Assembly: GCA_903934135.1 (NCBI GenBank)
Contig: CAIZMQ010000057.1
Location: 1 to 54,431, forward strand
Direction: 5' to 3'
Source: an uncultured Verrucomicrobiota bacterium
Lineage (GTDB): Bacteria; Verrucomicrobiota; Verrucomicrobiia; Chthoniobacterales; JACTMZ01
Length of the DNA: 54,431 nt
This document shows, piece after piece, positions 1 to 54,431 of the stretch; position 1 is the stretch's first letter, and each line of letters begins with the position of its first letter. A program made the translations under genes and the position numbers. The notes beneath the pieces are model-generated. The model did no database searches and had not been told where the DNA came from. It worked only from the letters and a program-made list of their open reading frames with translations.

Positions 1-123
1 CGCCGATCCCAACCGCACCATTTACACCACCCAGCGCCGCAGCACGATTGGCACGGTGGGCTCGCAAAACAGCGTGGGGTATTCCATCGGTTCCGATGGC
101 GCCATGACTTCCATCGCCAACTC
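1..123 (+). repeat. 123-nt tract identical to 1421-1543 (copy A), inside otherwise diverged tandem paralogs
   Basis: Base-by-base comparison of 1-123 with 1421-1543 shows no mismatch, and divergence starts right after. The identity may extend left of the window. Confidence 0.9.
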
Positions 124-862
124 GATGCTCGGGCAGAACAATATTCTCGAAAAAGATGCCACCACGCAGGTCGCCGTTGTCCCGGTTGCCGCCCCCCCCG
201 GCCAGTCAATCAGCTCGCAAAACCCGGTGGGCGGTAACGGATGGAACAACAACATTCCGGGTGATGTGGTCATGCAAGCCGGCCAAATTGGCAACTACGG
301 CACCTTCGGCAGCGTCGATGCCGTCGAGTTCATGTGGGACCTTTACCGACTCCAAGCCAGGAACAATATCAACGGCCAATACGGCCAAGGCGAACCGATT
401 CGCCAAAGCGAGTTCCTCGGCACCCTTGTGGTGGACAACTCCGGCAATGTGAGCTTCATCACGTCTGGAGGGAATCCTCCCGCAACTCCTTATGACACGT
501 GGGCCGCGGCATACTCCCCGGCGACGCTGACCGACAAGAATGCCGATTTCGATAACGACGGATTCAGCAATTTCCAAGAGTTTGCCTTCGGCACTGATCC
601 CACCGTCGGCAATGCGGCACTCGTCTCTACCAGCACCTCTGGAAGCAATCTCATTATTACTGCCCTGCAACGCACAGCAGGTGCAACCAGCGGAATTACC
701 TCCTATACGCTGGAAACGCGTTCTGATCTCACAACCGGCACCTGGTTGTCGTCTGGGGTTACATCCGTTAACGCAACTCCCGTGGGCGATTACACTCCGG
801 TGACTTACACCGTACCACGCGCCGGAACCCGAGGTTTCTACCGCCTTGCGGCCGCCGAATAA
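2..862 (+). CDS. Secreted protein, 5' end cut by the window edge. Tandem paralog of the next gene, but it carries an acidic DxDxDG-type motif and a beta-rich C-terminal domain instead of a PEP-CTERM anchor.
   Basis: The frame is open from nt 2 to TAA 860-862. It shares the blocks ADPNRTIYTTQRRSTIGTVGSQNS, NPVGGNGWNNNIPGD and EFMWDLYRLQA with the 1071-1973 product. The C-terminus has DFDNDGFSNFQEFAFGTDP and ends RGFYRLAAAE. Confidence 0.75.
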   Translation, partial: ADPNRTIYTTQRRSTIGTVGSQNSVGYSIGSDGAMTSIANSMLGQNNILEKDATTQVAVVPVAAPPGQSISSQNPVGGNGWNNNIPGDVVMQAGQIGNYGTFGSVDAVEFMWDLYRLQARNNINGQYGQGEPIRQSEFLGTLVVDNSGNVSFITSGGNPPATPYDTWAAAYSPATLTDKNADFDNDGFSNFQEFAFGTDPTVGNAALVSTSTSGSNLIITALQRTAGATSGITSYTLETRSDLTTGTWLSSGVTSVNATPVGDYTPVTYTVPRAGTRGFYRLAAAE

Positions 863-932
863 GCGGACCGCCACAGCGCATATATAAAGGAGCCGTAGTC
901 CCTTGGGGGCCTCGCATAAAAGACGGCACGGA

Positions 933-950
933 TGTGACAAAAAATTCACA
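933..950. promoter_or_regulatory. Perfect palindrome TGTGA-N8-TCACA, candidate dimeric transcription-factor site upstream of the PEP-CTERM gene
   Basis: Sequence is gaTGTGAcaaaaaatTCACAac, about 120 nt upstream of ATG 1071. A TATACT -10-like hexamer lies at 980-985. The same perfect motif occurs at 16812-16829. Confidence 0.5.
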
Positions 951-1070
951 ACAACGCGCTAGTGCTGCGGCCTCCCCGATATACTTTGCCCCTGTCATTT
1001 GACCGTTTCTTTAGCTCTCCCTTTCAGACATCGCAGACATCACACCATCACACCAACCAACACTAAATCC

Positions 1071-1973
1071 ATGAAAACCATCAAAACGAAATTCTTGGGT
1101 GCGACCGCCGCGGCATTGCTCTTCGGAGCAGCCACCGGTCAAGTTCAAGCCCAAAACACCAACTACACGCCTGGCGACTTGGTCCTCTTCTTTCAAAACC
1201 CAAACGGTCTGATTGGCGGCACCCAGCAAGTGTTCGCCAGCCTTGGCAACACTGCACTTGTTTTCCGCGACGCCACAGCGGGCTCGGCCCTCACCCTTCT
1301 TAACATCAACACCGAATTGACTTCCGCTTACGGCCCCGATTGGGCCAGCGCCACCACTCTCTACGGCGGTGCCGGCGGAGTCTGGGGCAACGCGGGTAGT
1401 TTGAGCACTGCCCTGCAAAACGCCGATCCCAACCGCACCATTTACACCACCCAGCGCCGCAGCACGATTGGCACGGTGGGCTCGCAAAACAGCGTGGGGT
1501 ATTCCATCGGTTCCGATGGCGCCATGACTTCCATCGCCAACTCAATACTCGCGCAGAACAACATCCTCGAGACCGGTTCTGCCAATCGAGTCGCCGTCAT
1601 TACCGCAGCCCAATCGCCGAGCCAAAGTATCAACCTGCAGAACCCAGTTGGGGGGAACGGCTGGAACAATAACATTCCCGGCGACGTCGTCCAGCAGGGC
1701 GGCCGAGCGGACAATTACGGAACTTTCGGCACCTACACGGACGTCGAATTCATGTGGGATCTGTATCGCCTCCAAGCGAAGAGCAACATTGCGAACCAAT
1801 ACGGGTTCGGTGATCCGCTCCGCGAAGGCGAATATCTCGGCACGATGACCCTCTCCTCCAATGGTGACGTTGGCTTCACAGCCGTGCCTGAACCGTCCAC
1901 CTACGCTTTGCTCGCTCTGGCCGCCGTTGGCCTTGGCGCGCACGTTCTCCGCCGTCGTCAAAAGCAGTCCTAA
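1071..1973 (+). CDS. PEP-CTERM sorting-domain secreted protein
   Basis: Signal peptide MKTIKTKFLGATAAALLFGAATGQVQA. C-terminal VPEPSTYALLALAAVGLGAHVLRRRQKQS shows the PEP motif, a TM helix and an Arg-rich tail. I chose ATG 1071 over the upstream ORF start. Confidence 0.85.
   Translation: MKTIKTKFLGATAAALLFGAATGQVQAQNTNYTPGDLVLFFQNPNGLIGGTQQVFASLGNTALVFRDATAGSALTLLNINTELTSAYGPDWASATTLYGGAGGVWGNAGSLSTALQNADPNRTIYTTQRRSTIGTVGSQNSVGYSIGSDGAMTSIANSILAQNNILETGSANRVAVITAAQSPSQSINLQNPVGGNGWNNNIPGDVVQQGGRADNYGTFGTYTDVEFMWDLYRLQAKSNIANQYGFGDPLREGEYLGTMTLSSNGDVGFTAVPEPSTYALLALAAVGLGAHVLRRRQKQS
1421..1543 (+). repeat. 123-nt tract identical to 1-123 (copy B)
   Basis: See the feature at 1-123. Confidence 0.9.
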
Positions 1974-2025
1974 TCCCATAATCAAACCCAACATAAATAA
2001 AACCCAAACCTAAACATATAACACC

Positions 2026-3351
2026 ATGAAAACCAAAATCCTCGCCTTGGCAGCGGCTTCGCTCGCCCTCGGTAGCTCGGCTTTCGCCGATGTCACCGTG
2101 AACATCACGGGTGCGTCTGCCTTCCGCGTCCCTACCCTTGACTCCATCAAAGCACAATTCGTGGCCAGCGGACAGCCTTTCAAGTTCGCCCACGACCGCA
2201 ACGCCAGCAACAACCAAGCCTTCAACGGGGCGACCCGCGCGATTTTTCAGGGAACCTTCCCTGACGTTCCGGGCGTGACCACCATTCGCGCCACCTTCAA
2301 CGGCTCGGTCGAAGGTCTCAACGCTTTGATCAACAGCCCTGCAGCCGACCCCACCTATCTCACGACTGGCGTGCTTGATAGCATCACGGCGGTCGTTGGC
2401 GGTAACAACGGCGGCAATGGCCAAGGCGGTGCCAGCACTGCGGCCGCGGCTCAGTCGGATGTGGCCTTCTCCGATGTGGCCCTCTCATCGACGGCTTTCG
2501 CCGGCAACTCGTTGCAACCTAGCACTCCGGAAGCCGGAGTTGTGGTTTTCACCATGATCGCCAATGAAGGTGCTGCTGGAATCCTGGACAATATGAACAC
2601 GCAGAATTTCCGCGCGCTCTTCTCCGCAGGTTTCCTTCCGCTCTCCTTCTTCACCGGTAACGCTCTTAATACCGATTATGTATTTGCCACCGGCCGTAAC
2701 GATGGATCAGGCACCCGCACGGCCTACTTGGCCGAAACAGGTTACGGCATCGCCAATGCTGTGAACCAATACCTTGTGGGTCGCAGTACAGGCGGCGCGA
2801 TCAATGCAATTTACCGTGTACCCGCTGGGGGTACAAGTGTCGGTCTGGCGGCTGTGACGCCTTCGTTGACACTAAGTTCGGGAAATGCTTCCACCATCTG
2901 GGGTCTCAATCAAGATGGCAATGGCGGGTATTCCTCCGGGTCCACCCTTCGTGACGACATGGGCCGCACCTCCACCAGCGTCAACGTCTACGACGCTGAT
3001 GGTTCGGAGTTGCTCACCGGAGCCAATGTTTACCTTGTGACCTGGCTGTCACTCGGCGACGCCAGCCCGGCCCGCACCGCCGGTGCCGTGGTCCTCGGCT
3101 ACAATGGTGTTAAGCTGACAGACTTCGCCAGCACAGGCACGCTCTCCGTGGCCGATACGGCCAAAGTGACCCAAGGTGCTTACACCGCGTGGAGTTTCCA
3201 ACAGATGTATCGCCGCAACGACATCACCACTGGCGATAAAGTGACGGTTTACAACAAGATCAAAAACAACCTGGTGCTTGGAACGACCGGGATTCCTGAA
3301 CCTTCCATGAACGTTGGTCGTTCGGTCGATGGCGGTGTGGTCACTCCCTGA
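2026..3351 (+). CDS. Secreted protein with periplasmic-binding-protein (PstS/PBP_like_2-type) features
   Basis: Signal peptide MKTKILALAAASLALGSSAFA. Blocks VNITGASAF, FNGSVEG, DVAFSDV, VVVFTMIAN and GRNDGSGTRTAYL follow the order of phosphate-type PBP folds. It ends GIPEPSMNVGRSVDGGVVTP. Confidence 0.5.
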   Translation: MKTKILALAAASLALGSSAFADVTVNITGASAFRVPTLDSIKAQFVASGQPFKFAHDRNASNNQAFNGATRAIFQGTFPDVPGVTTIRATFNGSVEGLNALINSPAADPTYLTTGVLDSITAVVGGNNGGNGQGGASTAAAAQSDVAFSDVALSSTAFAGNSLQPSTPEAGVVVFTMIANEGAAGILDNMNTQNFRALFSAGFLPLSFFTGNALNTDYVFATGRNDGSGTRTAYLAETGYGIANAVNQYLVGRSTGGAINAIYRVPAGGTSVGLAAVTPSLTLSSGNASTIWGLNQDGNGGYSSGSTLRDDMGRTSTSVNVYDADGSELLTGANVYLVTWLSLGDASPARTAGAVVLGYNGVKLTDFASTGTLSVADTAKVTQGAYTAWSFQQMYRRNDITTGDKVTVYNKIKNNLVLGTTGIPEPSMNVGRSVDGGVVTP

Positions 3352-3397
3352 TCTGATCACGCGTCCTAGCCACGTCCCACAAGGGATCTCAAATCCA

Positions 3398-3431
3398 CTG
3401 GCGCCGGTCCCACCCCGGCGCCAGTTTTTTT
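3398..3431 (+). terminator. Rho-independent terminator
   Basis: CTGGCGCCGG, loop tcccacc, CCGGCGCCAG: a 10-bp perfect stem followed by T7. Confidence 0.85.
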
Positions 3432-3436
3432 CAGTC

Positions 3437-4117
3437 ATGAAGCTCACCATTCCATTGCTTGTTATCCTGCTTCTCACCGCCGTTACCGCCTGGTTTTTCA
3501 CCGCCCGCTCCTCCCAACTCCAAGCCGTGTCTCCAGCTCACACGGCCTCTGCGCCCGTTTTGTCTGCAACTCTCGGGGAGTCGAAGGCCTCACCACAAAC
3601 GAATAGCTCTCTGGATCATACCTCATCGATACCGCACGTCGCTACCACGTCCGTGGCTGCTTCTATCACGCCCTCCAATCCCGCCCGTTCGGGCCCGGTC
3701 GAATACGACAAGCTTTCAGCGCCCTCCACCTCTTCTCCCGCGACCTTGCTACCTGAAGCCCCCCAACCGGATGCCAGCGCCACCGCCAGCTACATCGCGG
3801 GCGCGGCGGAGGTCGAATATGAAATCCCCGCAGGAATGCGCGCTCCCGCCGTTTTGCTCCCGGAAGATCGGCCGCGCACACCGCCCATTCAACGCTTCCT
3901 CGATGATGTGCGCCGCGAGTTTGATGCCACCATTGCCGCGGCCGACGATCCGGCAGCCGTTTGGGAGGAGGCACGCCAACACGCCGACAACCGCTACCGC
4001 CTGCTTTTCGGGGACAACGCGTACAACCAGAAAACCATGCAGGACGCCATCGACGCGTTGCGTTCCAAGGGAGCGGTCCCGGCCGCGGCTTCGCCGCCCA
4101 GCCTCCCGACACCGTGA
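3437..4117 (+). CDS. Hypothetical membrane-anchored protein (N-terminal TM, Ser/Pro/Ala-rich linker, helical C-terminus)
   Basis: ATG 3437 gives MKLTIPLLVILLLTAVTAWFF. The frame is open to TGA 4115-4117. I recognised no family. Confidence 0.6.
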   Translation: MKLTIPLLVILLLTAVTAWFFTARSSQLQAVSPAHTASAPVLSATLGESKASPQTNSSLDHTSSIPHVATTSVAASITPSNPARSGPVEYDKLSAPSTSSPATLLPEAPQPDASATASYIAGAAEVEYEIPAGMRAPAVLLPEDRPRTPPIQRFLDDVRREFDATIAAADDPAAVWEEARQHADNRYRLLFGDNAYNQKTMQDAIDALRSKGAVPAAASPPSLPTP

Positions 4118-5026
4118 TCAATCCCCGCTTTGCGTCGTGGGCGAAGAAGCGGGTGCCTGACTGCCCTTGTCCACGGCAATCGGCCGCTTCGTTTTCTCCT
4201 GCTTGGTCAATGCAGCTTTGAAGCGTAGCTGGTAAGCCATCCGGTCGGCTTCCTTCTGCGCCTCCGACCACTCCGTGCCATCGGCATTGACTTGATATTC
4301 AGCTAGCGTGTTTTTCGCGGTGGGTTCGTCGAGGACTTTTGCCACCATGAGCCACTTGAGGCCTTCAACACGGCGAGTCCGGTCCTTGGCCCCAGAATTG
4401 AAGAGCATACGGCCAAGGTTGGCCATGGATTTGGGTTCGCCCTGTTTGGCCGCGCGGCGATACCAGGTTTCCGCGCCGGCCTCGTCGCCGCGGCCGCCAC
4501 GGGCACGGCTCAGCATGTAAGCGTAGGCATTCTGCGCCTGCGGCCGGCCGGCCTCGGAGGCGGCGTAGAGTAGTTGGCGTGCTTTTTCGTCGTCTCGGCC
4601 GACACCCTCGATGAGGTCGCCGTGAAAAATGGCCAAACCAAGCCGCTCTTGGGCCTCCGGCACCCCGGCCTCGGCCGCTTTCTCGAGCCAAGGAACCGCT
4701 GCGGCCGGGTCCTTCTCCACGCCTTGGCCGCTGAGCAGGGCAGTTGCGTAGTTCATTTGCGACCGTGCCGACCCTCCCTCGGCACCCTTTCTGAAGTACT
4801 CCGCCGCCTTGGCCTCGTCCTTGGGTACCTCGATGCCTTGGGCATAAAAGTATCCGAGGCCACCCTCGGCGTTTGCCGAACCCTCTCCGGCGGCTTTTTC
4901 CATCAGTTTGAAGGCCTTCGGATTGTCCTGTCCGATCAAAGCTCGCGCCTCTTGGAAGAGTTTGTCTGCATCCGCCCAAGCAAGCTGGGCCACCAACAAC
5001 GAGAAAAGAAAATAGAGTACTTTCAT
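4118..5026 (-). CDS. Sel1-repeat (TPR-like) exported protein
   Basis: Signal peptide MKVLYFLFSLLVAQLAWA. Repeated Sel1-type units, e.g. GLGYFYAQGIEVPKDEAKAAEYFRKGAEGG, MNYATALLSGQGVEKDPAAAVPWLEKAAEAG and AYAYMLSRARGGRGDEAGAETWYRRAAKQG. Confidence 0.85.
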   Translation of the reverse strand: MKVLYFLFSLLVAQLAWADADKLFQEARALIGQDNPKAFKLMEKAAGEGSANAEGGLGYFYAQGIEVPKDEAKAAEYFRKGAEGGSARSQMNYATALLSGQGVEKDPAAAVPWLEKAAEAGVPEAQERLGLAIFHGDLIEGVGRDDEKARQLLYAASEAGRPQAQNAYAYMLSRARGGRGDEAGAETWYRRAAKQGEPKSMANLGRMLFNSGAKDRTRRVEGLKWLMVAKVLDEPTAKNTLAEYQVNADGTEWSEAQKEADRMAYQLRFKAALTKQEKTKRPIAVDKGSQAPASSPTTQSGD

Positions 5027-5137
5027 TAAGCCCAACACAGATTCTGGCCCCTCCGTGGCTAAATTGCCAAGTGACATTTTTGTCGCAAGCAGCCGCAACC
5101 TGGTGTGGCTGCAGAGCACTGCCGCAGTGTATTATCC

Positions 5138-5890
5138 ATGTGTCGTCCGACTCTCCCAATGACGCCTGCGACCCTGTTCATTAATCCTCGCCTCTCCGTC
5201 ATCATGCCTGTTTTCAACGAGGCGGCGACTCTGGTACGTGTGGCGGAGGTGGTTCTGGCGCGACCTGAGGTGGCGGAACTGGTGGTGGTCGACGATGCGT
5301 CGTCTGATGGCACCTGGGAGAAGTTGCAACGGCTGGCCGCGGCGAATCCCGACCGCGTGAAGGCCCTGCGTCATGAGCGCAATAGGGGAAAGGGGGCCGC
5401 GCTGGAAACAGGTTTTGCTGCAGCCACCGGAGATATCGTTCTCGTTCAGGATGCCGACTTGGAATACGACCCCGGGGATTATCCGCGACTGCTCGAGCCG
5501 GTCCTGCGCGGTGCGGCGGATGCGGTCTTCGGTTCGCGTTTCATCGGCGGATCAAGCCACCGCGTGCTTTATTTCTGGCACTCGCTGGGCAACCGCTTTC
5601 TCACCTTGCTCTCGAACATGGTGACCGACCTCAACCTCACCGACATGGAATGCGGCTACAAAGTGTTCCGCCGCGACCTGCTGCAAAAGATCACCATCGA
5701 GGAGCCGCGCTTCGGCTTCGAACCGGAAATCGTGGCCAAGGTGGCGCGATCCGGGGCGCGTATTTACGAAGTCAGCGTGGCCTACTACGGCCGCACCTAC
5801 GCCGAAGGCAAAAAGATCAACTGGAAAGACGGTGTCAGTGCCTTCCGTTGCATTCTCAAATACGGGCTGCTGCGGCGTTGGCGGGGATGA
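5138..5890 (+). CDS. Family 2 glycosyltransferase (Dpm1/polyprenol-phosphate sugar transferase-like)
   Basis: LSVIMPVFNEAATL..., VVVDDASSDGT and VQDADLEYDP (DxD) motifs. The start is uncertain (GTG 5105, ATG 5138 or ATG 5159). Confidence 0.85.
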   Translation: MCRPTLPMTPATLFINPRLSVIMPVFNEAATLVRVAEVVLARPEVAELVVVDDASSDGTWEKLQRLAAANPDRVKALRHERNRGKGAALETGFAAATGDIVLVQDADLEYDPGDYPRLLEPVLRGAADAVFGSRFIGGSSHRVLYFWHSLGNRFLTLLSNMVTDLNLTDMECGYKVFRRDLLQKITIEEPRFGFEPEIVAKVARSGARIYEVSVAYYGRTYAEGKKINWKDGVSAFRCILKYGLLRRWRG

Positions 5891-5996
5891 GGAGTTTTAA
5901 GATTTAGGTTTGTAAGTTTTAAGCGTCCGGACTCTCCGCTTTCCGCCGATTGACGGGCGACGGCCGATGGAGGTGAAGCTGGAGACGGAGAAAGAC

Positions 5997-6111
5997 AGGC
6001 CACGGATGGGGGAAGATAAACGGCTAGGATATGCCCAGGCGCGGGACCCGCGCCCGGGCAAAGTGCTTCTCCGGAACCTCATCATCTTCCATCTCCTTCC
6101 ATCCGTGGCCT
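5997..6111. repeat. 13-bp perfect inverted repeat (AGGCCACGGATGG / CCATCCGTGGCCT) enclosing a second GC-rich palindrome (6033-6059)
   Basis: Arms lie at 5997-6009 and 6099-6111. The inner GCCCAGGCGCGGG a CCCGCGCCCGGGC matches 12/13. The element lies in a 322-nt gene-free gap between GT2 and brnA and could act as a bidirectional terminator, but has no clear U-tract. Confidence 0.6.
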
Positions 6112-6212
6112 ATCTTGGTTTCTGTGGTTCGCCTTTTCCCTCCCACTCAAACTCCAGCTCCAACTCAACCTTCCGCCTTTGCCGTTGTCGGTGGCTTGCC
6201 TTGACCCTCTGC

Positions 6213-6452
6213 TTAGGCGCGGGCGAAGCGTTCGGCGAGCACCACTTTGATCAGGCTTTGGTAGGGCACGTCGCGGCGGTTGGCCTCGCGTTTGATGGCG
6301 TGGAGCAGGGGGGCCGGCATGCGCAGGGAGATAGTCTCGGTCGTGGCCTTGAGATCCGGAAACGCGACACGCTCCGCTTTGGACCAATCTAGCCCGCGAC
6401 CCTGACGGGCGGGCATGGCGGGAACACGCAAGCGGTCAACTTTGGTTTTCAT
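6213..6452 (-). CDS. brnA: BrnA-family antitoxin
   Basis: 79 aa with LDWSKAERVAFPDLKATTETISLRMPAPLLHAIKREANRRDVPYQSLIKVVL, typical of BrnA. It overlaps the upstream toxin gene by 17 nt. Confidence 0.8.
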   Translation of the reverse strand: MKTKVDRLRVPAMPARQGRGLDWSKAERVAFPDLKATTETISLRMPAPLLHAIKREANRRDVPYQSLIKVVLAERFARA

Positions 6453-6732
6453 AGATATTCCTTTCCTTGCGGCTCATAGGTCTGGCGGAAATGACGCGCA
6501 GTTTCGCGTCACGGACCGTGAAAGCAAGGTGGAGCAACCGCCCCTCGTCGGTGCGTCCGAGGGCGTGGTGACGCTCTTCGTCCGCGCTGTGCCGGGGGTC
6601 GGGCAGGACCAGCAGCGGGGCGTTCTGGAAAAGCTCCTCCGCCTCGCGGCAGCTGACACTGTGTTTCTGTGTGCTTTTGAGTGCATTTCCCTGGTCCCAA
6701 TCGAAACCGACAATTCCGGTCCAATTGATCAT
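6436..6732 (-). CDS. brnT: BrnT-family (DUF497) ribonuclease toxin
   Basis: FDWDQGNALKSTQKHSVSCREAEELF...DPRHSADEERHHALGRT..RLLHLAFTVRDAKLRVISARPMSRKERNIY matches the BrnT pattern. I chose ATG 6732 over the TTG at 6762. Confidence 0.8.
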   Translation of the reverse strand: MINWTGIVGFDWDQGNALKSTQKHSVSCREAEELFQNAPLLVLPDPRHSADEERHHALGRTDEGRLLHLAFTVRDAKLRVISARPMSRKERNIYENQS

Positions 6733-6740
6733 GAAGCTTA

Positions 6741-6761
6741 TGTATACGCTGGAGATATACA
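6741..6761. promoter_or_regulatory. Inverted repeat TGTATA-N9-TATACA just upstream of brnT, candidate autoregulatory operator
   Basis: The repeat lies 9-29 nt upstream of the brnT ATG in a locally AT-rich stretch. Confidence 0.4.
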
Positions 6762-6833
6762 AAAGTCAATGTCAGCGCAGGAAGGCACAGAAGTAGTGGA
6801 TGCTCTTGTCCATGGGAATTTTTAGCTACAGTC

Positions 6834-6880
6834 GGAGGAAAAGCCGGAGACAGCCCGCTGCGGCGACTCGTCTCACCGGC
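6834..6880 (-). terminator. Probable intrinsic terminator of the TPR-like gene
   Basis: On the minus strand: GCCGGTGAGAC, 18-nt loop, GTCTCCGGC (9 bp with a 2-nt bulge), followed by TTTTCCTCC. Confidence 0.45.
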
Positions 6881-6901
6881 TCTGCATGGGTGGCCTTTTG
6901 C

Positions 6902-8044
6902 TCAAAACTCCTCGGCGAGCCCGGGCCGTGTGCGGTAGGGGGCAAATGCGGGGTCGGCGATGAGGTAGTTGTAAAGCTCGGGCTTCAGGCGTTCGCGCGC
7001 CTTTTTAAGCAGACGGATGATTGAGGCGTAATCTTCCTGTCGCATGGCGACATAAGCTGCACCGAGGAGACTGGCAGTGTTTTTGTCCGGATCGAGGTTG
7101 GTCGGCAGCAATTCGGTGGGCTTTTGCTCCAGCTCGATAAGCAGGAGGGTTGTATCGACCGTGACAGCGGGATCCACGGGTTGCAGCCTGAGCCGGGCGG
7201 AGGCGAGCATGGCGAGGGCGGCCTCGCGTTCGCCGCGCGCACGCATTTGCATGCCCAACTCCAGCCGCGGGCCCGGGTTGGCTTGGTCGGCGGCAATGGC
7301 TTGGCGAAGGAGGGATTCGACCCTCTCAGCCCGTTCGTCCGTGCTACGTTCCGGACCAAGTCCGCGCTCCAAATTTTCCCATGTCGCGGCGAGCGCGTAA
7401 GCGTCGGAGGCTTTTTCTGCGGAGCGTTGCGCCAGCGCTATTTCCTGCGCGGCTGCTCTGAAATCCCCGCCCTGCAAAGCAGCGAGGGCGGTGAGGTAGG
7501 AGATGGAACTAAGGCGCGGGTTGGCTGCGCGCAGGGTATAGAGAATTTGGAAGGCGGCCGGCATTTTATTTTGCCGGATCAAAGTCAGAGCTTGATTGAT
7601 CGCCTTTTCCTCCGCCTCGCTCGCCGCGACGAAGGCTTCGGTTGAATCGGTAGGAGACGGCTCCGCCCGGGTTTCGCGCCGCATGCCGATGGCCAGTCCA
7701 AGGGCGAAGGAGAACCCGATGGAGAGGATCCAAACGGTGCGCCACAATAGGACACCGCCGCTCTTCTTCGTCGCGGGCGGAGCGCTTCGGGCAGGACCCG
7801 AAGGCCGGCCGGGAGAAGGGGGCGATTTTGGCTCGCGGGCGATCCGCGCGGTGTCTTCGTAGTTGGAAGGAGGCTTCCAGGCTTGCGCGGGCCGCGTGGG
7901 AAGTGAAAGAACGCTCCTTGCTTTCCCCCGGCCGGCCTTTTGGGTCGCCTGCCATCCGGCGGGCCGGATAGGCACCGGCGTGGCCGCGGGGGGCCGGGTC
8001 CGATCCGCACCGGGTTCCGGGGACGGGTGGTTTTCTTCGCTCAT
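6902..8044 (-). CDS. Membrane-anchored protein with a Pro-rich N-terminus, one TM helix and TPR-like helical repeats
   Basis: ATG 8044 (MSEENHPSPEPG...), TM GGVLLWRTVWILSIGFSFALGLAIG, then Ala/Leu-rich repeats such as YLTALAALQGGDFRAAAQEIALAQ. Confidence 0.65.
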   Translation of the reverse strand: MSEENHPSPEPGADRTRPPAATPVPIRPAGWQATQKAGRGKARSVLSLPTRPAQAWKPPSNYEDTARIAREPKSPPSPGRPSGPARSAPPATKKSGGVLLWRTVWILSIGFSFALGLAIGMRRETRAEPSPTDSTEAFVAASEAEEKAINQALTLIRQNKMPAAFQILYTLRAANPRLSSISYLTALAALQGGDFRAAAQEIALAQRSAEKASDAYALAATWENLERGLGPERSTDERAERVESLLRQAIAADQANPGPRLELGMQMRARGEREAALAMLASARLRLQPVDPAVTVDTTLLLIELEQKPTELLPTNLDPDKNTASLLGAAYVAMRQEDYASIIRLLKKARERLKPELYNYLIADPAFAPYRTRPGLAEEF

Positions 8045-8272
8045 CTTAGAAAAGTGGTTGGAGAGTGGTCGTTGAGAGCCGGAGCAAAGCGAAGACAGGC
8101 TTAGGCAATCGAGAGATGGAAAGCCAGCGGCTTGCCGATGCAAGTCGGCTCACCACTTTAAGGGTGAGTCCGGCCAGTGAGGTGACTACCCGTCCACGGA
8201 CCCACATTCATAAACCACGGTTTCAGGATCAAGGCAAAGGTCATTCCATAAAGCCCGACGGTAGTGACATGG

Positions 8273-9148
8273 TCACTTCAGGGCGTCGAGGGCGAGCTCG
8301 TTGACCGAAACGGGCTGCCGCTGCAGGAGGTTGGCAACGTGCGATTCGCGGTTGAGCGCGGCGCGCTGGTTGCGCAAAAGGGCGGCAATTTCGCCTTTCA
8401 CCTCGTCAAGCGGCGCAGGGCCTGCCTCGCGCACATCCTGGAGCAGGATAAGATGAAACCCGGCCCGGCCTTCAACCGGAGCGGAAATCTGACCCTTGGA
8501 GAGTCCGGTCACCGCGGTGCGGATTTCGGGAGTGATTTCGGCCTCGGCCAGCCAACCCAGTTCCCCGCCGCGCGCGGCGGAGGCCGTATCGTTGCTGTTG
8601 GCTTTGGCCAAGGCGGCGAACTCGCCCGGTTTGTCTTTCAAGGTGTCGGCAATTTCCTCCGCCTTTTTGCGTGCCGCATTTTTATCGCCGTCGTCGGCAA
8701 TGAAAATCTGGGAGAGCCGATAGCGGCGCGGGAGTTGCAAACGGTCTTTTTCCGCCGCGTAAACTTTCTCGATTTCTTCCTGGGAAGGATAACCCTCCGG
8801 GACTTTGCCCACTTCGGCGAGGTAACTTTCGACCACATATTGGTCGCGGAGCCGTGCGAGGCCGGCGATGGTTTGCGGCTTTTTGTCCCAACCGGCACCG
8901 GTGGCATCTTGCAAGACGGCGTTGTTGACCAGGACCGAGCGGACGAAGCGGGTCAGGGCGGCTTTGTCCCCGGTCAGCGCGGTGCGGTCGGCGGCCGGGA
9001 GTGCCTCCAAATACGGGCGGACTTCGGAGGCTTTGACTTCGCGCTCGCCGATCTTGGCCACCACGGCGTCGTCGGCTTGGAGGGGGGAACCGGGGCCGAA
9101 GGCGGCCATGGCTAGGGTAAGGAGGGAGAGCATCGGTGGGTTTTTCAT
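8273..9148 (-). CDS. Periplasmic parvulin-type peptidyl-prolyl isomerase (SurA/PrsA-like)
   Basis: Signal peptide MKNPPMLSLLTLAMAAFG. PPIC core RLSQIFI...GGELGWLAEAEITPEIRTAVTGLSKGQISAPVEGRAGFHLILLQD. The start overlaps the upstream gene by 4 nt (ATGA). Confidence 0.85.
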   Translation of the reverse strand: MKNPPMLSLLTLAMAAFGPGSPLQADDAVVAKIGEREVKASEVRPYLEALPAADRTALTGDKAALTRFVRSVLVNNAVLQDATGAGWDKKPQTIAGLARLRDQYVVESYLAEVGKVPEGYPSQEEIEKVYAAEKDRLQLPRRYRLSQIFIADDGDKNAARKKAEEIADTLKDKPGEFAALAKANSNDTASAARGGELGWLAEAEITPEIRTAVTGLSKGQISAPVEGRAGFHLILLQDVREAGPAPLDEVKGEIAALLRNQRAALNRESHVANLLQRQPVSVNELALDALK

Positions 9149-9813
9149 TGGTTGGAAGGGGCAGGTACAGGTGCCGTCGCGGGCGGGGACGGCGGGCGGG
9201 GCAGACCGGTCGCCCGGACCCGCGTTTCGAGATCCTGCATGATGGTCTGGAGAGCGGCGCGGTTCACGCTGATGAAGGGTGCGCGGGACAGCATGGTGCG
9301 GCCGAGGCTGTGCGCGGCGTAGCGGTCGAGGATTTCGTCGGCCAGATTTTTCATCTCGGCCAGCCGGACCTGTTGCTCGGCCACGGCGCGCTCCAGAACG
9401 ATGATGCGTCCCCTCGCTTTGGCCAGCTCGTGCTCCGACTTGCGGGTCCGCTCGGTCAGGGCGCGGTAATCTTTTTCCCACTTGGCCACTTGCGCGCTGA
9501 GCGCGATGGCTTTGTCTTCAACCTGCGTCATGGCGGCACGCAGCTCGGCCGTTTGGTTGGCCGCGTTGTTGCGCTCGTCAACCAGCTGCGCCTGCACTGC
9601 GGCAGTTTCCTTTTTGGCTTTGGCCGCCGCCATTTCCGCCTGCACGGCCGTGCCTTCCATTTCCGCTGTTTTGGCCTGCGCCTCGCGCAATTGGAGCATG
9701 GTATTGCGCAGAGCTTCCCTCAACTGGGCTTCGACGGCACCTTCCTCCTCGGCCGCGAGGGGGAAAGGGGTGGCGACGAGCAGAAGCAGAAATAAGGCAA
9801 TGGGACGCATCAT
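9145..9813 (-). CDS. Secreted coiled-coil protein with a Pro-rich tail
   Basis: Signal peptide MMRPIALFLLLLVATPFPLAA, followed by about 140 aa of heptad-like Ala/Glu/Gln-rich sequence. I recognised no family with confidence (possibly DUF3450-like). Confidence 0.6.
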   Translation of the reverse strand: MMRPIALFLLLLVATPFPLAAEEEGAVEAQLREALRNTMLQLREAQAKTAEMEGTAVQAEMAAAKAKKETAAVQAQLVDERNNAANQTAELRAAMTQVEDKAIALSAQVAKWEKDYRALTERTRKSEHELAKARGRIIVLERAVAEQQVRLAEMKNLADEILDRYAAHSLGRTMLSRAPFISVNRAALQTIMQDLETRVRATGLPRPPSPPATAPVPAPSNQ

Positions 9814-9818
9814 GGAGG

Positions 9819-12035
9819 CTAAAACTTGGCTCCCAGATCAACCTGGAAGATGTTCATGTCATATTGAGGACCGGCAATGCTTTCCGAGCCATACCAGCGG
9901 AGGCCGAGGTAAACCTGCGGGGAGAGGGCGACCCGGCCCGCCAAGGTGAAGCCCTTCATGTTGGTGCCGCCCAGCCCGAAGTCCGAATCGTTGAAGCCGT
10001 CGACCACCGCATCGGAACCGACATAACGGTAGCCGAAGGAAAGCTGCCAGGCGCCCAGCTTGTCGAGTTCGGCATGGCCGGCTTCGATGTCGACCAGCCA
10101 AGCATTGGGGTCGCCTTCGAAAGCGCCGACTTCAGCCGTATCGATATTGGGGTCGTTGGCCACAACCTCTCCGCGATTGTTGACCGCCACCTCGTTGATT
10201 GCCGACGAATTGAAGGCGAGGTTGCTCACGAATTCGCCAATCAGGGAAACCGTGATGGGGTCCCAGCCGTCGTAGCTGAGCTTGCCGGTAAAGGCCAAGT
10301 TTTGGAACGGGGTGGCCAAACCGTAATACTGGTATTGGGGCCACGTGGCAGGATCTTCGCCAGCAGGGATCACAATGTTGCGCAGCGGGCGGTAGGTGTT
10401 GCCCTTTTGCGCGAAGGATGGCCGACTGTTGTCGGTATCGCCGGCATCGTCCTGAGAATATTGGACGTAAGGAGAGGAGAGTTGGCCTTCGATGTTGTAG
10501 AAGGAGTAATAAGCTGCGGCGACTTGCGTGCTCCAATTGCGGGTGATGTTGACCTGGGTGCCCCCCTGGATGGCGAAGAGGTATTTGTCATAACTTGGAT
10601 ACTTCTGTGGTTGATTCGAGGAGAAGTTCAGGTCGGTGTTGAAGACCGGAAAGGCGCCTGCCACGACCGAGGGCAGAAAAACATCATTGTAGTTGTAGGT
10701 CAGACGGACGGCGGCGCCGTCGAAGCCAAGGTCATTGTCAAAAATGATCGGGGTGGAGAAGAAAGGATTGTCGAAGCGGCCAACCCAAAAGGTGGCACCG
10801 GCCGCGCTGGTCGTCTGGCCGGGGCCGACCATGGAGTAGGGAGCGCCCACGGCGAGCAAACCGGTCTCCGGCCTGCCGCCTCCGATGTCATAGCGGATGT
10901 AGGCCCGGTCGAGCCAGATGGCGTATTTGCTGAATTGGCCGCCTTGGCCTTGATTGGCCAAGCCCATCGACTGGTTGGCCGTGACCGGGGAGTTGTTGTC
11001 GCCCGTGGCCATGCGGAGGCCCGCGCTGAAGTTGTCGCCCAGTTCGATGCCTGTGCCGAGGCGGACGAGCATGCGGTAGCGGTTGCGGTTCTGATCGGTG
11101 TTCCATTGCGGGGCAAATTCACTCCCATTGATCTGGAACGGATTGCCCGTGTTGATCGCATTGAAGTTCGGGAAAGCGCCGGTATCGTCGTTGCCGGAAG
11201 GATAAAGATCTGCTTCGTAGCGGAAGCGGATTTCACCCTCCGGCTTGAGCTGCGCGAGGAGAGCGGGGAGTCCCGGCGGCGCCCGCTCGGGACCGCCGAT
11301 GGAGACACCTCCCGCGGCCAGTTCCCGGCGGATGTCGGCCACCAACTGTTCGCGCACGGGGGCGGGGATGTGGCTGACGCGCAGGTCCGCCTCCATTTCA
11401 CGCCGTGAGGCGTCGACCGCGCTCATACCGGTTTGTTCGGCCAGGGCCTGGTCGGTCATGGTCTGGACGGCGGCAATTTGCGCGATGGCAAACATGTCCG
11501 ACTCGTTTTGCACCTTCTGGGTCTCGGCTTCGGCCTGGGCTTGGGTGATCATGCCGCGGGCATCACCCGCGGTGAGCACACCACGCTCAACCAGCTTGTT
11601 GATCAAGTTGATCACCACATTGCCGGTCGGCGTGGTGGCGATATTCTGGCCGGCATCCGGTGGTTCCACCGGGGCTTCCGCGGCGGAAGCCGCATTATTC
11701 CCCGCCGTGGTCGCCGTGGCGGCCAAGGGAGCGGTTTCCTCCTTGGCATAAGGCTCGACAGTCCAAGTGGGAAGCTCCGGCTCGACAACCGGGGCCACGG
11801 GGGAGGTTTCGACGGGCACCGCGGCAATTTCGACCGCGGTCGCCTCCAAGATTTCGGCCGAAGGCCCCCCTTCGATGGCCGGACTCTCCGTCGCCGGGAC
11901 GGTGGGGGCCGAGGGAAGTACCGCCACCTCGGCCGGTGGGACGGCTTCGATCGGGCCCGCCGGTTGCGCGGCGCGGCACCAAGATCCGGCAAGGAAGAGC
12001 GCGGCCAGAATGGTCTGGAAAACGCGGCGGTTCAT
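9819..12035 (-). CDS. Outer-membrane beta-barrel, porin-like, with a long Pro/Ala-rich and helical N-terminal extension
   Basis: Signal peptide MNRRVFQTILAALFLAGSWCRA. About 250 aa of low-complexity and helical N-terminus (LINKLVERGVLTAGDARGMI). The C-terminal roughly 480 aa have alternating beta-strand patterns and a terminal ...QVDLGAKF. No plug or TonB-box-like N-terminus. Confidence 0.7.
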   Translation of the reverse strand: MNRRVFQTILAALFLAGSWCRAAQPAGPIEAVPPAEVAVLPSAPTVPATESPAIEGGPSAEILEATAVEIAAVPVETSPVAPVVEPELPTWTVEPYAKEETAPLAATATTAGNNAASAAEAPVEPPDAGQNIATTPTGNVVINLINKLVERGVLTAGDARGMITQAQAEAETQKVQNESDMFAIAQIAAVQTMTDQALAEQTGMSAVDASRREMEADLRVSHIPAPVREQLVADIRRELAAGGVSIGGPERAPPGLPALLAQLKPEGEIRFRYEADLYPSGNDDTGAFPNFNAINTGNPFQINGSEFAPQWNTDQNRNRYRMLVRLGTGIELGDNFSAGLRMATGDNNSPVTANQSMGLANQGQGGQFSKYAIWLDRAYIRYDIGGGRPETGLLAVGAPYSMVGPGQTTSAAGATFWVGRFDNPFFSTPIIFDNDLGFDGAAVRLTYNYNDVFLPSVVAGAFPVFNTDLNFSSNQPQKYPSYDKYLFAIQGGTQVNITRNWSTQVAAAYYSFYNIEGQLSSPYVQYSQDDAGDTDNSRPSFAQKGNTYRPLRNIVIPAGEDPATWPQYQYYGLATPFQNLAFTGKLSYDGWDPITVSLIGEFVSNLAFNSSAINEVAVNNRGEVVANDPNIDTAEVGAFEGDPNAWLVDIEAGHAELDKLGAWQLSFGYRYVGSDAVVDGFNDSDFGLGGTNMKGFTLAGRVALSPQVYLGLRWYGSESIAGPQYDMNIFQVDLGAKF

Positions 12036-12742
12036 GGTCGCGAGGTATTGATCCGCATGACGATCGGCATGGGCATATCATCCGGCGGCGGATCGGGCAA
12101 TTGGGCGCCATTGAGAATTTCAGATTCGAGGGCACGGTCAATGGCCGGATCCCCCGAGGATCCTTCGATGGAAGCACGGGTTACCCGCCCCGTGCGATCG
12201 ACCCAGATGCGCGCTTTGACCGTCATGCGCGAGGTGCGCGTCAGTTTATGATTGCGCACGGCGGCCGATACCGCGTTCTGCACCCTCCCGGCATACCATC
12301 CGAACCGCGTGCCGGCTCCGCCACCTTGACCGCGGCTGCCGATCATGCCGCCGCCGCCTTTTCCGACCAGGCCGAAGCCATCGGGTGGGCCGTCCCCTTG
12401 GATATTGGAGCCCATCGGCTCGGGGGCATCGGGCGCTGCCTCCGGTTCGGGCGGTGGGTCCGGCGCAGCCTCTTCGACAAACTCGGGCGCGTCGGGCGGA
12501 GGCTCGGCCTGATCGGGCGGTGGTGGCGGCGGGGTGGGTGCCGGGGGCGGGGGCGGCGGCAGCACCGGCATGACATTGACCACACTGGTTGTCCTCTTTT
12601 TCGGTTTGCTTTCACCGCCGAGGAAAAAGAAAGCCCCTGCGGCCACGGCCAGGAATGCGGCCCCGAGGCCGACGATCAGGAAGGCGGGCGACCTTTTGTT
12701 TCCGGTCTCGGGGGAGCCGGAGGTTGGAGGCAAGCTGGCCAT
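12032..12742 (-). CDS. tonB: TonB-family energy transducer
   Basis: N-terminal TM (AFLIVGLGAAFLAVAAGAFFF), a PPPPPPPAPTPPPPPPDQAEPPPDAPE spacer, and C-terminal VKARIWVDRTGRVTRASIEGSSGDPAIDRAL, which is TonB_C-like. Confidence 0.85.
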   Translation of the reverse strand: MASLPPTSGSPETGNKRSPAFLIVGLGAAFLAVAAGAFFFLGGESKPKKRTTSVVNVMPVLPPPPPPAPTPPPPPPDQAEPPPDAPEFVEEAAPDPPPEPEAAPDAPEPMGSNIQGDGPPDGFGLVGKGGGGMIGSRGQGGGAGTRFGWYAGRVQNAVSAAVRNHKLTRTSRMTVKARIWVDRTGRVTRASIEGSSGDPAIDRALESEILNGAQLPDPPPDDMPMPIVMRINTSRP

Positions 12743-12745
12743 GGT

Positions 12746-13153
12746 CTATTGATCCGGGGCCACCGTGGCCAGACCGACTTGAGTGATGCCGAGGCGCCCG
12801 CAAACGTCGATCACGTTCATGACGCCCTCATACTGGGTTTGGCGGTCGCCGCGCACCACCACGGGAAATTCCGGAACGCTCGCTTTGTGCGCTTTGAGCC
12901 GCGCCTCCAGCTCGGCCAAGGTCACGGGCACGGTATCGAGGGCGATCTGGCCTTGGTTGTTCACCGTAATGGCCCGGCTTTTTGGTCCGCTCAGGTCGGC
13001 GGGCTTGCTCGAGGATTTCGGCAGATCAACCTTCATGCCCTGCACTCCGGCCGTGGTCATGATGATAAAAATGAGGAGAAGCACGAGGTAGAGGTCCACC
13101 ATCGGCGTGACGTTGATGTCGTCGTAACTCTTGTCGTCTCCTCCGGCGTCCAT
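12746..13153 (-). CDS. exbD: ExbD/TolR biopolymer transport protein
   Basis: DINVTPMVDLYLVLLLIFIIMTT TM motif and a conserved periplasmic domain; 135 aa. Confidence 0.9.
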   Translation of the reverse strand: MDAGGDDKSYDDINVTPMVDLYLVLLLIFIIMTTAGVQGMKVDLPKSSSKPADLSGPKSRAITVNNQGQIALDTVPVTLAELEARLKAHKASVPEFPVVVRGDRQTQYEGVMNVIDVCGRLGITQVGLATVAPDQ

Positions 13154-13156
13154 GGG

Positions 13157-15091
13157 TCAGTTCAGGTTGGCCGCGGTGGGCTCGTTGGAGGGCGGAGCGA
13201 AGCGGGGGGGCAGGCCCTCTCCGGGCGGCGGATAAGCTTCGGCCATTTTGGTGACAAATTCGTCGATGAAGACTTGCATCGAAGAGATCACGTCTTTGAT
13301 CCGCGAGCTGAGGACGCTGTACATGAAGAGGGCCGGGATGGCCACAAAGAGGCCCACCGTGGTGGCCAGCAGGGCGCTGGCAATACCCGGCGCGATCGAG
13401 TTGACATCCACCTCGCCCGACTTGGCGATGATGGCGAAGGTGATCATGACGCCAACCACCGTGCCGAGCAGGCCGACGTAAGGGCCGCCGGCGATGCTTG
13501 TGGTGAGAATAACCAGACCTTTGTTCAGCCGCTGCCGCTCCCGGACCAAGCCGGCGTCGAGCGAGGCGCGGATGGCCTGAATGGAACGCACAGACAACCC
13601 GCGGTGGCGGTCCGGGCCGGAGATGCGGTGCCGGATCTCCTTAACCCCGAGGTGATACAAGTGGTAGCAGGGAGAATCGAGCATTCCCTGGATGCCTGCT
13701 TTTTGCTTGGTCGCTCCCTTGGCCTCCATGGCCTCCATCCGCAGGTTGGTCAGGGAGTCCGGGTCATCGGCATCCAGCACCGTCAAGTCGCCGGAGACTT
13801 CACCCCACTGGCGGAGGAACTCGCTGTCGCCTTTCATCAAGGCGCGCAAGCGGATGAATTTGGCCACCGCAACCGACCATCCCATGATCATCATGATCAC
13901 GCAGACCACCACGGCGATCCATCCGTCGAACATCATGTTGTTGGCGATGTCGCCGAAGAGCATGACGTGTTCGAGCGCGCCGCCATGACCCCCGCCGGCA
14001 TCGCCGCCTTCCAACTCGGCGAAGCTCAAGACCTTGCTGGCCATCTCGTTGCCCGACTGGTTGATGCTCATGAGGCGCAAGTTCGGCGCGGAAAGGGCCG
14101 CGCTATAGACCTGCAACTCGTCGAATTCCCCGAGGAACCGTCCTTCGCTCGAAACTGCCGGATCGGGCCCGCCAAGGAACATCGGACCATCACCGGCCGG
14201 CAATGGTGCGGCCAGCGCACCGACCTCGCGCCCATCGAGGTAGAGGGTCATTTTCCCGCTGTTCGCGGTGACCGCGATTTGGCGCCACGTCGCGGCGGAC
14301 AACGTTTCCGCGGCCACCGCGCGGGGTTGGCCGTCGACTTCGAGGAAAGGTGCGCCGCCGGCGGCGAGGCCCAAGCGGAAATTTCCGGCGCCCGGTCGGG
14401 TGAAAAGAATAGCCTCGTTTGCCGTGGCGATCGGCTTGACCCAGAAAATGAGCGTGAGGCTGCCGTCCGCACTCCACGCATTAGCCGCCGAACCGGGAAT
14501 GGAAACCGGGTCGCGTCCGACCAGGCGCAAGCCGTTGGCCACGATGGTGCCTTCGGAGATGCTTCCGGCGCTTCCGGCATGCGAGGCGTTGGCCGTGGCA
14601 TCTTGGGGCGGGGTGCCTCGTTCGTTGAGGTGGTAAACGAAGGCCGCGTTTTCGGGGTAGGTTTTGGCCTGGTCGGGAGCGCCCTCGGCCTCGGGCGCGG
14701 CATTGCCGTAGTAGAGGAAAAATTCAGCCGCCCCCTTTTCTCCGCCGGCCGGGACTCTGACCCAAGCGAAGCCCTCCGCCATGAGCGGATCGAATTTTTC
14801 GAGGTGGAAGGGCAGGACTTGTCCATCGGCGGCGACGAAGCGGAGGTCGCTGCCGTCCGGCTGTACGAGGTCGAAAGGCAGGTTGCCCGGATGCAGGCGC
14901 ACGAGCACCACGGTTTCGCCCGTCTCGCCCCCGATGTCGGCTCCCTCGGCCGCGGGGTCGAGGGTGAACTTGGTCCGCCCGGTCCACTCTTCTTTCCACC
15001 AATCGGGCGCAGCGGCCGAGACCGTTGCGGCGAGGGTCAACCCGGCGAGCAGGAGAGCGAGGAAGCGGGTAGTCAAGGAGTACGATTTCAT
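13157..15091 (-). CDS. MotA/TolQ/ExbB proton channel fused to an N-terminal exported DUF2341-like plus LamG (concanavalin-like) region
   Basis: Signal peptide MKSYSLTTRFLALLLAGLTLAATVSA. DUF2341-like W..EEWTGRTKFTLD...DLRFVAADGQVLPFHLEKFD...AWVRVP...FFLYYGN. LamG-like LTLIFWVKP...MTLYLDGREVG...FDELQVYSAAL. C-terminal ExbB core GGPYVGLLGTVVGVMITF...IAPGIASALLATTVGLFVAIPALFMY. Confidence 0.85.
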   Translation of the reverse strand: MKSYSLTTRFLALLLAGLTLAATVSAAAPDWWKEEWTGRTKFTLDPAAEGADIGGETGETVVLVRLHPGNLPFDLVQPDGSDLRFVAADGQVLPFHLEKFDPLMAEGFAWVRVPAGGEKGAAEFFLYYGNAAPEAEGAPDQAKTYPENAAFVYHLNERGTPPQDATANASHAGSAGSISEGTIVANGLRLVGRDPVSIPGSAANAWSADGSLTLIFWVKPIATANEAILFTRPGAGNFRLGLAAGGAPFLEVDGQPRAVAAETLSAATWRQIAVTANSGKMTLYLDGREVGALAAPLPAGDGPMFLGGPDPAVSSEGRFLGEFDELQVYSAALSAPNLRLMSINQSGNEMASKVLSFAELEGGDAGGGHGGALEHVMLFGDIANNMMFDGWIAVVVCVIMMIMGWSVAVAKFIRLRALMKGDSEFLRQWGEVSGDLTVLDADDPDSLTNLRMEAMEAKGATKQKAGIQGMLDSPCYHLYHLGVKEIRHRISGPDRHRGLSVRSIQAIRASLDAGLVRERQRLNKGLVILTTSIAGGPYVGLLGTVVGVMITFAIIAKSGEVDVNSIAPGIASALLATTVGLFVAIPALFMYSVLSSRIKDVISSMQVFIDEFVTKMAEAYPPPGEGLPPRFAPPSNEPTAANLN

Positions 15092-15092
15092 C

Positions 15093-16763
15093 TTAAAATT
15101 CCGCCCAAGCGCGGAAAACGAGCATTGGACTGCCGGCCGGTCGGTAGCTATCCGCCTCGGTCGAGCCTTGCGAGATTTGCGGAATTCCGACGTAGACCGC
15201 ACTATTGAGCCACTCCATGAATGTGGCCACCGCCCCGAAGCCGACGCTGAGCAGGTTGAAGCTGGTGGTCTGTTCGGGCAACGGGTCATTGATGAAGACG
15301 GAACCGGCATCCAGGAAGCCGAGCAGGCGGACTTCGTGCCGGTCGTTTTTGATCCACCAGCGCAGCAGCGAAGGGGTGCGGACTTCCAATGTGCCGGCGA
15401 TGGCGCTGTCTCCCACCGCTTGGGATTCGAGGTAGCCGCGCACCGTGGTGAGGCCGCCGACCGAAAATTGCTCGCTGTCGACCAAGGCGTTGTCGGTGGC
15501 CTGGCCTTGGAGCAGCGCTTTGACTTGGAAGTCCTGCCAGAGGTCGTGCTCGTAGCTGGTCAGGCCGCGGAAGTAAAAATAGTTGCCGTTGGCCGCGTAG
15601 CGCCGGTTGTCGAATTCCACCTCCCCGCTGCCCATCCCGCGGAAATGCCAGTTGAAGGACCCGTCGAATTGGAAGCGGTAATCCTTGCCCATCCAGAAAC
15701 CGTTGTAGCTGAGGAGGAAGGGGTAGTAGGTGACCGGCGAGGAATCGACCAACACGTTGTTGACGGACAGCGACTGCTCGAAATTCTTGTAGTCCATCCC
15801 GAAGGTGAGGTTGTGGAACATGCCGGTGTGGCGGGTGGGCAACTCGGCGATGAGGCGTCCGCCATAGATCTCGCCGTTGCCGGTCGAAGCGCTGCCTCCG
15901 AGGGTCGAGACGTCGCTGTTTTGACGGATGGCCTGCGCCATGAGGGAGAGCCACTCCACGCGCGGTACCGGGGCGAGGTAGTAACCGGAGTAGACGAGGG
16001 CATCGTCGGCGTCCTGCGGTGCGACTTGGAATGCCGCGCCGATGGTGTGGCCGAGCTGCCAGAGATTGTCGTAGCGCAAAGAGGCGTCGAGGCGCAGTGG
16101 CGTGGTGTTGGCGCTGTAGCGGTTGTTCAGCTCCACGCTGCCGTGGAGGGGAAAGGAATCTTCCACCACCAACTCCACGTCAACCGAGCCCGGCATGGCG
16201 CCGGGTTTGAATTCCGGTGTGACCCGCAGATCGGCGCGCCGGTTGAGGCGGATAACATCCTTCTCCACGTCGCGGAAGTTCGGGATGGACCCCACGGCGA
16301 GGGAGGGAGCGAGGCGTTTGATCCTTTCAATGTCGTGGTATTTCGATCCCCGGACGGTGAGCCGACCAACGGGCATTTCCTGCACGCTGAGGACAATGAC
16401 CCCGCTGGTCGGATCTTGCGGCGGAACCTCGACGACCACCGTCTGGTAACCGGCACGATGGTATCTTTGCTCGAGCGAGGCGCGGGCCAATTCGACATCC
16501 TCCGCCGTGCGCTCCGGGCCGAGATAAGCATAGACGGCATAATCGACCTGGTCGCGCGGCAGGTGGCGCGATCCGATCACGCGGTATTCGCGAATGTGGA
16601 AAGATGGAGGCGGCAAGTCGGAGGCCGTGCTTTCACCCTCCGCGTCCGTGGTCGGCACGGCCCGCGCGTCCTCGCGGGGCGCGGCCAGAAATACGGTCAG
16701 GGCCGCTGCGAGTAAGCAGGCGCGCACCCAGACAAAGCGGACCGATATGGCGGGCAAGGACAT
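15093..16763 (-). CDS. ShlB/FhaC/HecB-type two-partner-secretion (TpsB) outer-membrane transporter, with no TpsA partner in the window
   Basis: POTRA-like FHIREYRVIGSRHLPRDQVDYAVYAYLGPERTAEDVELARASLEQRYHRAGYQTVVVEVPPQD..GVIVLSVQEMPVGRLTV. Barrel with GGLTTVRGY and GFLDAGSV motifs and terminal ...FRAWAEF. I chose ATG 16763 because the upstream part of the ORF overlaps pstB. Confidence 0.85.
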   Translation of the reverse strand: MSLPAISVRFVWVRACLLAAALTVFLAAPREDARAVPTTDAEGESTASDLPPPSFHIREYRVIGSRHLPRDQVDYAVYAYLGPERTAEDVELARASLEQRYHRAGYQTVVVEVPPQDPTSGVIVLSVQEMPVGRLTVRGSKYHDIERIKRLAPSLAVGSIPNFRDVEKDVIRLNRRADLRVTPEFKPGAMPGSVDVELVVEDSFPLHGSVELNNRYSANTTPLRLDASLRYDNLWQLGHTIGAAFQVAPQDADDALVYSGYYLAPVPRVEWLSLMAQAIRQNSDVSTLGGSASTGNGEIYGGRLIAELPTRHTGMFHNLTFGMDYKNFEQSLSVNNVLVDSSPVTYYPFLLSYNGFWMGKDYRFQFDGSFNWHFRGMGSGEVEFDNRRYAANGNYFYFRGLTSYEHDLWQDFQVKALLQGQATDNALVDSEQFSVGGLTTVRGYLESQAVGDSAIAGTLEVRTPSLLRWWIKNDRHEVRLLGFLDAGSVFINDPLPEQTTSFNLLSVGFGAVATFMEWLNSAVYVGIPQISQGSTEADSYRPAGSPMLVFRAWAEF

Positions 16764-16811
16764 TGACCTTTCAGAATAGGACGGGAATGCCTCCGCAGGA
16801 CAGCCGCGGAA

Positions 16812-16829
16812 TGTGAACTTTCCGTCACA
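16812..16829. promoter_or_regulatory. Perfect palindrome TGTGA-N8-TCACA in the 92-nt gap between pstB and the TpsB/Ton operon
   Basis: Sequence is aaTGTGAactttccgTCACAtg, 49-66 nt upstream of the TpsB-like start codon. It is identical in half-sites and spacing to 933-950. Confidence 0.5.
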
Positions 16830-16855
16830 TGGACCATTTCCGACAGAGTAAAGGG

Positions 16856-17671
16856 TCAGCCGAAGCGGCCGGTGATGTAGTCCTCGGTGCGTTTTTCCGA
16901 GGGGCTGGTGAAAATTTTCGCCGTGGTGCCGAATTCCACCAACTTGCCAAGGTAGAAGAAGCCGGTGTGGTCGGAGCAGCGGGTGGCCTGCTGCATGTTG
17001 TGGGTCACGATGACAATGGTGAACTCTTTCTTCAGCTCGCTGATCAGTTGTTCGACCCGGGCCGTGGCGATGGGATCCAGGGCGGAGCAAGGCTCGTCCA
17101 TGAGCAGAACCTTGGGCCGGTTGGCAATGGCGCGCGCAATGCAGAGGCGCTGCATTTGCCCGCCGGAAAGCCCGAGGGCGCTCTCGTGCAAGCGGTCTTT
17201 GACCTCGTCCCACAAGGCGGCGCCGCGCAGGCTGCGCTCGGCCGCCTCGTCGAGTTGGGTGCGATCGTGCAGTCCGCAGATACGCAGGCTGTAGACCACG
17301 TTTTCATAAATCGACTTGGCGAAGGGATTCGACCGTTGGAAAACCATGCCGACCAATCTTCGCAAGGCGATGACTTCGAGGGTCGGATCCCAAAGGCTGC
17401 GTCCGGCCAGCGTAATTTCCCCGGTGTGCCGCACACCGTCGATCAATTCGTTCATCCGGTTGAAATTGCGGAGGAGGGTCGTTTTCCCACAGCCGGATGG
17501 TCCGATGAACGCGGTGACCTGACGCTCGGGAATATCGAGGACAACGTCGTGCAGGGCCTGGTTTTTACCGTAGAAGAAGTTGAAGTCGCGCACCGAGATG
17601 ATGGGCCGCCCCCCGGCAGGCGGGGTTGCCTCCTGGGTGGTGCGTGGTACGGAAGTGGTCGCGTCGGGCAT
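16856..17671 (-). CDS. pstB: Phosphate ABC transporter ATP-binding protein
   Basis: [58 protein letters not shown] and [11 protein letters not shown]. Confidence 0.97.
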
Positions 17672-17674
17672 GGG

Positions 17675-18565
17675 TCAGTGTTTTTTGCTGAAAACGAGTT
17701 GAGCGGTCACGTTGGTCGCGGTGACAAGGAGAACCAGCACGAGGGAAGCGGTCCAAGCCATTTTCACCTGATATTCGAAGGGAACGGTGGAAAAATTGTA
17801 AATGAGCACGGCCAGCGATGCCGTCGGCTCCATCAGTGAGGACATCCAGAACTGGCTGAAAAGCGCGGTGAAGACAAGCGGTGCGGTTTCGCCGGCCGCG
17901 CGGGCCACGGCAAGCATCACTCCGGTCATGATGGCCGGCATGGCCTCCGGGAGGACGATGCGGGTGATGGTCTGGAAGCGTGTCGCACCGAGGCCGTAGG
18001 AAGCCTCGCGGTAGGCGAGTTGCACGCCGAGCAGGGCCTGCTCGGAGGTGAGCAAGATGGTCGGCAGCATGAGTACGCCGAGGGCGACACCGCCGGCCAG
18101 GGCGGAAAATTTTCCGGTGGCCAAAACAATCGCGGCGAAGGCGAAGACGCCGCAGATGATGGACGGGATACCGGTGAGGAGTTTGGCCGTGAAGCGGGTG
18201 ATGGTTGCGAGGCGCCCGGCTGGCTCGTATTCGCAGATGTAGATCGCGGCGAGGATGCCGGGCGGCCCGGACAGGGCCAGTCCGATCCCGACCATGAGGA
18301 ACGTGCCGACCACCGCGTTGCCGAAGCCGCCTCCGGTCATTCCGGCCGCGGGCGGCAACTGGGTGAAAATCGACCAGTCAAGCAAAGGCAGGCCGTTCTT
18401 CATCACCAGATACAGGATGGAAGCGAGGGGAACGAGCGCCGCGAAGGATAGCGCGATGCACAGGCCGGTGAGGAGACGGTTGCCCAAAGAGCGACCGATC
18501 AGTTTGGTCGACTCGATGCCGTCTTCTTTGAAAAAGTCCTCGGCGTGGGTAAGAGGATTATCCAT
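17675..18565 (-). CDS. pstA: Phosphate ABC transporter permease PstA
   Basis: Polytopic protein with the loop YREASYGLGATRFQTITRIVLPEAMPAIMTG. Positioned between pstC and pstB. Confidence 0.93.
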   Translation of the reverse strand: MDNPLTHAEDFFKEDGIESTKLIGRSLGNRLLTGLCIALSFAALVPLASILYLVMKNGLPLLDWSIFTQLPPAAGMTGGGFGNAVVGTFLMVGIGLALSGPPGILAAIYICEYEPAGRLATITRFTAKLLTGIPSIICGVFAFAAIVLATGKFSALAGGVALGVLMLPTILLTSEQALLGVQLAYREASYGLGATRFQTITRIVLPEAMPAIMTGVMLAVARAAGETAPLVFTALFSQFWMSSLMEPTASLAVLIYNFSTVPFEYQVKMAWTASLVLVLLVTATNVTAQLVFSKKH

Positions 18566-18570
18566 ACACG

Positions 18571-19527
18571 TCAGCGGATACCCGCCGTTCTTCGTTCGGT
18601 GTAACGCAGCACGGCTTCGCCGGCGAAATTGACTGCGAGGGTCAGGGCGACGAGCACCAGTGCGGCATACATCAAAGCGGCGACCTGCATGCCCTCGGCC
18701 TCGCCGAATTGGTTGGCCAGCAGGCTGGCCAGGGTGCCGGAAGGGGCAAAAAGCGACCAGGAAAGTCGTGAACTGTTCCCGATGAGCATGGCCACGGCCA
18801 TCGTTTCACCCATGGCCCGTCCCAGCGCGAGGATGGTTGCCGCGACCACCCCCGGTGCGGCGGTGGGCAGGATCACCCCGAGGATGGTCTCCCAGCGGGT
18901 GGCGCCGAGGGCGTAAGCGCCCTCGCGCAAAGTCCGCGGCACGGCGACAAGCGATGCGCGTGAGATCGCGGTGATGGTGGGCAGCACCATGAGGGCGAGG
19001 ACTACTCCGGCGGTGAGCAGGGAATTGCCGTAAGCGGGACCGGTCAGGAAAGGAAGATGGCCGAAGCGCTCCGTGACCCAAGTGCCGAGGGATTGGATGA
19101 GGGGAACCACCACAAAGATGCCCCACAGTCCGTAGACCACGCTGGGGATGGCGGCGAGAAGCTCGACGACAAAACGGACAAAGTCACGAGCGTGCCGGGG
19201 CAGGAAATCTTCGCTCAAAAAGATGGCAATGGCCAACCCCGGCGGGAAAGCCAGCAGCAAGGCGATGATCGCGGTGGCTACGGTTCCGACAAGGAAGGGC
19301 AGCACACCGTAGCGGTCGCGGTTGGGCTGCCACTGCGCGCCGGTCAGAAAACCAAGGCCGTATTCCTCCAGGGCCGGTTTGGCTTCCTGGAAAACCTCCC
19401 AGAAAATCCAGCCGAGCACGAAGACCGAGGAGGCTGCTGCGACGGCGGTGAACCAACGGAAAAAATCCGGAAGCCTGCGCGCCACGCTGCCATGGATGCC
19501 GCCCGAGCCGGTCTTGTCGGTCGTCAT
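18571..19527 (-). CDS. pstC: Phosphate ABC transporter permease PstC
   Basis: Polytopic protein with the loop LREGAYALGATRWETILGVILPTAAPGVVAA. Positioned after pstS. Confidence 0.93.
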   Translation of the reverse strand: MTTDKTGSGGIHGSVARRLPDFFRWFTAVAAASSVFVLGWIFWEVFQEAKPALEEYGLGFLTGAQWQPNRDRYGVLPFLVGTVATAIIALLLAFPPGLAIAIFLSEDFLPRHARDFVRFVVELLAAIPSVVYGLWGIFVVVPLIQSLGTWVTERFGHLPFLTGPAYGNSLLTAGVVLALMVLPTITAISRASLVAVPRTLREGAYALGATRWETILGVILPTAAPGVVAATILALGRAMGETMAVAMLIGNSSRLSWSLFAPSGTLASLLANQFGEAEGMQVAALMYAALVLVALTLAVNFAGEAVLRYTERRTAGIR

Positions 19528-19543
19528 GGGGAGACGGATAGGC

Positions 19544-20545
19544 TTAATCGATGGTGGAAAGCGCCGCGTTGGCCTTGGCCACGACGGACTCGGGCAGCGG
19601 AATGTAGCCGAGATCCACCGCGAAGGACTGGCCCTCGGTCAGTCCGTAAGTGACGAAGTCCTTGAGCGCTTTGAGCTTCGCGGCATTGTCATAGGTTTTG
19701 TAAAGCAAGAGCCAGGTGAACGAAGTAATAGGATAGCCGTCAGGTGCCGCGGTGTCGACCGGCCAGGCGCGGAGATTTTCCGGCAACTCGACCGAGGCCA
19801 GCGCGGCGGCGCCGCTGAGTGGAGTGGGGACAATGAAGTTGCCCGACTTGTTTTCGACCGAAGCGACCGGCAATTTATTCTGTTCGGCGTAGCCGAATTC
19901 GACATAACCGATGGAGCCGGGAGTCTGTTTGACCAGTGCGGTGACCCCCTCGTTGCCTTTGCCGCCTACCCCGACCGGGAAAGTCACCGATTTGTCATAA
20001 CCCACCTCTTCATCGAATTCAGGGCTGATCGCGGCCAGATGTTGGGTGAAGACATACGTTGTACCGCTTCCGTCCGAGCGGTAGGCCACCGTGATGGGTC
20101 GTGCGGGGAGCGGCAGGTCGGGGTTGGCCGCGACAATGGCCGGATCGTTCCACTTGGTGATTGTGCCCAAAAAAATACCGGCCAGCGCGGCGCGGGACAG
20201 CCTGAGTCCGGTCACGCCTTCGAGATTGTAGGCCAATACCACGCTGCCTGCGGTGACCGGAACCATCACCGCCCCGCGTGGCGATTTGGCAATTTCGGCA
20301 TCGGTTATGGCTGCATCGCTTGCCCCGAAATCGACCACCCCTTGGAGGAAGTTTTTCACCCCGGCCCCGCTGCCGACTGACTGGTAGTTCACCTCGATGG
20401 CCGGAACCTGTTTGTTGTATTCGACCGCCCAGCGCTGGTAGAGCGGCGCGGGGAAGGTGGCGCCCGCACCAGATAGTTGCTGGGCATGGAGTGGCGCGGT
20501 GAAACCGGCTGCCAAGATGGCAAAATGAAACAATGACTTCTTCAT
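19544..20545 (-). CDS. pstS: Phosphate-binding protein PstS
   Basis: ATG 20545 gives MKKSLFHFAILAAGFTAPLHA, then SGAGATFPAPLYQRWAVEYN, ASDAAITD and YRSDGSGTTYVFTQHL. Confidence 0.95.
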   Translation of the reverse strand: MKKSLFHFAILAAGFTAPLHAQQLSGAGATFPAPLYQRWAVEYNKQVPAIEVNYQSVGSGAGVKNFLQGVVDFGASDAAITDAEIAKSPRGAVMVPVTAGSVVLAYNLEGVTGLRLSRAALAGIFLGTITKWNDPAIVAANPDLPLPARPITVAYRSDGSGTTYVFTQHLAAISPEFDEEVGYDKSVTFPVGVGGKGNEGVTALVKQTPGSIGYVEFGYAEQNKLPVASVENKSGNFIVPTPLSGAAALASVELPENLRAWPVDTAAPDGYPITSFTWLLLYKTYDNAAKLKALKDFVTYGLTEGQSFAVDLGYIPLPESVVAKANAALSTID

Positions 20546-20709
20546 GAGCGAAAGATTGGGGGTAAAGTCTCGCCGTTCGGCGGGCGCGAAAGAAGCGAAA
20601 AGCATGGCCGTGGCGGATTTGTCACATTTGGAGCCGGGTTTTTCCGAGACTTTAGGAAGTTTGTTCCACGGCTTGCGGCCGGATCCCCGCAAGCCTAGTC
20701 TTTATTGCG

Positions 20710-21402
20710 ATGGATCTGACCACGGCCAAACATATTTTGGGCGATTTTGACGACGCCCTGCGCACGATGCGTGACACGGTGTTGATGATGGCTTCACTGA
20801 CCGAGCGCCTGCTGGCCTCCGCCAGTGAAAGTCTTTCCGCCCGCAGCTTCGAAGCTTGCGAGAGGGTCATTGCGGACGATGCGGAAATTGACATGTTGGA
20901 GAAGTCGGTCGACGAGGCCGGTGTTGCTATTTTGGTCCGGTTCCAACCGTTGGCCAACGACCTGCGTGAGGTCGTTGCCGCGATGAAGGTCAGCACCAAC
21001 CTCGAACGCGTTGGTGATCAGGCCGTGGGGATCGCCCGCCGTGCCCGCCGCCTCAACGAATCCCTTGCCCTGCCCGAGACAGACCGCTTGGTCAAAATGT
21101 GTCGCGTCGCGGCGGACATTTTTCGCGACAGCATCCGGAGTTACGCCGACCGCGACGAGGGGTTGGCGCGCGGACTAAAGGAGCGCGACCGCGAGCTCGA
21201 TGCCATGCACCACGCCTACATCGATCAGTTGACCGCGCGGATGGCTGAGGACACCGGTCGCATTCGCGATTATCTCGATCTCGTGCTCATGGCGCGTAAT
21301 CTCGAACGCGTTGGTGACCACGCCACAAACATCGCCGAAGACGCCGTCTTCGCCGCATCGGCCGAAGATATTCGCCACACCACGCCACCCCCGGGAGCCT
21401 GA
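20710..21402 (+). CDS. phoU: Phosphate signalling complex protein PhoU
   Basis: Two PhoU repeats with NLERVGDQAVGIARRA and NLERVGDHATNIAEDA. Divergent from pstS. Confidence 0.93.
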   Translation: MDLTTAKHILGDFDDALRTMRDTVLMMASLTERLLASASESLSARSFEACERVIADDAEIDMLEKSVDEAGVAILVRFQPLANDLREVVAAMKVSTNLERVGDQAVGIARRARRLNESLALPETDRLVKMCRVAADIFRDSIRSYADRDEGLARGLKERDRELDAMHHAYIDQLTARMAEDTGRIRDYLDLVLMARNLERVGDHATNIAEDAVFAASAEDIRHTTPPPGA

Positions 21403-21408
21403 GTGCCC

Positions 21409-22047
21409 TTAAAGTCCGCGCGGGGAAGCGGAAGGTGTGCCCGCGAACCTTTCTGGTGGCGGCGCGGGAGCTTCAGACGCGGCTGGCGTCGCAGACGGCA
21501 CCAGCTTGGGCAGCCGTTCGGCCAACGGTTGTTGGAAAATATCGACCCGTGCGCCGACGCCCACGCGGTCGAACAAGGCAATGATATCCCTCGAGCGCAT
21601 GCGGATGCAGCCGTAGCTGACGGGGATGCCGATATTGCGCTCCTCCGGTGTACCGTGGATGTAAATGAAGCGGCCGAAGCTGTTCCCGTTGTGACCCTCT
21701 TTGCCGCCGAGCCAGAGGATGCGGGTGACGATGGGATCGCGTCCCGGCGCATCAACCGGCAGCACCTCGCCGGTGAAACGGCGCGACTTGAAAACCGCGC
21801 CCGGCGGCAAACCGTGGCCGATTTTTTTCAGCACGCGGTGCTTGCCGAGTGGGGTGCCGTAGCTGCCCGGCCGCGAACTCAGCCCGAATTTCGAGGTCGA
21901 GATGGGAAAGGTCGCCACGGGCTGACCTTGATCGGTGACGAGCATCTTCTGGTCGGTCACGCTGATGTGCATGACATGACGGTTGTCGAGCTGCGCACAG
22001 CCGGTAAAAAGCAGGGGGAGGAAAAAGAAAATCGGACGGATCCTCAT
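21409..22047 (-). CDS. L,D-transpeptidase (YkuD domain) lipoprotein
   Basis: Lipobox LLFTGC. Catalytic region IYIHGTPEERNIGIPVSYGCIRMRSRD. Confidence 0.88.
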   Translation of the reverse strand: MRIRPIFFFLPLLFTGCAQLDNRHVMHISVTDQKMLVTDQGQPVATFPISTSKFGLSSRPGSYGTPLGKHRVLKKIGHGLPPGAVFKSRRFTGEVLPVDAPGRDPIVTRILWLGGKEGHNGNSFGRFIYIHGTPEERNIGIPVSYGCIRMRSRDIIALFDRVGVGARVDIFQQPLAERLPKLVPSATPAASEAPAPPPERFAGTPSASPRGL

Positions 22048-22298
22048 AGAGAGACGATAACTTAGCACAGCGCTCTGATCGGAGCGAGCGACCCAGAGTC
22101 TCCTGATATGAGAACAGTATCCCGAAACGGCGCGGCAAAAAGTTTTTTGAACGGAGGACCGTTGGCGTGGTCAGAAATATCGGTTTGGTTTGCGCCAAGA
22201 GCCGCCGGGCCGGTCAGTTTTCTTGTTTTCTGATCGGAATCACCGGCGGCTCACTTTTTTATCTTGAGCAGAGCGCCCCGCTTCCTAGCGTCCACGAC

Positions 22299-23009
22299 GT
22301 GAATCCCGCCCAGACCAAGCCGGCTACAGTTCTGGTTATCGAGGACGAGGCCGACATGTTGGAGTTGGTCCGTTACCATATGGACAAAGCGGGGCTCCGC
22401 GTTCTTCTTGCGCGCGATGGCCGGCAGGGACTGGAGAAAGCCCGGGCTGAATCCCCGGATGTCATCGTGCTCGACCTCATGTTACCGGCCATGAGCGGAG
22501 AGGATGTGTGCCGGGAGCTAAAGGCGGGCGATGCCACCACCGCCATTCCGGTCATCATGCTCACGGCCAAGGCCCAACCGGAAGAACGGATCGCCGGCCT
22601 CGAACTCGGGGCGGACGACTACGTGGCCAAGCCTTTCAGTCCGCGCGAGCTTGTCCTTCGTGTCCAAGGCATCCTGCGCCGTCAGCGCGTACCGGGCGCG
22701 GGGGATACGCTGGCTTTCGGACCTTTCGAACTCGATCGGGGTATCTTTGAGGTGCGCCTCGAAGGCGAGCGTCTCGACCTGACGGCCATCGAGTTCAAAC
22801 TCCTTGCCACGCTGATGGAAAAGCGCGGCGCACCGATGGCGCGGGTCGATCTGCTGCGCGATGTCTGGGGCTACCGTAATCTGATCGACAGTCGCACGGT
22901 CGATACTCACATGCGGCGGTTGCGAGCCAAACTTGGATGCCATGCCGACTGCCTCGCCACGGTGCGCGGCGAAGGTTATTGCTTCAACGCGGGAAGGACG
23001 GAACCTTGA
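22299..23009 (+). CDS. phoB: OmpR-family response regulator, PhoB-like
   Basis: VLVIEDEADM, VIVLDLMLPAMSG and winged-helix RTVDTHMRRLRAKL. The start is uncertain (I preferred GTG 22299; the ORF opens at GTG 22167). Confidence 0.88.
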   Translation: MNPAQTKPATVLVIEDEADMLELVRYHMDKAGLRVLLARDGRQGLEKARAESPDVIVLDLMLPAMSGEDVCRELKAGDATTAIPVIMLTAKAQPEERIAGLELGADDYVAKPFSPRELVLRVQGILRRQRVPGAGDTLAFGPFELDRGIFEVRLEGERLDLTAIEFKLLATLMEKRGAPMARVDLLRDVWGYRNLIDSRTVDTHMRRLRAKLGCHADCLATVRGEGYCFNAGRTEP

Positions 23010-23017
23010 GCTGGTCG

Positions 23018-24334
23018 ATGATAGCCGGGCTGTTCGCGGCGGCCGTTCTCTTGCTCCTTGTCGTCCGCTATCTCGCGGGGATTCTGCGCCTGCGCTCCGC
23101 CTTGCGCCGGGTGGCCCACGGCGAGCTGATGCGTCCGCTCACCCTCGATCTCCCGCCCGGTTTGCGCGCGGCGCAGCGCGACGTCGAGGCGATCGCGCGG
23201 CAGGCTCGTGACCTCGATCGCGCTGCGCACCGTGAGCGCTCCGAGCTCAATGCTATCCTGGCCAGCATCCCCGAGGGCATCTTTACCGTCGACCGGCGCC
23301 TCTGTCTCCTGCAGGCCAATCGCGGTGTCGAGGCCATGTTTCAGCTTTCCGGCTCGCCGGTCGGACGGACCGTGGTCGAAGCCTTCGGCCATGCCGCCAT
23401 GCACCGCCTCGTCCAGTTGGGATTGCAGGGGGGCAAAGAGCATCGCGGCGAAATCACCGTCGAGCGGGAGGGCGCAGCCCGGATTTTTGAATTGAGCATT
23501 TCGCCGCTGGAGCTGGGTTCCGACCATTCGGGTGCGGTCGTCGTCCTGCACGACATCACGCGCATCAAGAGTCTCGAGCAAGTGCGCCGGGAATTTGTCG
23601 CCAATGTTTCGCATGAGTTGCGGACTCCGCTCACGATCATCTGCGGTTATCTCGAAACGCTGACCGATGGCGGCCTCGATGACCGGCCCATGGCGGAGAA
23701 TGCACTTGGCGTCATGTTCAAGCACGCCGATCGTCTCGGTCGCCTGGTCGATGATCTTCTTGTCATATCCCGCGCGGAATCGCGTTCCGTCCCGCTTGAG
23801 GTCGAGCGCATCGACCTCAGCGCGCTCCTGCATCATGTTGTCGAACAGTTCGACGAGCCGATCCGTAGCCAGGCGGCCACGGTGCGCATCCTTGCGGCGG
23901 GTGGGGACCTGACGCTCGAGGCCGATGCCGTGCGTCTCGAACAGGTCTTCATCAATCTCCTCGAAAACGCGCTCAAATACGGTAACCGGCCCGGCCTTGC
24001 GGTCGACCTGCACCTCGAGCGATCCGGCCCGAATATCCAGGTGCAAGTCACCGACAACGGGCCCGGCATCCCGAGTGGAGACCAAGAGCATATTTTTGAG
24101 CGCTTTTACCGGGTGCACAAAGACCGCTCACGCGAAACCGGAGGCACGGGTCTCGGACTCTCCATTGTCAAAAATGTGATCCAAGCCCACAGCGGCAACG
24201 TCTCCGTGCGCAGTGCACCCGGCGAAGGCTCGACTTTTACCGTTGTCCTGCCGCTCCTCCAATCCGCGCCGGTGGCACCCGCGCCCTGGTCGGCTGCGAA
24301 AAAGACCGCAACCGAGGGGACGAGCGGGGGTTGA
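23018..24334 (+). CDS. phoR: Sensor histidine kinase, PhoR-like
   Basis: One N-terminal TM, a PAS-like segment, H-box FVANVSHELRTPLT, and ATPase boxes NLLENALKY, DNGPGI and GGTGLGLSIV. An alternative TTG start at 23006 would overlap the phoB stop. Confidence 0.88.
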   Translation: MIAGLFAAAVLLLLVVRYLAGILRLRSALRRVAHGELMRPLTLDLPPGLRAAQRDVEAIARQARDLDRAAHRERSELNAILASIPEGIFTVDRRLCLLQANRGVEAMFQLSGSPVGRTVVEAFGHAAMHRLVQLGLQGGKEHRGEITVEREGAARIFELSISPLELGSDHSGAVVVLHDITRIKSLEQVRREFVANVSHELRTPLTIICGYLETLTDGGLDDRPMAENALGVMFKHADRLGRLVDDLLVISRAESRSVPLEVERIDLSALLHHVVEQFDEPIRSQAATVRILAAGGDLTLEADAVRLEQVFINLLENALKYGNRPGLAVDLHLERSGPNIQVQVTDNGPGIPSGDQEHIFERFYRVHKDRSRETGGTGLGLSIVKNVIQAHSGNVSVRSAPGEGSTFTVVLPLLQSAPVAPAPWSAAKKTATEGTSGG

Positions 24335-24344
24335 ACCCTTTGTT

Positions 24345-25004
24345 ATGAAATCACTCGTTCTCTCCGCTGCCCTCTGCGCCGCGCTGGTCACCGTTGCTCC
24401 CGGCAACCTTCAGGCGCAAAGCCCCACACCCATGGAACGTCCCGACCAACCGCCAGGGAAAAAGCAGGGCAGGCCTGATGGCCCCCGCGAACCCATGGCC
24501 GGGCTGAATCGCCAAGAGGCCCAACGCCTCGCCACAGCCCGCGACAAGGCGAAAGACGATCCGACTGTCCGTTCACTGAAGGAGGCACGCGATGCGGTCG
24601 ACAAGCAGTTGGAAAACGCCATGAATGCCGCGATTCTTGCCGCCGACCCGGGCCTCGCCCCTACCTTGGAAAAAGTGAAGCAATCCCGGGACCGGGCCCG
24701 AGGGATGCGCGACCGCTTCGAGTCATTGACCCCCGAGCAGCGGGATCAATTGAAATCCGCCCGCCAAGCTGCTCAAGATGATCCGGAAGTCGTTGCCGCG
24801 CGCGAGAAGATGAAGTCCGCTGGCTCTCCCGAAGCACGGCGCGAAGCCGGTCGGGCCATGCAGGAGGCGATGAAAGCCGCGGCAATCAAACAGAATCCGG
24901 ATCTTGCCCCGCTGCTCGAGCAACTTGGGCCCCCACCGGGTGGACCTCGCGGTCCGGGAGGTTCCAAAGGGCCTCCACCGGAGATGCCAGACGGCGACGA
25001 ATAG
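24345..25004 (+). CDS. Secreted helical repeat protein with an LTXXQ motif (Spy/CpxP-like?)
   Basis: Signal peptide MKSLVLSAALCAALVTVAPGNLQA. Two internal repeats (..AKDDPTVRSLKEARD..AAILAADPGLAPTLEKV.. and ..AQDDPEVVAAREKMK..AAIKQNPDLAPLLEQL..). LTPEQ motif. The gene starts 11 nt after phoR. Confidence 0.45.
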   Translation: MKSLVLSAALCAALVTVAPGNLQAQSPTPMERPDQPPGKKQGRPDGPREPMAGLNRQEAQRLATARDKAKDDPTVRSLKEARDAVDKQLENAMNAAILAADPGLAPTLEKVKQSRDRARGMRDRFESLTPEQRDQLKSARQAAQDDPEVVAAREKMKSAGSPEARREAGRAMQEAMKAAAIKQNPDLAPLLEQLGPPPGGPRGPGGSKGPPPEMPDGDE

Positions 25005-25414
25005 CCCCATCTTGCCGATCTGTGGTCGACAATGGGCGGGTCCCTGGGACATCGCCACGAGCGGCGATTTCTTTATTGCATATCCAAGGCGCGGCCCTAC
25101 CTTGTATGTGTCCTTTCTGGTCACGACAGCCATGATTGTTCTTACGTCTTGTCTGCGGGCGACTTATGCATCCGGGCGTCCTTCGTCCGGCTTGCTAAAC
25201 ATCCTGCTGAACCTGCCGGTTTTACGCCGGCTTGAACGCGGCATTCGTGTCGTAACCGGAAAAGACACGGAAACGCCATCCGGCTGCGGAGTCCGCTCCG
25301 CCCGGGCAGCTGGCGCCATGTTGGCGCTGCTTCCGTTCCACTTCCGCGGGAAGCATCCCCAGCGCGAACAGCGCGCCCTGCGGTCCACACCATCAAGCAA
25401 TATCAATTGTCCTA

Positions 25415-26098
25415 ATGAACTCATCTCATTCCGATTCGGGTCCCCGTCGTCGCAGTCGCGGCGGACGCCCCCGCAGCTCCTCATCCCGTCCGCCGCGTTC
25501 CGGCGACAACTTCAAAATCACCCGCGAGCCCCGCAAGCCGGCTGGTCTGTGGGATAAAATCAAAGCGTTCTTCGGCCTCGCGCCGCAGCCCGCCAGACCT
25601 TCCACCAACGGCTCCGAACGCTTTGAACGCTCCGAACGTTCCGAGCGTCCCGCGCGCCGCGAGCGCTCCCGTGACGAATCCCGCGAGTCGCGTCCGCCGC
25701 GTGAACCCCGCGAGGACCGCGAACCCCGCGCCCCGCGCGAGTCGCGCAAACCGGAGAATATCGAAGTCACCACCCCCCGCCTCTACATCGGCAACCTGTC
25801 CTATGACGCGGCGGAGAGTGACCTCCTCGAGTTGTTCTCCGGCGTCGGCACCGTAGCCCATGTCGAAGTCATCTCCAACAAGCACACCCAGCGCTCCAAA
25901 GGCTTCGGCTTTATCCAGATGAACAGCGTCTCGGAGGCCAAACGCGCCGTCGAGGAGCTTCACGACAAGGAATACTTGGGCCGTAAACTCGTGGTGAGCG
26001 GAGCCAAGCTTCCGCCCGACCGCGCCATCGGCCGCGACCGCGACGAGGACGCGCCTTCCGCTGAATCCGCCTCCGAGGAGCCGACCGCGCAGGTCTGA
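25415..26098 (+). CDS. RRM-domain RNA-binding protein with an Arg/Glu/Ser/Pro-rich disordered N-terminal half
   Basis: RNP2 LYIGNL and RNP1 KGFGFIQM. The N-terminal roughly 120 aa include RFERSERSERPARRERSRDESRESRPPREPREDREPRAPRESRKPE. Confidence 0.88.
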   Translation: MNSSHSDSGPRRRSRGGRPRSSSSRPPRSGDNFKITREPRKPAGLWDKIKAFFGLAPQPARPSTNGSERFERSERSERPARRERSRDESRESRPPREPREDREPRAPRESRKPENIEVTTPRLYIGNLSYDAAESDLLELFSGVGTVAHVEVISNKHTQRSKGFGFIQMNSVSEAKRAVEELHDKEYLGRKLVVSGAKLPPDRAIGRDRDEDAPSAESASEEPTAQV

Positions 26099-26121
26099 TT
26101 AACCCATTCCTGACCAACATT

Positions 26122-26155
26122 CACGGGCCGGCACACGCCGGCCCGTGCTGTTTTT
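26122..26155 (+). terminator. Rho-independent terminator
   Basis: CACGGGCCGGC, loop acac, GCCGGCCCGTG: an 11-bp perfect stem followed by CTGTTTTT. Confidence 0.88.
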
Positions 26156-26263
26156 CGGAGGTAGGGACGAGCGCCGCTCGTCCGCCGCGCTGGCTCCGTC
26201 CCCGGCGCCGGTCGTTTCTTCCTCTGTCGCGCTCGCGCCACCATTTCCGCTACCCTCTACCCC

Positions 26264-27172
26264 GTGCTCGACCGCTCCATCCTCCGCCAGGCCGTCTTTC
26301 TCGCCGGCCCGACCTCCGTCGGTAAATCGGAGGTCGCGCTCGCGCTCGCCCAAAAACATCGCGGCGAAATCGTTTGTGCCGATGCCTTCCAGCTTTACCG
26401 CGAGTTTCCCGTCCTTAGCGCCCAACCCTCCGTGGCGGAGCGCGTGGCGGTGCCGCACCATTTGTTCGGCACGATCCCGTGCACCGATGCCACGGATGCC
26501 GCGCGTTTCGCCGACCTGGCGCTCGCTGCGATCGGAAACATCATCGCCCGCGGCCGAACTCCATTGATCGTCGGCGGCAGTGGACTTTATCTCCAAGCGC
26601 TCACGACCGGTCTCCCCCCACTGCCCGCCATCGATCCCGTCATCCGCGATGAGGTGCGGGTTCTGACGCTTGATACCATGCTCGCGCGGCTGCTTGAGCT
26701 CGATCCGGCCAGTTTGCCCGCCATCGACACGCGCAATCCGCGCCGCGTGGCCCGCCGTTTGGAACTCAGCCTGCAAACCGGACAGCCCGCCTCCGCAATC
26801 CTCACCGAACCACCCGCCCCCGAAGGCCTGCGCGGCGTGGTCCTGACCCGCGACCGTGATGAGCTCAACGCCCGGATCGCGACGGCCGTGGCCGCCCGTC
26901 TGACCGGCGGCGGTATCGAGGAGATCCGCGCCGCCCGCGACCTGGCCAGCCACACCGCGCGGCAGATCCTCGGGTGGCGGGAAATCACCGCACTGCTCGA
27001 GGACAAAATCGATCGCGCCACCTGTGCCGAACTCGTCACCATCGCCACCCGGCAATACGCCAAAAGGCAGTTGACGTGGTTCCGGGCCAAATCCACATTC
27101 CCTGTGGAGAATCTTTCGCCTGTGACGCCCGACTTTTTGGACCGCATCGCCCGTCAATTGGGCCTGCCATGA
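26264..27172 (+). CDS. miaA: tRNA dimethylallyltransferase
   Basis: VFLAGPTSVGKSEVALALA P-loop, CADAFQLYREFPVLSAQP and QYAKRQLTWFR. GTG start. Confidence 0.92.
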   Translation: MLDRSILRQAVFLAGPTSVGKSEVALALAQKHRGEIVCADAFQLYREFPVLSAQPSVAERVAVPHHLFGTIPCTDATDAARFADLALAAIGNIIARGRTPLIVGGSGLYLQALTTGLPPLPAIDPVIRDEVRVLTLDTMLARLLELDPASLPAIDTRNPRRVARRLELSLQTGQPASAILTEPPAPEGLRGVVLTRDRDELNARIATAVAARLTGGGIEEIRAARDLASHTARQILGWREITALLEDKIDRATCAELVTIATRQYAKRQLTWFRAKSTFPVENLSPVTPDFLDRIARQLGLP

Positions 27173-28443
27173 TCGTCGCCACGCCTCCCCCCCGCGCCAC
27201 CGAGAAAACCATCCTGGTCGGGCTCGAACACGACGGCGTGACCAAGTGGGATCTGGAGGAATCCTTGAACGAATTGCGTGAATTGGCCGCCACGGCGGGT
27301 GCCACCGTGGTCGACATCGTCACGCAAAAACTACCTCACCCGACCGCCCCGTATTACATCGGCAAAGGCAAAGCCGAGGAAGTCGCCGTGCTCTGCACCG
27401 AGACCGGCGCGGGCTCGATCATTTTCGACGACGAACTTTCTCCCGCGCAGGGCCGCAATCTCGAGACCATCACCTCGAAAAAGATCCTCGACCGCACCCA
27501 GCTCATTCTCGACATCTTCGCCCGCCGTGCGCGCAGCCGCGAAGGACGTCTGCAAATCGAACTCGCGCAATTGCAATACCTCCTGCCGCGCCTGACCCGC
27601 ATGTGGACCCACCTTTCGCGCCAGACCGGCGGCATCGGTACGCGGGGCCCGGGCGAAACGCAGCTTGAAGTCGACCGGCGCCGCGTGCAGGAACGCATTG
27701 CGCGCTTGCAAAAAGATTTGGAGGAAGTGCGCAAACACCGTGCCATCCAGCGCGAAGGCCGCGCCCGCCACCAGTGGCCGGTCGTGGCCATTGTCGGCTA
27801 CACCAACGCGGGGAAATCATCCCTGCTCAACCGGTTGACCAAGGCCGGCGTCCTCGCCGAGGACAAACTCTTCGCCACGCTCGATCCGACCACGCGCCAG
27901 TTCGTCCTGCCGAACAAGCTGAAGGTCCTTTTCACCGATACGGTCGGCTTCATCCGGAAATTGCCCACCACGGTCATCGAATCCTTCAAAGCCACGCTCG
28001 AAGAGTTAAAATCCGCCGACCTGTTGGTCCACGTCGTTGACCTCAGCCACCCGCAGTGGGAGGAACACATTGTCGCGACCGAAGAGGTCATTCGCGAACT
28101 CGAAGCCGACGGCAAACACACCCTGATTGTCTTCAACAAGATCGACCGGCTGGCCAACGCCAAAGCGGTCGATGCCGCGCTGGCCCGCCATCCGCATAGC
28201 GTGGCCATTTCGGTGAAAACGGGAGAAAATCTCGAGCAGTTCGTCGACGAGCTGCAAAACCAACTTTCCGCCTGGCGCCTGCGCCAAAAGTTCCGCATCC
28301 CGCAGGCGGACAGCGCTGCGCTGGCCGAGTTGCATCAGGCGGGCCACGTGGTCGAAATTGCCTACGATGGTGACGACGCCCTGGTCACCGCGCACATCCC
28401 GCCCGCGCTGGAAGCGAAGTTTGCCCGCTACGCGGTGTCCTGA
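27169..28443 (+). CDS. hflX: GTPase HflX
   Basis: HflX N-domain (YYIGKGKAEE, RLQIELAQLQYLLPRL), G1 GYTNAGKSSLLNRL, G3 DTVGF and G4 NKID. The ATG overlaps the miaA stop (ATGA). Confidence 0.93.
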   Translation: MIVATPPPRATEKTILVGLEHDGVTKWDLEESLNELRELAATAGATVVDIVTQKLPHPTAPYYIGKGKAEEVAVLCTETGAGSIIFDDELSPAQGRNLETITSKKILDRTQLILDIFARRARSREGRLQIELAQLQYLLPRLTRMWTHLSRQTGGIGTRGPGETQLEVDRRRVQERIARLQKDLEEVRKHRAIQREGRARHQWPVVAIVGYTNAGKSSLLNRLTKAGVLAEDKLFATLDPTTRQFVLPNKLKVLFTDTVGFIRKLPTTVIESFKATLEELKSADLLVHVVDLSHPQWEEHIVATEEVIRELEADGKHTLIVFNKIDRLANAKAVDAALARHPHSVAISVKTGENLEQFVDELQNQLSAWRLRQKFRIPQADSAALAELHQAGHVVEIAYDGDDALVTAHIPPALEAKFARYAVS

Positions 28444-28551
28444 TTTTTTTTAACAGATCACCGGAGCGCGCCGGCGCTCGGGTAATATCTCGCTAAAGCG
28501 AGACTCGCAGGACGACATGAGCGGGAGGGAAGGACTCAACAACATAACGAG

Positions 28552-28593
28552 GATAACGAAGCCGGCGGTTTTCCCTTTGTTGCCTTCGTTATC
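28552..28593. repeat. 10-bp perfect inverted repeat GATAACGAAG / CTTCGTTATC upstream of yjbQ
   Basis: Arms lie at 28552-28561 and 28584-28593, 21-62 nt upstream of ATG 28614. Confidence 0.5.
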
Positions 28594-28613
28594 TTCTGTT
28601 CAATCACTGTCCT

Positions 28614-29030
28614 ATGAAATCCTTCCGCGAGGAACTCTGGTTTGAATTCCCCGCCCGCCGCGGGCTGCTCAACATCACGCCGCAGGTCGGAGAATGCCTC
28701 CGCGCCAGCGGGATCAAAGAGGGGTTGTGTCTGGTCAATGCCATGCACATCACGGCCAGCGTTTTCATCAATGACGATGAAAGAGGCCTGCACGCCGATT
28801 TGGAAAAGTGGCTGGAAAAACTCGCGCCGGAAAAACCGCACAGCCAATACCGTCATAATGGCGCGGAGGACAATGCCGACGCCCATCTCAAGCGCAGCAT
28901 CATGGGCCGCGAGGTCGTGGTGGCGGTAACCGACGGACGGCTCGACTTCGGGCCGTGGGAACAAATTTTCTACGGGGAATTCGACGGACTGCGCGGCAAG
29001 CGTGTCTTGGTCAAAATCATCGGCCAGTAG
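28614..29030 (+). CDS. yjbQ: YjbQ/UPF0047 family protein (secondary thiamine-phosphate synthase-like)
   Basis: 138 aa with [32 protein letters not shown] and [18 protein letters not shown]. Confidence 0.85.
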
Positions 29031-29033
29031 CGG

Positions 29034-29939
29034 CTATTTCTCCGCAAGGAGTTCCCGCTTGGCCGCGGCAAGTTCCTTGCGCTGGACCTTGCCGACCTTG
29101 GGGTAGGCCAAGTGGAGCGAGTCGAGAGCCTCGATGACGGCGGCGGCAACCACCACGCGGGTGAACCATTTGTTATCGGCCGGGACCACATACCACGGAG
29201 CGTCTTCGGTGGCGGTGTGCCGGATCGTTTCCTCGTAAGCCTTCTGGTAATCGTTCCAGTATTGACGCTGGTGCGAATCCGCGGTGGAGAACTTCCAATT
29301 TTTTTCCGGTGTGTCGATGCGGGCGAGGAAACGTTTTTTCTGCTCGGTCTTGGAAATGTTGAGGAAGAATTTGCGCACCAGCACGCCATTGCGCGCGAGG
29401 TAGCTCTCGAAAGAACGGATGTCTTGGAAGCGTTGACTCCAGATATTCTTGGTCAGCAACTCACGCGGGATCTTCTGCTTTCCGAGGATTTCCGGATGCA
29501 CGCGCACGACCAAAGTTTCCTCGTAGTAGCTGCGGTTGAAAATGCCGATCCGTCCGCGCTCCGGCACGCGCTTGCTGCAGCGCCAGAGGTAATCGTGGTC
29601 GAGTTCCTCGCTGGTCGGGGCCTTGAACGAGTGGACCTCGCAGCCCTGCGGGTTGATTCCGGACATGACATGTTTGATCGCGCCGTCTTTGCCCGCCGCA
29701 TCCATGGCCTGGAAAATGAGCAGGACAGCCCACTGGTCCTGGGCATAAAGTTTGTCCTGCAAATCGGAGAGTGCCTGCACCCCCTGGGCCAACGCTACCT
29801 TGGCGCGGTCTTTGTCCTCTTTGTCAAAGGTGAGCAGATCGTCCGGACGGTAATCTTTGAGCCGGAAATCTTTTCCCGAGGTCACCCGGAACGGGCCGGC
29901 CAGTTCGTGGGCTTTTTTGACCAGCTTGTCGGCTTTCAT
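29034..29939 (-). CDS. ppk2: Polyphosphate kinase 2 family (polyphosphate:nucleotide phosphotransferase)
   Basis: LLIFQAMDAAGKDGAIKHVMSGINPQGCEVHSFKAPTSEELDHDYLWRCSKRVPERGRIGIFNRSYYE. I chose ATG 29939 (MKADKLVKK). Confidence 0.9.
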   Translation of the reverse strand: MKADKLVKKAHELAGPFRVTSGKDFRLKDYRPDDLLTFDKEDKDRAKVALAQGVQALSDLQDKLYAQDQWAVLLIFQAMDAAGKDGAIKHVMSGINPQGCEVHSFKAPTSEELDHDYLWRCSKRVPERGRIGIFNRSYYEETLVVRVHPEILGKQKIPRELLTKNIWSQRFQDIRSFESYLARNGVLVRKFFLNISKTEQKKRFLARIDTPEKNWKFSTADSHQRQYWNDYQKAYEETIRHTATEDAPWYVVPADNKWFTRVVVAAAVIEALDSLHLAYPKVGKVQRKELAAAKRELLAEK

Positions 29940-30123
29940 GGAGATGCACAGATCCTGCGCCAGACCGCCGTTGCAGCTCAATGGCAATGAGGGAAACCCC
30001 AAAAAAGGTCGGGGGGGCATCCGGACCCGCCGGGACCGCCTTTGCGTCCTATGGGGAAAGGACGGAAAATCTTTGGCGATCAGTTGACCTCGGTTCTGCG
30101 CGCCGTAAGCTTGGCCGCTCACT

Positions 30124-30723
30124 ATGAAAACTTCACCTTCTGAATTAAGCAAAGCCAGCCACCGTATCCTCGCCATCGCCGTTTCTGCGGCCTTGGTGGC
30201 CGTTTCTTCTGTGGCCCAAGCCGAGGAGGCAGCCACCGCGGTCAAGCCGACCGCCGGCGAGTTGGCGACCAAGACCGGTCAAGACGCGACTGGGGCAGCG
30301 ACCGGGACAGCGGAGAAAGCCGGCAGCACGGTGATGGACGCGGGCAAAGGTCTCCTTAATACCGCGAAAACGGCCGTTGAAGGCGTTGGTAACACCGCCA
30401 AGTCTGCGGGCGAGACGGTTTTGGATACGGGCAAGGCGTTGATCAACAAGAACCCCGTCAAGGGTGCCGAGAATGCCGTCAAGGCGGTCGGTACCGGCGC
30501 GGTTGACACAACCGACGCGGCGGTCGGCACGGTAACTGGCACGACCAAAAGAGCTGTGGGAACCACGGCAGGTGCGGCGGGGGGAACGGCAGGCACGGCC
30601 GCCACGGCGGTCGAAGGCACTGCTCAGACCGGTGCGGATGCAGCTCATGCCGCCGGTGCCGCGGTGCGCGATGGCGCTTCCGCGGTCAAAGGCGCGGTGA
30701 CCGGCAAGAAGGCTGCCGAATAA
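30124..30723 (+). CDS. Secreted Ala/Gly/Thr-rich low-complexity protein (LEA-like repeats)
   Basis: TM/signal segment ILAIAVSAALVAVSSVAQA, then repeats of the type TAKTAVEGVGNTAKSAGETVLDTGKAL. Confidence 0.55.
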   Translation: MKTSPSELSKASHRILAIAVSAALVAVSSVAQAEEAATAVKPTAGELATKTGQDATGAATGTAEKAGSTVMDAGKGLLNTAKTAVEGVGNTAKSAGETVLDTGKALINKNPVKGAENAVKAVGTGAVDTTDAAVGTVTGTTKRAVGTTAGAAGGTAGTAATAVEGTAQTGADAAHAAGAAVRDGASAVKGAVTGKKAAE

Positions 30724-30750
30724 GGTCCGGCTTTTTCATCTTTGCCAATC

Positions 30751-30779
30751 AAGGGGCTCCCGATCGGGGGGCCCCTTTT
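30751..30779. terminator. GC-rich hairpin shared by convergent genes, with a T-tract on the plus side
   Basis: AAGGGGCTCCC, loop gatc, GGGGGGCCCCTT followed by TTA. It lies between the stops at 30723 (+) and 30785 (-). Confidence 0.65.
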
Positions 30780-30784
30780 ACTGC

Positions 30785-31186
30785 TCAGCTACGCGGCAGA
30801 AGTTCGATCAGCCTCAAGCCAACCCAGACCGCGGTAACGCAGACCGCCACGCTGGAGAGAGCATAAGCAACCGCGATGAGGACTTCACCTCGCCGCAGGA
30901 GAAAAACGGTTTCCAGACCGAAGGCGGAGAAGGTGGTGAAACCGCCGAGCAGTCCGGTAAGCAGGAGCAACCTCATCTGCGGGGTGAACCATTCGAGGCG
31001 CTCGATCATTCCGGAAAGCACTCCGAGGAGCAGACAGCCGAGCACGTTGACCACGAAGGTGCTCCAGGGGAATTTGCCGGCCAGCGTGTGATGCAGCACC
31101 CAGCCACCGATCAGGTAGCGTGCGATGGATCCGATGAAGCCGCCTGCCCCGACGAGAAAAATGTTGGCTCCGCTGCTCACAGTCAC
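30785..31186 (-). CDS. crcB: Fluoride ion channel CrcB/FluC
   Basis: 133 aa with four TM segments, GGFIGSIARY and LLGGFTTFSAF motifs. Confidence 0.9.
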   Translation of the reverse strand: MTVSSGANIFLVGAGGFIGSIARYLIGGWVLHHTLAGKFPWSTFVVNVLGCLLLGVLSGMIERLEWFTPQMRLLLLTGLLGGFTTFSAFGLETVFLLRRGEVLIAVAYALSSVAVCVTAVWVGLRLIELLPRS

Positions 31187-31227
31187 TGCAGGTTAAAGCT
31201 CCGGGGCGCTTTGCCAAGCCGCGCCCT

Positions 31228-33483
31228 TCAGACCATGCGTACCTCGCGCGGTCCGGTGGTAAGGTGGCCGAGGAGGAACAAAGGCTCCTTGATCGCGGCG
31301 CGCAAGGCTGCTTCATCCGGCGGAGCACAAACCACCACCAGGCCCACCCCCATGTTGAAGGTGCGGAAGAGCTCGTCGTCGGGCAGTCCGCTCACCTCCG
31401 CGATGAGTTGGAAGAGCGGCGACACGGGCCAGGCGGCGCGCTCGATGTCCGCGGCACAATCTTCCGGAAGGACACGCGGAAGGTTGTCGAAGACGCCCCC
31501 GCCGGTCAGATGGGCAAGTGCTTTGACCAACCCGCGGTCCAAGGCGGGGCGCAGCAACTCGAGATAGGAGCGGTGCGGTGCGAGCAGCGCATCGCCCAAG
31601 GTGGTGTCAAGACCCGCAGGTGTTGCCTCGAGCGGCAGGCCGCGGAAAATTTTACGGACCAACGAATAACCATTGGTATGCAATCCGGACGAGGCCAAAC
31701 CGAGCAGAAGGTCGCCCGCCTGAAGGTCCGGCCGCGGCAGGAGGCGTTTCTTTTCCGCCACGCCGACCATCGTGCCGGCCACGTCGAATTCCCCCGGGCA
31801 ATAGACCCCGGGCATTTCCGCCGTCTCCCCGCCGAGCAGCACGCATTTGGCATCCGCGCAGGCCTCGGCCATCCCTCCGACGATTTCCGCGATGCGGGAG
31901 GCCGAAATGGAAGACGAGGCAATGTAGTCTAGGAAGAAGAGCGGAAAGGCACCCTGCACGAGGAGATCGTTGATGCAGTGGTTGACGATGTCGTGGCCGA
32001 TCGACGTGTAGCGGCCGGCGGCGGAGGCCAGCATGACCTTGGTTCCGACCCCGTCCGTGGTGCCGAGCAACACCGGGTGCTCGAAGTTTTTCAGGGCCGA
32101 GGCATCAAGGGCGCCGCCGAAAGACCCGATGCCGCCGAGCACGCCGGCGGAATGCGTGGCTTCGACTTTCTTTTTGAGCAGGGAGACGGCGCGGTGGCCT
32201 TCGTCAATGTCCACGCCGCTCGCCGCGTAGCCGCCGGCCGTGCGGGCCAGTTCGCGCCAGCCGATGTCGCGGCGGAATTGTTTCCCGCGGAAAGAGATTT
32301 CGCCGGCGGCCTCATAGGCCCGGGTGCGGGCCTCTTCCAGATTCACTCCGGTCGCGGTCACGCCGACCACGCGTCCGCCGGAGGCGACAATCGAGCCGTT
32401 CGCTTCCGCCGTGCCCGCATGAAAAAGGCGCACGCTCGCGTGGGCTGCGGCCCGATCGAGTCCGGTGATTGGGTCGCCGGTTTCGGGTTTTTCCGGATAG
32501 CCACCCGAGGCCAGCACCACAGTGCAGGCGGTGTCGTCGCGCCAGCGGACCGGGGTCTCCGCCAAACGGCCCTCGAGACAAGCCAGGACAATCTCGCGCA
32601 GCGGGGTGGCGAGTAAAGGCAGCAACGTCTGGGCTTCGGGATCGCCGAAGCGGCAGTTGTATTCGATCAGCTTGGGTCCGTCCGCAGTCAGCATCAGGCC
32701 GGCGTAGAGCACACCGACATAAGGGGTACCTTCGCGCGCGAGTCCCGCGATGGTTGGGCGCACGATGGTTGCGAGGACTTGTTCAACCATGGCCGGCGGA
32801 CAAATCCCGGTGGGCGCATAGGCCCCCATGCCACCGGTATTCGGCCCGCGATCGCCTTCGTAAATTCGTTTGTGGTCCTGGGCCGGGGGCATGGCGGCAA
32901 CGGAAATGCCGTCGCTGAAAACAAGCAGGGAAACCTCCGGTCCGGTCAGTCGTTCCTCGAGGAGAATCGGTCCGGACTTGGCCAAGCGGGCCAGAGCCTC
33001 GTCGCGTTCCGCTGCGCTTTCCGGAATCACCACACCTTTGCCCGAGGCGAGGCCGTCGGCTTTGACCACGACGGGAAAATCTTGCGCCTCGGCCCAAGCA
33101 CGAGCCTCTTCCGCGGCGCCCGGACCGGAAAACGTTTTGTTTCGCGGCGAGGGAAGTCCGTGGCGCGCGGCAAACTCACGGCAATAACTTTTGCTCGTCT
33201 CGAGTCGTGCGGCCGCTTGGGAGGGACCGAAGACGGGGAAACCGGCTGCTCGCAGGGCATCGGAGACCCCCGCGGCCAGCGCGCTCTCCGGTCCGATCAG
33301 CACCAGATCAATCTGTTCCTCACGGCAAAGAGCGACGACTTGACCGGGAGAGCAAGGATCGATGTCGCGCCGGTCCGGTGTTCCGCCATTGCCCGGCGAC
33401 ACAATAATGCGGTCGCCGGGGCATTCCAAGGCGCGGGCCATGGCGTGTTCGCGTCCGCCCGATCCGAGCACAAGAATCTTCAT
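31228..33483 (-). CDS. purD/purM: Bifunctional phosphoribosylamine-glycine ligase / AIR synthetase (PurD-PurM fusion)
   Basis: The N-terminal roughly 425 aa are PurD (MKILVLGSGGREHAMA, ATP-grasp). The C-terminal roughly 325 aa are PurM (YAASGVDIDEGHRAV...GGIGSFGGALD...GTDGVGTK...GGETAEMPG). One uninterrupted frame of 751 aa. Confidence 0.92.
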   Translation of the reverse strand: MKILVLGSGGREHAMARALECPGDRIIVSPGNGGTPDRRDIDPCSPGQVVALCREEQIDLVLIGPESALAAGVSDALRAAGFPVFGPSQAAARLETSKSYCREFAARHGLPSPRNKTFSGPGAAEEARAWAEAQDFPVVVKADGLASGKGVVIPESAAERDEALARLAKSGPILLEERLTGPEVSLLVFSDGISVAAMPPAQDHKRIYEGDRGPNTGGMGAYAPTGICPPAMVEQVLATIVRPTIAGLAREGTPYVGVLYAGLMLTADGPKLIEYNCRFGDPEAQTLLPLLATPLREIVLACLEGRLAETPVRWRDDTACTVVLASGGYPEKPETGDPITGLDRAAAHASVRLFHAGTAEANGSIVASGGRVVGVTATGVNLEEARTRAYEAAGEISFRGKQFRRDIGWRELARTAGGYAASGVDIDEGHRAVSLLKKKVEATHSAGVLGGIGSFGGALDASALKNFEHPVLLGTTDGVGTKVMLASAAGRYTSIGHDIVNHCINDLLVQGAFPLFFLDYIASSSISASRIAEIVGGMAEACADAKCVLLGGETAEMPGVYCPGEFDVAGTMVGVAEKKRLLPRPDLQAGDLLLGLASSGLHTNGYSLVRKIFRGLPLEATPAGLDTTLGDALLAPHRSYLELLRPALDRGLVKALAHLTGGGVFDNLPRVLPEDCAADIERAAWPVSPLFQLIAEVSGLPDDELFRTFNMGVGLVVVCAPPDEAALRAAIKEPLFLLGHLTTGPREVRMV

Positions 33484-34922
33484 GCCAGGGCGAATTCGAA
33501 AGATTCCTTGGGCGCCACACCGGAAACATCCACCGGGTATTTGCCGGTGAAGCAGGCCGTGCAGTAGCCCGATTTTTTGCCGATGGCGGACATCATTCCT
33601 TCGACCGAGAGGAAAGCCAGAGTGTCGGCTCCGACGTGCTGACGGAGTCGCTCGGGGTCGAAGCGTGCGGCGATGAGTTCGTCATAAGTCCCCATATCAA
33701 CCCCCATGTGGCAGGGATGAAGCACGCGCGGCGAGGTGATGCGCAGATGGACTTCCTTGGCTCCCGCGTCGCGGACCAGTTTAATCAGCTGGGCCGAAGT
33801 CGTGCCGCGGACCAGCGAGTCGTCGATGATGACCACGCGCTGGCCGGCAAGATTGGCCGGGAGAACATTGAATTTCATGGCCACGCGCCGCTCGCGCAGC
33901 GCCTGGGTCGGCTCGATGAAGGTGCGTCCGATATAGCGGTTTTTGATGAAACCGTCGTTGAAGGGGATGCCGGACTGTCGCGAATAGCCGATGGCTGCGG
34001 GAATGGACGAATCGGGGACCGGCACGACGACATCCGCTTCGGCCGGCCACTCGATGGCGAGTTGCTCGCCCAGTTTCTGCCGCACCTTGTGCACGCTCTC
34101 GCCGTCCCATTCGCTGTCGGGTCGGGAAAAATAAACAAACTCGAAGGAGCAGCGCGCCGGTCCGGTGGCGGCAGTTGTCGTGCGGTGCCGGGTGATTTCT
34201 TTGCCGCGTACCACGACGATTTCGCCATTTTCCACCTCGCTGATCTCGGTGCAGCCTAGGGTGTTCAAGGCGCAGGTTTCCGAAGCCGCAGCCCAACCGC
34301 CCTCGGGGGTGCGTCCGATGGAAAGCGGACGGAATCCCCAGGGGTCGCGGGCCGCGATGAAGCCGTCGATCCCGAGGAGGACCAGCGAATAAGCGCCTTT
34401 CCACGAAGGCATGGTGCGTTCCAGGCGCTCCTCCCAAGTGCGTCCGCTCGCCGCGGCGAGCATCAGGGCCATCACTTCGGTATCGCTCGCGGCGGTTAGG
34501 GCGAAGCCGCGTTGCAAAAGTTGGGAACGAAGCTCGGTGGCATTGACCAGGGACCCGTTGTGCGCAAGGGCGAGTGGGCCGTGCATGGTTTCAACCAGGA
34601 ACGGCTGGGCATTGCGCGCGGTGGACGCACCCATGGTCGAGTAGCGGGTGTGCCCGATTGCCTGATAACCGGTGAGCGGGGCGAGGGTTTCCGGGGTGAA
34701 AATCTGGGCGAGCAGGCCGACATCCTTGTGGATCCGCGCGCGCTGACCGTCGGAGACCGCAATGCCCGCCGCTTCCTGACCGCGATGCTGCAAGGCGAAG
34801 AGCCCGAAGAAGGCCAGCTGGGCCGTTTCTTCGCCGCTGGGCGAGGATACGGCGACCACCCCGCATTCTTCGCTCGGTCGGTCGTCGCGAAAAGGGGAGA
34901 TGAGTTCGGTGGTGTGCTTCAT
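33480..34922 (-). CDS. purF: Amidophosphoribosyltransferase
   Basis: ECGVVAV Ntn-Cys, FALQHRGQEAAGI and VVIIDDSLVRGTT PRPP loop. ATG 34922 overlaps the purQ stop. Confidence 0.95.
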   Translation of the reverse strand: MKHTTELISPFRDDRPSEECGVVAVSSPSGEETAQLAFFGLFALQHRGQEAAGIAVSDGQRARIHKDVGLLAQIFTPETLAPLTGYQAIGHTRYSTMGASTARNAQPFLVETMHGPLALAHNGSLVNATELRSQLLQRGFALTAASDTEVMALMLAAASGRTWEERLERTMPSWKGAYSLVLLGIDGFIAARDPWGFRPLSIGRTPEGGWAAASETCALNTLGCTEISEVENGEIVVVRGKEITRHRTTTAATGPARCSFEFVYFSRPDSEWDGESVHKVRQKLGEQLAIEWPAEADVVVPVPDSSIPAAIGYSRQSGIPFNDGFIKNRYIGRTFIEPTQALRERRVAMKFNVLPANLAGQRVVIIDDSLVRGTTSAQLIKLVRDAGAKEVHLRITSPRVLHPCHMGVDMGTYDELIAARFDPERLRQHVGADTLAFLSVEGMMSAIGKKSGYCTACFTGKYPVDVSGVAPKESFEFALA

Positions 34923-35647
34923 GATGCGCGTGCGGCGAGCACGCCGTTGCGGAAAAGCGGCAGTGCGTGTCCCCGTTTTTGAGCGGTAACCATGGCACGG
35001 CCTTGGCGCTCCGTCACGTGGTTCTCCGGATGGGGCATCATGCCGAGCACCAGACCGGTGGAATCGCACACCCCGGCGATAGCCTCCACGGATCCGTTAG
35101 GATTGTCCGGGTAATCATCCGCCGCGTAGCGGAAGGCAACGCGGTCCTCGGATCGCAACTGCTCGAGCACGGCGTTGCCGGCCACGTATCGGCCCTCGCC
35201 GTGGGCCACGGGGCAGCGAACCGGTTCATCCAAGCCCTTGGTCCAGACGCAGAGTTGGGAGGATGGTTGCAGCGCGACCCAGCGGCATTCGAAATGACCA
35301 CGTTCATTGTGTTGCAGCGCGCCCGGAAGCAAGCCAGACCGGACGAGCATTTGAAATCCGTTGCAGACCCCGAGGATCGGAGTGCCTTGGGCAACTTTCT
35401 CCGCGAGGAGGTCGCCGAGCAGGCGCTCTGCCTCGAGGGCGAAAACGCGACCGGAACCGAGCGCATCCCCGTAGGAAAAACCACCGGCAATGACGATCAG
35501 CTTGGCCCGCTCGATCTCGCCGCGTCGCCCGGGCAGATCGAGAAGATCGACGCAGACCGGCGCTGCTCCGGCCTGCTCAAGGGCGAAGGCCGCGTCGTTC
35601 TGACGATTGGTGCCGGGCGCAGTGAGCACAATGGCTGGAGGCTTCAT
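34919..35647 (-). CDS. purQ: FGAM synthase glutaminase subunit PurQ
   Basis: ILGVCNGFQML catalytic Cys and MMPHPEN. ATG 35647 overlaps the purL stop. Confidence 0.93.
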   Translation of the reverse strand: MKPPAIVLTAPGTNRQNDAAFALEQAGAAPVCVDLLDLPGRRGEIERAKLIVIAGGFSYGDALGSGRVFALEAERLLGDLLAEKVAQGTPILGVCNGFQMLVRSGLLPGALQHNERGHFECRWVALQPSSQLCVWTKGLDEPVRCPVAHGEGRYVAGNAVLEQLRSEDRVAFRYAADDYPDNPNGSVEAIAGVCDSTGLVLGMMPHPENHVTERQGRAMVTAQKRGHALPLFRNGVLAARAS

Positions 35648-38478
35648 GACGTCGGGCCCCTCCACGCGTGCTCGAGATCGGTACCGGCCCAAGTGTGTGT
35701 CCCGAGGTGCAAGTGATAACTTTTCACCACCTTGCCGATCACCTTGGCCTCGGCGCCGAGGGATTCAAGAATCCGCGGGATGTTTTCGGCGCGGACTTCA
35801 AGCACAAGGCGTCCGAGCGACTCGGAGAAAAGCGCGGAGCATTCATCGGGATCATCCAAGGTTGCCTCAATCCCGAGTCTTCCGCCGATCGCCATTTCGG
35901 CCAGGGTCACGGCCAGGCCGCCTTCGCTGACGTCATGGGCCGACTCAACGAGCCCTTCGCGCACGAGGGCGTGGATGCGGCGGTAGCGGGCCGGAGCCGA
36001 GGTATCGGGTGCGGGCACCGTGCCGCTCTCGTCACCTGTGACAAGATTGAAGTGGCTGCCGCCGAATTCGCGCGTGGTGCGGCCGGTCAGGACCAGCGCG
36101 TGACCGGCACCGCGCAGGGCCGTGCCGATCGACCTGTCCGCTTCGGGCACATGGGCCAGGGCGGTGATGACCAGGGTTGGCGGGATGGATCGGCGGGTAC
36201 CGTCCGAGGCGACATATTCGTTGTTCAGCGAATCCTTGCCCGAGACAAAAGGGGCCCCGTAGAGCTGGGCGGCCGCGCAACAGCCGCGCACCGTGGCAAC
36301 CAGATCACCCAGCGTTTCCGGACGCCGCGGGTCGCCCCAGGAAAAATTGTCGAGCAGGGCGGTCTGGGCCGGATCAGCACCCGAGGCCGTGATGTTGCGC
36401 ATGGCTTCGTCGACCACGGCGTGGGCCATGTGTTCTGGATCGTACAGTCCGTAGCGTGCGTTGACCCCGATACCGAGGGCAAAGCCGGACGGCCGTTGCG
36501 GCGGGGCGATCACCGTCCCGTCGGACGGGCCCGACTGAGCGCTGCCGGCCATCGGGCGGATGACCGTGGCGCCGAGGACTTCGTGGTCGTATCGGTGGAT
36601 GATGGCTTCTTTCGACGCGATGTTTGGATGGGCGAGGAGAGCAAGAAGCGTTTTGGGGATGTCGGCCTCGCGGCGGCGGGTGTCGGGTTTGCGGTCGGGC
36701 GAGGGCAGCACGGCACGCAAGCGGCGGACGGGCCGGCCTTTGTGCAGAAATTCCATCGGCAAATCGACCACCGGCTTCGCGCCATGGCGCACGAGCAAAC
36801 GCCGGTCGCCGGTGAACTCGCCGATATCGCAGGCCGACAAGCCGAGATGACGGACGCGCTTGAGAACGGCCGCCGTTTGGGCCGGCGGCACCGCCAGGAC
36901 CATGCGTTCCTGTGCTTCGGAGAGCCAGACTTCCCACGGTTGGAGCCCGGCATATTTGCGATCGACGGCGGTGAGGTCGACGGAAACACCCGTGGTTTCA
37001 CCCAATTCGCCGACCGCGGAAGACAGTCCGCCCGCCCCGCAATCGGTCAAGGCGCGGACCAGCGGGTCGGGACGGTCGAGCAATTCGATGAGCAAGTCGG
37101 CCACCAGCCGTTCCATGATCGGGTCGCCGATCTGCACGGAGGCCCCGGCCACTTCGCCCGTGGTGGCGTCCATCGTCATGGAAGAAAAAGTCGCCCCGCG
37201 GATCCCGTCGCGTCCGGTCGCCCCGCCGACGACCAGAACACGGTCTCCGGGTTGCGGTCCGCTCAGTTTGTCATAGCCCTGGAGCACCTCGCCGACGCAA
37301 CCGCAGAAGACAAGCGGATTGGCGGTGTAGCCGGCATCATAAAGGACGGCACCGGCTACGGTGGGCACTCCCATTTTGTTGCCGTAGTCGGCCACCCCCT
37401 CGACCACTCCCTCCTCGATGACCGCGGGGTGGAGTACGCCATCCGGCAGATTGTGATGGTCGAGTTCGCGCGGACCGAAGCAAAGGATATCGGTCAGGGC
37501 GACCGGCCGCGCGGGGGCGGCGAGAACGTCACGGATCACGCCGCCCACCCCGGTGTTGGCGCCACCGAAGGGTTCGATCGCGCTGGGGTGGTTGTGTGTT
37601 TCCGCTTTGATCGCGAGCTGCACGCCGTCGGCAAAGGCCACGATACCGGCGTTGCCGTCGAAGGCGGAGATGACAAAAGGAGCCTTCATTGCGCGCGTCG
37701 TCTCGCGCAACTGGCGCAAGAGGGGTACGACCTCGCCCTGATCGGTCTCGATGCGCGCGACAAAGGTCTTGTGGGAACAGTGGTCGCTCCAGGTCTGCGC
37801 GATGGTTTCCAGTTCGGCGTCGGTCGGATCACGTCCTTCGGCCGTGAACCATTGCACCACGGCCTCCATTTCTTCGGGGTCGAGGGCGAGAGCACGTTCG
37901 TTGTTGATCCGGGCCAGCCCCTCCGGAGGCAGTCCGCACAAAGGGACAATTTCAACCGTGGAAGATTCTTCGGTCGGCGCAGAGGTGAATCCGGGTTGTA
38001 CCTCACCGAAGGACCATGTCTCGATGACCGGATTGCAGAGAAGGTTGTGAACAAGAAAGCGGAGATCTTTTTCCGGAAGTTCGCCTGCGCCGGTCATTTC
38101 GAAGCGCGATCCCGTGGCGGCTTCGATCCGGCATCCGCTGCGCGCCGCGCTCTCAGCCAGTTGTGCGGCTACGCGGTCGGTCACACCGGCCCGCCGTGCC
38201 ACCTCGATGACGAGACGGCCGGCCGGCACGGTGGTTGTGCCGACCTCGAGGCGGGTGGCTTCCCCTTGGGCCTCGTCAAGCAGTCGCGGTACAATGAATC
38301 GCAAATTGGCGGTGTCCGTTTCCCCGCGTAGAAAAAAGATGTCCGAGGCCTTGAGGGAAACACCGGCGAACCCGAGCTGCCGGGCCTGCCTGGTCAGCGC
38401 GCGGTTGCGATGTGCTCCGCATGGCTTGATCACCTTGGTGAAGGACGGCCCGGATGTATTGAGCGGCGTGTCTTTCAT
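35644..38478 (-). CDS. purL: FGAM synthase subunit PurL with an N-terminal extension of about 190 aa (PurS-like or large-PurL N-domain type)
   Basis: WSDHCSHKTF, DCGAGGLSSAV and two AIR-synthase-related repeats. 944 aa; the conserved SDHCSHK box appears only around residue 240. Confidence 0.92.
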   Translation of the reverse strand: MKDTPLNTSGPSFTKVIKPCGAHRNRALTRQARQLGFAGVSLKASDIFFLRGETDTANLRFIVPRLLDEAQGEATRLEVGTTTVPAGRLVIEVARRAGVTDRVAAQLAESAARSGCRIEAATGSRFEMTGAGELPEKDLRFLVHNLLCNPVIETWSFGEVQPGFTSAPTEESSTVEIVPLCGLPPEGLARINNERALALDPEEMEAVVQWFTAEGRDPTDAELETIAQTWSDHCSHKTFVARIETDQGEVVPLLRQLRETTRAMKAPFVISAFDGNAGIVAFADGVQLAIKAETHNHPSAIEPFGGANTGVGGVIRDVLAAPARPVALTDILCFGPRELDHHNLPDGVLHPAVIEEGVVEGVADYGNKMGVPTVAGAVLYDAGYTANPLVFCGCVGEVLQGYDKLSGPQPGDRVLVVGGATGRDGIRGATFSSMTMDATTGEVAGASVQIGDPIMERLVADLLIELLDRPDPLVRALTDCGAGGLSSAVGELGETTGVSVDLTAVDRKYAGLQPWEVWLSEAQERMVLAVPPAQTAAVLKRVRHLGLSACDIGEFTGDRRLLVRHGAKPVVDLPMEFLHKGRPVRRLRAVLPSPDRKPDTRRREADIPKTLLALLAHPNIASKEAIIHRYDHEVLGATVIRPMAGSAQSGPSDGTVIAPPQRPSGFALGIGVNARYGLYDPEHMAHAVVDEAMRNITASGADPAQTALLDNFSWGDPRRPETLGDLVATVRGCCAAAQLYGAPFVSGKDSLNNEYVASDGTRRSIPPTLVITALAHVPEADRSIGTALRGAGHALVLTGRTTREFGGSHFNLVTGDESGTVPAPDTSAPARYRRIHALVREGLVESAHDVSEGGLAVTLAEMAIGGRLGIEATLDDPDECSALFSESLGRLVLEVRAENIPRILESLGAEAKVIGKVVKSYHLHLGTHTWAGTDLEHAWRGPTS

Positions 38479-39062
38479 GGGCGGGCAAACGTGGCAATGA
38501 CGGATGGAAGCAAGGCGTGCTCCGCGACCTGGATCCGCGCCTGCAGGGTTTCGGCGGTGTCGTCCGGCCTTACTTCCACCTCCTGTTGTGCGATGATTTC
38601 ACCGGTGTCCACCCCTTGGTCGACGTAGTGCACGGTGCAACCGGTCATTCGATCACCGGCGGCGAGGGCTTGGGCGGCGGCCTGCGCCCCGCGGTGATTG
38701 GGAAGGAGGGAGGGATGCACGTTGATGATGCGTCGCGGGTAAGCGGCGAGGAGAGCGGGACCGATGATACGCATGAAGCCGGCGAGGATGACCAACTCCA
38801 CCCTTTCTTCGCGCAGGATAGCGACAAGTTTTTCCTCAGTGGCGGGATCGAGGCGTCCACGTGCGATACCCGGCACGATGCACTCGGTACGTGCCCCAAC
38901 GGTGCGCCCGAGTTCGAGAATCCGTGCCCCCGGCTGATCGGAGAGCACGGCAGCGATGCGCGCGGGTAGCACCCCCTGATCGATGGCGCGGCAAATGGCG
39001 GCGAGGTTCGAGCCGTACGCCGAACCGAGAACGCCCAAGCGGAGCAGGTCTGGCCCGCTCAT
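38475..39062 (-). CDS. purN: Phosphoribosylglycinamide formyltransferase
   Basis: RLGVLGSAYGSNL, INVHPSLLPNHRG and TVHYVDQGVDTGEII. I preferred ATG 39062 over TTG 39080. Confidence 0.93.
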   Translation of the reverse strand: MSGPDLLRLGVLGSAYGSNLAAICRAIDQGVLPARIAAVLSDQPGARILELGRTVGARTECIVPGIARGRLDPATEEKLVAILREERVELVILAGFMRIIGPALLAAYPRRIINVHPSLLPNHRGAQAAAQALAAGDRMTGCTVHYVDQGVDTGEIIAQQEVEVRPDDTAETLQARIQVAEHALLPSVIATFARP

Positions 39063-39093
39063 TTGGACCGCCGCGGACAACGCGTGAAAGAAT

Positions 39094-39186
39094 GCATCAC
39101 CCCATACCTTCCGGTAAAGAGGGGGAGTCTTTCAATCTATGTCTTGGGATGCTCCGGAATGGCACAAAATATTGATGGGGTGATGC
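39094..39186. repeat. 12-bp perfect inverted repeat GCATCACCCCAT / ATGGGGTGATGC in the leader of the pur operon
   Basis: Arms lie at 39094-39105 and 39175-39186, with an inner TTCCGG/CCGGAA pair. On the minus strand the distal arm is followed by ATTCTTTC. Confidence 0.6.
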
Positions 39187-39239
39187 TTAAGCCTGTCAGA
39201 GCGTCCAATGTTACGGAATTGTCACTCTGCAGATCCTGA

Positions 39240-39941
39240 TCAGCTCGGGCTGCTCTGGTCCGTGAGGAGACGGGCCACGAGGTCGGCGGTGTGGTCGAAC
39301 GAGAGGAGGCCGGTATTGAGCGTGGCGTGGTAAAGGGTCGGGTCGTCGATGTCGCGCTGGAAGTTGCTTTTGACGTAGCGACGGCGGCCTTCGTCATGCT
39401 CATGCAGGTATTTCGCCGCGGCTTTGGCATCCCAATGAAAATGCTTTTCAAGATGGGCCAAACGTGTGGTTTCCGGTGCCACGAGGCGGATGTGGATTCC
39501 GCACTTCAACCTTGCGGTGATGATTTCGGCGCCTCGTCCGACAATAATGCAGCGTCCAAGCCGGGCCAGTTTGAGGATGGTGTCGCTCGTATGGTGGAAG
39601 ATCGTCCACATCGAGGGATGGAGACCGAGCACCTCGCCGATGATGGCCTGCACTGTGGTGTCCTTGTCTTCGAGGACAAGCCTGGCAATTTCTTGCGGCA
39701 GGTCGGCGTCCTCCAGCACTTTGGCGATCAGGTTCTTGTCGAAAACGGTCCAAGGCTGGGCGTCTTTGGGAAGATTGGCGTTGAGTTTTTCGGCCAGAAC
39801 ACGGGCAACGGTCTCCGCACCGGCGCCGGCTTGGCGGGAAAGGGTGACGAAGGGAAGATGGGCGGTGGTGCCGAGTGGTGCGCGGTCTTTCTGGCTGACG
39901 AAATAGGCGCGGTATTTGGCAAAATGGTTGGTGTCTGACAT
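39240..39941 (-). CDS. Cytidylate kinase-like family protein
   Basis: VTLSRQAGAGAETVARVLAEKL, CIIVGRGAEII and IRLVAPETTRLAHL, typical of the Cytidylate_kin2-type family. Confidence 0.7.
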   Translation of the reverse strand: MSDTNHFAKYRAYFVSQKDRAPLGTTAHLPFVTLSRQAGAGAETVARVLAEKLNANLPKDAQPWTVFDKNLIAKVLEDADLPQEIARLVLEDKDTTVQAIIGEVLGLHPSMWTIFHHTSDTILKLARLGRCIIVGRGAEIITARLKCGIHIRLVAPETTRLAHLEKHFHWDAKAAAKYLHEHDEGRRRYVKSNFQRDIDDPTLYHATLNTGLLSFDHTADLVARLLTDQSSPS

Positions 39942-40132
39942 GAAGGAATTTTACCAGAGGAGGGGCGGGGCGGAAGGAAGGAATTTTCCGTTCGGGTCTG
40001 GGGAGGAAGTTGTCCGCCACCACGCTATGGTCGATGCGTTGTTGCCGTTTTGCTTCGCGCGAATGAACGGGTCTTTGAGGGGGCACCGTCCTGCCCCGAA
40101 GCGGGCACGATGGAAGGCCCGGAGAACCCGGA

Positions 40133-41584
40133 TCAGGGGAGCAAGGAAAGGAGCGGGGCGGGGTAGACGCCGATCCAGATAATGAGGGCGCAGAGGAGGG
40201 CGATGGTCAGTTTGGCCAAGCCGCTCACTTCGATTTCGGGGGCATCGGGGTCGGCGGGTTGCTGCCAATACATGGCGCGGATCACTTTCAGGTAATAATA
40301 AAAGCCGGCGGCAACTGTGATCACACCGATGATGACCAGTCCCCAATGCTGCTGCTCGATGGCGCACTCAAAGATGAACAATTTGCCGAGAAAGCCGGCG
40401 GTGAGGGGGAGACCGGCAAGGGAGAGCATGGCCAGCATGAGGGCGAAGGCGAGGTGGGGCGCGCGATGGTTGAGTCCGTTGAAATTGGCGAGGTCATCAC
40501 CCCCGGTCGCTGGGGCAACGATGGTCATGACGAGAAAGGCGAGCAACGTCATGAGGAGGTAGGCGGCAAGATAGAAAACAATGGCGGTACCGGCGAAGGG
40601 CGCCCCGATGGAGACGAGACCAAGAAGGAGATAGCCGGCATGGCCGATGCTGGAGTAAGCGAGAAGACGTTTGAGGTTGGACTGCGGGATGGCGGCGAGG
40701 TTGCCGAAGATCATGGTGGCACCGGCAATGACCGCGAGAAGGGGGAGGATTTTTTCCTGCAGGGCGGGGACGACAAGGAAGGTTTGCAAGACCCGCAGTA
40801 GCACGATGAATCCGGCGGCCTTGGAAGCGACAGAGAGGAAGGCAGTGACCGGAGTGGGTGCACCTTGGTAGACGTCGGGCACCCAGAATTGAAAAGGGGC
40901 GGCGGCAATTTTGAACCCTAGGGCGATGAGGACGAGGCCGAAGCCGAAGAGGAGAGCGGGCGCGGTGGCTTGGTCGAGGGCGGGGAGGGCGGCGGCTATG
41001 GCGGCAAGGTTGAATTGTCCGGTTACACCGTAGATCCAAGTGATTCCGTAGACGAGGAAGCCAGTCGAGAGGGCGCCGAGGACGAGGTACTTGGTGCCGG
41101 CTTCGAGGCTGTTCTCGTTGCGGCGGAGGTAGGAGACGAGGATGTAAAAGGTGATGGTGACCAGCTCGAGCGAGACGAAGATCATCACGAAGTCGACGGC
41201 CGAAGCCATCCACATCAGGCCGGCGCAAGCAAGGACGGGGAGGGTGTAGAATTCGCCGAGTCCGGCTCCGCGGCGTTCGGAGGGGAGGTTGGCTTCGACC
41301 GTCGGAGCGTATTCGAGCGCCATGACCAGCACGATGATGGTCGTTCCGAGGGCGAACTGTTTGAGGAAGATGGCGAGGGTGTCTGCGCTATAGAATTTGG
41401 CGTAAGCGGCGGTGACGTTCATCGCAGCGGGGTCGGCGAAAAAGGTGGCGCCCAAAATGGCGAGGAGCCCGAGAATGCCGGTGTAGGCAAGGCCGCGTTT
41501 GGCGCCGGGGCCGGAGAAGGCTTCGGCCATGAGCATAATGATGCCCAGAATGACAACGGAGACTTCGAGGTAAAGCGGGTTCAT
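40133..41584 (-). CDS. nuoN: NADH-quinone oxidoreductase subunit N
   Basis: 483-aa antiporter-like polytopic protein, last gene of the nuo block. Confidence 0.93.
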   Translation of the reverse strand: MNPLYLEVSVVILGIIMLMAEAFSGPGAKRGLAYTGILGLLAILGATFFADPAAMNVTAAYAKFYSADTLAIFLKQFALGTTIIVLVMALEYAPTVEANLPSERRGAGLGEFYTLPVLACAGLMWMASAVDFVMIFVSLELVTITFYILVSYLRRNENSLEAGTKYLVLGALSTGFLVYGITWIYGVTGQFNLAAIAAALPALDQATAPALLFGFGLVLIALGFKIAAAPFQFWVPDVYQGAPTPVTAFLSVASKAAGFIVLLRVLQTFLVVPALQEKILPLLAVIAGATMIFGNLAAIPQSNLKRLLAYSSIGHAGYLLLGLVSIGAPFAGTAIVFYLAAYLLMTLLAFLVMTIVAPATGGDDLANFNGLNHRAPHLAFALMLAMLSLAGLPLTAGFLGKLFIFECAIEQQHWGLVIIGVITVAAGFYYYLKVIRAMYWQQPADPDAPEIEVSGLAKLTIALLCALIIWIGVYPAPLLSLLP

Positions 41585-43053
41585 CAGGGCAGGTAGGCGA
41601 AGACCGGGTTGAGGTAGTCGAGCAAGAGGCCCGGACGGAAGCCGGTGAGGAGCAGCACGGCGAGGAGGATGATGACGGCCCAGCGGACACCGGAGGAAAT
41701 ATCAGCGGTGTCAGCTTTGACCGCTGACCCGCGCGCGCCCCAGAAAATGTTGCGGTAGGCGCGGAGCATATAGACCGCGGAAATGACAACTCCCCAGAGG
41801 GTGAGCGCGGTGGCGGTTTGGAACCAGTTGAAGCTGCCGACCGCACCGCGGGCAAAAGCGCCGAAGAAAATCATGATTTCGCTGGCGAAGGTGGCGAAGC
41901 CGGGGAGACCGATCGAGGCCATGGCGGCGAAGCCGAAGAGGAGTCCGAGTTTCGGGGTGACACCTGCGAGGCCTCCTAGTTCGGAGAATTCGAGGGTGCC
42001 GGTGCGGCGGTTGATTTCCCCGCAAAGGGCGAAGAGGGCGGCCACGGTGAGTCCGTGGGCGAAGAGCATGAGCGACATGCCGGCGAGGCCGAGTTGGTTG
42101 AGGGCGACGAAGCCGAGGAAGGCGTAGCCCATGTGCATCACGCTTGAGTAGCCGAGCATGAGGTCGAGGCGCTTCTGCGCGAGGGTAACGAAGCCGACGT
42201 AGAGGATGTTGCCGAGGAGAAGAACAAGGACAAGATGGGCGAACTGCTGGATTTCCTCGGGGAAGATCGGAACGACAAGGCGGAGGAGGCCGTAGAGACC
42301 GAATTTTTTGAGCACCCCGGCATGCAGCATGGCGGCGGGGGCGGGGGCGGAAGCATAGGCCTCAGGCGCCCAGGTGTGGAAAGGGAAGAGGGCGATGAGG
42401 ATGCCAAAGCCGAAAAGAAGGAGCAGGTAAACGACAGGTCCGGGGGTGAGGAGGCCGGCAGAGCCGAGTTGCTGGAGGAGGCGGATATCAAAAGTGCGCA
42501 GGCCTTCGGGTACGGCGAGCCAGAGACCAATGAGTCCGAGAAGGAGAATGAAGCTGCCGAAGGCGAGGTAAATCGTCACTTTCCACGCGATGCGCTGGCG
42601 GTCACCCGAGCCCCAGATGCCGATGAGGAGGAAGGTGGGAATGAGGGCGAGTTCGTGGAAAGCGTAAAAGAAAAAGAGGTCGATCGAAGCAAAGGCGCCG
42701 ATGGCACCGCCCGAGATAAAGAGAAGGCACGCGTAGAACATGCCAGGGGACTTTTCCACCTGCGGGGCGACCCAGACCGCGGCGAAGGTGACGAGTGTGG
42801 CGAGCAGGAGAAGGAGCATGCTCAATCCGTCTGCCCCGAGCGAAAAGCTGAGGCCGTAAGCGGGGAAGAGCGCGTTTTCGCTGACAAATTGGAAGCCGCC
42901 GATCTCGAGATTGTAGGACGCGAGGAGGTAGAGGCTGAGGAGGAGGTTGGCGCCGGCGCCAAAGAGCGAAATGCGGCGCGGGGCCGAGCCAGCCATGCAG
43001 AACGCGGCGGTGACCAGAGGGATGAGGATGAGGGAGAGGAGCGGGCTCATCAT
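41584..43053 (-). CDS. nuoM: NADH-quinone oxidoreductase subunit M
   Basis: Antiporter-like protein with HTWAPEAYASAPAPAAMLHAGVLKK. ATG 43053 overlaps the nuoL stop. Confidence 0.93.
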   Translation of the reverse strand: MMSPLLSLILIPLVTAAFCMAGSAPRRISLFGAGANLLLSLYLLASYNLEIGGFQFVSENALFPAYGLSFSLGADGLSMLLLLLATLVTFAAVWVAPQVEKSPGMFYACLLFISGGAIGAFASIDLFFFYAFHELALIPTFLLIGIWGSGDRQRIAWKVTIYLAFGSFILLLGLIGLWLAVPEGLRTFDIRLLQQLGSAGLLTPGPVVYLLLLFGFGILIALFPFHTWAPEAYASAPAPAAMLHAGVLKKFGLYGLLRLVVPIFPEEIQQFAHLVLVLLLGNILYVGFVTLAQKRLDLMLGYSSVMHMGYAFLGFVALNQLGLAGMSLMLFAHGLTVAALFALCGEINRRTGTLEFSELGGLAGVTPKLGLLFGFAAMASIGLPGFATFASEIMIFFGAFARGAVGSFNWFQTATALTLWGVVISAVYMLRAYRNIFWGARGSAVKADTADISSGVRWAVIILLAVLLLTGFRPGLLLDYLNPVFAYLP

Positions 43054-44858
43054 CGGAAAACGAGGAAGTAGAGGACGAGGAGCACGCCTGCGCCGAAGAA
43101 GAAGGCGTAGGCTTGCAGGTTGCCCAGTTGGAGAAGGCGTAGGAGGTAGCCCGCACCCCACACCATGCGAGCACTGCCGGTCACGACCAGGCCGTCAATA
43201 ATCCAGCGGTCGAACCAGGAACCGAACATGGCCAGCCCGCCCTGCCCCCGGACAACGAGCCAGTTGTAGAAATTGTCGATGTAAAGGCGGTTGGCCAAGA
43301 GCGGGATGCGGACGGGATCCCGGGCTGGCCCGCGCAGGTAAAGCCACGCGGCGAGAACGGCGCCGGAGGCGAGGAAGCCGAGGACGATTTTGTGCGCGAT
43401 GGCGGGGGCACCGGCGTAGGCAATATCGAAGAAGTGGCTGATGAACCACGGGTAACCCGCGATGACGGCAGGAACGGCGAGGATGACGAGCGGAAGCGTC
43501 ATGACGAGCGGGGATTCTTTGGCCCGGGCGGCATGGTCACCGCGCGGCTTGCCGAGGAGAACGACGAGTAAAAGACGGAAGGTGTAAAGGGCGGTGAGGA
43601 GCACGGCGCTGGCAGTGATCCAAAATCCGGGACGGTTGTTAAGCCAGGCCCACTCGATAATGTTGTCCTTGCTGAACGATCCGCTGAAGAACGGTACGCC
43701 GGCGAGGGCGAGTCCGCCGGCCAGCATGCAGATTGCGGTGACCGGCATGCGGGTGAGGAGCCCGCCCATTTTCCAGATATTCTGCTCGTGGTGCAGGGCG
43801 ATGATGATGGACCCCGCGCAGAGGAAGAGGAGGCACTTGAAGAAGGCGTGGGTGAAAAGGTGGAACATGGCCACGTCGCCGGTCGCACCCACGCCGATAC
43901 CGACAACCATGTAGCCGAGTTGGGAGATGGTCGAATAAGCAAGGATGCGCTTGATGTCGTCCTGCTGGATGGCCATCAGACCCGCGGCAAAGCAGGTGAT
44001 GGCGCCGATCCACATGATGACATCGCGCACGACGTCTGGTGCGGCAAGCAGAACAGGGAAAATGCGAGCCAGCATGTAGACGCCGGCGGCGACCATGGTG
44101 GCGGCGTGGAGGAGCGAGGACACCGGGGTCGGGCCTTCCATCGAGTTGGGCAGCCAGACGTGGAGCGGCATTTGGGCGGACTTGCCAATGGTGCCGCAGA
44201 AGATGAGGAGGCAGGCGGCGATAAGGTAGCCGGGATGGAGGGTGACAGCGTGGAGGTTTGCTTCGATCCCGGCGAACATGATCGAGCCGGTGGCCAACCA
44301 GAGCATGAGGATGCCGAGCATGAAGCCGAAATCACCGACGCGGTTGACGGTGAAAGCCTGTTTGGCGGCGTCCGCCGCGGAGTCCTTGCGGAAATAGTGC
44401 CCGATGAGCAGGTAGGAGCTGGCGCCGACCAGTTCCCAGAAGATGAACATCATGACAAGGTTGTCGGCCAAGACGATGCCGAGCATGGAAAAGAGAAACA
44501 GGCAGAGCGATGCGTAGTAGCGCGGAATTCCTTCATCACCGCGCATGTAGCCGGCGGAATAAATGAAGACGAGGGTGGCGATGGTCGTGACAACGACGAG
44601 CATGACCCGGCTGAGGTTGTCGAGGATGATGCCGATGGGAACGGAGAAGACGCCGGGGACTTCGATCCAGGGGATTTGCGCGGTTATGGCAAGGGACGGA
44701 TCGAGGAAAACCTTCCAACTGAGAAAACAGGTCACCGCGACGGTGAGGATACCGACCGTGCCGGCGGCGACATTGCGGCGCGGGAGAACGAAGAGGATGA
44801 ACGCGGCCGCGACAAGCGGGGCGAAGAGGATGATCCAGGGATAAAATTGCGGGTCCAT
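43050..44858 (-). CDS. nuoL: NADH-quinone oxidoreductase subunit L
   Basis: 602 aa with WELVGASSYLLIGHY, HVWLPNSMEGPTPVSSLLHAATMVAAGVY and a C-terminal lateral-helix region. Confidence 0.95.
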   Translation of the reverse strand: MDPQFYPWIILFAPLVAAAFILFVLPRRNVAAGTVGILTVAVTCFLSWKVFLDPSLAITAQIPWIEVPGVFSVPIGIILDNLSRVMLVVVTTIATLVFIYSAGYMRGDEGIPRYYASLCLFLFSMLGIVLADNLVMMFIFWELVGASSYLLIGHYFRKDSAADAAKQAFTVNRVGDFGFMLGILMLWLATGSIMFAGIEANLHAVTLHPGYLIAACLLIFCGTIGKSAQMPLHVWLPNSMEGPTPVSSLLHAATMVAAGVYMLARIFPVLLAAPDVVRDVIMWIGAITCFAAGLMAIQQDDIKRILAYSTISQLGYMVVGIGVGATGDVAMFHLFTHAFFKCLLFLCAGSIIIALHHEQNIWKMGGLLTRMPVTAICMLAGGLALAGVPFFSGSFSKDNIIEWAWLNNRPGFWITASAVLLTALYTFRLLLVVLLGKPRGDHAARAKESPLVMTLPLVILAVPAVIAGYPWFISHFFDIAYAGAPAIAHKIVLGFLASGAVLAAWLYLRGPARDPVRIPLLANRLYIDNFYNWLVVRGQGGLAMFGSWFDRWIIDGLVVTGSARMVWGAGYLLRLLQLGNLQAYAFFFGAGVLLVLYFLVFR

Positions 44859-44862
44859 CTGA

Positions 44863-45183
44863 TCAGAATTTCATCCGGTTGAGGTCCTCGACGTGCGTGG
44901 ATTGGCGCAGTCGGTAGAGGGCGACGATGATGGCGAGCCCGACGGCGACCTCGGCTGCTGCGACGGTGATGATGAAGAAAACCAGGACCTGGGCGTTGTA
45001 GTCGGGGAGTCCGAATGCGGTGACGCCGTGGCGGGCGAACGCGACGAGGGAAAGGTTGGCTGCATTGAGCATGAGTTCGAGGCTCATGAAGATGATGAGG
45101 AGGTTGCGGCGCAGGAGGACGCCGGCCAGACCGATGGAGAAGAGGAGGCCGCTGACCAACAGATAATCGCCCAGGGTTGGCAT
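44863..45183 (-). CDS. nuoK: NADH-quinone oxidoreductase subunit K
   Basis: 106 aa with three TM segments, [12 protein letters not shown] and [11 protein letters not shown]. Confidence 0.95.
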
Positions 45184-45187
45184 GGTT

Positions 45188-45691
45188 TTAGCGCAGGCTG
45201 CGGCGGCTGAGGAAGACGACGCCGATGGTAGAAACGAGGAGGAGGACGCCGATGATTTGGAAGGGTAGGTTGAAATCGCTGAAGAGGGTCATCCCGATAT
45301 CGTACGCATCGGAGTAGCCGGTGCGGGCCAGAGCGGGAAAGTGATCGGCGGAGGTGGGGAGGGACTTGACCACATGCGTGATGAGGACGACGAATCCTCC
45401 GAGCACCGCGATCCCACCGGCCAGTGCGGCGATGTTGAGGCGGCGGCGAGTCTCGGCCTTGAGGTCGAGAAGCATGATGATGAAAAGAAAAAGGACCATG
45501 ACCGCGCCGGCATAGACGAGGACCTGGATGACCCCGATGAAGAAGGCGTCGAGGGTGACAAAGAGCGCGGCGAGGGCGAGGAAGGAGAGGACCAGACTCA
45601 TCGCGCTGTTGACCGGATTGCGGAAGAGGACGACGGCCGCGGCCGAGGCGAGCATCAGCACGGAGAAGACCCAGAACAGGATGGTGAGCAT
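45188..45691 (-). CDS. nuoJ: NADH-quinone oxidoreductase subunit J
   Basis: 167 aa with [14 protein letters not shown] and [17 protein letters not shown]. Confidence 0.93.
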
Positions 45692-45777
45692 GCGGTGGTT
45701 TGCGCCGGGGGCGCTTTTGATGCGCCGCTTTGCAGGCCGGAAGGCGACAGCCTAGGAGGCGAGCAGGCCCCTTTCGA

Positions 45778-46308
45778 TCACTTTTTTTCGTTCCACTTGT
45801 GGACCAAGCCGTGCATGACACCGCCCAACTCGTAGAGTTTTTCCTTGTCGTGGACCATTTCGGCGCGGGTCAGGCCGGTGATCGAGTAGTCTTTGCGCAG
45901 GAAAATGGCCTGTTCGGGGCAGACTTCCTCGCAGAGTCCGCAGTAGATGCAGCGGATCATGTCGATGTCGAATTTCTCGGGGTATTTTTCGACCTTGGAC
46001 CACCGGTTGTCGCCAGGAAGTTCGCCCGGTTTGATTGTGATGGCACGGGGCGGACAAATGAACTCGCAGAGCTGGCAGGCCACGCAGCGTTCGCGGTCAT
46101 GCTCGTCTTTCACCAGGGTCGGCGCGCCGCGGTACCACTCGGGCATGGCGCTGTCCCACTTCTGCTCGGGATACTGCATGGTGACCTTGGTCTGACCGAA
46201 GAGCATTTTGAAGAAGTGTTTGATCGTGATCCAGAGACCGCCAAGGATGGCCGGGAAGTAGGATCGCTCAAGGAGGCTCAGTTTTGGGCGTTGGACGATG
46301 GTGGCCAT
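45778..46308 (-). CDS. nuoI: NADH-quinone oxidoreductase subunit I (2x[4Fe-4S])
   Basis: CVACQLCEFICP and CIYCGLCEEVCP. Confidence 0.95.
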   Translation of the reverse strand: MATIVQRPKLSLLERSYFPAILGGLWITIKHFFKMLFGQTKVTMQYPEQKWDSAMPEWYRGAPTLVKDEHDRERCVACQLCEFICPPRAITIKPGELPGDNRWSKVEKYPEKFDIDMIRCIYCGLCEEVCPEQAIFLRKDYSITGLTRAEMVHDKEKLYELGGVMHGLVHKWNEKK

Positions 46309-46309
46309 G

Positions 46310-47446
46310 TCAGGATTGGAGGTAAGCGAGGATACCGGCGGTGAGGAAGATGTTAACCAGCGCTACCTCGAAAAAAACATACCAACCGAGCTTCATCAAC
46401 TGATCGAAGCGGAAGCGTGGCAGGGTCCAGCGCACCCAGAGGAAGAAAAAGATGATCGCGGCAACCTTGGCGAAGAAGGTGCCGATATTGACCAACCCCC
46501 AGAACCAGCCCTGCGAACCGTCCGGGACAAAGGGCATGCTCCACCCGCCGAGGAAGAGGGTCACAATGACCCCGGCACCGGCAATCATCGCGGCATATTC
46601 GCCGAGGAAGAAGAGGGCGAAGCGCATTGACGAGTATTCCGTGTGGTAACCACCGACCAGTTCCTGCTCGGCCTCGGGTAGGTCGAAGGGGACTCGGTTG
46701 GTTTCGGCAAACATGGCGATCATGAAGATTACGAACGAAACCATCATGGGGATCCACAGGAGGGTCTGTCCGAGATCGAGCCCGAACATGCTCCCGTTGT
46801 CCGTGGTAAATTCGAGAAGTCCCCCGCCGCTGCGGAACCATGCGGGGAAAACCATCCAGCCGTTGTCGACCTGGTATTGCACGATCTCGCCGAGATTGAG
46901 CGTGCCGGTGATCATGAAGACGGGGACAACCGAAAGTCCCAGCGAGAGTTCGTAGGAAATCATCTGCGAACTTGAACGGATGCCACCGAGGAACGGGTAC
47001 TTCGAGTTCGAGGCCCAACCGGCGAGGACGATGCCGTAGACCCCGAGGGAAGAGACAGCGAAGACCCAGAGCACGCCGATGTCGAGGTTGGCGATGACCA
47101 TGGGGACACCGAAAAGCGAACTGCCGAAGGGAAGCACGGCGAGAACGAGAATGGCGGGGATCATGGCGAGACTCGGCGCGATGCTGAAAAAGAATTTGTT
47201 CACCCCGCCGGGGACGAAGTTTTCTTTGAGCAGGAGCTTCACACCGTCGGCGACCGGCTGGATGAGCCCGGCCCAGCCGACACGGTTGGGCCCGATGCGA
47301 TCTTGGATGAAGGCGCTGACTTTGCGTTCCGCCCAGACTGAGTAGGCAACCATGGTGAGGACGACACCCAGGATGACGAGGGTCTTGAGGGCCGCCGTCC
47401 AGACGAGAAAAATCTCGGGCTGAAGAAAAAGGTCGAGGCTCGGCAT
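46310..47446 (-). CDS. nuoH: NADH-quinone oxidoreductase subunit H
   Basis: AERKVSAFIQDRIGPNRVG, FLGGIRSSSQMISYEL and FAETNRVPFDLPEAEQELV. I chose ATG 47446. Confidence 0.93.
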   Translation of the reverse strand: MPSLDLFLQPEIFLVWTAALKTLVILGVVLTMVAYSVWAERKVSAFIQDRIGPNRVGWAGLIQPVADGVKLLLKENFVPGGVNKFFFSIAPSLAMIPAILVLAVLPFGSSLFGVPMVIANLDIGVLWVFAVSSLGVYGIVLAGWASNSKYPFLGGIRSSSQMISYELSLGLSVVPVFMITGTLNLGEIVQYQVDNGWMVFPAWFRSGGGLLEFTTDNGSMFGLDLGQTLLWIPMMVSFVIFMIAMFAETNRVPFDLPEAEQELVGGYHTEYSSMRFALFFLGEYAAMIAGAGVIVTLFLGGWSMPFVPDGSQGWFWGLVNIGTFFAKVAAIIFFFLWVRWTLPRFRFDQLMKLGWYVFFEVALVNIFLTAGILAYLQS

Positions 47447-47572
47447 GAGAGAAATCGCCGGTCCGGTGGCGACCCTCCACCAATAATTACGGGCGCCGCG
47501 GCCTTCAATCACAAAGGTCCACCGGAAAAATTCTTCCCATGACGTGCTTGCGGGGTCACAAAATGCGTGGTG

Positions 47573-48625
47573 ATGAGAAGGGCTCTGATAACCGGGCTGG
47601 CCTGTCTTGCTTCTTTCACGGCGCGCGCCGATGTCGCTTACCTGCAATTGCAGGCATCCACTAACCTTGCATCGGGTTGGGATCCGGTGCCGCTGAGAGC
47701 GTCCGACATCACGTCATCCGGCTTGGTTTCGATTCCGCTGCCGGCCGGAATGAGCAATGCCTTTTTCCGCATGGGCATCAATATCATGGAGGAGCCGGTG
47801 CCCCCGGTGAACGTCGGGGTGCGTTTGACTTACTTTTACGCGGAGGGCGGAGGGGATCCGGCCTTGGCTCCGAACCCTCACTCCATCCGGCAGGCGGTTT
47901 CGGCGGATGGCCTGAATTTTTCCAATGAGGTGGAGATTTTCAGCGCCAATGATCTGGTTGACCCGGACGTGTTCCCTATCGCCCCGAGTTCTTACGGTTT
48001 GCTCGTCACCGACCATGCCGTATCCCGCCTTGTCTACGCCCGGTCACCAAGCATTTCCGGAACCTACACCAATGCGGGCGGCTCTTTCCCGACCAATACC
48101 ACGCAGTCCGGGACGATCGACATGGATGGAACTTTCCGCGTCTTCGCCTCGGGAATATTTGCCCACAATTTCCACCCGGCCACCGGGGTCTTGGAGACCA
48201 ACCGCATTGCCGGGTTGGGGCTGACCGCCTCACAAATCGGCAGGACCAACGGGATTTGCGCCGACCCTTCCGTCGTCCGTCTTTCCGACGGCCGTTACCG
48301 CATGTTTTTCAAATACGCACCATTTGGCGGTTCGCCGCGCGAGCACGAGCTCTGGCACATTACGAGTACCGACACCAGTGGCTCGGCCTGGGATACGCAT
48401 TCCGCGGTTTACATCACCAACGGCTCCGTTCCCGGCGCGGTGCGTGACGGACAAAACCTCCTGCTTTATTTCGTCAGCCTCGACTTTTTGCTCAGCCCCA
48501 ACGATTCCCTAGCCGCGGGGGTCAGTACCAATGAGGGGACCAGTTTTACCTTTTACCCCGTGTTTTATGAAGGGGCGCCGATCAGTGGTGCCTACGATCC
48601 TTCGGCGAATCTTCTCGGCGAGTAA
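47573..48625 (+). CDS. Exported hypothetical protein, possibly a beta-propeller glycosidase-like fold
   Basis: Signal peptide MRRALITGLACLASFTARA. Segments such as ADPSVVRLSDGRYRMFF and DGQNLLLYFV recall GH43/sialidase-type blades. This assignment is weak. Confidence 0.45.
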   Translation: MRRALITGLACLASFTARADVAYLQLQASTNLASGWDPVPLRASDITSSGLVSIPLPAGMSNAFFRMGINIMEEPVPPVNVGVRLTYFYAEGGGDPALAPNPHSIRQAVSADGLNFSNEVEIFSANDLVDPDVFPIAPSSYGLLVTDHAVSRLVYARSPSISGTYTNAGGSFPTNTTQSGTIDMDGTFRVFASGIFAHNFHPATGVLETNRIAGLGLTASQIGRTNGICADPSVVRLSDGRYRMFFKYAPFGGSPREHELWHITSTDTSGSAWDTHSAVYITNGSVPGAVRDGQNLLLYFVSLDFLLSPNDSLAAGVSTNEGTSFTFYPVFYEGAPISGAYDPSANLLGE

Positions 48626-48632
48626 GGGGCGC

Positions 48633-49556
48633 TTAGATTTTCAGCGTGGCCTGCTTCTCGCCCAACGTGACGTCCTCCAGCGCCATGTAGCAGGCGCGTT
48701 CCTGCAGTGTCCCGAGGATTTCGGGATCGATTTCGTCGAAGCGACCGATGTTGAGTTCGGCTTGGAGAAGGCCTCCTTTGTCGACCATGATGGAGCGGGC
48801 ATGGACCTCGCCGCGGAGAGAGCCGCGTTTGAGGATGCGCAGGGTCCCGTTGCAGTAGATGCGGGCGGTGATTTTGCCGCGGACCACCATGTCGTGCACT
48901 CGCATCGGATGGGCGACGACAACGTCCGCGCCCTTTTCGATGCGGATGCGCCGGGATCCGACTTCACAATTGAGGCGCCCGGCGGTGCGGATCTTCGTTT
49001 CGCCGTCGCAAAAAATCTTTCCTGCCGCGCCGCCGCCGATGTCGGCCGCGCCGCAAATGGTGACATGGTTGTTCAAGTAGCCGAATTTTTTTATGGTCAA
49101 TGAGCCGCGGGTGCGGACGACGCGGCTGACCCGCTTCTCGACGAGAACGTCATAAAGGTCGATATGCGCGTTGCAATTCGGGCACGAGGTGGAGGCAGCC
49201 AGCCGCGGGACCTCGTGGATGCGTCCGCACTCGTGGCAGCGGATGCGTTTGAACTCCGGGGGGCGCCAGCGTTCGTAGTATTCCCGCAGCTTGTCGATCT
49301 GCGGCTCGTAGCGGAGGAGCCAGGGTTCGGCATGGCGGAGGGCGCGCCTTCCCAGCGGGATGAGGCGCGCGGTCAGCGGGGCAAGGCGTTCACTCCAAGT
49401 GGTGACCTTGGCCTGAATGGCCGCGGGCGGCTTGCCGCCCAACACAAAATGGCCTCCGCAGGCCCGGCAGAAAGTGCTGATGACTCCCGCCGCTTCCTCT
49501 TGGGAGGCCCCGCATTTTGGACAGGAGACCGCTTTTTTCGGTTTCCTTGGCGGCAT
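48633..49556 (-). CDS. Bactofilin-like beta-helix protein with two N-terminal zinc-ribbon motifs
   Basis: CPKCG..(14)..CRACG and CHECG..(13)..CPNCN. The C-terminal windings read IFCDGETKIRTAGRLNCEVGSRRIRIEKGADVV...VVRGKITARIYCNGTLRILKRGSLRGEVHARSIMVDKGGLLQAEL. Confidence 0.7.
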   Translation of the reverse strand: MPPRKPKKAVSCPKCGASQEEAAGVISTFCRACGGHFVLGGKPPAAIQAKVTTWSERLAPLTARLIPLGRRALRHAEPWLLRYEPQIDKLREYYERWRPPEFKRIRCHECGRIHEVPRLAASTSCPNCNAHIDLYDVLVEKRVSRVVRTRGSLTIKKFGYLNNHVTICGAADIGGGAAGKIFCDGETKIRTAGRLNCEVGSRRIRIEKGADVVVAHPMRVHDMVVRGKITARIYCNGTLRILKRGSLRGEVHARSIMVDKGGLLQAELNIGRFDEIDPEILGTLQERACYMALEDVTLGEKQATLKI

Positions 49557-49571
49557 GACAGCTCCGCCTTC

Positions 49572-50015
49572 TTAGAGCAGACCTTTTTTCGGTTCTCCGC
49601 CGGGCGTGCCGACCGGCGGACGAGCGTCGGTGCGCGGGAGGGCGGATTTGTTCGGGCTGACTTCGGATTTGCCGACGAAGGTGGCGCCGTCTTCGATGAT
49701 GATGCGGCCGGCGCGGAGGTCGCCGATGAGTTGGGCGGTGGCTTTGAGTTCGACGCGTTCGGCGGCGTCGATGTTGCCCTGGACGGAACCGTGAATGATG
49801 ACGGACTTTGATTTCACTTCGCCCTGCACGTTGGCACTTTTGCCGACCGTGAGGGTGGCATTGGATTGGATTTCGCCTTCAATTTTTCCGTCAAAAACAA
49901 GGTCGTTCTGGAATTTGAGGGTGCCTTTGATTTCCACATCGCTGGAAAGATGGTTGCGGTTCGTTCCGCCGGTGGGTGATTCGCTCATGGGATTGACAAT
50001 ATTGCTGAGATTCAT
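49572..50015 (-). CDS. Bactofilin (polymer-forming cytoskeletal protein)
   Basis: VEIKGTLKFQNDLVFDGKIEGEIQSNATLTVGKSANVQGEVKSKSVIIHGSVQGNIDAAERVELKATAQLIGDLRAGRIIIEDGATFVG. Confidence 0.88.
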   Translation of the reverse strand: MNLSNIVNPMSESPTGGTNRNHLSSDVEIKGTLKFQNDLVFDGKIEGEIQSNATLTVGKSANVQGEVKSKSVIIHGSVQGNIDAAERVELKATAQLIGDLRAGRIIIEDGATFVGKSEVSPNKSALPRTDARPPVGTPGGEPKKGLL

Positions 50016-50058
50016 TGTTTGAAGAAAGACTCAAGTTAATGGACGGGTGCGGGGTGTC

Positions 50059-50085
50059 AAAAGGAAAGCGGACCGCAGCGCCGCT
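50059..50085 (-). terminator. Possible intrinsic terminator after the disulfide reductase gene
   Basis: On the minus strand: AGCGG, 9-nt loop, CCGCT, followed by TTCCTTTT. Confidence 0.35.
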
Positions 50086-50111
50086 ATCCCGGGCCTGACG
50101 GCCCGCTGGCT

Positions 50112-51512
50112 TCAGCCGGCGAGTTCTTCGGCGGGGTAGGTCCAGATTTCGCTCAGGGTGGGGTGATAGTGGGGGATTTTGACGAATTCGGCAGCGGTCG
50201 CGCGGTAGCGCAGAGCGACGACGACTTCGTGGATGAGCTCGGAGGCATGAGGTCCGACCACGGCCCCACCGAGGAGTTCACCCGTTTTGCGGTCGGCGAG
50301 CAATTTGACGAAGCCTTCGGTTTTGCCGTGGACGATGGATTTGCCGTGGTCGCCGAAGGGATAGGTCGCGGCGGCGAAGTCGATCCCGAGTTCGGTCGCT
50401 TCGCGTTCGCTCAGGCCAACCATGGCGGCCTCGGGTTGGGTGAAGACGGCGAAGAGGCGGAGGCGGTAGTCGATGGTTTCGAGGGGCTCGTTTTTGCCGC
50501 GGAGGAGCCGTGCCGCATTGCGGGCGGCAACTTCGCCCTGCTCAATGGCGATGTGGACAATTTCCAATTTCCCGGTGACGTCGCCCGCGCCGAAAATATG
50601 CGGGACGGAGGTTTGCTGGGTATCGGTGGTGGCCAGGGGACGGCCGGCCGGTGTGTCGAGACCGGCGGCGGCGAGATCAAGCCCGGCAGTGGCGGCGTCG
50701 CGTCCGAGCGCGAGCAGAATTTCGTCCGCCTCAAGCGTCTCCTCCCGGTCGTGGTGCGCGACGCGCAACCATTTCCCGCGCGCGTTGCGTCCGACTTGGA
50801 GGATTCGGCCTCCAAGGACAAACTTGGTCCCGTGCCGCTCCATGCCGTGCAGCACCGCATCGGCCACATCGCGGTCCATCGAACTGAGGACCTGCTTGCT
50901 GCGCTGGACAACGGTGACGTCCGCCCCGAGGGCGCGGTGGTAGTGGGCCATCTCGAGAGCGACGGGCCCGGCACCCAAAACGAGGAGCGATTTCGGGGGA
51001 TGCGGATTATTCAGGACGTCATCGCTGACCAATGGCTCGGCCTCCGTGAGTCCGGGAATGTCGGGATGGCGGATGACGGAGCCCGTGGCGACGAGAATAG
51101 CGCGGGCGGTGATGGTTTGTTCCCCGCCTTGGCGGAGGCGAACCGCCAATTTGTCCGGGCCGGCGAAACGGGCGTGTCCGCGAACGAGTTCGAAGCGTCC
51201 ACTCTCGAGTTGCTCGGCACGGTATTCGGCAAACCCGGAAATGAGGCGCTTTTTGCGTTCGATGATTTTCGGCCCGTCGAATCCGGGATTCCCGGCGTGC
51301 AGCCCGAACTCCCCAGCTTCGCGTATATCCTGCAGCCTGTTGGCTGACTCGATGAGCGTCTTGCTCGGCATGCATCCGCGCAGAATGCATAGCCCTCCGA
51401 GTTCTTCGGAGCCGTCGATGACCGCGGTGCGGAGGCCTTCCCCTACTGCGGTGCGGGCGGCGGCGTATCCTCCACTCCCGCCGCCGACGACGACAAAATC
51501 GAATTCATTCAT
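50112..51512 (-). CDS. Pyridine nucleotide-disulfide oxidoreductase, dihydrolipoyl dehydrogenase/glutathione reductase family
   Basis: FDFVVVGGGSGGYAAA, redox-active GGLCILRGCMPSK, second Rossmann fold LLVLGAGPVALEMA, and C-terminal HYHPTLSE. Confidence 0.88.
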   Translation of the reverse strand: MNEFDFVVVGGGSGGYAAARTAVGEGLRTAVIDGSEELGGLCILRGCMPSKTLIESANRLQDIREAGEFGLHAGNPGFDGPKIIERKKRLISGFAEYRAEQLESGRFELVRGHARFAGPDKLAVRLRQGGEQTITARAILVATGSVIRHPDIPGLTEAEPLVSDDVLNNPHPPKSLLVLGAGPVALEMAHYHRALGADVTVVQRSKQVLSSMDRDVADAVLHGMERHGTKFVLGGRILQVGRNARGKWLRVAHHDREETLEADEILLALGRDAATAGLDLAAAGLDTPAGRPLATTDTQQTSVPHIFGAGDVTGKLEIVHIAIEQGEVAARNAARLLRGKNEPLETIDYRLRLFAVFTQPEAAMVGLSEREATELGIDFAAATYPFGDHGKSIVHGKTEGFVKLLADRKTGELLGGAVVGPHASELIHEVVVALRYRATAAEFVKIPHYHPTLSEIWTYPAEELAG

Positions 51513-53046
51513 CCCGCACCTTGTAAACGCGGAAGTAGGGGTTGGCGAACACCGGTTGGAGGAAGTCGGGGATCTTGCGTCCGCGGGCCAAGCGGACAAT
51601 AAGCGGGTCACGGGGTGCGGGGATGCCGAGGAGGGCGGCGGAGGTGGACACCACGCGTTCCGGCGCATCGGTCACCACGTATTTCACTTGCCGCAAGCCG
51701 AGCTGGGCGAAGGCCGCGGCATCGTCCTCGGAGAGAAAAAAACGCGCCGTGTCGACCGTGCCCGGAAGGCTCTGATGAGAGGTGCCCCCGACCATTGGTA
51801 GTCCGCTCTGGCGGGCCAGAGCGGGTGAGATCCACCACGGAGCCAACACGCCCCCGCGCGGTTGGCTGCGCAGGAAGTTGGCAGTTTGCGCGAGGAGCGC
51901 GGCTTCTGCCATCGCCTCCTGTCGCCGCGCCATTTCCTGCGGTGACGGGAAAGTGCGCGCCTCCCATGCGGCGGCGACCGGCCAGAGGCTGGCCACAAAG
52001 ACAAGCCAGACCAGCCAAGGTTTGGCCAACGGACGGAGGATCCAGGGCAGGGCGAGACAGAAAACAGAAGCGAGCCACGGATTCCACCGCGCCTGCCATC
52101 CGGTCAGGGCGGTGACCACGGCAAGAAGGACAAGAGCCATGAGTGCGAGGGGATCGCGGGTTTTGCCATAGCTCCAGGCGAGGAGGAGCGGTGCGGGGAC
52201 AAGGAGCCATCCGGTCCAGGCAAACATGGCCTGAGGTGTGGCGCCTTGCAGTTCGCCGAGCAACGCGGCCCAGCGCGGGAAAAATTCCTGCACGACCGGA
52301 TCCGGCCAAGGGTTACGGAATCCCTCCAAAGCCCACGTGGCGAGGGCGAGGCTTGCGATGAGAAGCAGACCGCGTCGCCAGACCGCCGGGTAGGCCGTTT
52401 TTCGGAGAGCAATGGCCCGGCCAAGCTCCTGCGCGGCGAGCAGAACGAGTGGTTCGAACCAGGAAACCCAAAGAGCAAAGCCCCAAAGGCTGGCGGAGGC
52501 CCAAGCCCAGGCCGGACGCGCAGTGCGCACAAAAGCGAAATTGGCGGCGAGCGCGGTGACGGTCAGGGCAACAAGCAGTGATTGATGGTCGGGCCGGCCG
52601 AGGGCGAACGCGTGGGTGAGTGCCGGCGAAAGAGCGAAGAGAAACAGAATGGGCCCGCGCGGACGCAGGTCGATCGTCCGGGACCAAAAAAAGAGGAGGA
52701 GCAAGGTGAGGAGCCCGAGGAGCGGCGAGACCCATGCGCCGGCCAACTCGGGCGGACGGACGAAAATGCCCAAGGCCGCGACGAGGTAATCCATTAGTGC
52801 GGTGGTATGCGGCACGGTGCCGGTGGGATGATTTTCAAAATCGTGGGTGCGCACGATGGTACCGGGCCGGGCGGTGACCAAGTTCGCACGCTGCATGCGG
52901 CTGTGGCAGTCACCGTCGGCCAGCACGACCAAGGCGTCACCGTCGGCGAGGCGGACAATGACCTGGCTGCGGTTCCAAGTCACCGCCGAGAAGAAAAGGA
53001 CGGCGAGCAAAAGGGCTCCGGCGAGTGGCGGGACGATTTTCGGCAC
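51505..53046 (-). CDS. Polytopic GT-C-type glycosyltransferase, STT3/AglB-like features
   Basis: More than 10 predicted TM helices. First loop HDFENHPTGTVPHTTALMDYL, then GRPDHQS. The C-terminal soluble part has APWWISPALARQSGLPMVGGTSH where STT3 enzymes carry WWDYG. The start is uncertain: I preferred GTG 53046, because ATG 53283 would lie 20 nt from the gyrB ATG. Confidence 0.6.
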   Translation of the reverse strand: MPKIVPPLAGALLLAVLFFSAVTWNRSQVIVRLADGDALVVLADGDCHSRMQRANLVTARPGTIVRTHDFENHPTGTVPHTTALMDYLVAALGIFVRPPELAGAWVSPLLGLLTLLLLFFWSRTIDLRPRGPILFLFALSPALTHAFALGRPDHQSLLVALTVTALAANFAFVRTARPAWAWASASLWGFALWVSWFEPLVLLAAQELGRAIALRKTAYPAVWRRGLLLIASLALATWALEGFRNPWPDPVVQEFFPRWAALLGELQGATPQAMFAWTGWLLVPAPLLLAWSYGKTRDPLALMALVLLAVVTALTGWQARWNPWLASVFCLALPWILRPLAKPWLVWLVFVASLWPVAAAWEARTFPSPQEMARRQEAMAEAALLAQTANFLRSQPRGGVLAPWWISPALARQSGLPMVGGTSHQSLPGTVDTARFFLSEDDAAAFAQLGLRQVKYVVTDAPERVVSTSAALLGIPAPRDPLIVRLARGRKIPDFLQPVFANPYFRVYKVRDE

Positions 53047-53303
53047 GGGCCGCCATCGTGCGTGAGGATGTGCGGGAAAAGCCAACCGGAAAACGTTCCG
53101 TGGTGCGGTTGGCCATGCTCGGAGGGCCCGGCTGCTCACGCTTTTCCGGGCCGCGCCAGCGCAGCCACCGAACCTTGCTCGCCCGCTTATGACTCGGAAA
53201 AGCGGCGGCCGCGCCCAAAAAAGGCTGGAGCGGGGCGCTTGTCGGGATACGTTGGATAAACGCACCCGCTGAGCCGGGCGCATCCCGGAAAAAACGATAT
53301 TTT

Positions 53304-54431
53304 ATGGCGTCGAAAGAGAAGGAAACCACGGATACAGCCTTGGCCAAGGATACGGCATACGGCGCGGCGCAAATCGACAAACTTGAGGGTTTGGAAGCGG
53401 TGCGCAAGCGGCCGGGGATGTACATCGGCTACACCGACGAACGCGGCCTGCATCACTGCGTTTACGAGGTCCTCGACAACTCGATCGACGAACATCTGGC
53501 CGGTTTCTGCACGCACATCGATGTGACCATCCACGCCGACGGCTCGTGTTCCGTCCGCGACAATGGTCGCGGCATTCCGGTCGACATGCACCCGAAGTGG
53601 AAGATTCCGGCCATTGAGCTCGTGCTGACCAACCTCCACGCCGGCGGCAAGTTTGGTCAGGGCGCCTACAAATTCAGCGGCGGTCTTCACGGCGTCGGCG
53701 CCAAGTGCGTCAACGCCCTCTCCGAATGGTTCAAAGCCGAGGTTTACCGAGACGGCCAAGTTTACTTTATGTCGTTCGCCAAGGGCAAAACGACGCAGAA
53801 ACTCACCGTCCTGAGCGAGCTGAAAAACAAAAAGCAGACCGGGACGCAGATCACGTTCTTGCCTGATACCGAGATTTTCACCACCACGGAATTTGTCTTC
53901 GAGCGCCTCGGGGCGCGCATGCGCGAGTTGGCTTTCCTCAATTGCGGCCTCGAGATCCGCCTGACCGACGAGCGCGTCGAGGGCGAACCGAAAAAGACCC
54001 TTTTTGTCTACAAACTCGGCATCGAGGAATTCGTCAAGGAATTGGGCGAAAGCAAGTCGGTTCTTCACCCGAAGGTGATCAAGCTGACCGGCGCGCGGAA
54101 GACCAAGATGAAGAACAAGGATGGCGAGGACGTCGAAGAAGACGTCCTGGTCGAGTGCGTGCTGCAATACAACGACAGCTACACCGACCAGATCCTCTGC
54201 TTCACCAATTCGATCCCGAATCCGGACGGCGGCACGCACATCACCGGGTTCCGTTCGGCGCTGACCCGCGCAATCAACCAATACACAAAGGCCAACAATC
54301 TGGTCAAAGACAAGGATCCCATCATCACCGGCGACGACGTGCGCGAGGGTCTGATCTGCGTCCTCAGCCTCAAGCACCCCGACCCGAAGTTCGAGAGCCA
54401 GACCAAGGTCAAACTGGTCAACCCAGAGGTC
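53304..54431 (+). CDS. gyrB: DNA gyrase subunit B, 3' end beyond the window
   Basis: My own translation from ATG 53304 reads MASKEKE...IDKLEGLEAVRKRPGMYIGYTDERGLHHCVYEVLDNSIDEHLAG...GGLHGVGAKCVNALS...ESQTKVKLVNPEV. The frame stays open to nt 54431, so it is absent from the supplied ORF list. Confidence 0.95.
   Translation, partial: MASKEKETTDTALAKDTAYGAAQIDKLEGLEAVRKRPGMYIGYTDERGLHHCVYEVLDNSIDEHLAGFCTHIDVTIHADGSCSVRDNGRGIPVDMHPKWKIPAIELVLTNLHAGGKFGQGAYKFSGGLHGVGAKCVNALSEWFKAEVYRDGQVYFMSFAKGKTTQKLTVLSELKNKKQTGTQITFLPDTEIFTTTEFVFERLGARMRELAFLNCGLEIRLTDERVEGEPKKTLFVYKLGIEEFVKELGESKSVLHPKVIKLTGARKTKMKNKDGEDVEEDVLVECVLQYNDSYTDQILCFTNSIPNPDGGTHITGFRSALTRAINQYTKANNLVKDKDPIITGDDVREGLICVLSLKHPDPKFESQTKVKLVNPEV

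Follow-up and report, generated by a model that had tools for sequence, protein, structure and literature searches.

The seven-gene block

The window analysed here is a 54,431-nt stretch of DNA from an uncultured Verrucomicrobiota bacterium. It carries seven ORFs on the minus strand between positions 8273 and 16763, with the ends and spacings given in an earlier note on this DNA; in gene order, the intergenic gaps are 1, 3, 3, −4, 5 and −4 nt. The ORF ends, these gaps and the Pfam domain content bear out that note's description of seven coupled envelope genes. Pfam searches returned the expected domains for products one to five and seven, and no family for the sixth. Signal-peptide-like N-termini, read directly off the sequences, begin five products (the first, second, fifth, sixth and seventh).

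The first gene (15093..16763) encodes TpsB, a 556-aa FhaC/ShlB-type Omp85 transporter with a signal peptide and with POTRA_2 (1.6e-13) and ShlB (8.2e-17) domains. By BLASTP, the protein is 37-52% identical to TpsB of related loci L001, L002, L004, L005 and L006. A search of the region before POTRA1 for a TonB box found none, because this region is not conserved.

The second gene (13157..15091) encodes a 644-aa ExbB/TolQ-like stator subunit with Pfam domains DUF2341, Laminin_G_3 and MotA_ExbB; TolQ is its top-scoring NCBIfam model. The exported arm has the DUF2341 and LamG-like domains originally described but spans about 350 aa (residues ~28-375) rather than about 430 aa. An AF2 model (pLDDT 80) contains two β-sandwich domains and a helical transmembrane part, and Foldseek matched it to lectin-like domains and to TolQ (9kpz); on this model, the arm is predicted to be lectin-like. 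The third gene (12746..13153) encodes a 135-aa ExbD/TolR-like subunit (Pfam ExbD, 2.8e-28), which scored 93.5 bits against the NCBIfam TolR model versus 67 bits against ExbD, both under cut-off. The 236-aa TonB/TolA-like product of the fourth gene (12032..12742) has an N-terminal transmembrane helix, a Pro-rich spacer and a C-terminal TonB_2 domain (Pfam, 1.3e-11); TIGR01352 (tonB_Cterm) scored 40.1 bits, exceeding its cut-off of 27.1, and TolA matches as well. As in ExbB-ExbD-TonB systems and their TonB-dependent transporters, there is a MotA/ExbB subunit, an ExbD transmembrane Asp (retained in the motif MVDL) and a TonB-family C-terminal domain. Unlike in those systems, Ser572 stands in place of ExbB E176 (TolQ E173), the TonB-like transmembrane helix lacks His, the ExbB-like protein carries the lectin-like arm, and the accompanying barrel is porin-like rather than a plug-containing 22-strand receptor.

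That barrel, a 738-aa outer-membrane protein encoded by the fifth gene (9819..12035), belongs to Porin_5 (PF16930; 525 bits, 1.7e-157). It comprises a signal peptide, a disordered Pro/Ala-rich linker of ~110 aa, a conserved helical segment (136-241) and the barrel itself (263-738). In the AF2 model, we counted about 16 long strands and saw no plug, and the conserved N-terminal segment forms a helix, not a strand-forming box. The best Foldseek matches were OmpM1, OprB, OmpF/OmpK36, DcaP and AlgE, and a search for a PDB relative by sequence found none. DcaP of Acinetobacter and OmpM1 of Veillonella, porins with an N-terminal periplasmic stalk, resemble the model in having helices before the barrel; they differ in showing no detectable sequence relation and in that the Porin_5 gene lies in a motor/TPS operon.

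The sixth gene (9145..9813) encodes a secreted coiled-coil protein of 222 aa, for which Pfam and PDB searches gave nothing beyond coiled-coil noise. BLASTP detected genes at the same position in L001, L002 and L004 (E 1e-20 to 1e-24), Klebsiella (6e-8) and Methylosinus (7e-6), and a conservation profile of 87 sequences revealed the C-terminal motif LdRY..GLGdAl.AREPF. The seventh gene (8273..9148) encodes a 291-aa periplasmic parvulin-type peptidyl-prolyl isomerase/chaperone (Rotamase, Rotamase_2 and Rotamase_3) that scored best against PpiD/SurA/PrsA-type NCBIfam models and is 35-38% identical to its counterparts in L001, L004, L005 and L006. The set of parts first proposed is upheld: alongside TpsB and a Ton/Tol-like motor bearing a lectin-like arm, the unit encodes a barrel with no plug, a coiled-coil protein and a parvulin.

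A possible eighth gene (6902..8143, minus strand) lies 129 nt past the parvulin gene. This 413-aa ORF has only faint TPR_19 and ANAPC3 matches and is poorly conserved (38% identity to L003). Its homologs come after the parvulin gene in L003, L007, L008, L013, L025, L035 and L091, and sit between the parvulin and TpsA genes in L044, L066 and L091.

Purifying selection acts on each of the seven genes (dN/dS 0.04-0.20); the block is still functional in this genome. The dN/dS of TpsB (0.09 versus L003) is similar to that of pstB (0.08).

Distribution and the Pseudomonas aeruginosa counterpart

We compared gene neighbourhoods across Verrucomicrobiota and Proteobacteria and found that the order is conserved outside this genome, recurring in the genomes of 80 verrucomicrobial species as well as in Alpha-, Beta- and Gammaproteobacteria. 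The genes thus form one conserved, co-ordered unit, as had been suggested. Each of the seven products matched its positional counterpart by BLASTP in Luteolibacter, two other Verrucomicrobiota, a Methylosinus plasmid and a Klebsiella plasmid, and the order recurs in Burkholderia, Variovorax, Cupriavidus and Aquabacterium. In all 46 of the 46 related loci that extend far enough, TpsB lies immediately upstream of the long ExbB, and Porin_5 is followed by the coiled-coil gene in 80/80; the gene order is therefore far beyond chance, and the DUF2341-ExbB gene is obligately linked to a TpsB. The ATGA overlap coupling tonB to the barrel gene holds here and in the closest relative (L003); elsewhere the two genes are 11-60 nt apart (L001, L002, L004, L005 and L006).

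In Pseudomonas brassicacearum, the order is TpsB, DUF2341+LamG+ExbB, ExbD, TonB_2, Porin_5, a 215-aa protein, YbjN, PPIase and LysR, with no TpsA within 5 kb upstream. The layout tabulated for P. aeruginosa PA0691-PA0701 also matches the window block (PMC7035377; PMC2729926). Linked through P. brassicacearum and this published annotation, the block is the predicted verrucomicrobial counterpart of pdtB-exbB2-exbD2-tonB4-PA0696-PA0697-PA0699. TpsB would correspond to PdtB (by position), the ExbB-like protein to ExbB2, the TonB-like protein to TonB4, Porin_5 to PA0696, the coiled-coil protein to PA0697 (by position) and the parvulin to PA0699. The architecture, which the earlier note had offered as a candidate undescribed system, is thus already on record as PA0692-PA0699.

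In P. aeruginosa, pdtB-exbB2-exbD2-tonB4-PA0696-PA0697-PA0698-PA0699 form one transcript from the phdA promoter, induced by phosphate starvation via PhoB and σVreI (PMC4971064; PMC7035377; PMC2729926). PhoB binds this promoter, PphdA, in PAO1 (PMC4971064), and PdtA, PA0696 and PA0698 are among the proteins most enriched under Pi limitation (PMC9769906). Functional study has been limited to the TPS pair PdtA/PdtB; the papers describe the Ton part as "still uncharacterized" and PA0696-PA0700 as of "function still unknown" (PMC4971064; PMC7035377; PMC2729926), in keeping with the impression from the window that the function is not obvious. In a zebrafish assay, PAO1 strains with a single transposon insertion in PA0695 or PA0696 showed no phenotype (PMC2729926).

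The two loci share a TpsB, a long ExbB, ExbD, a TonB-like protein, a putative porin, a secreted helical protein and a PpiC-type isomerase (within PA0690-PA0701), as well as a phosphate-starvation context; DUF2341+LamG+ExbB and Porin_5 are also present in the Pseudomonas-genus version. The P. aeruginosa block adjoins the TpsA gene pdtA but is a transcription unit apart from it; the window unit, too, contains no TpsA gene. In contrast to P. aeruginosa, verrucomicrobial loci lack YbjN (PA0698), LysR and VreA/VreI/VreR, and the window lineage has no adjacent TpsA and places the block directly after pstSCAB. The window Porin_5 also has the extra Pro/Ala-rich linker, and the candidate operator of the window block is an inverted repeat instead of a pho box.

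The TpsA partner and the phosphate context

The absence of a TpsA and of a plug-type receptor from the 54 kb, as first noticed, held up: tblastn with the N-termini of relatives' TpsA proteins and purpose-built TpsA HMMs each gave zero matches in the window, no plug-type receptor was found there, and every window ORF >480 aa was assigned to another function or to no family. No TpsA adjoins the block in the closest relatives either (L003/L013, L007 and L008), so the substrate of TpsB is unseen. When we checked relatives more widely for a consistently adjacent TpsA, one was present in 43/60 loci (72%) with at least 2.5 kb downstream. These proteins of ~3,700-4,000 aa have an N-terminal TPS domain and DUF3739 near the C-terminus. 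With such a giant TpsA beside the block in most relatives, TpsB cannot count as a true orphan, nor the system as self-contained, contrary to the earlier note. In a reverse search, the block lay immediately upstream of 38/60 metagenomic PdtA-type TpsA genes; about a third of these TpsA genes are away from it, which makes a distant partner plausible. The window TpsB is an orphan only locally.

Directly upstream of tpsB, across a 92-nt spacer and outside the unit, are pstB, pstA, pstC and pstS (minus strand), with phoU (plus strand), a YkuD transpeptidase gene, and genes for a PhoB-like response regulator and a PhoR-like kinase (plus strand) (all within 16856..24334; Pfam). Only L003/L013 and L009 share this arrangement, and true pst adjacency is clade-specific. 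Since the block sits directly behind pstSCAB and beside phoU-phoBR, and the phosphate link has been demonstrated experimentally in P. aeruginosa, its expression is, by analogy, probably tied to phosphate limitation.

An inverted repeat, TGTGAACTTTCCGTCACA (16812..16829), lies 49 nt upstream of the tpsB start and is a candidate operator conserved in relatives (consensus TGTNAC-N6-GTNACA). L003 and L009 keep it between pstB and tpsB and, allowing ≤1 mismatch, it occurs upstream of tpsB in 23/54 loci versus 0.8% of random 320-nt windows. A second copy, found by motif match (933-950), precedes genes for a PEP-CTERM protein (999-1973, plus strand) and a 417-aa ORF (2098-3348, plus strand), homologs of which lie directly upstream of tpsB in L004, L025, L077 and L078. 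This pair (933..3348) is possibly co-regulated with the block.

Possible function of the block

We favor the reading, at a probability of roughly 0.6, that the block supplies the transporter and its accessories, one half of a PdtA-type two-partner (type Vb) secretion locus. TpsB would export a giant TpsA encoded elsewhere in the genome, outside the window. The ExbB-like and ExbD-like proteins would form a proton motor with periplasmic lectin-like arms, bridged to the outer membrane by the Pro-rich TonB-like linker. Together with Porin_5, whose porin-like barrel would extend into the periplasm through helices, and the secreted coiled-coil protein, they may build a trans-envelope complex that spends proton-motive force to help the ~400-kDa exoprotein to pass, to be held or to be anchored at the surface. 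The parvulin would hold the exoprotein unfolded in the periplasm, recalling Par27, which reportedly keeps FHA unfolded in the Bordetella periplasm. We infer that motor, barrel, coiled-coil protein and parvulin serve as a trans-envelope helper for this exoprotein.

As in FhaB/FhaC and ShlA/ShlB, the TpsB has POTRA_2 and ShlB domains and relatives' TpsA proteins have an N-terminal TPS domain. Those classical systems, unlike the block, work without a proton motor, second barrel or coiled-coil protein of their own, and TPS secretion across the outer membrane is considered to run without external energy. Counterpoints to motor-driven PdtA secretion are this energy independence, the unseen TpsA, the lack of a mutant phenotype in zebrafish, the absence of a TonB box ahead of POTRA1 in TpsB, the helix modelled for the conserved N-terminal segment of Porin_5 and, for the phosphate link, the restriction of pst adjacency to the window's own clade.

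An unlikely alternative is nutrient import, in which a giant TpsA at the cell surface captures a phosphorus-containing substrate, Porin_5 is a TonB-gated import channel and the motor energises uptake rather than secretion. Haemophilus HxuABC is a precedent, since there a TonB-dependent outer-membrane protein cooperates with a TPS pair. In Pseudomonas, the block is part of the Pho regulon and neighbours secreted phosphatases, the window block directly follows pstSCAB, a Methylomagnum plasmid has a Porin_5 gene adjoining phoU without a motor, and Luteolibacter has a Porin_O_P gene and an ABC importer upstream. However, Porin_5 has neither a plug domain nor a recognisable TonB box, and no binding protein, hydrolase or inner-membrane importer is conserved with the block across 80 verrucomicrobial and 9 proteobacterial loci. 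Moreover, pst adjacency is restricted to one clade, and the parvulin, plus the chaperone-like YbjN in Proteobacteria, suits export better.

We consider it improbable that the block is a Tol-Pal-like module that maintains or remodels the envelope under stress, or a device that energises cell-surface signaling (VreA/σVreI), and the TPS pair a mere co-regulated neighbor. The motor's best sequence and structure matches are TolQ/TolR, scoring above the ExbB/ExbD models, the TonB-like protein matches TolA, and the unit closes with a periplasmic coiled-coil protein, much as the coiled-coil/TPR protein CpoB ends TolQ-TolR-TolA-TolB-Pal-CpoB. Yet TolB and Pal homologs are missing, all Tol scores fall far under the equivalog cut-offs, and the block is linked to TPS genes rather than to cell division genes. 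Its 46/46 association with TpsB points to a direct functional connection with two-partner secretion. Although the block has VreA-like, ECF sigma and FecR genes at its flanks in Methylosinus, Burkholderia, Cupriavidus and P. aeruginosa, ECF sigma/FecR genes adjoin it in 0/80 verrucomicrobial loci, so signaling cannot be its core role. A self-contained, undescribed Ton-powered outer-membrane machine in which TpsB is a true orphan and no TpsA takes part would accord with the selection on genes that lack a TpsA in the window and nearest relatives, and with P. brassicacearum, but is very improbable given the adjacent TpsA in most related loci and in proteobacterial versions, the detached TpsA genes of metagenomes and the published P. 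aeruginosa architecture.

The seven-gene block and the Pdt locus

Seven genes on the minus strand, spanning 8273-16763, encode in order a TpsB (g1, 15093-16763; POTRA_2 and ShlB in Pfam), a long ExbB (g2, 13157-15091; DUF2341, Laminin_G_3 and MotA_ExbB), an ExbD (g3, 12746-13153; ExbD), a TonB-like protein (g4, 12032-12742; TonB_2), a Porin_5 barrel (g5, 9819-12035; PF16930, 525 bits), a coiled-coil protein outside any Pfam family (g6, 9145-9813) and an isomerase (g7, 8273-9148; Rotamase, parvulin-type). The spacings from g1 to g7 are 1, 3, 3, -4, 5 and -4 nt. ORFs, spacings and domain content are all as the earlier note had described them, and the exported arm that it ascribed to g2 is present, with a length of about 350 aa rather than 430. 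In g1, POTRA_2 and ShlB both score above the Pfam cut-offs, and a second POTRA is not separately resolved. A TonB box in TpsB was considered and rejected, as 60 sequences show no conservation ahead of POTRA1. Signal-peptide-like N-termini can be read on g1, g2, g5, g6 and g7, and none of the seven proteins is named at equivalog level by NCBIfam. When compared with the closest relative, a locus of 89% identity, g1 to g7 yielded dN/dS values of 0.09, 0.13, 0.04, 0.08, 0.20, 0.12 and 0.08, with pstB at 0.08 as a yardstick. Given this range (0.04-0.20), all seven genes are under purifying selection.

We consider the block, with a probability of about 90%, to be the verrucomicrobial counterpart of the Pdt block of Pseudomonas aeruginosa; PAO1 was compared by its published gene layout, and protein homology was traced via Pseudomonas brassicacearum, Klebsiella, Burkholderia and others. 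The PAO1 locus (PA0690-PA0701) reads pdtA, phdA, pdtB, exbB2, exbD2, tonB4, PA0696, PA0697, PA0698, PA0699 and a LysR gene, where PA0696 is annotated as "putative outer membrane porin", PA0698 as YbjN and PA0699 as PpiC (PMC7035377, PMC2729926). As in the Pdt locus, TpsB in both the window and P. brassicacearum is followed by an ExbB with a long exported DUF2341 and LamG arm. The window also shares the succession of ExbD, TonB-like protein, Porin_5 and small secreted helical protein, and its block likewise ends with a PpiC-type isomerase. It differs from the Pdt locus in having neither YbjN (PA0698) nor an adjacent giant TpsA (TPS and DUF3739 domains).

Searching plasmids with Porin_5 (tblastn) returned 12 proteobacterial records. 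On a Methylosinus plasmid, genes for a VreA-like protein, an ECF sigma factor and FecR precede TpsB, long ExbB, ExbD, TonB, a putative porin and a hypothetical protein, which are followed by a PPIase, YbjN and a giant haemagglutinin-family gene. The order on a Klebsiella plasmid is TpsA, TpsB, long ExbB, ExbD, TonB, porin, hypothetical, YbjN, PPIase, hypothetical and LysR. P. brassicacearum has TpsB, DUF2341+LamG+ExbB, ExbD, TonB_2, Porin_5, a 215-aa protein, YbjN, PPIase and LysR, and the core block occurs likewise in Burkholderia, Variovorax, Cupriavidus and Aquabacterium. Each of the seven window proteins matches the protein at the same position, at 37-60% identity for six proteins in Methylosinus and at 25-49% in Klebsiella; g6 is the weaker match (22%, E = 7e-6, in Methylosinus; 28%, E = 6e-8, in Klebsiella). 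Of the proteobacterial loci checked, only that of Aquabacterium lacks YbjN. In Methylosinus, Burkholderia and Cupriavidus, the block is flanked by VreA-like, ECF sigma and FecR genes.

The Klebsiella record is the conjugative IncFIB plasmid pKqq_SB98_1 of Klebsiella quasipneumoniae, on which the locus is complete from TpsA to LysR and lies beside IS elements and an ars operon. Because the complete locus is carried on a conjugative plasmid, the whole PdtAB-type system is mobile. Found in Verrucomicrobiota and three proteobacterial classes, this plasmid included, the block is either old or highly mobile.

The gene block is therefore already known as a locus, of which the TPS half is characterised and the motor half is named but unexplained. 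PdtA and PdtB form a functional TPS pair (PMC7035377). Within the searchable literature, we found no functional study of the Pdt motor part (exbB2-exbD2-tonB4 and PA0696-0697), and a 2025 survey that covers MotA/ExbB relatives treats the DUF2341 appendages of ExbB-like proteins as uncharacterised.

Verrucomicrobial relatives and the TpsA partner

The names carried by homologs put the source organism in Verrucomicrobiota, order Chthoniobacterales. When species-representative genomes were scanned with an alignment of Porin_5, at least 599 stretches matched, at least 561 of which encode a Porin_5 relative; the family comprises 722 clusters at 50% identity (E below 1e-10). The best 80 of these at least 561 loci are all verrucomicrobial; for their annotation, we derived HMMs from the window together with five reference loci. 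In all 46 loci with enough room, the gene immediately upstream of the long ExbB is TpsB. Among the same best 80 of at least 561, the coiled-coil gene follows Porin_5 in every locus, and a PpiC-type isomerase ends the block in 54, many of the loci being incomplete. An HMM for YbjN built from the Methylosinus and Klebsiella proteins found no ORF in the window or in these 80 best loci. ECF sigma, FecR and VreA genes are also absent from beside the block in the best 80 of at least 561; matches to the VreA-like HMM were rejected as cross-matches on TonB-like genes.

The earlier note had reported that the 54 kb contain neither a TpsA nor a plug-type receptor, which a search of the whole window bore out; for TpsA, the search used the TpsA proteins of relatives, HMMs and domain assignment of ORFs. 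Relatives commonly do have the partner. Neighbourhoods of g2 homologs contain the same seven genes in the same order with a giant TPS/DUF3739 gene (3,618-3,968 aa) after or flanking them, as in Luteolibacter sp. Populi, Verrucomicrobiota strain sgz303538 and a 775-kb contig, and one Chthoniobacterales contig with the seven genes carries two such giant genes. TpsA is present in 43 of the 60 related loci with at least 2.5 kb downstream (among the best 80 of at least 561). Loci without an adjacent TpsA include the nearest relatives of the window; the 89%-identical one resembles it in having phoR-phoB, ykuD, phoU, pstSCAB, the seven genes and a TPR-like ORF, without TpsA. Its long contig was not returned by an alignment scan of metagenomes with the TPS domain, and an exact-match query with the TpsB of the window gave no record.

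Anchoring on the TPS domain in metagenomes, we found the block immediately upstream of, or divergent from, 38 of 60 PdtA-type TpsA genes. Since the other 22 stand away from a block, distant TpsA partners are common. Collectively, these results show that the block is conserved across phyla and obligately linked to a TpsB, and that a giant TPS/DUF3739 exoprotein usually goes with it.

Phosphate context and lineage-specific additions

Upstream of g1 on the same strand lie pstS, pstC, pstA and pstB, with a pstB-tpsB spacer of 92 nt, and beyond them are a divergent phoU, a YkuD transpeptidase gene and genes for a PhoB-like regulator and a PhoR-like kinase (Pfam). Adjacency to pst was rejected as a general trait, as it is confined to the window, its 89%-identical relative and one further verrucomicrobial locus (L009); other "PstB" matches are generic ABC ATPases. 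A gene for polyphosphate kinase 2 (PPK2; 29034-30272, minus strand), about 5 kb past the phoR-like kinase gene, extends the phosphate theme. Farther along, a single 751-aa ORF (31228-33483, minus strand) fuses PurD (GARS_N/A/C) to PurM (AIRS, AIRS_C) within a purine operon that also holds purN, purL and purF. Such fusions are usual in eukaryotes and uncommon in bacteria. Unrelated to the block is a bactofilin-domain protein (48633-49556, minus strand), in which residues 102-134 weakly resemble zinc ribbons (DZR and HypA, both below threshold).

Relatives share an inverted repeat that lies in the pstB-tpsB spacer (16812-16829 in the window). Of 54 loci, 23 have the pattern TGTGA-N8-TCACA, with at most one mismatch, at 50-135 nt upstream of tpsB, compared with 0.8% of random 320-nt windows. 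With its consensus refined to TGTNAC-N6-GTNACA, the repeat is conserved ahead of tpsB across Verrucomicrobiota. A Pho box at this position was rejected, the conserved element being an inverted repeat and not the 11-bp-spaced direct repeats of the PhoB type. The repeat supports the prediction that the unit has its own promoter and operator at tpsB. Transcription may also read through from pst, because no terminator-like site lies between pstB and the unit; promoter and terminator scans stayed at background level and were uninformative. A weaker copy in the phoU-pstS spacer (20609-20626) has two mismatches and is within background.

In PAO1, the phdA promoter drives phdA through PA0701 and pdtA has a separate promoter, with PhoB binding both (PMC4971064). 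Under phosphate limitation, the most enriched proteins include PdtA, PA0696 and PA0698 (PMC9769906). For the window, the evidence for a phosphate-starvation link is positional, namely the adjacent pstSCAB, phoU and phoB/phoR.

A second copy of the repeat (933-950) precedes a PEP-CTERM gene (999-1973, plus strand), which is followed by a 417-aa ORF outside any Pfam family (2098-3348, plus strand). Homologs of this pair lie directly upstream of tpsB in four related loci (L004, L025, L077 and L078), and the two genes may be further lineage-specific parts of the system. At the other end, 129 nt past the parvulin gene, is a 413-aa ORF (6902-8143, minus strand) with faint TPR similarity. Its homologs follow the parvulin in about 10 loci, and in L044, L066 and L091 they separate the parvulin gene from TpsA. 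Conservation of the ORF is poor, with 38% identity to the nearest relative. The comparison as a whole shows a core of six to seven genes, to which YbjN, LysR, VreAIR and pst adjacency are lineage-specific additions.

Motor, second barrel and possible mechanism

The g2 and g3 proteins score higher against the TolQ and TolR models of NCBIfam than against those for ExbB and ExbD, and g4 passes the model for the TonB C-terminal domain. The model of the g2 protein (pLDDT 80) places two beta-sandwich domains ahead of a helical part like that of TolQ, and Foldseek matched it to TolQ and to lectin-like domains of trans-sialidase, clostridial neurotoxins and an arabinanase. The transmembrane Asp is kept in g3. 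At the position of TolQ E173 and ExbB E176, g2 has Ser (residue 572), which is invariant in 68 verrucomicrobial homologs; the ExbB-like proteins of Methylosinus and Aquabacterium have Ala there. The transmembrane helix of g4 has no His, whereas that of TonB carries His20. Because of the Ser in place of Glu and the helix without His, the motor may couple differently from classical Ton and Tol motors.

We modeled Porin_5 with AlphaFold2 on 71 sequences (overall pLDDT 64, with most barrel strands at 70-90). The model comprises a signal peptide, a disordered Pro/Ala-rich region (19-134), four helices (136-241) and a barrel of about 16 long strands (263-738), and it shows no plug domain. The most conserved part of the family outside the barrel is the start of the helical segment. 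The best PDB matches in Foldseek, which comprise general porins and porins with periplasmic stalks, were OmpM1, OprB, OmpF/OmpK36, DcaP and AlgE; by sequence, Porin_5 has no solved relative in the PDB. At 13887-17738 of a Methylomagnum ishizawai plasmid, a Porin_5 gene without a motor stands two genes away from phoU, with a TpsB/TpsA pair at a distance of about 7 kb. As this lone gene indicates, the barrel can be found with no motor dedicated to it, here too in a phosphate context. The g6 family is conserved, its members sharing a coiled coil at the N-terminus and the motif LdRY..GLGdAl.AREPF at the C-terminus. Assignment to a described family was rejected, as neither Pfam scans (16 members) nor a profile search against PDB sequences gave more than coiled-coil noise.

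From these features we propose a mechanism, tentatively and at somewhat less than even odds. TpsB would export the giant exoprotein, which the parvulin, joined by YbjN in Proteobacteria, would chaperone. A trans-envelope complex consisting of a proton motor with lectin-like arms, a Pro-rich TonB-like linker, Porin_5 with its periplasmic helices and the coiled-coil protein would help the exoprotein to pass, to be held or to be anchored, probably when phosphate is limiting.

The main rival is an import system like HxuABC, in which TpsA captures a phosphorus source and Porin_5 acts as a TonB-gated channel. The Pho context favors this reading, but we judge it unlikely, because the block has no plug, no TonB box and no conserved importer or hydrolase. 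In a classical Ton system the outer-membrane partner is a 22-strand plug barrel with a TonB box, whereas no such barrel is present in the window and Porin_5 is modeled as plug-less and porin-like. A role like that of Tol-Pal, or in signaling, is weaker still despite the TolQ- and TolR-like motor: TolB and Pal domains are absent from the block (Pfam), scores against TolQ, TolR and TolA are far below the equivalog cut-offs, and the best 80 of at least 561 loci, all verrucomicrobial, have no ECF sigma or FecR gene. The least likely reading is the self-contained, TpsA-free machine of the earlier note, given the TpsA genes at 43 of 60 loci and the frequency of distant partners.

Two-partner secretion is taught as the simplest secretion pathway, in which two proteins suffice and the outer-membrane step has no energy source. 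Returning to the helper complex, it is conceivable, if doubtful, that its Ton/Tol-like proton motor is a dedicated, phylum-spanning component of one class of TPS systems that lends energy or mechanical force to the export, retention or retraction of giant PdtA-type exoproteins via or beside TpsB, with Porin_5 and the PA0697-like coiled-coil protein as outer-membrane and periplasmic adaptors. If true, this would be the first energized type Vb secretion system. The link has been visible in P. aeruginosa since 2009, our literature search having turned up no functional test of it, and PAO1 mutants and PdtA antisera already exist. The window adds a verrucomicrobial member that has no YbjN, LysR or VreAIR, stands behind pstSCAB and has lost adjacency to TpsA; its value is comparative, in that it separates core parts from lineage-specific ones. 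As the block shows, one large class of TPS loci comes with a built-in proton motor, as well as a second barrel, coiled-coil protein and chaperone, and why a Ton/Tol-like motor is tied to this class is a question for the whole family that can be tested in P. aeruginosa.
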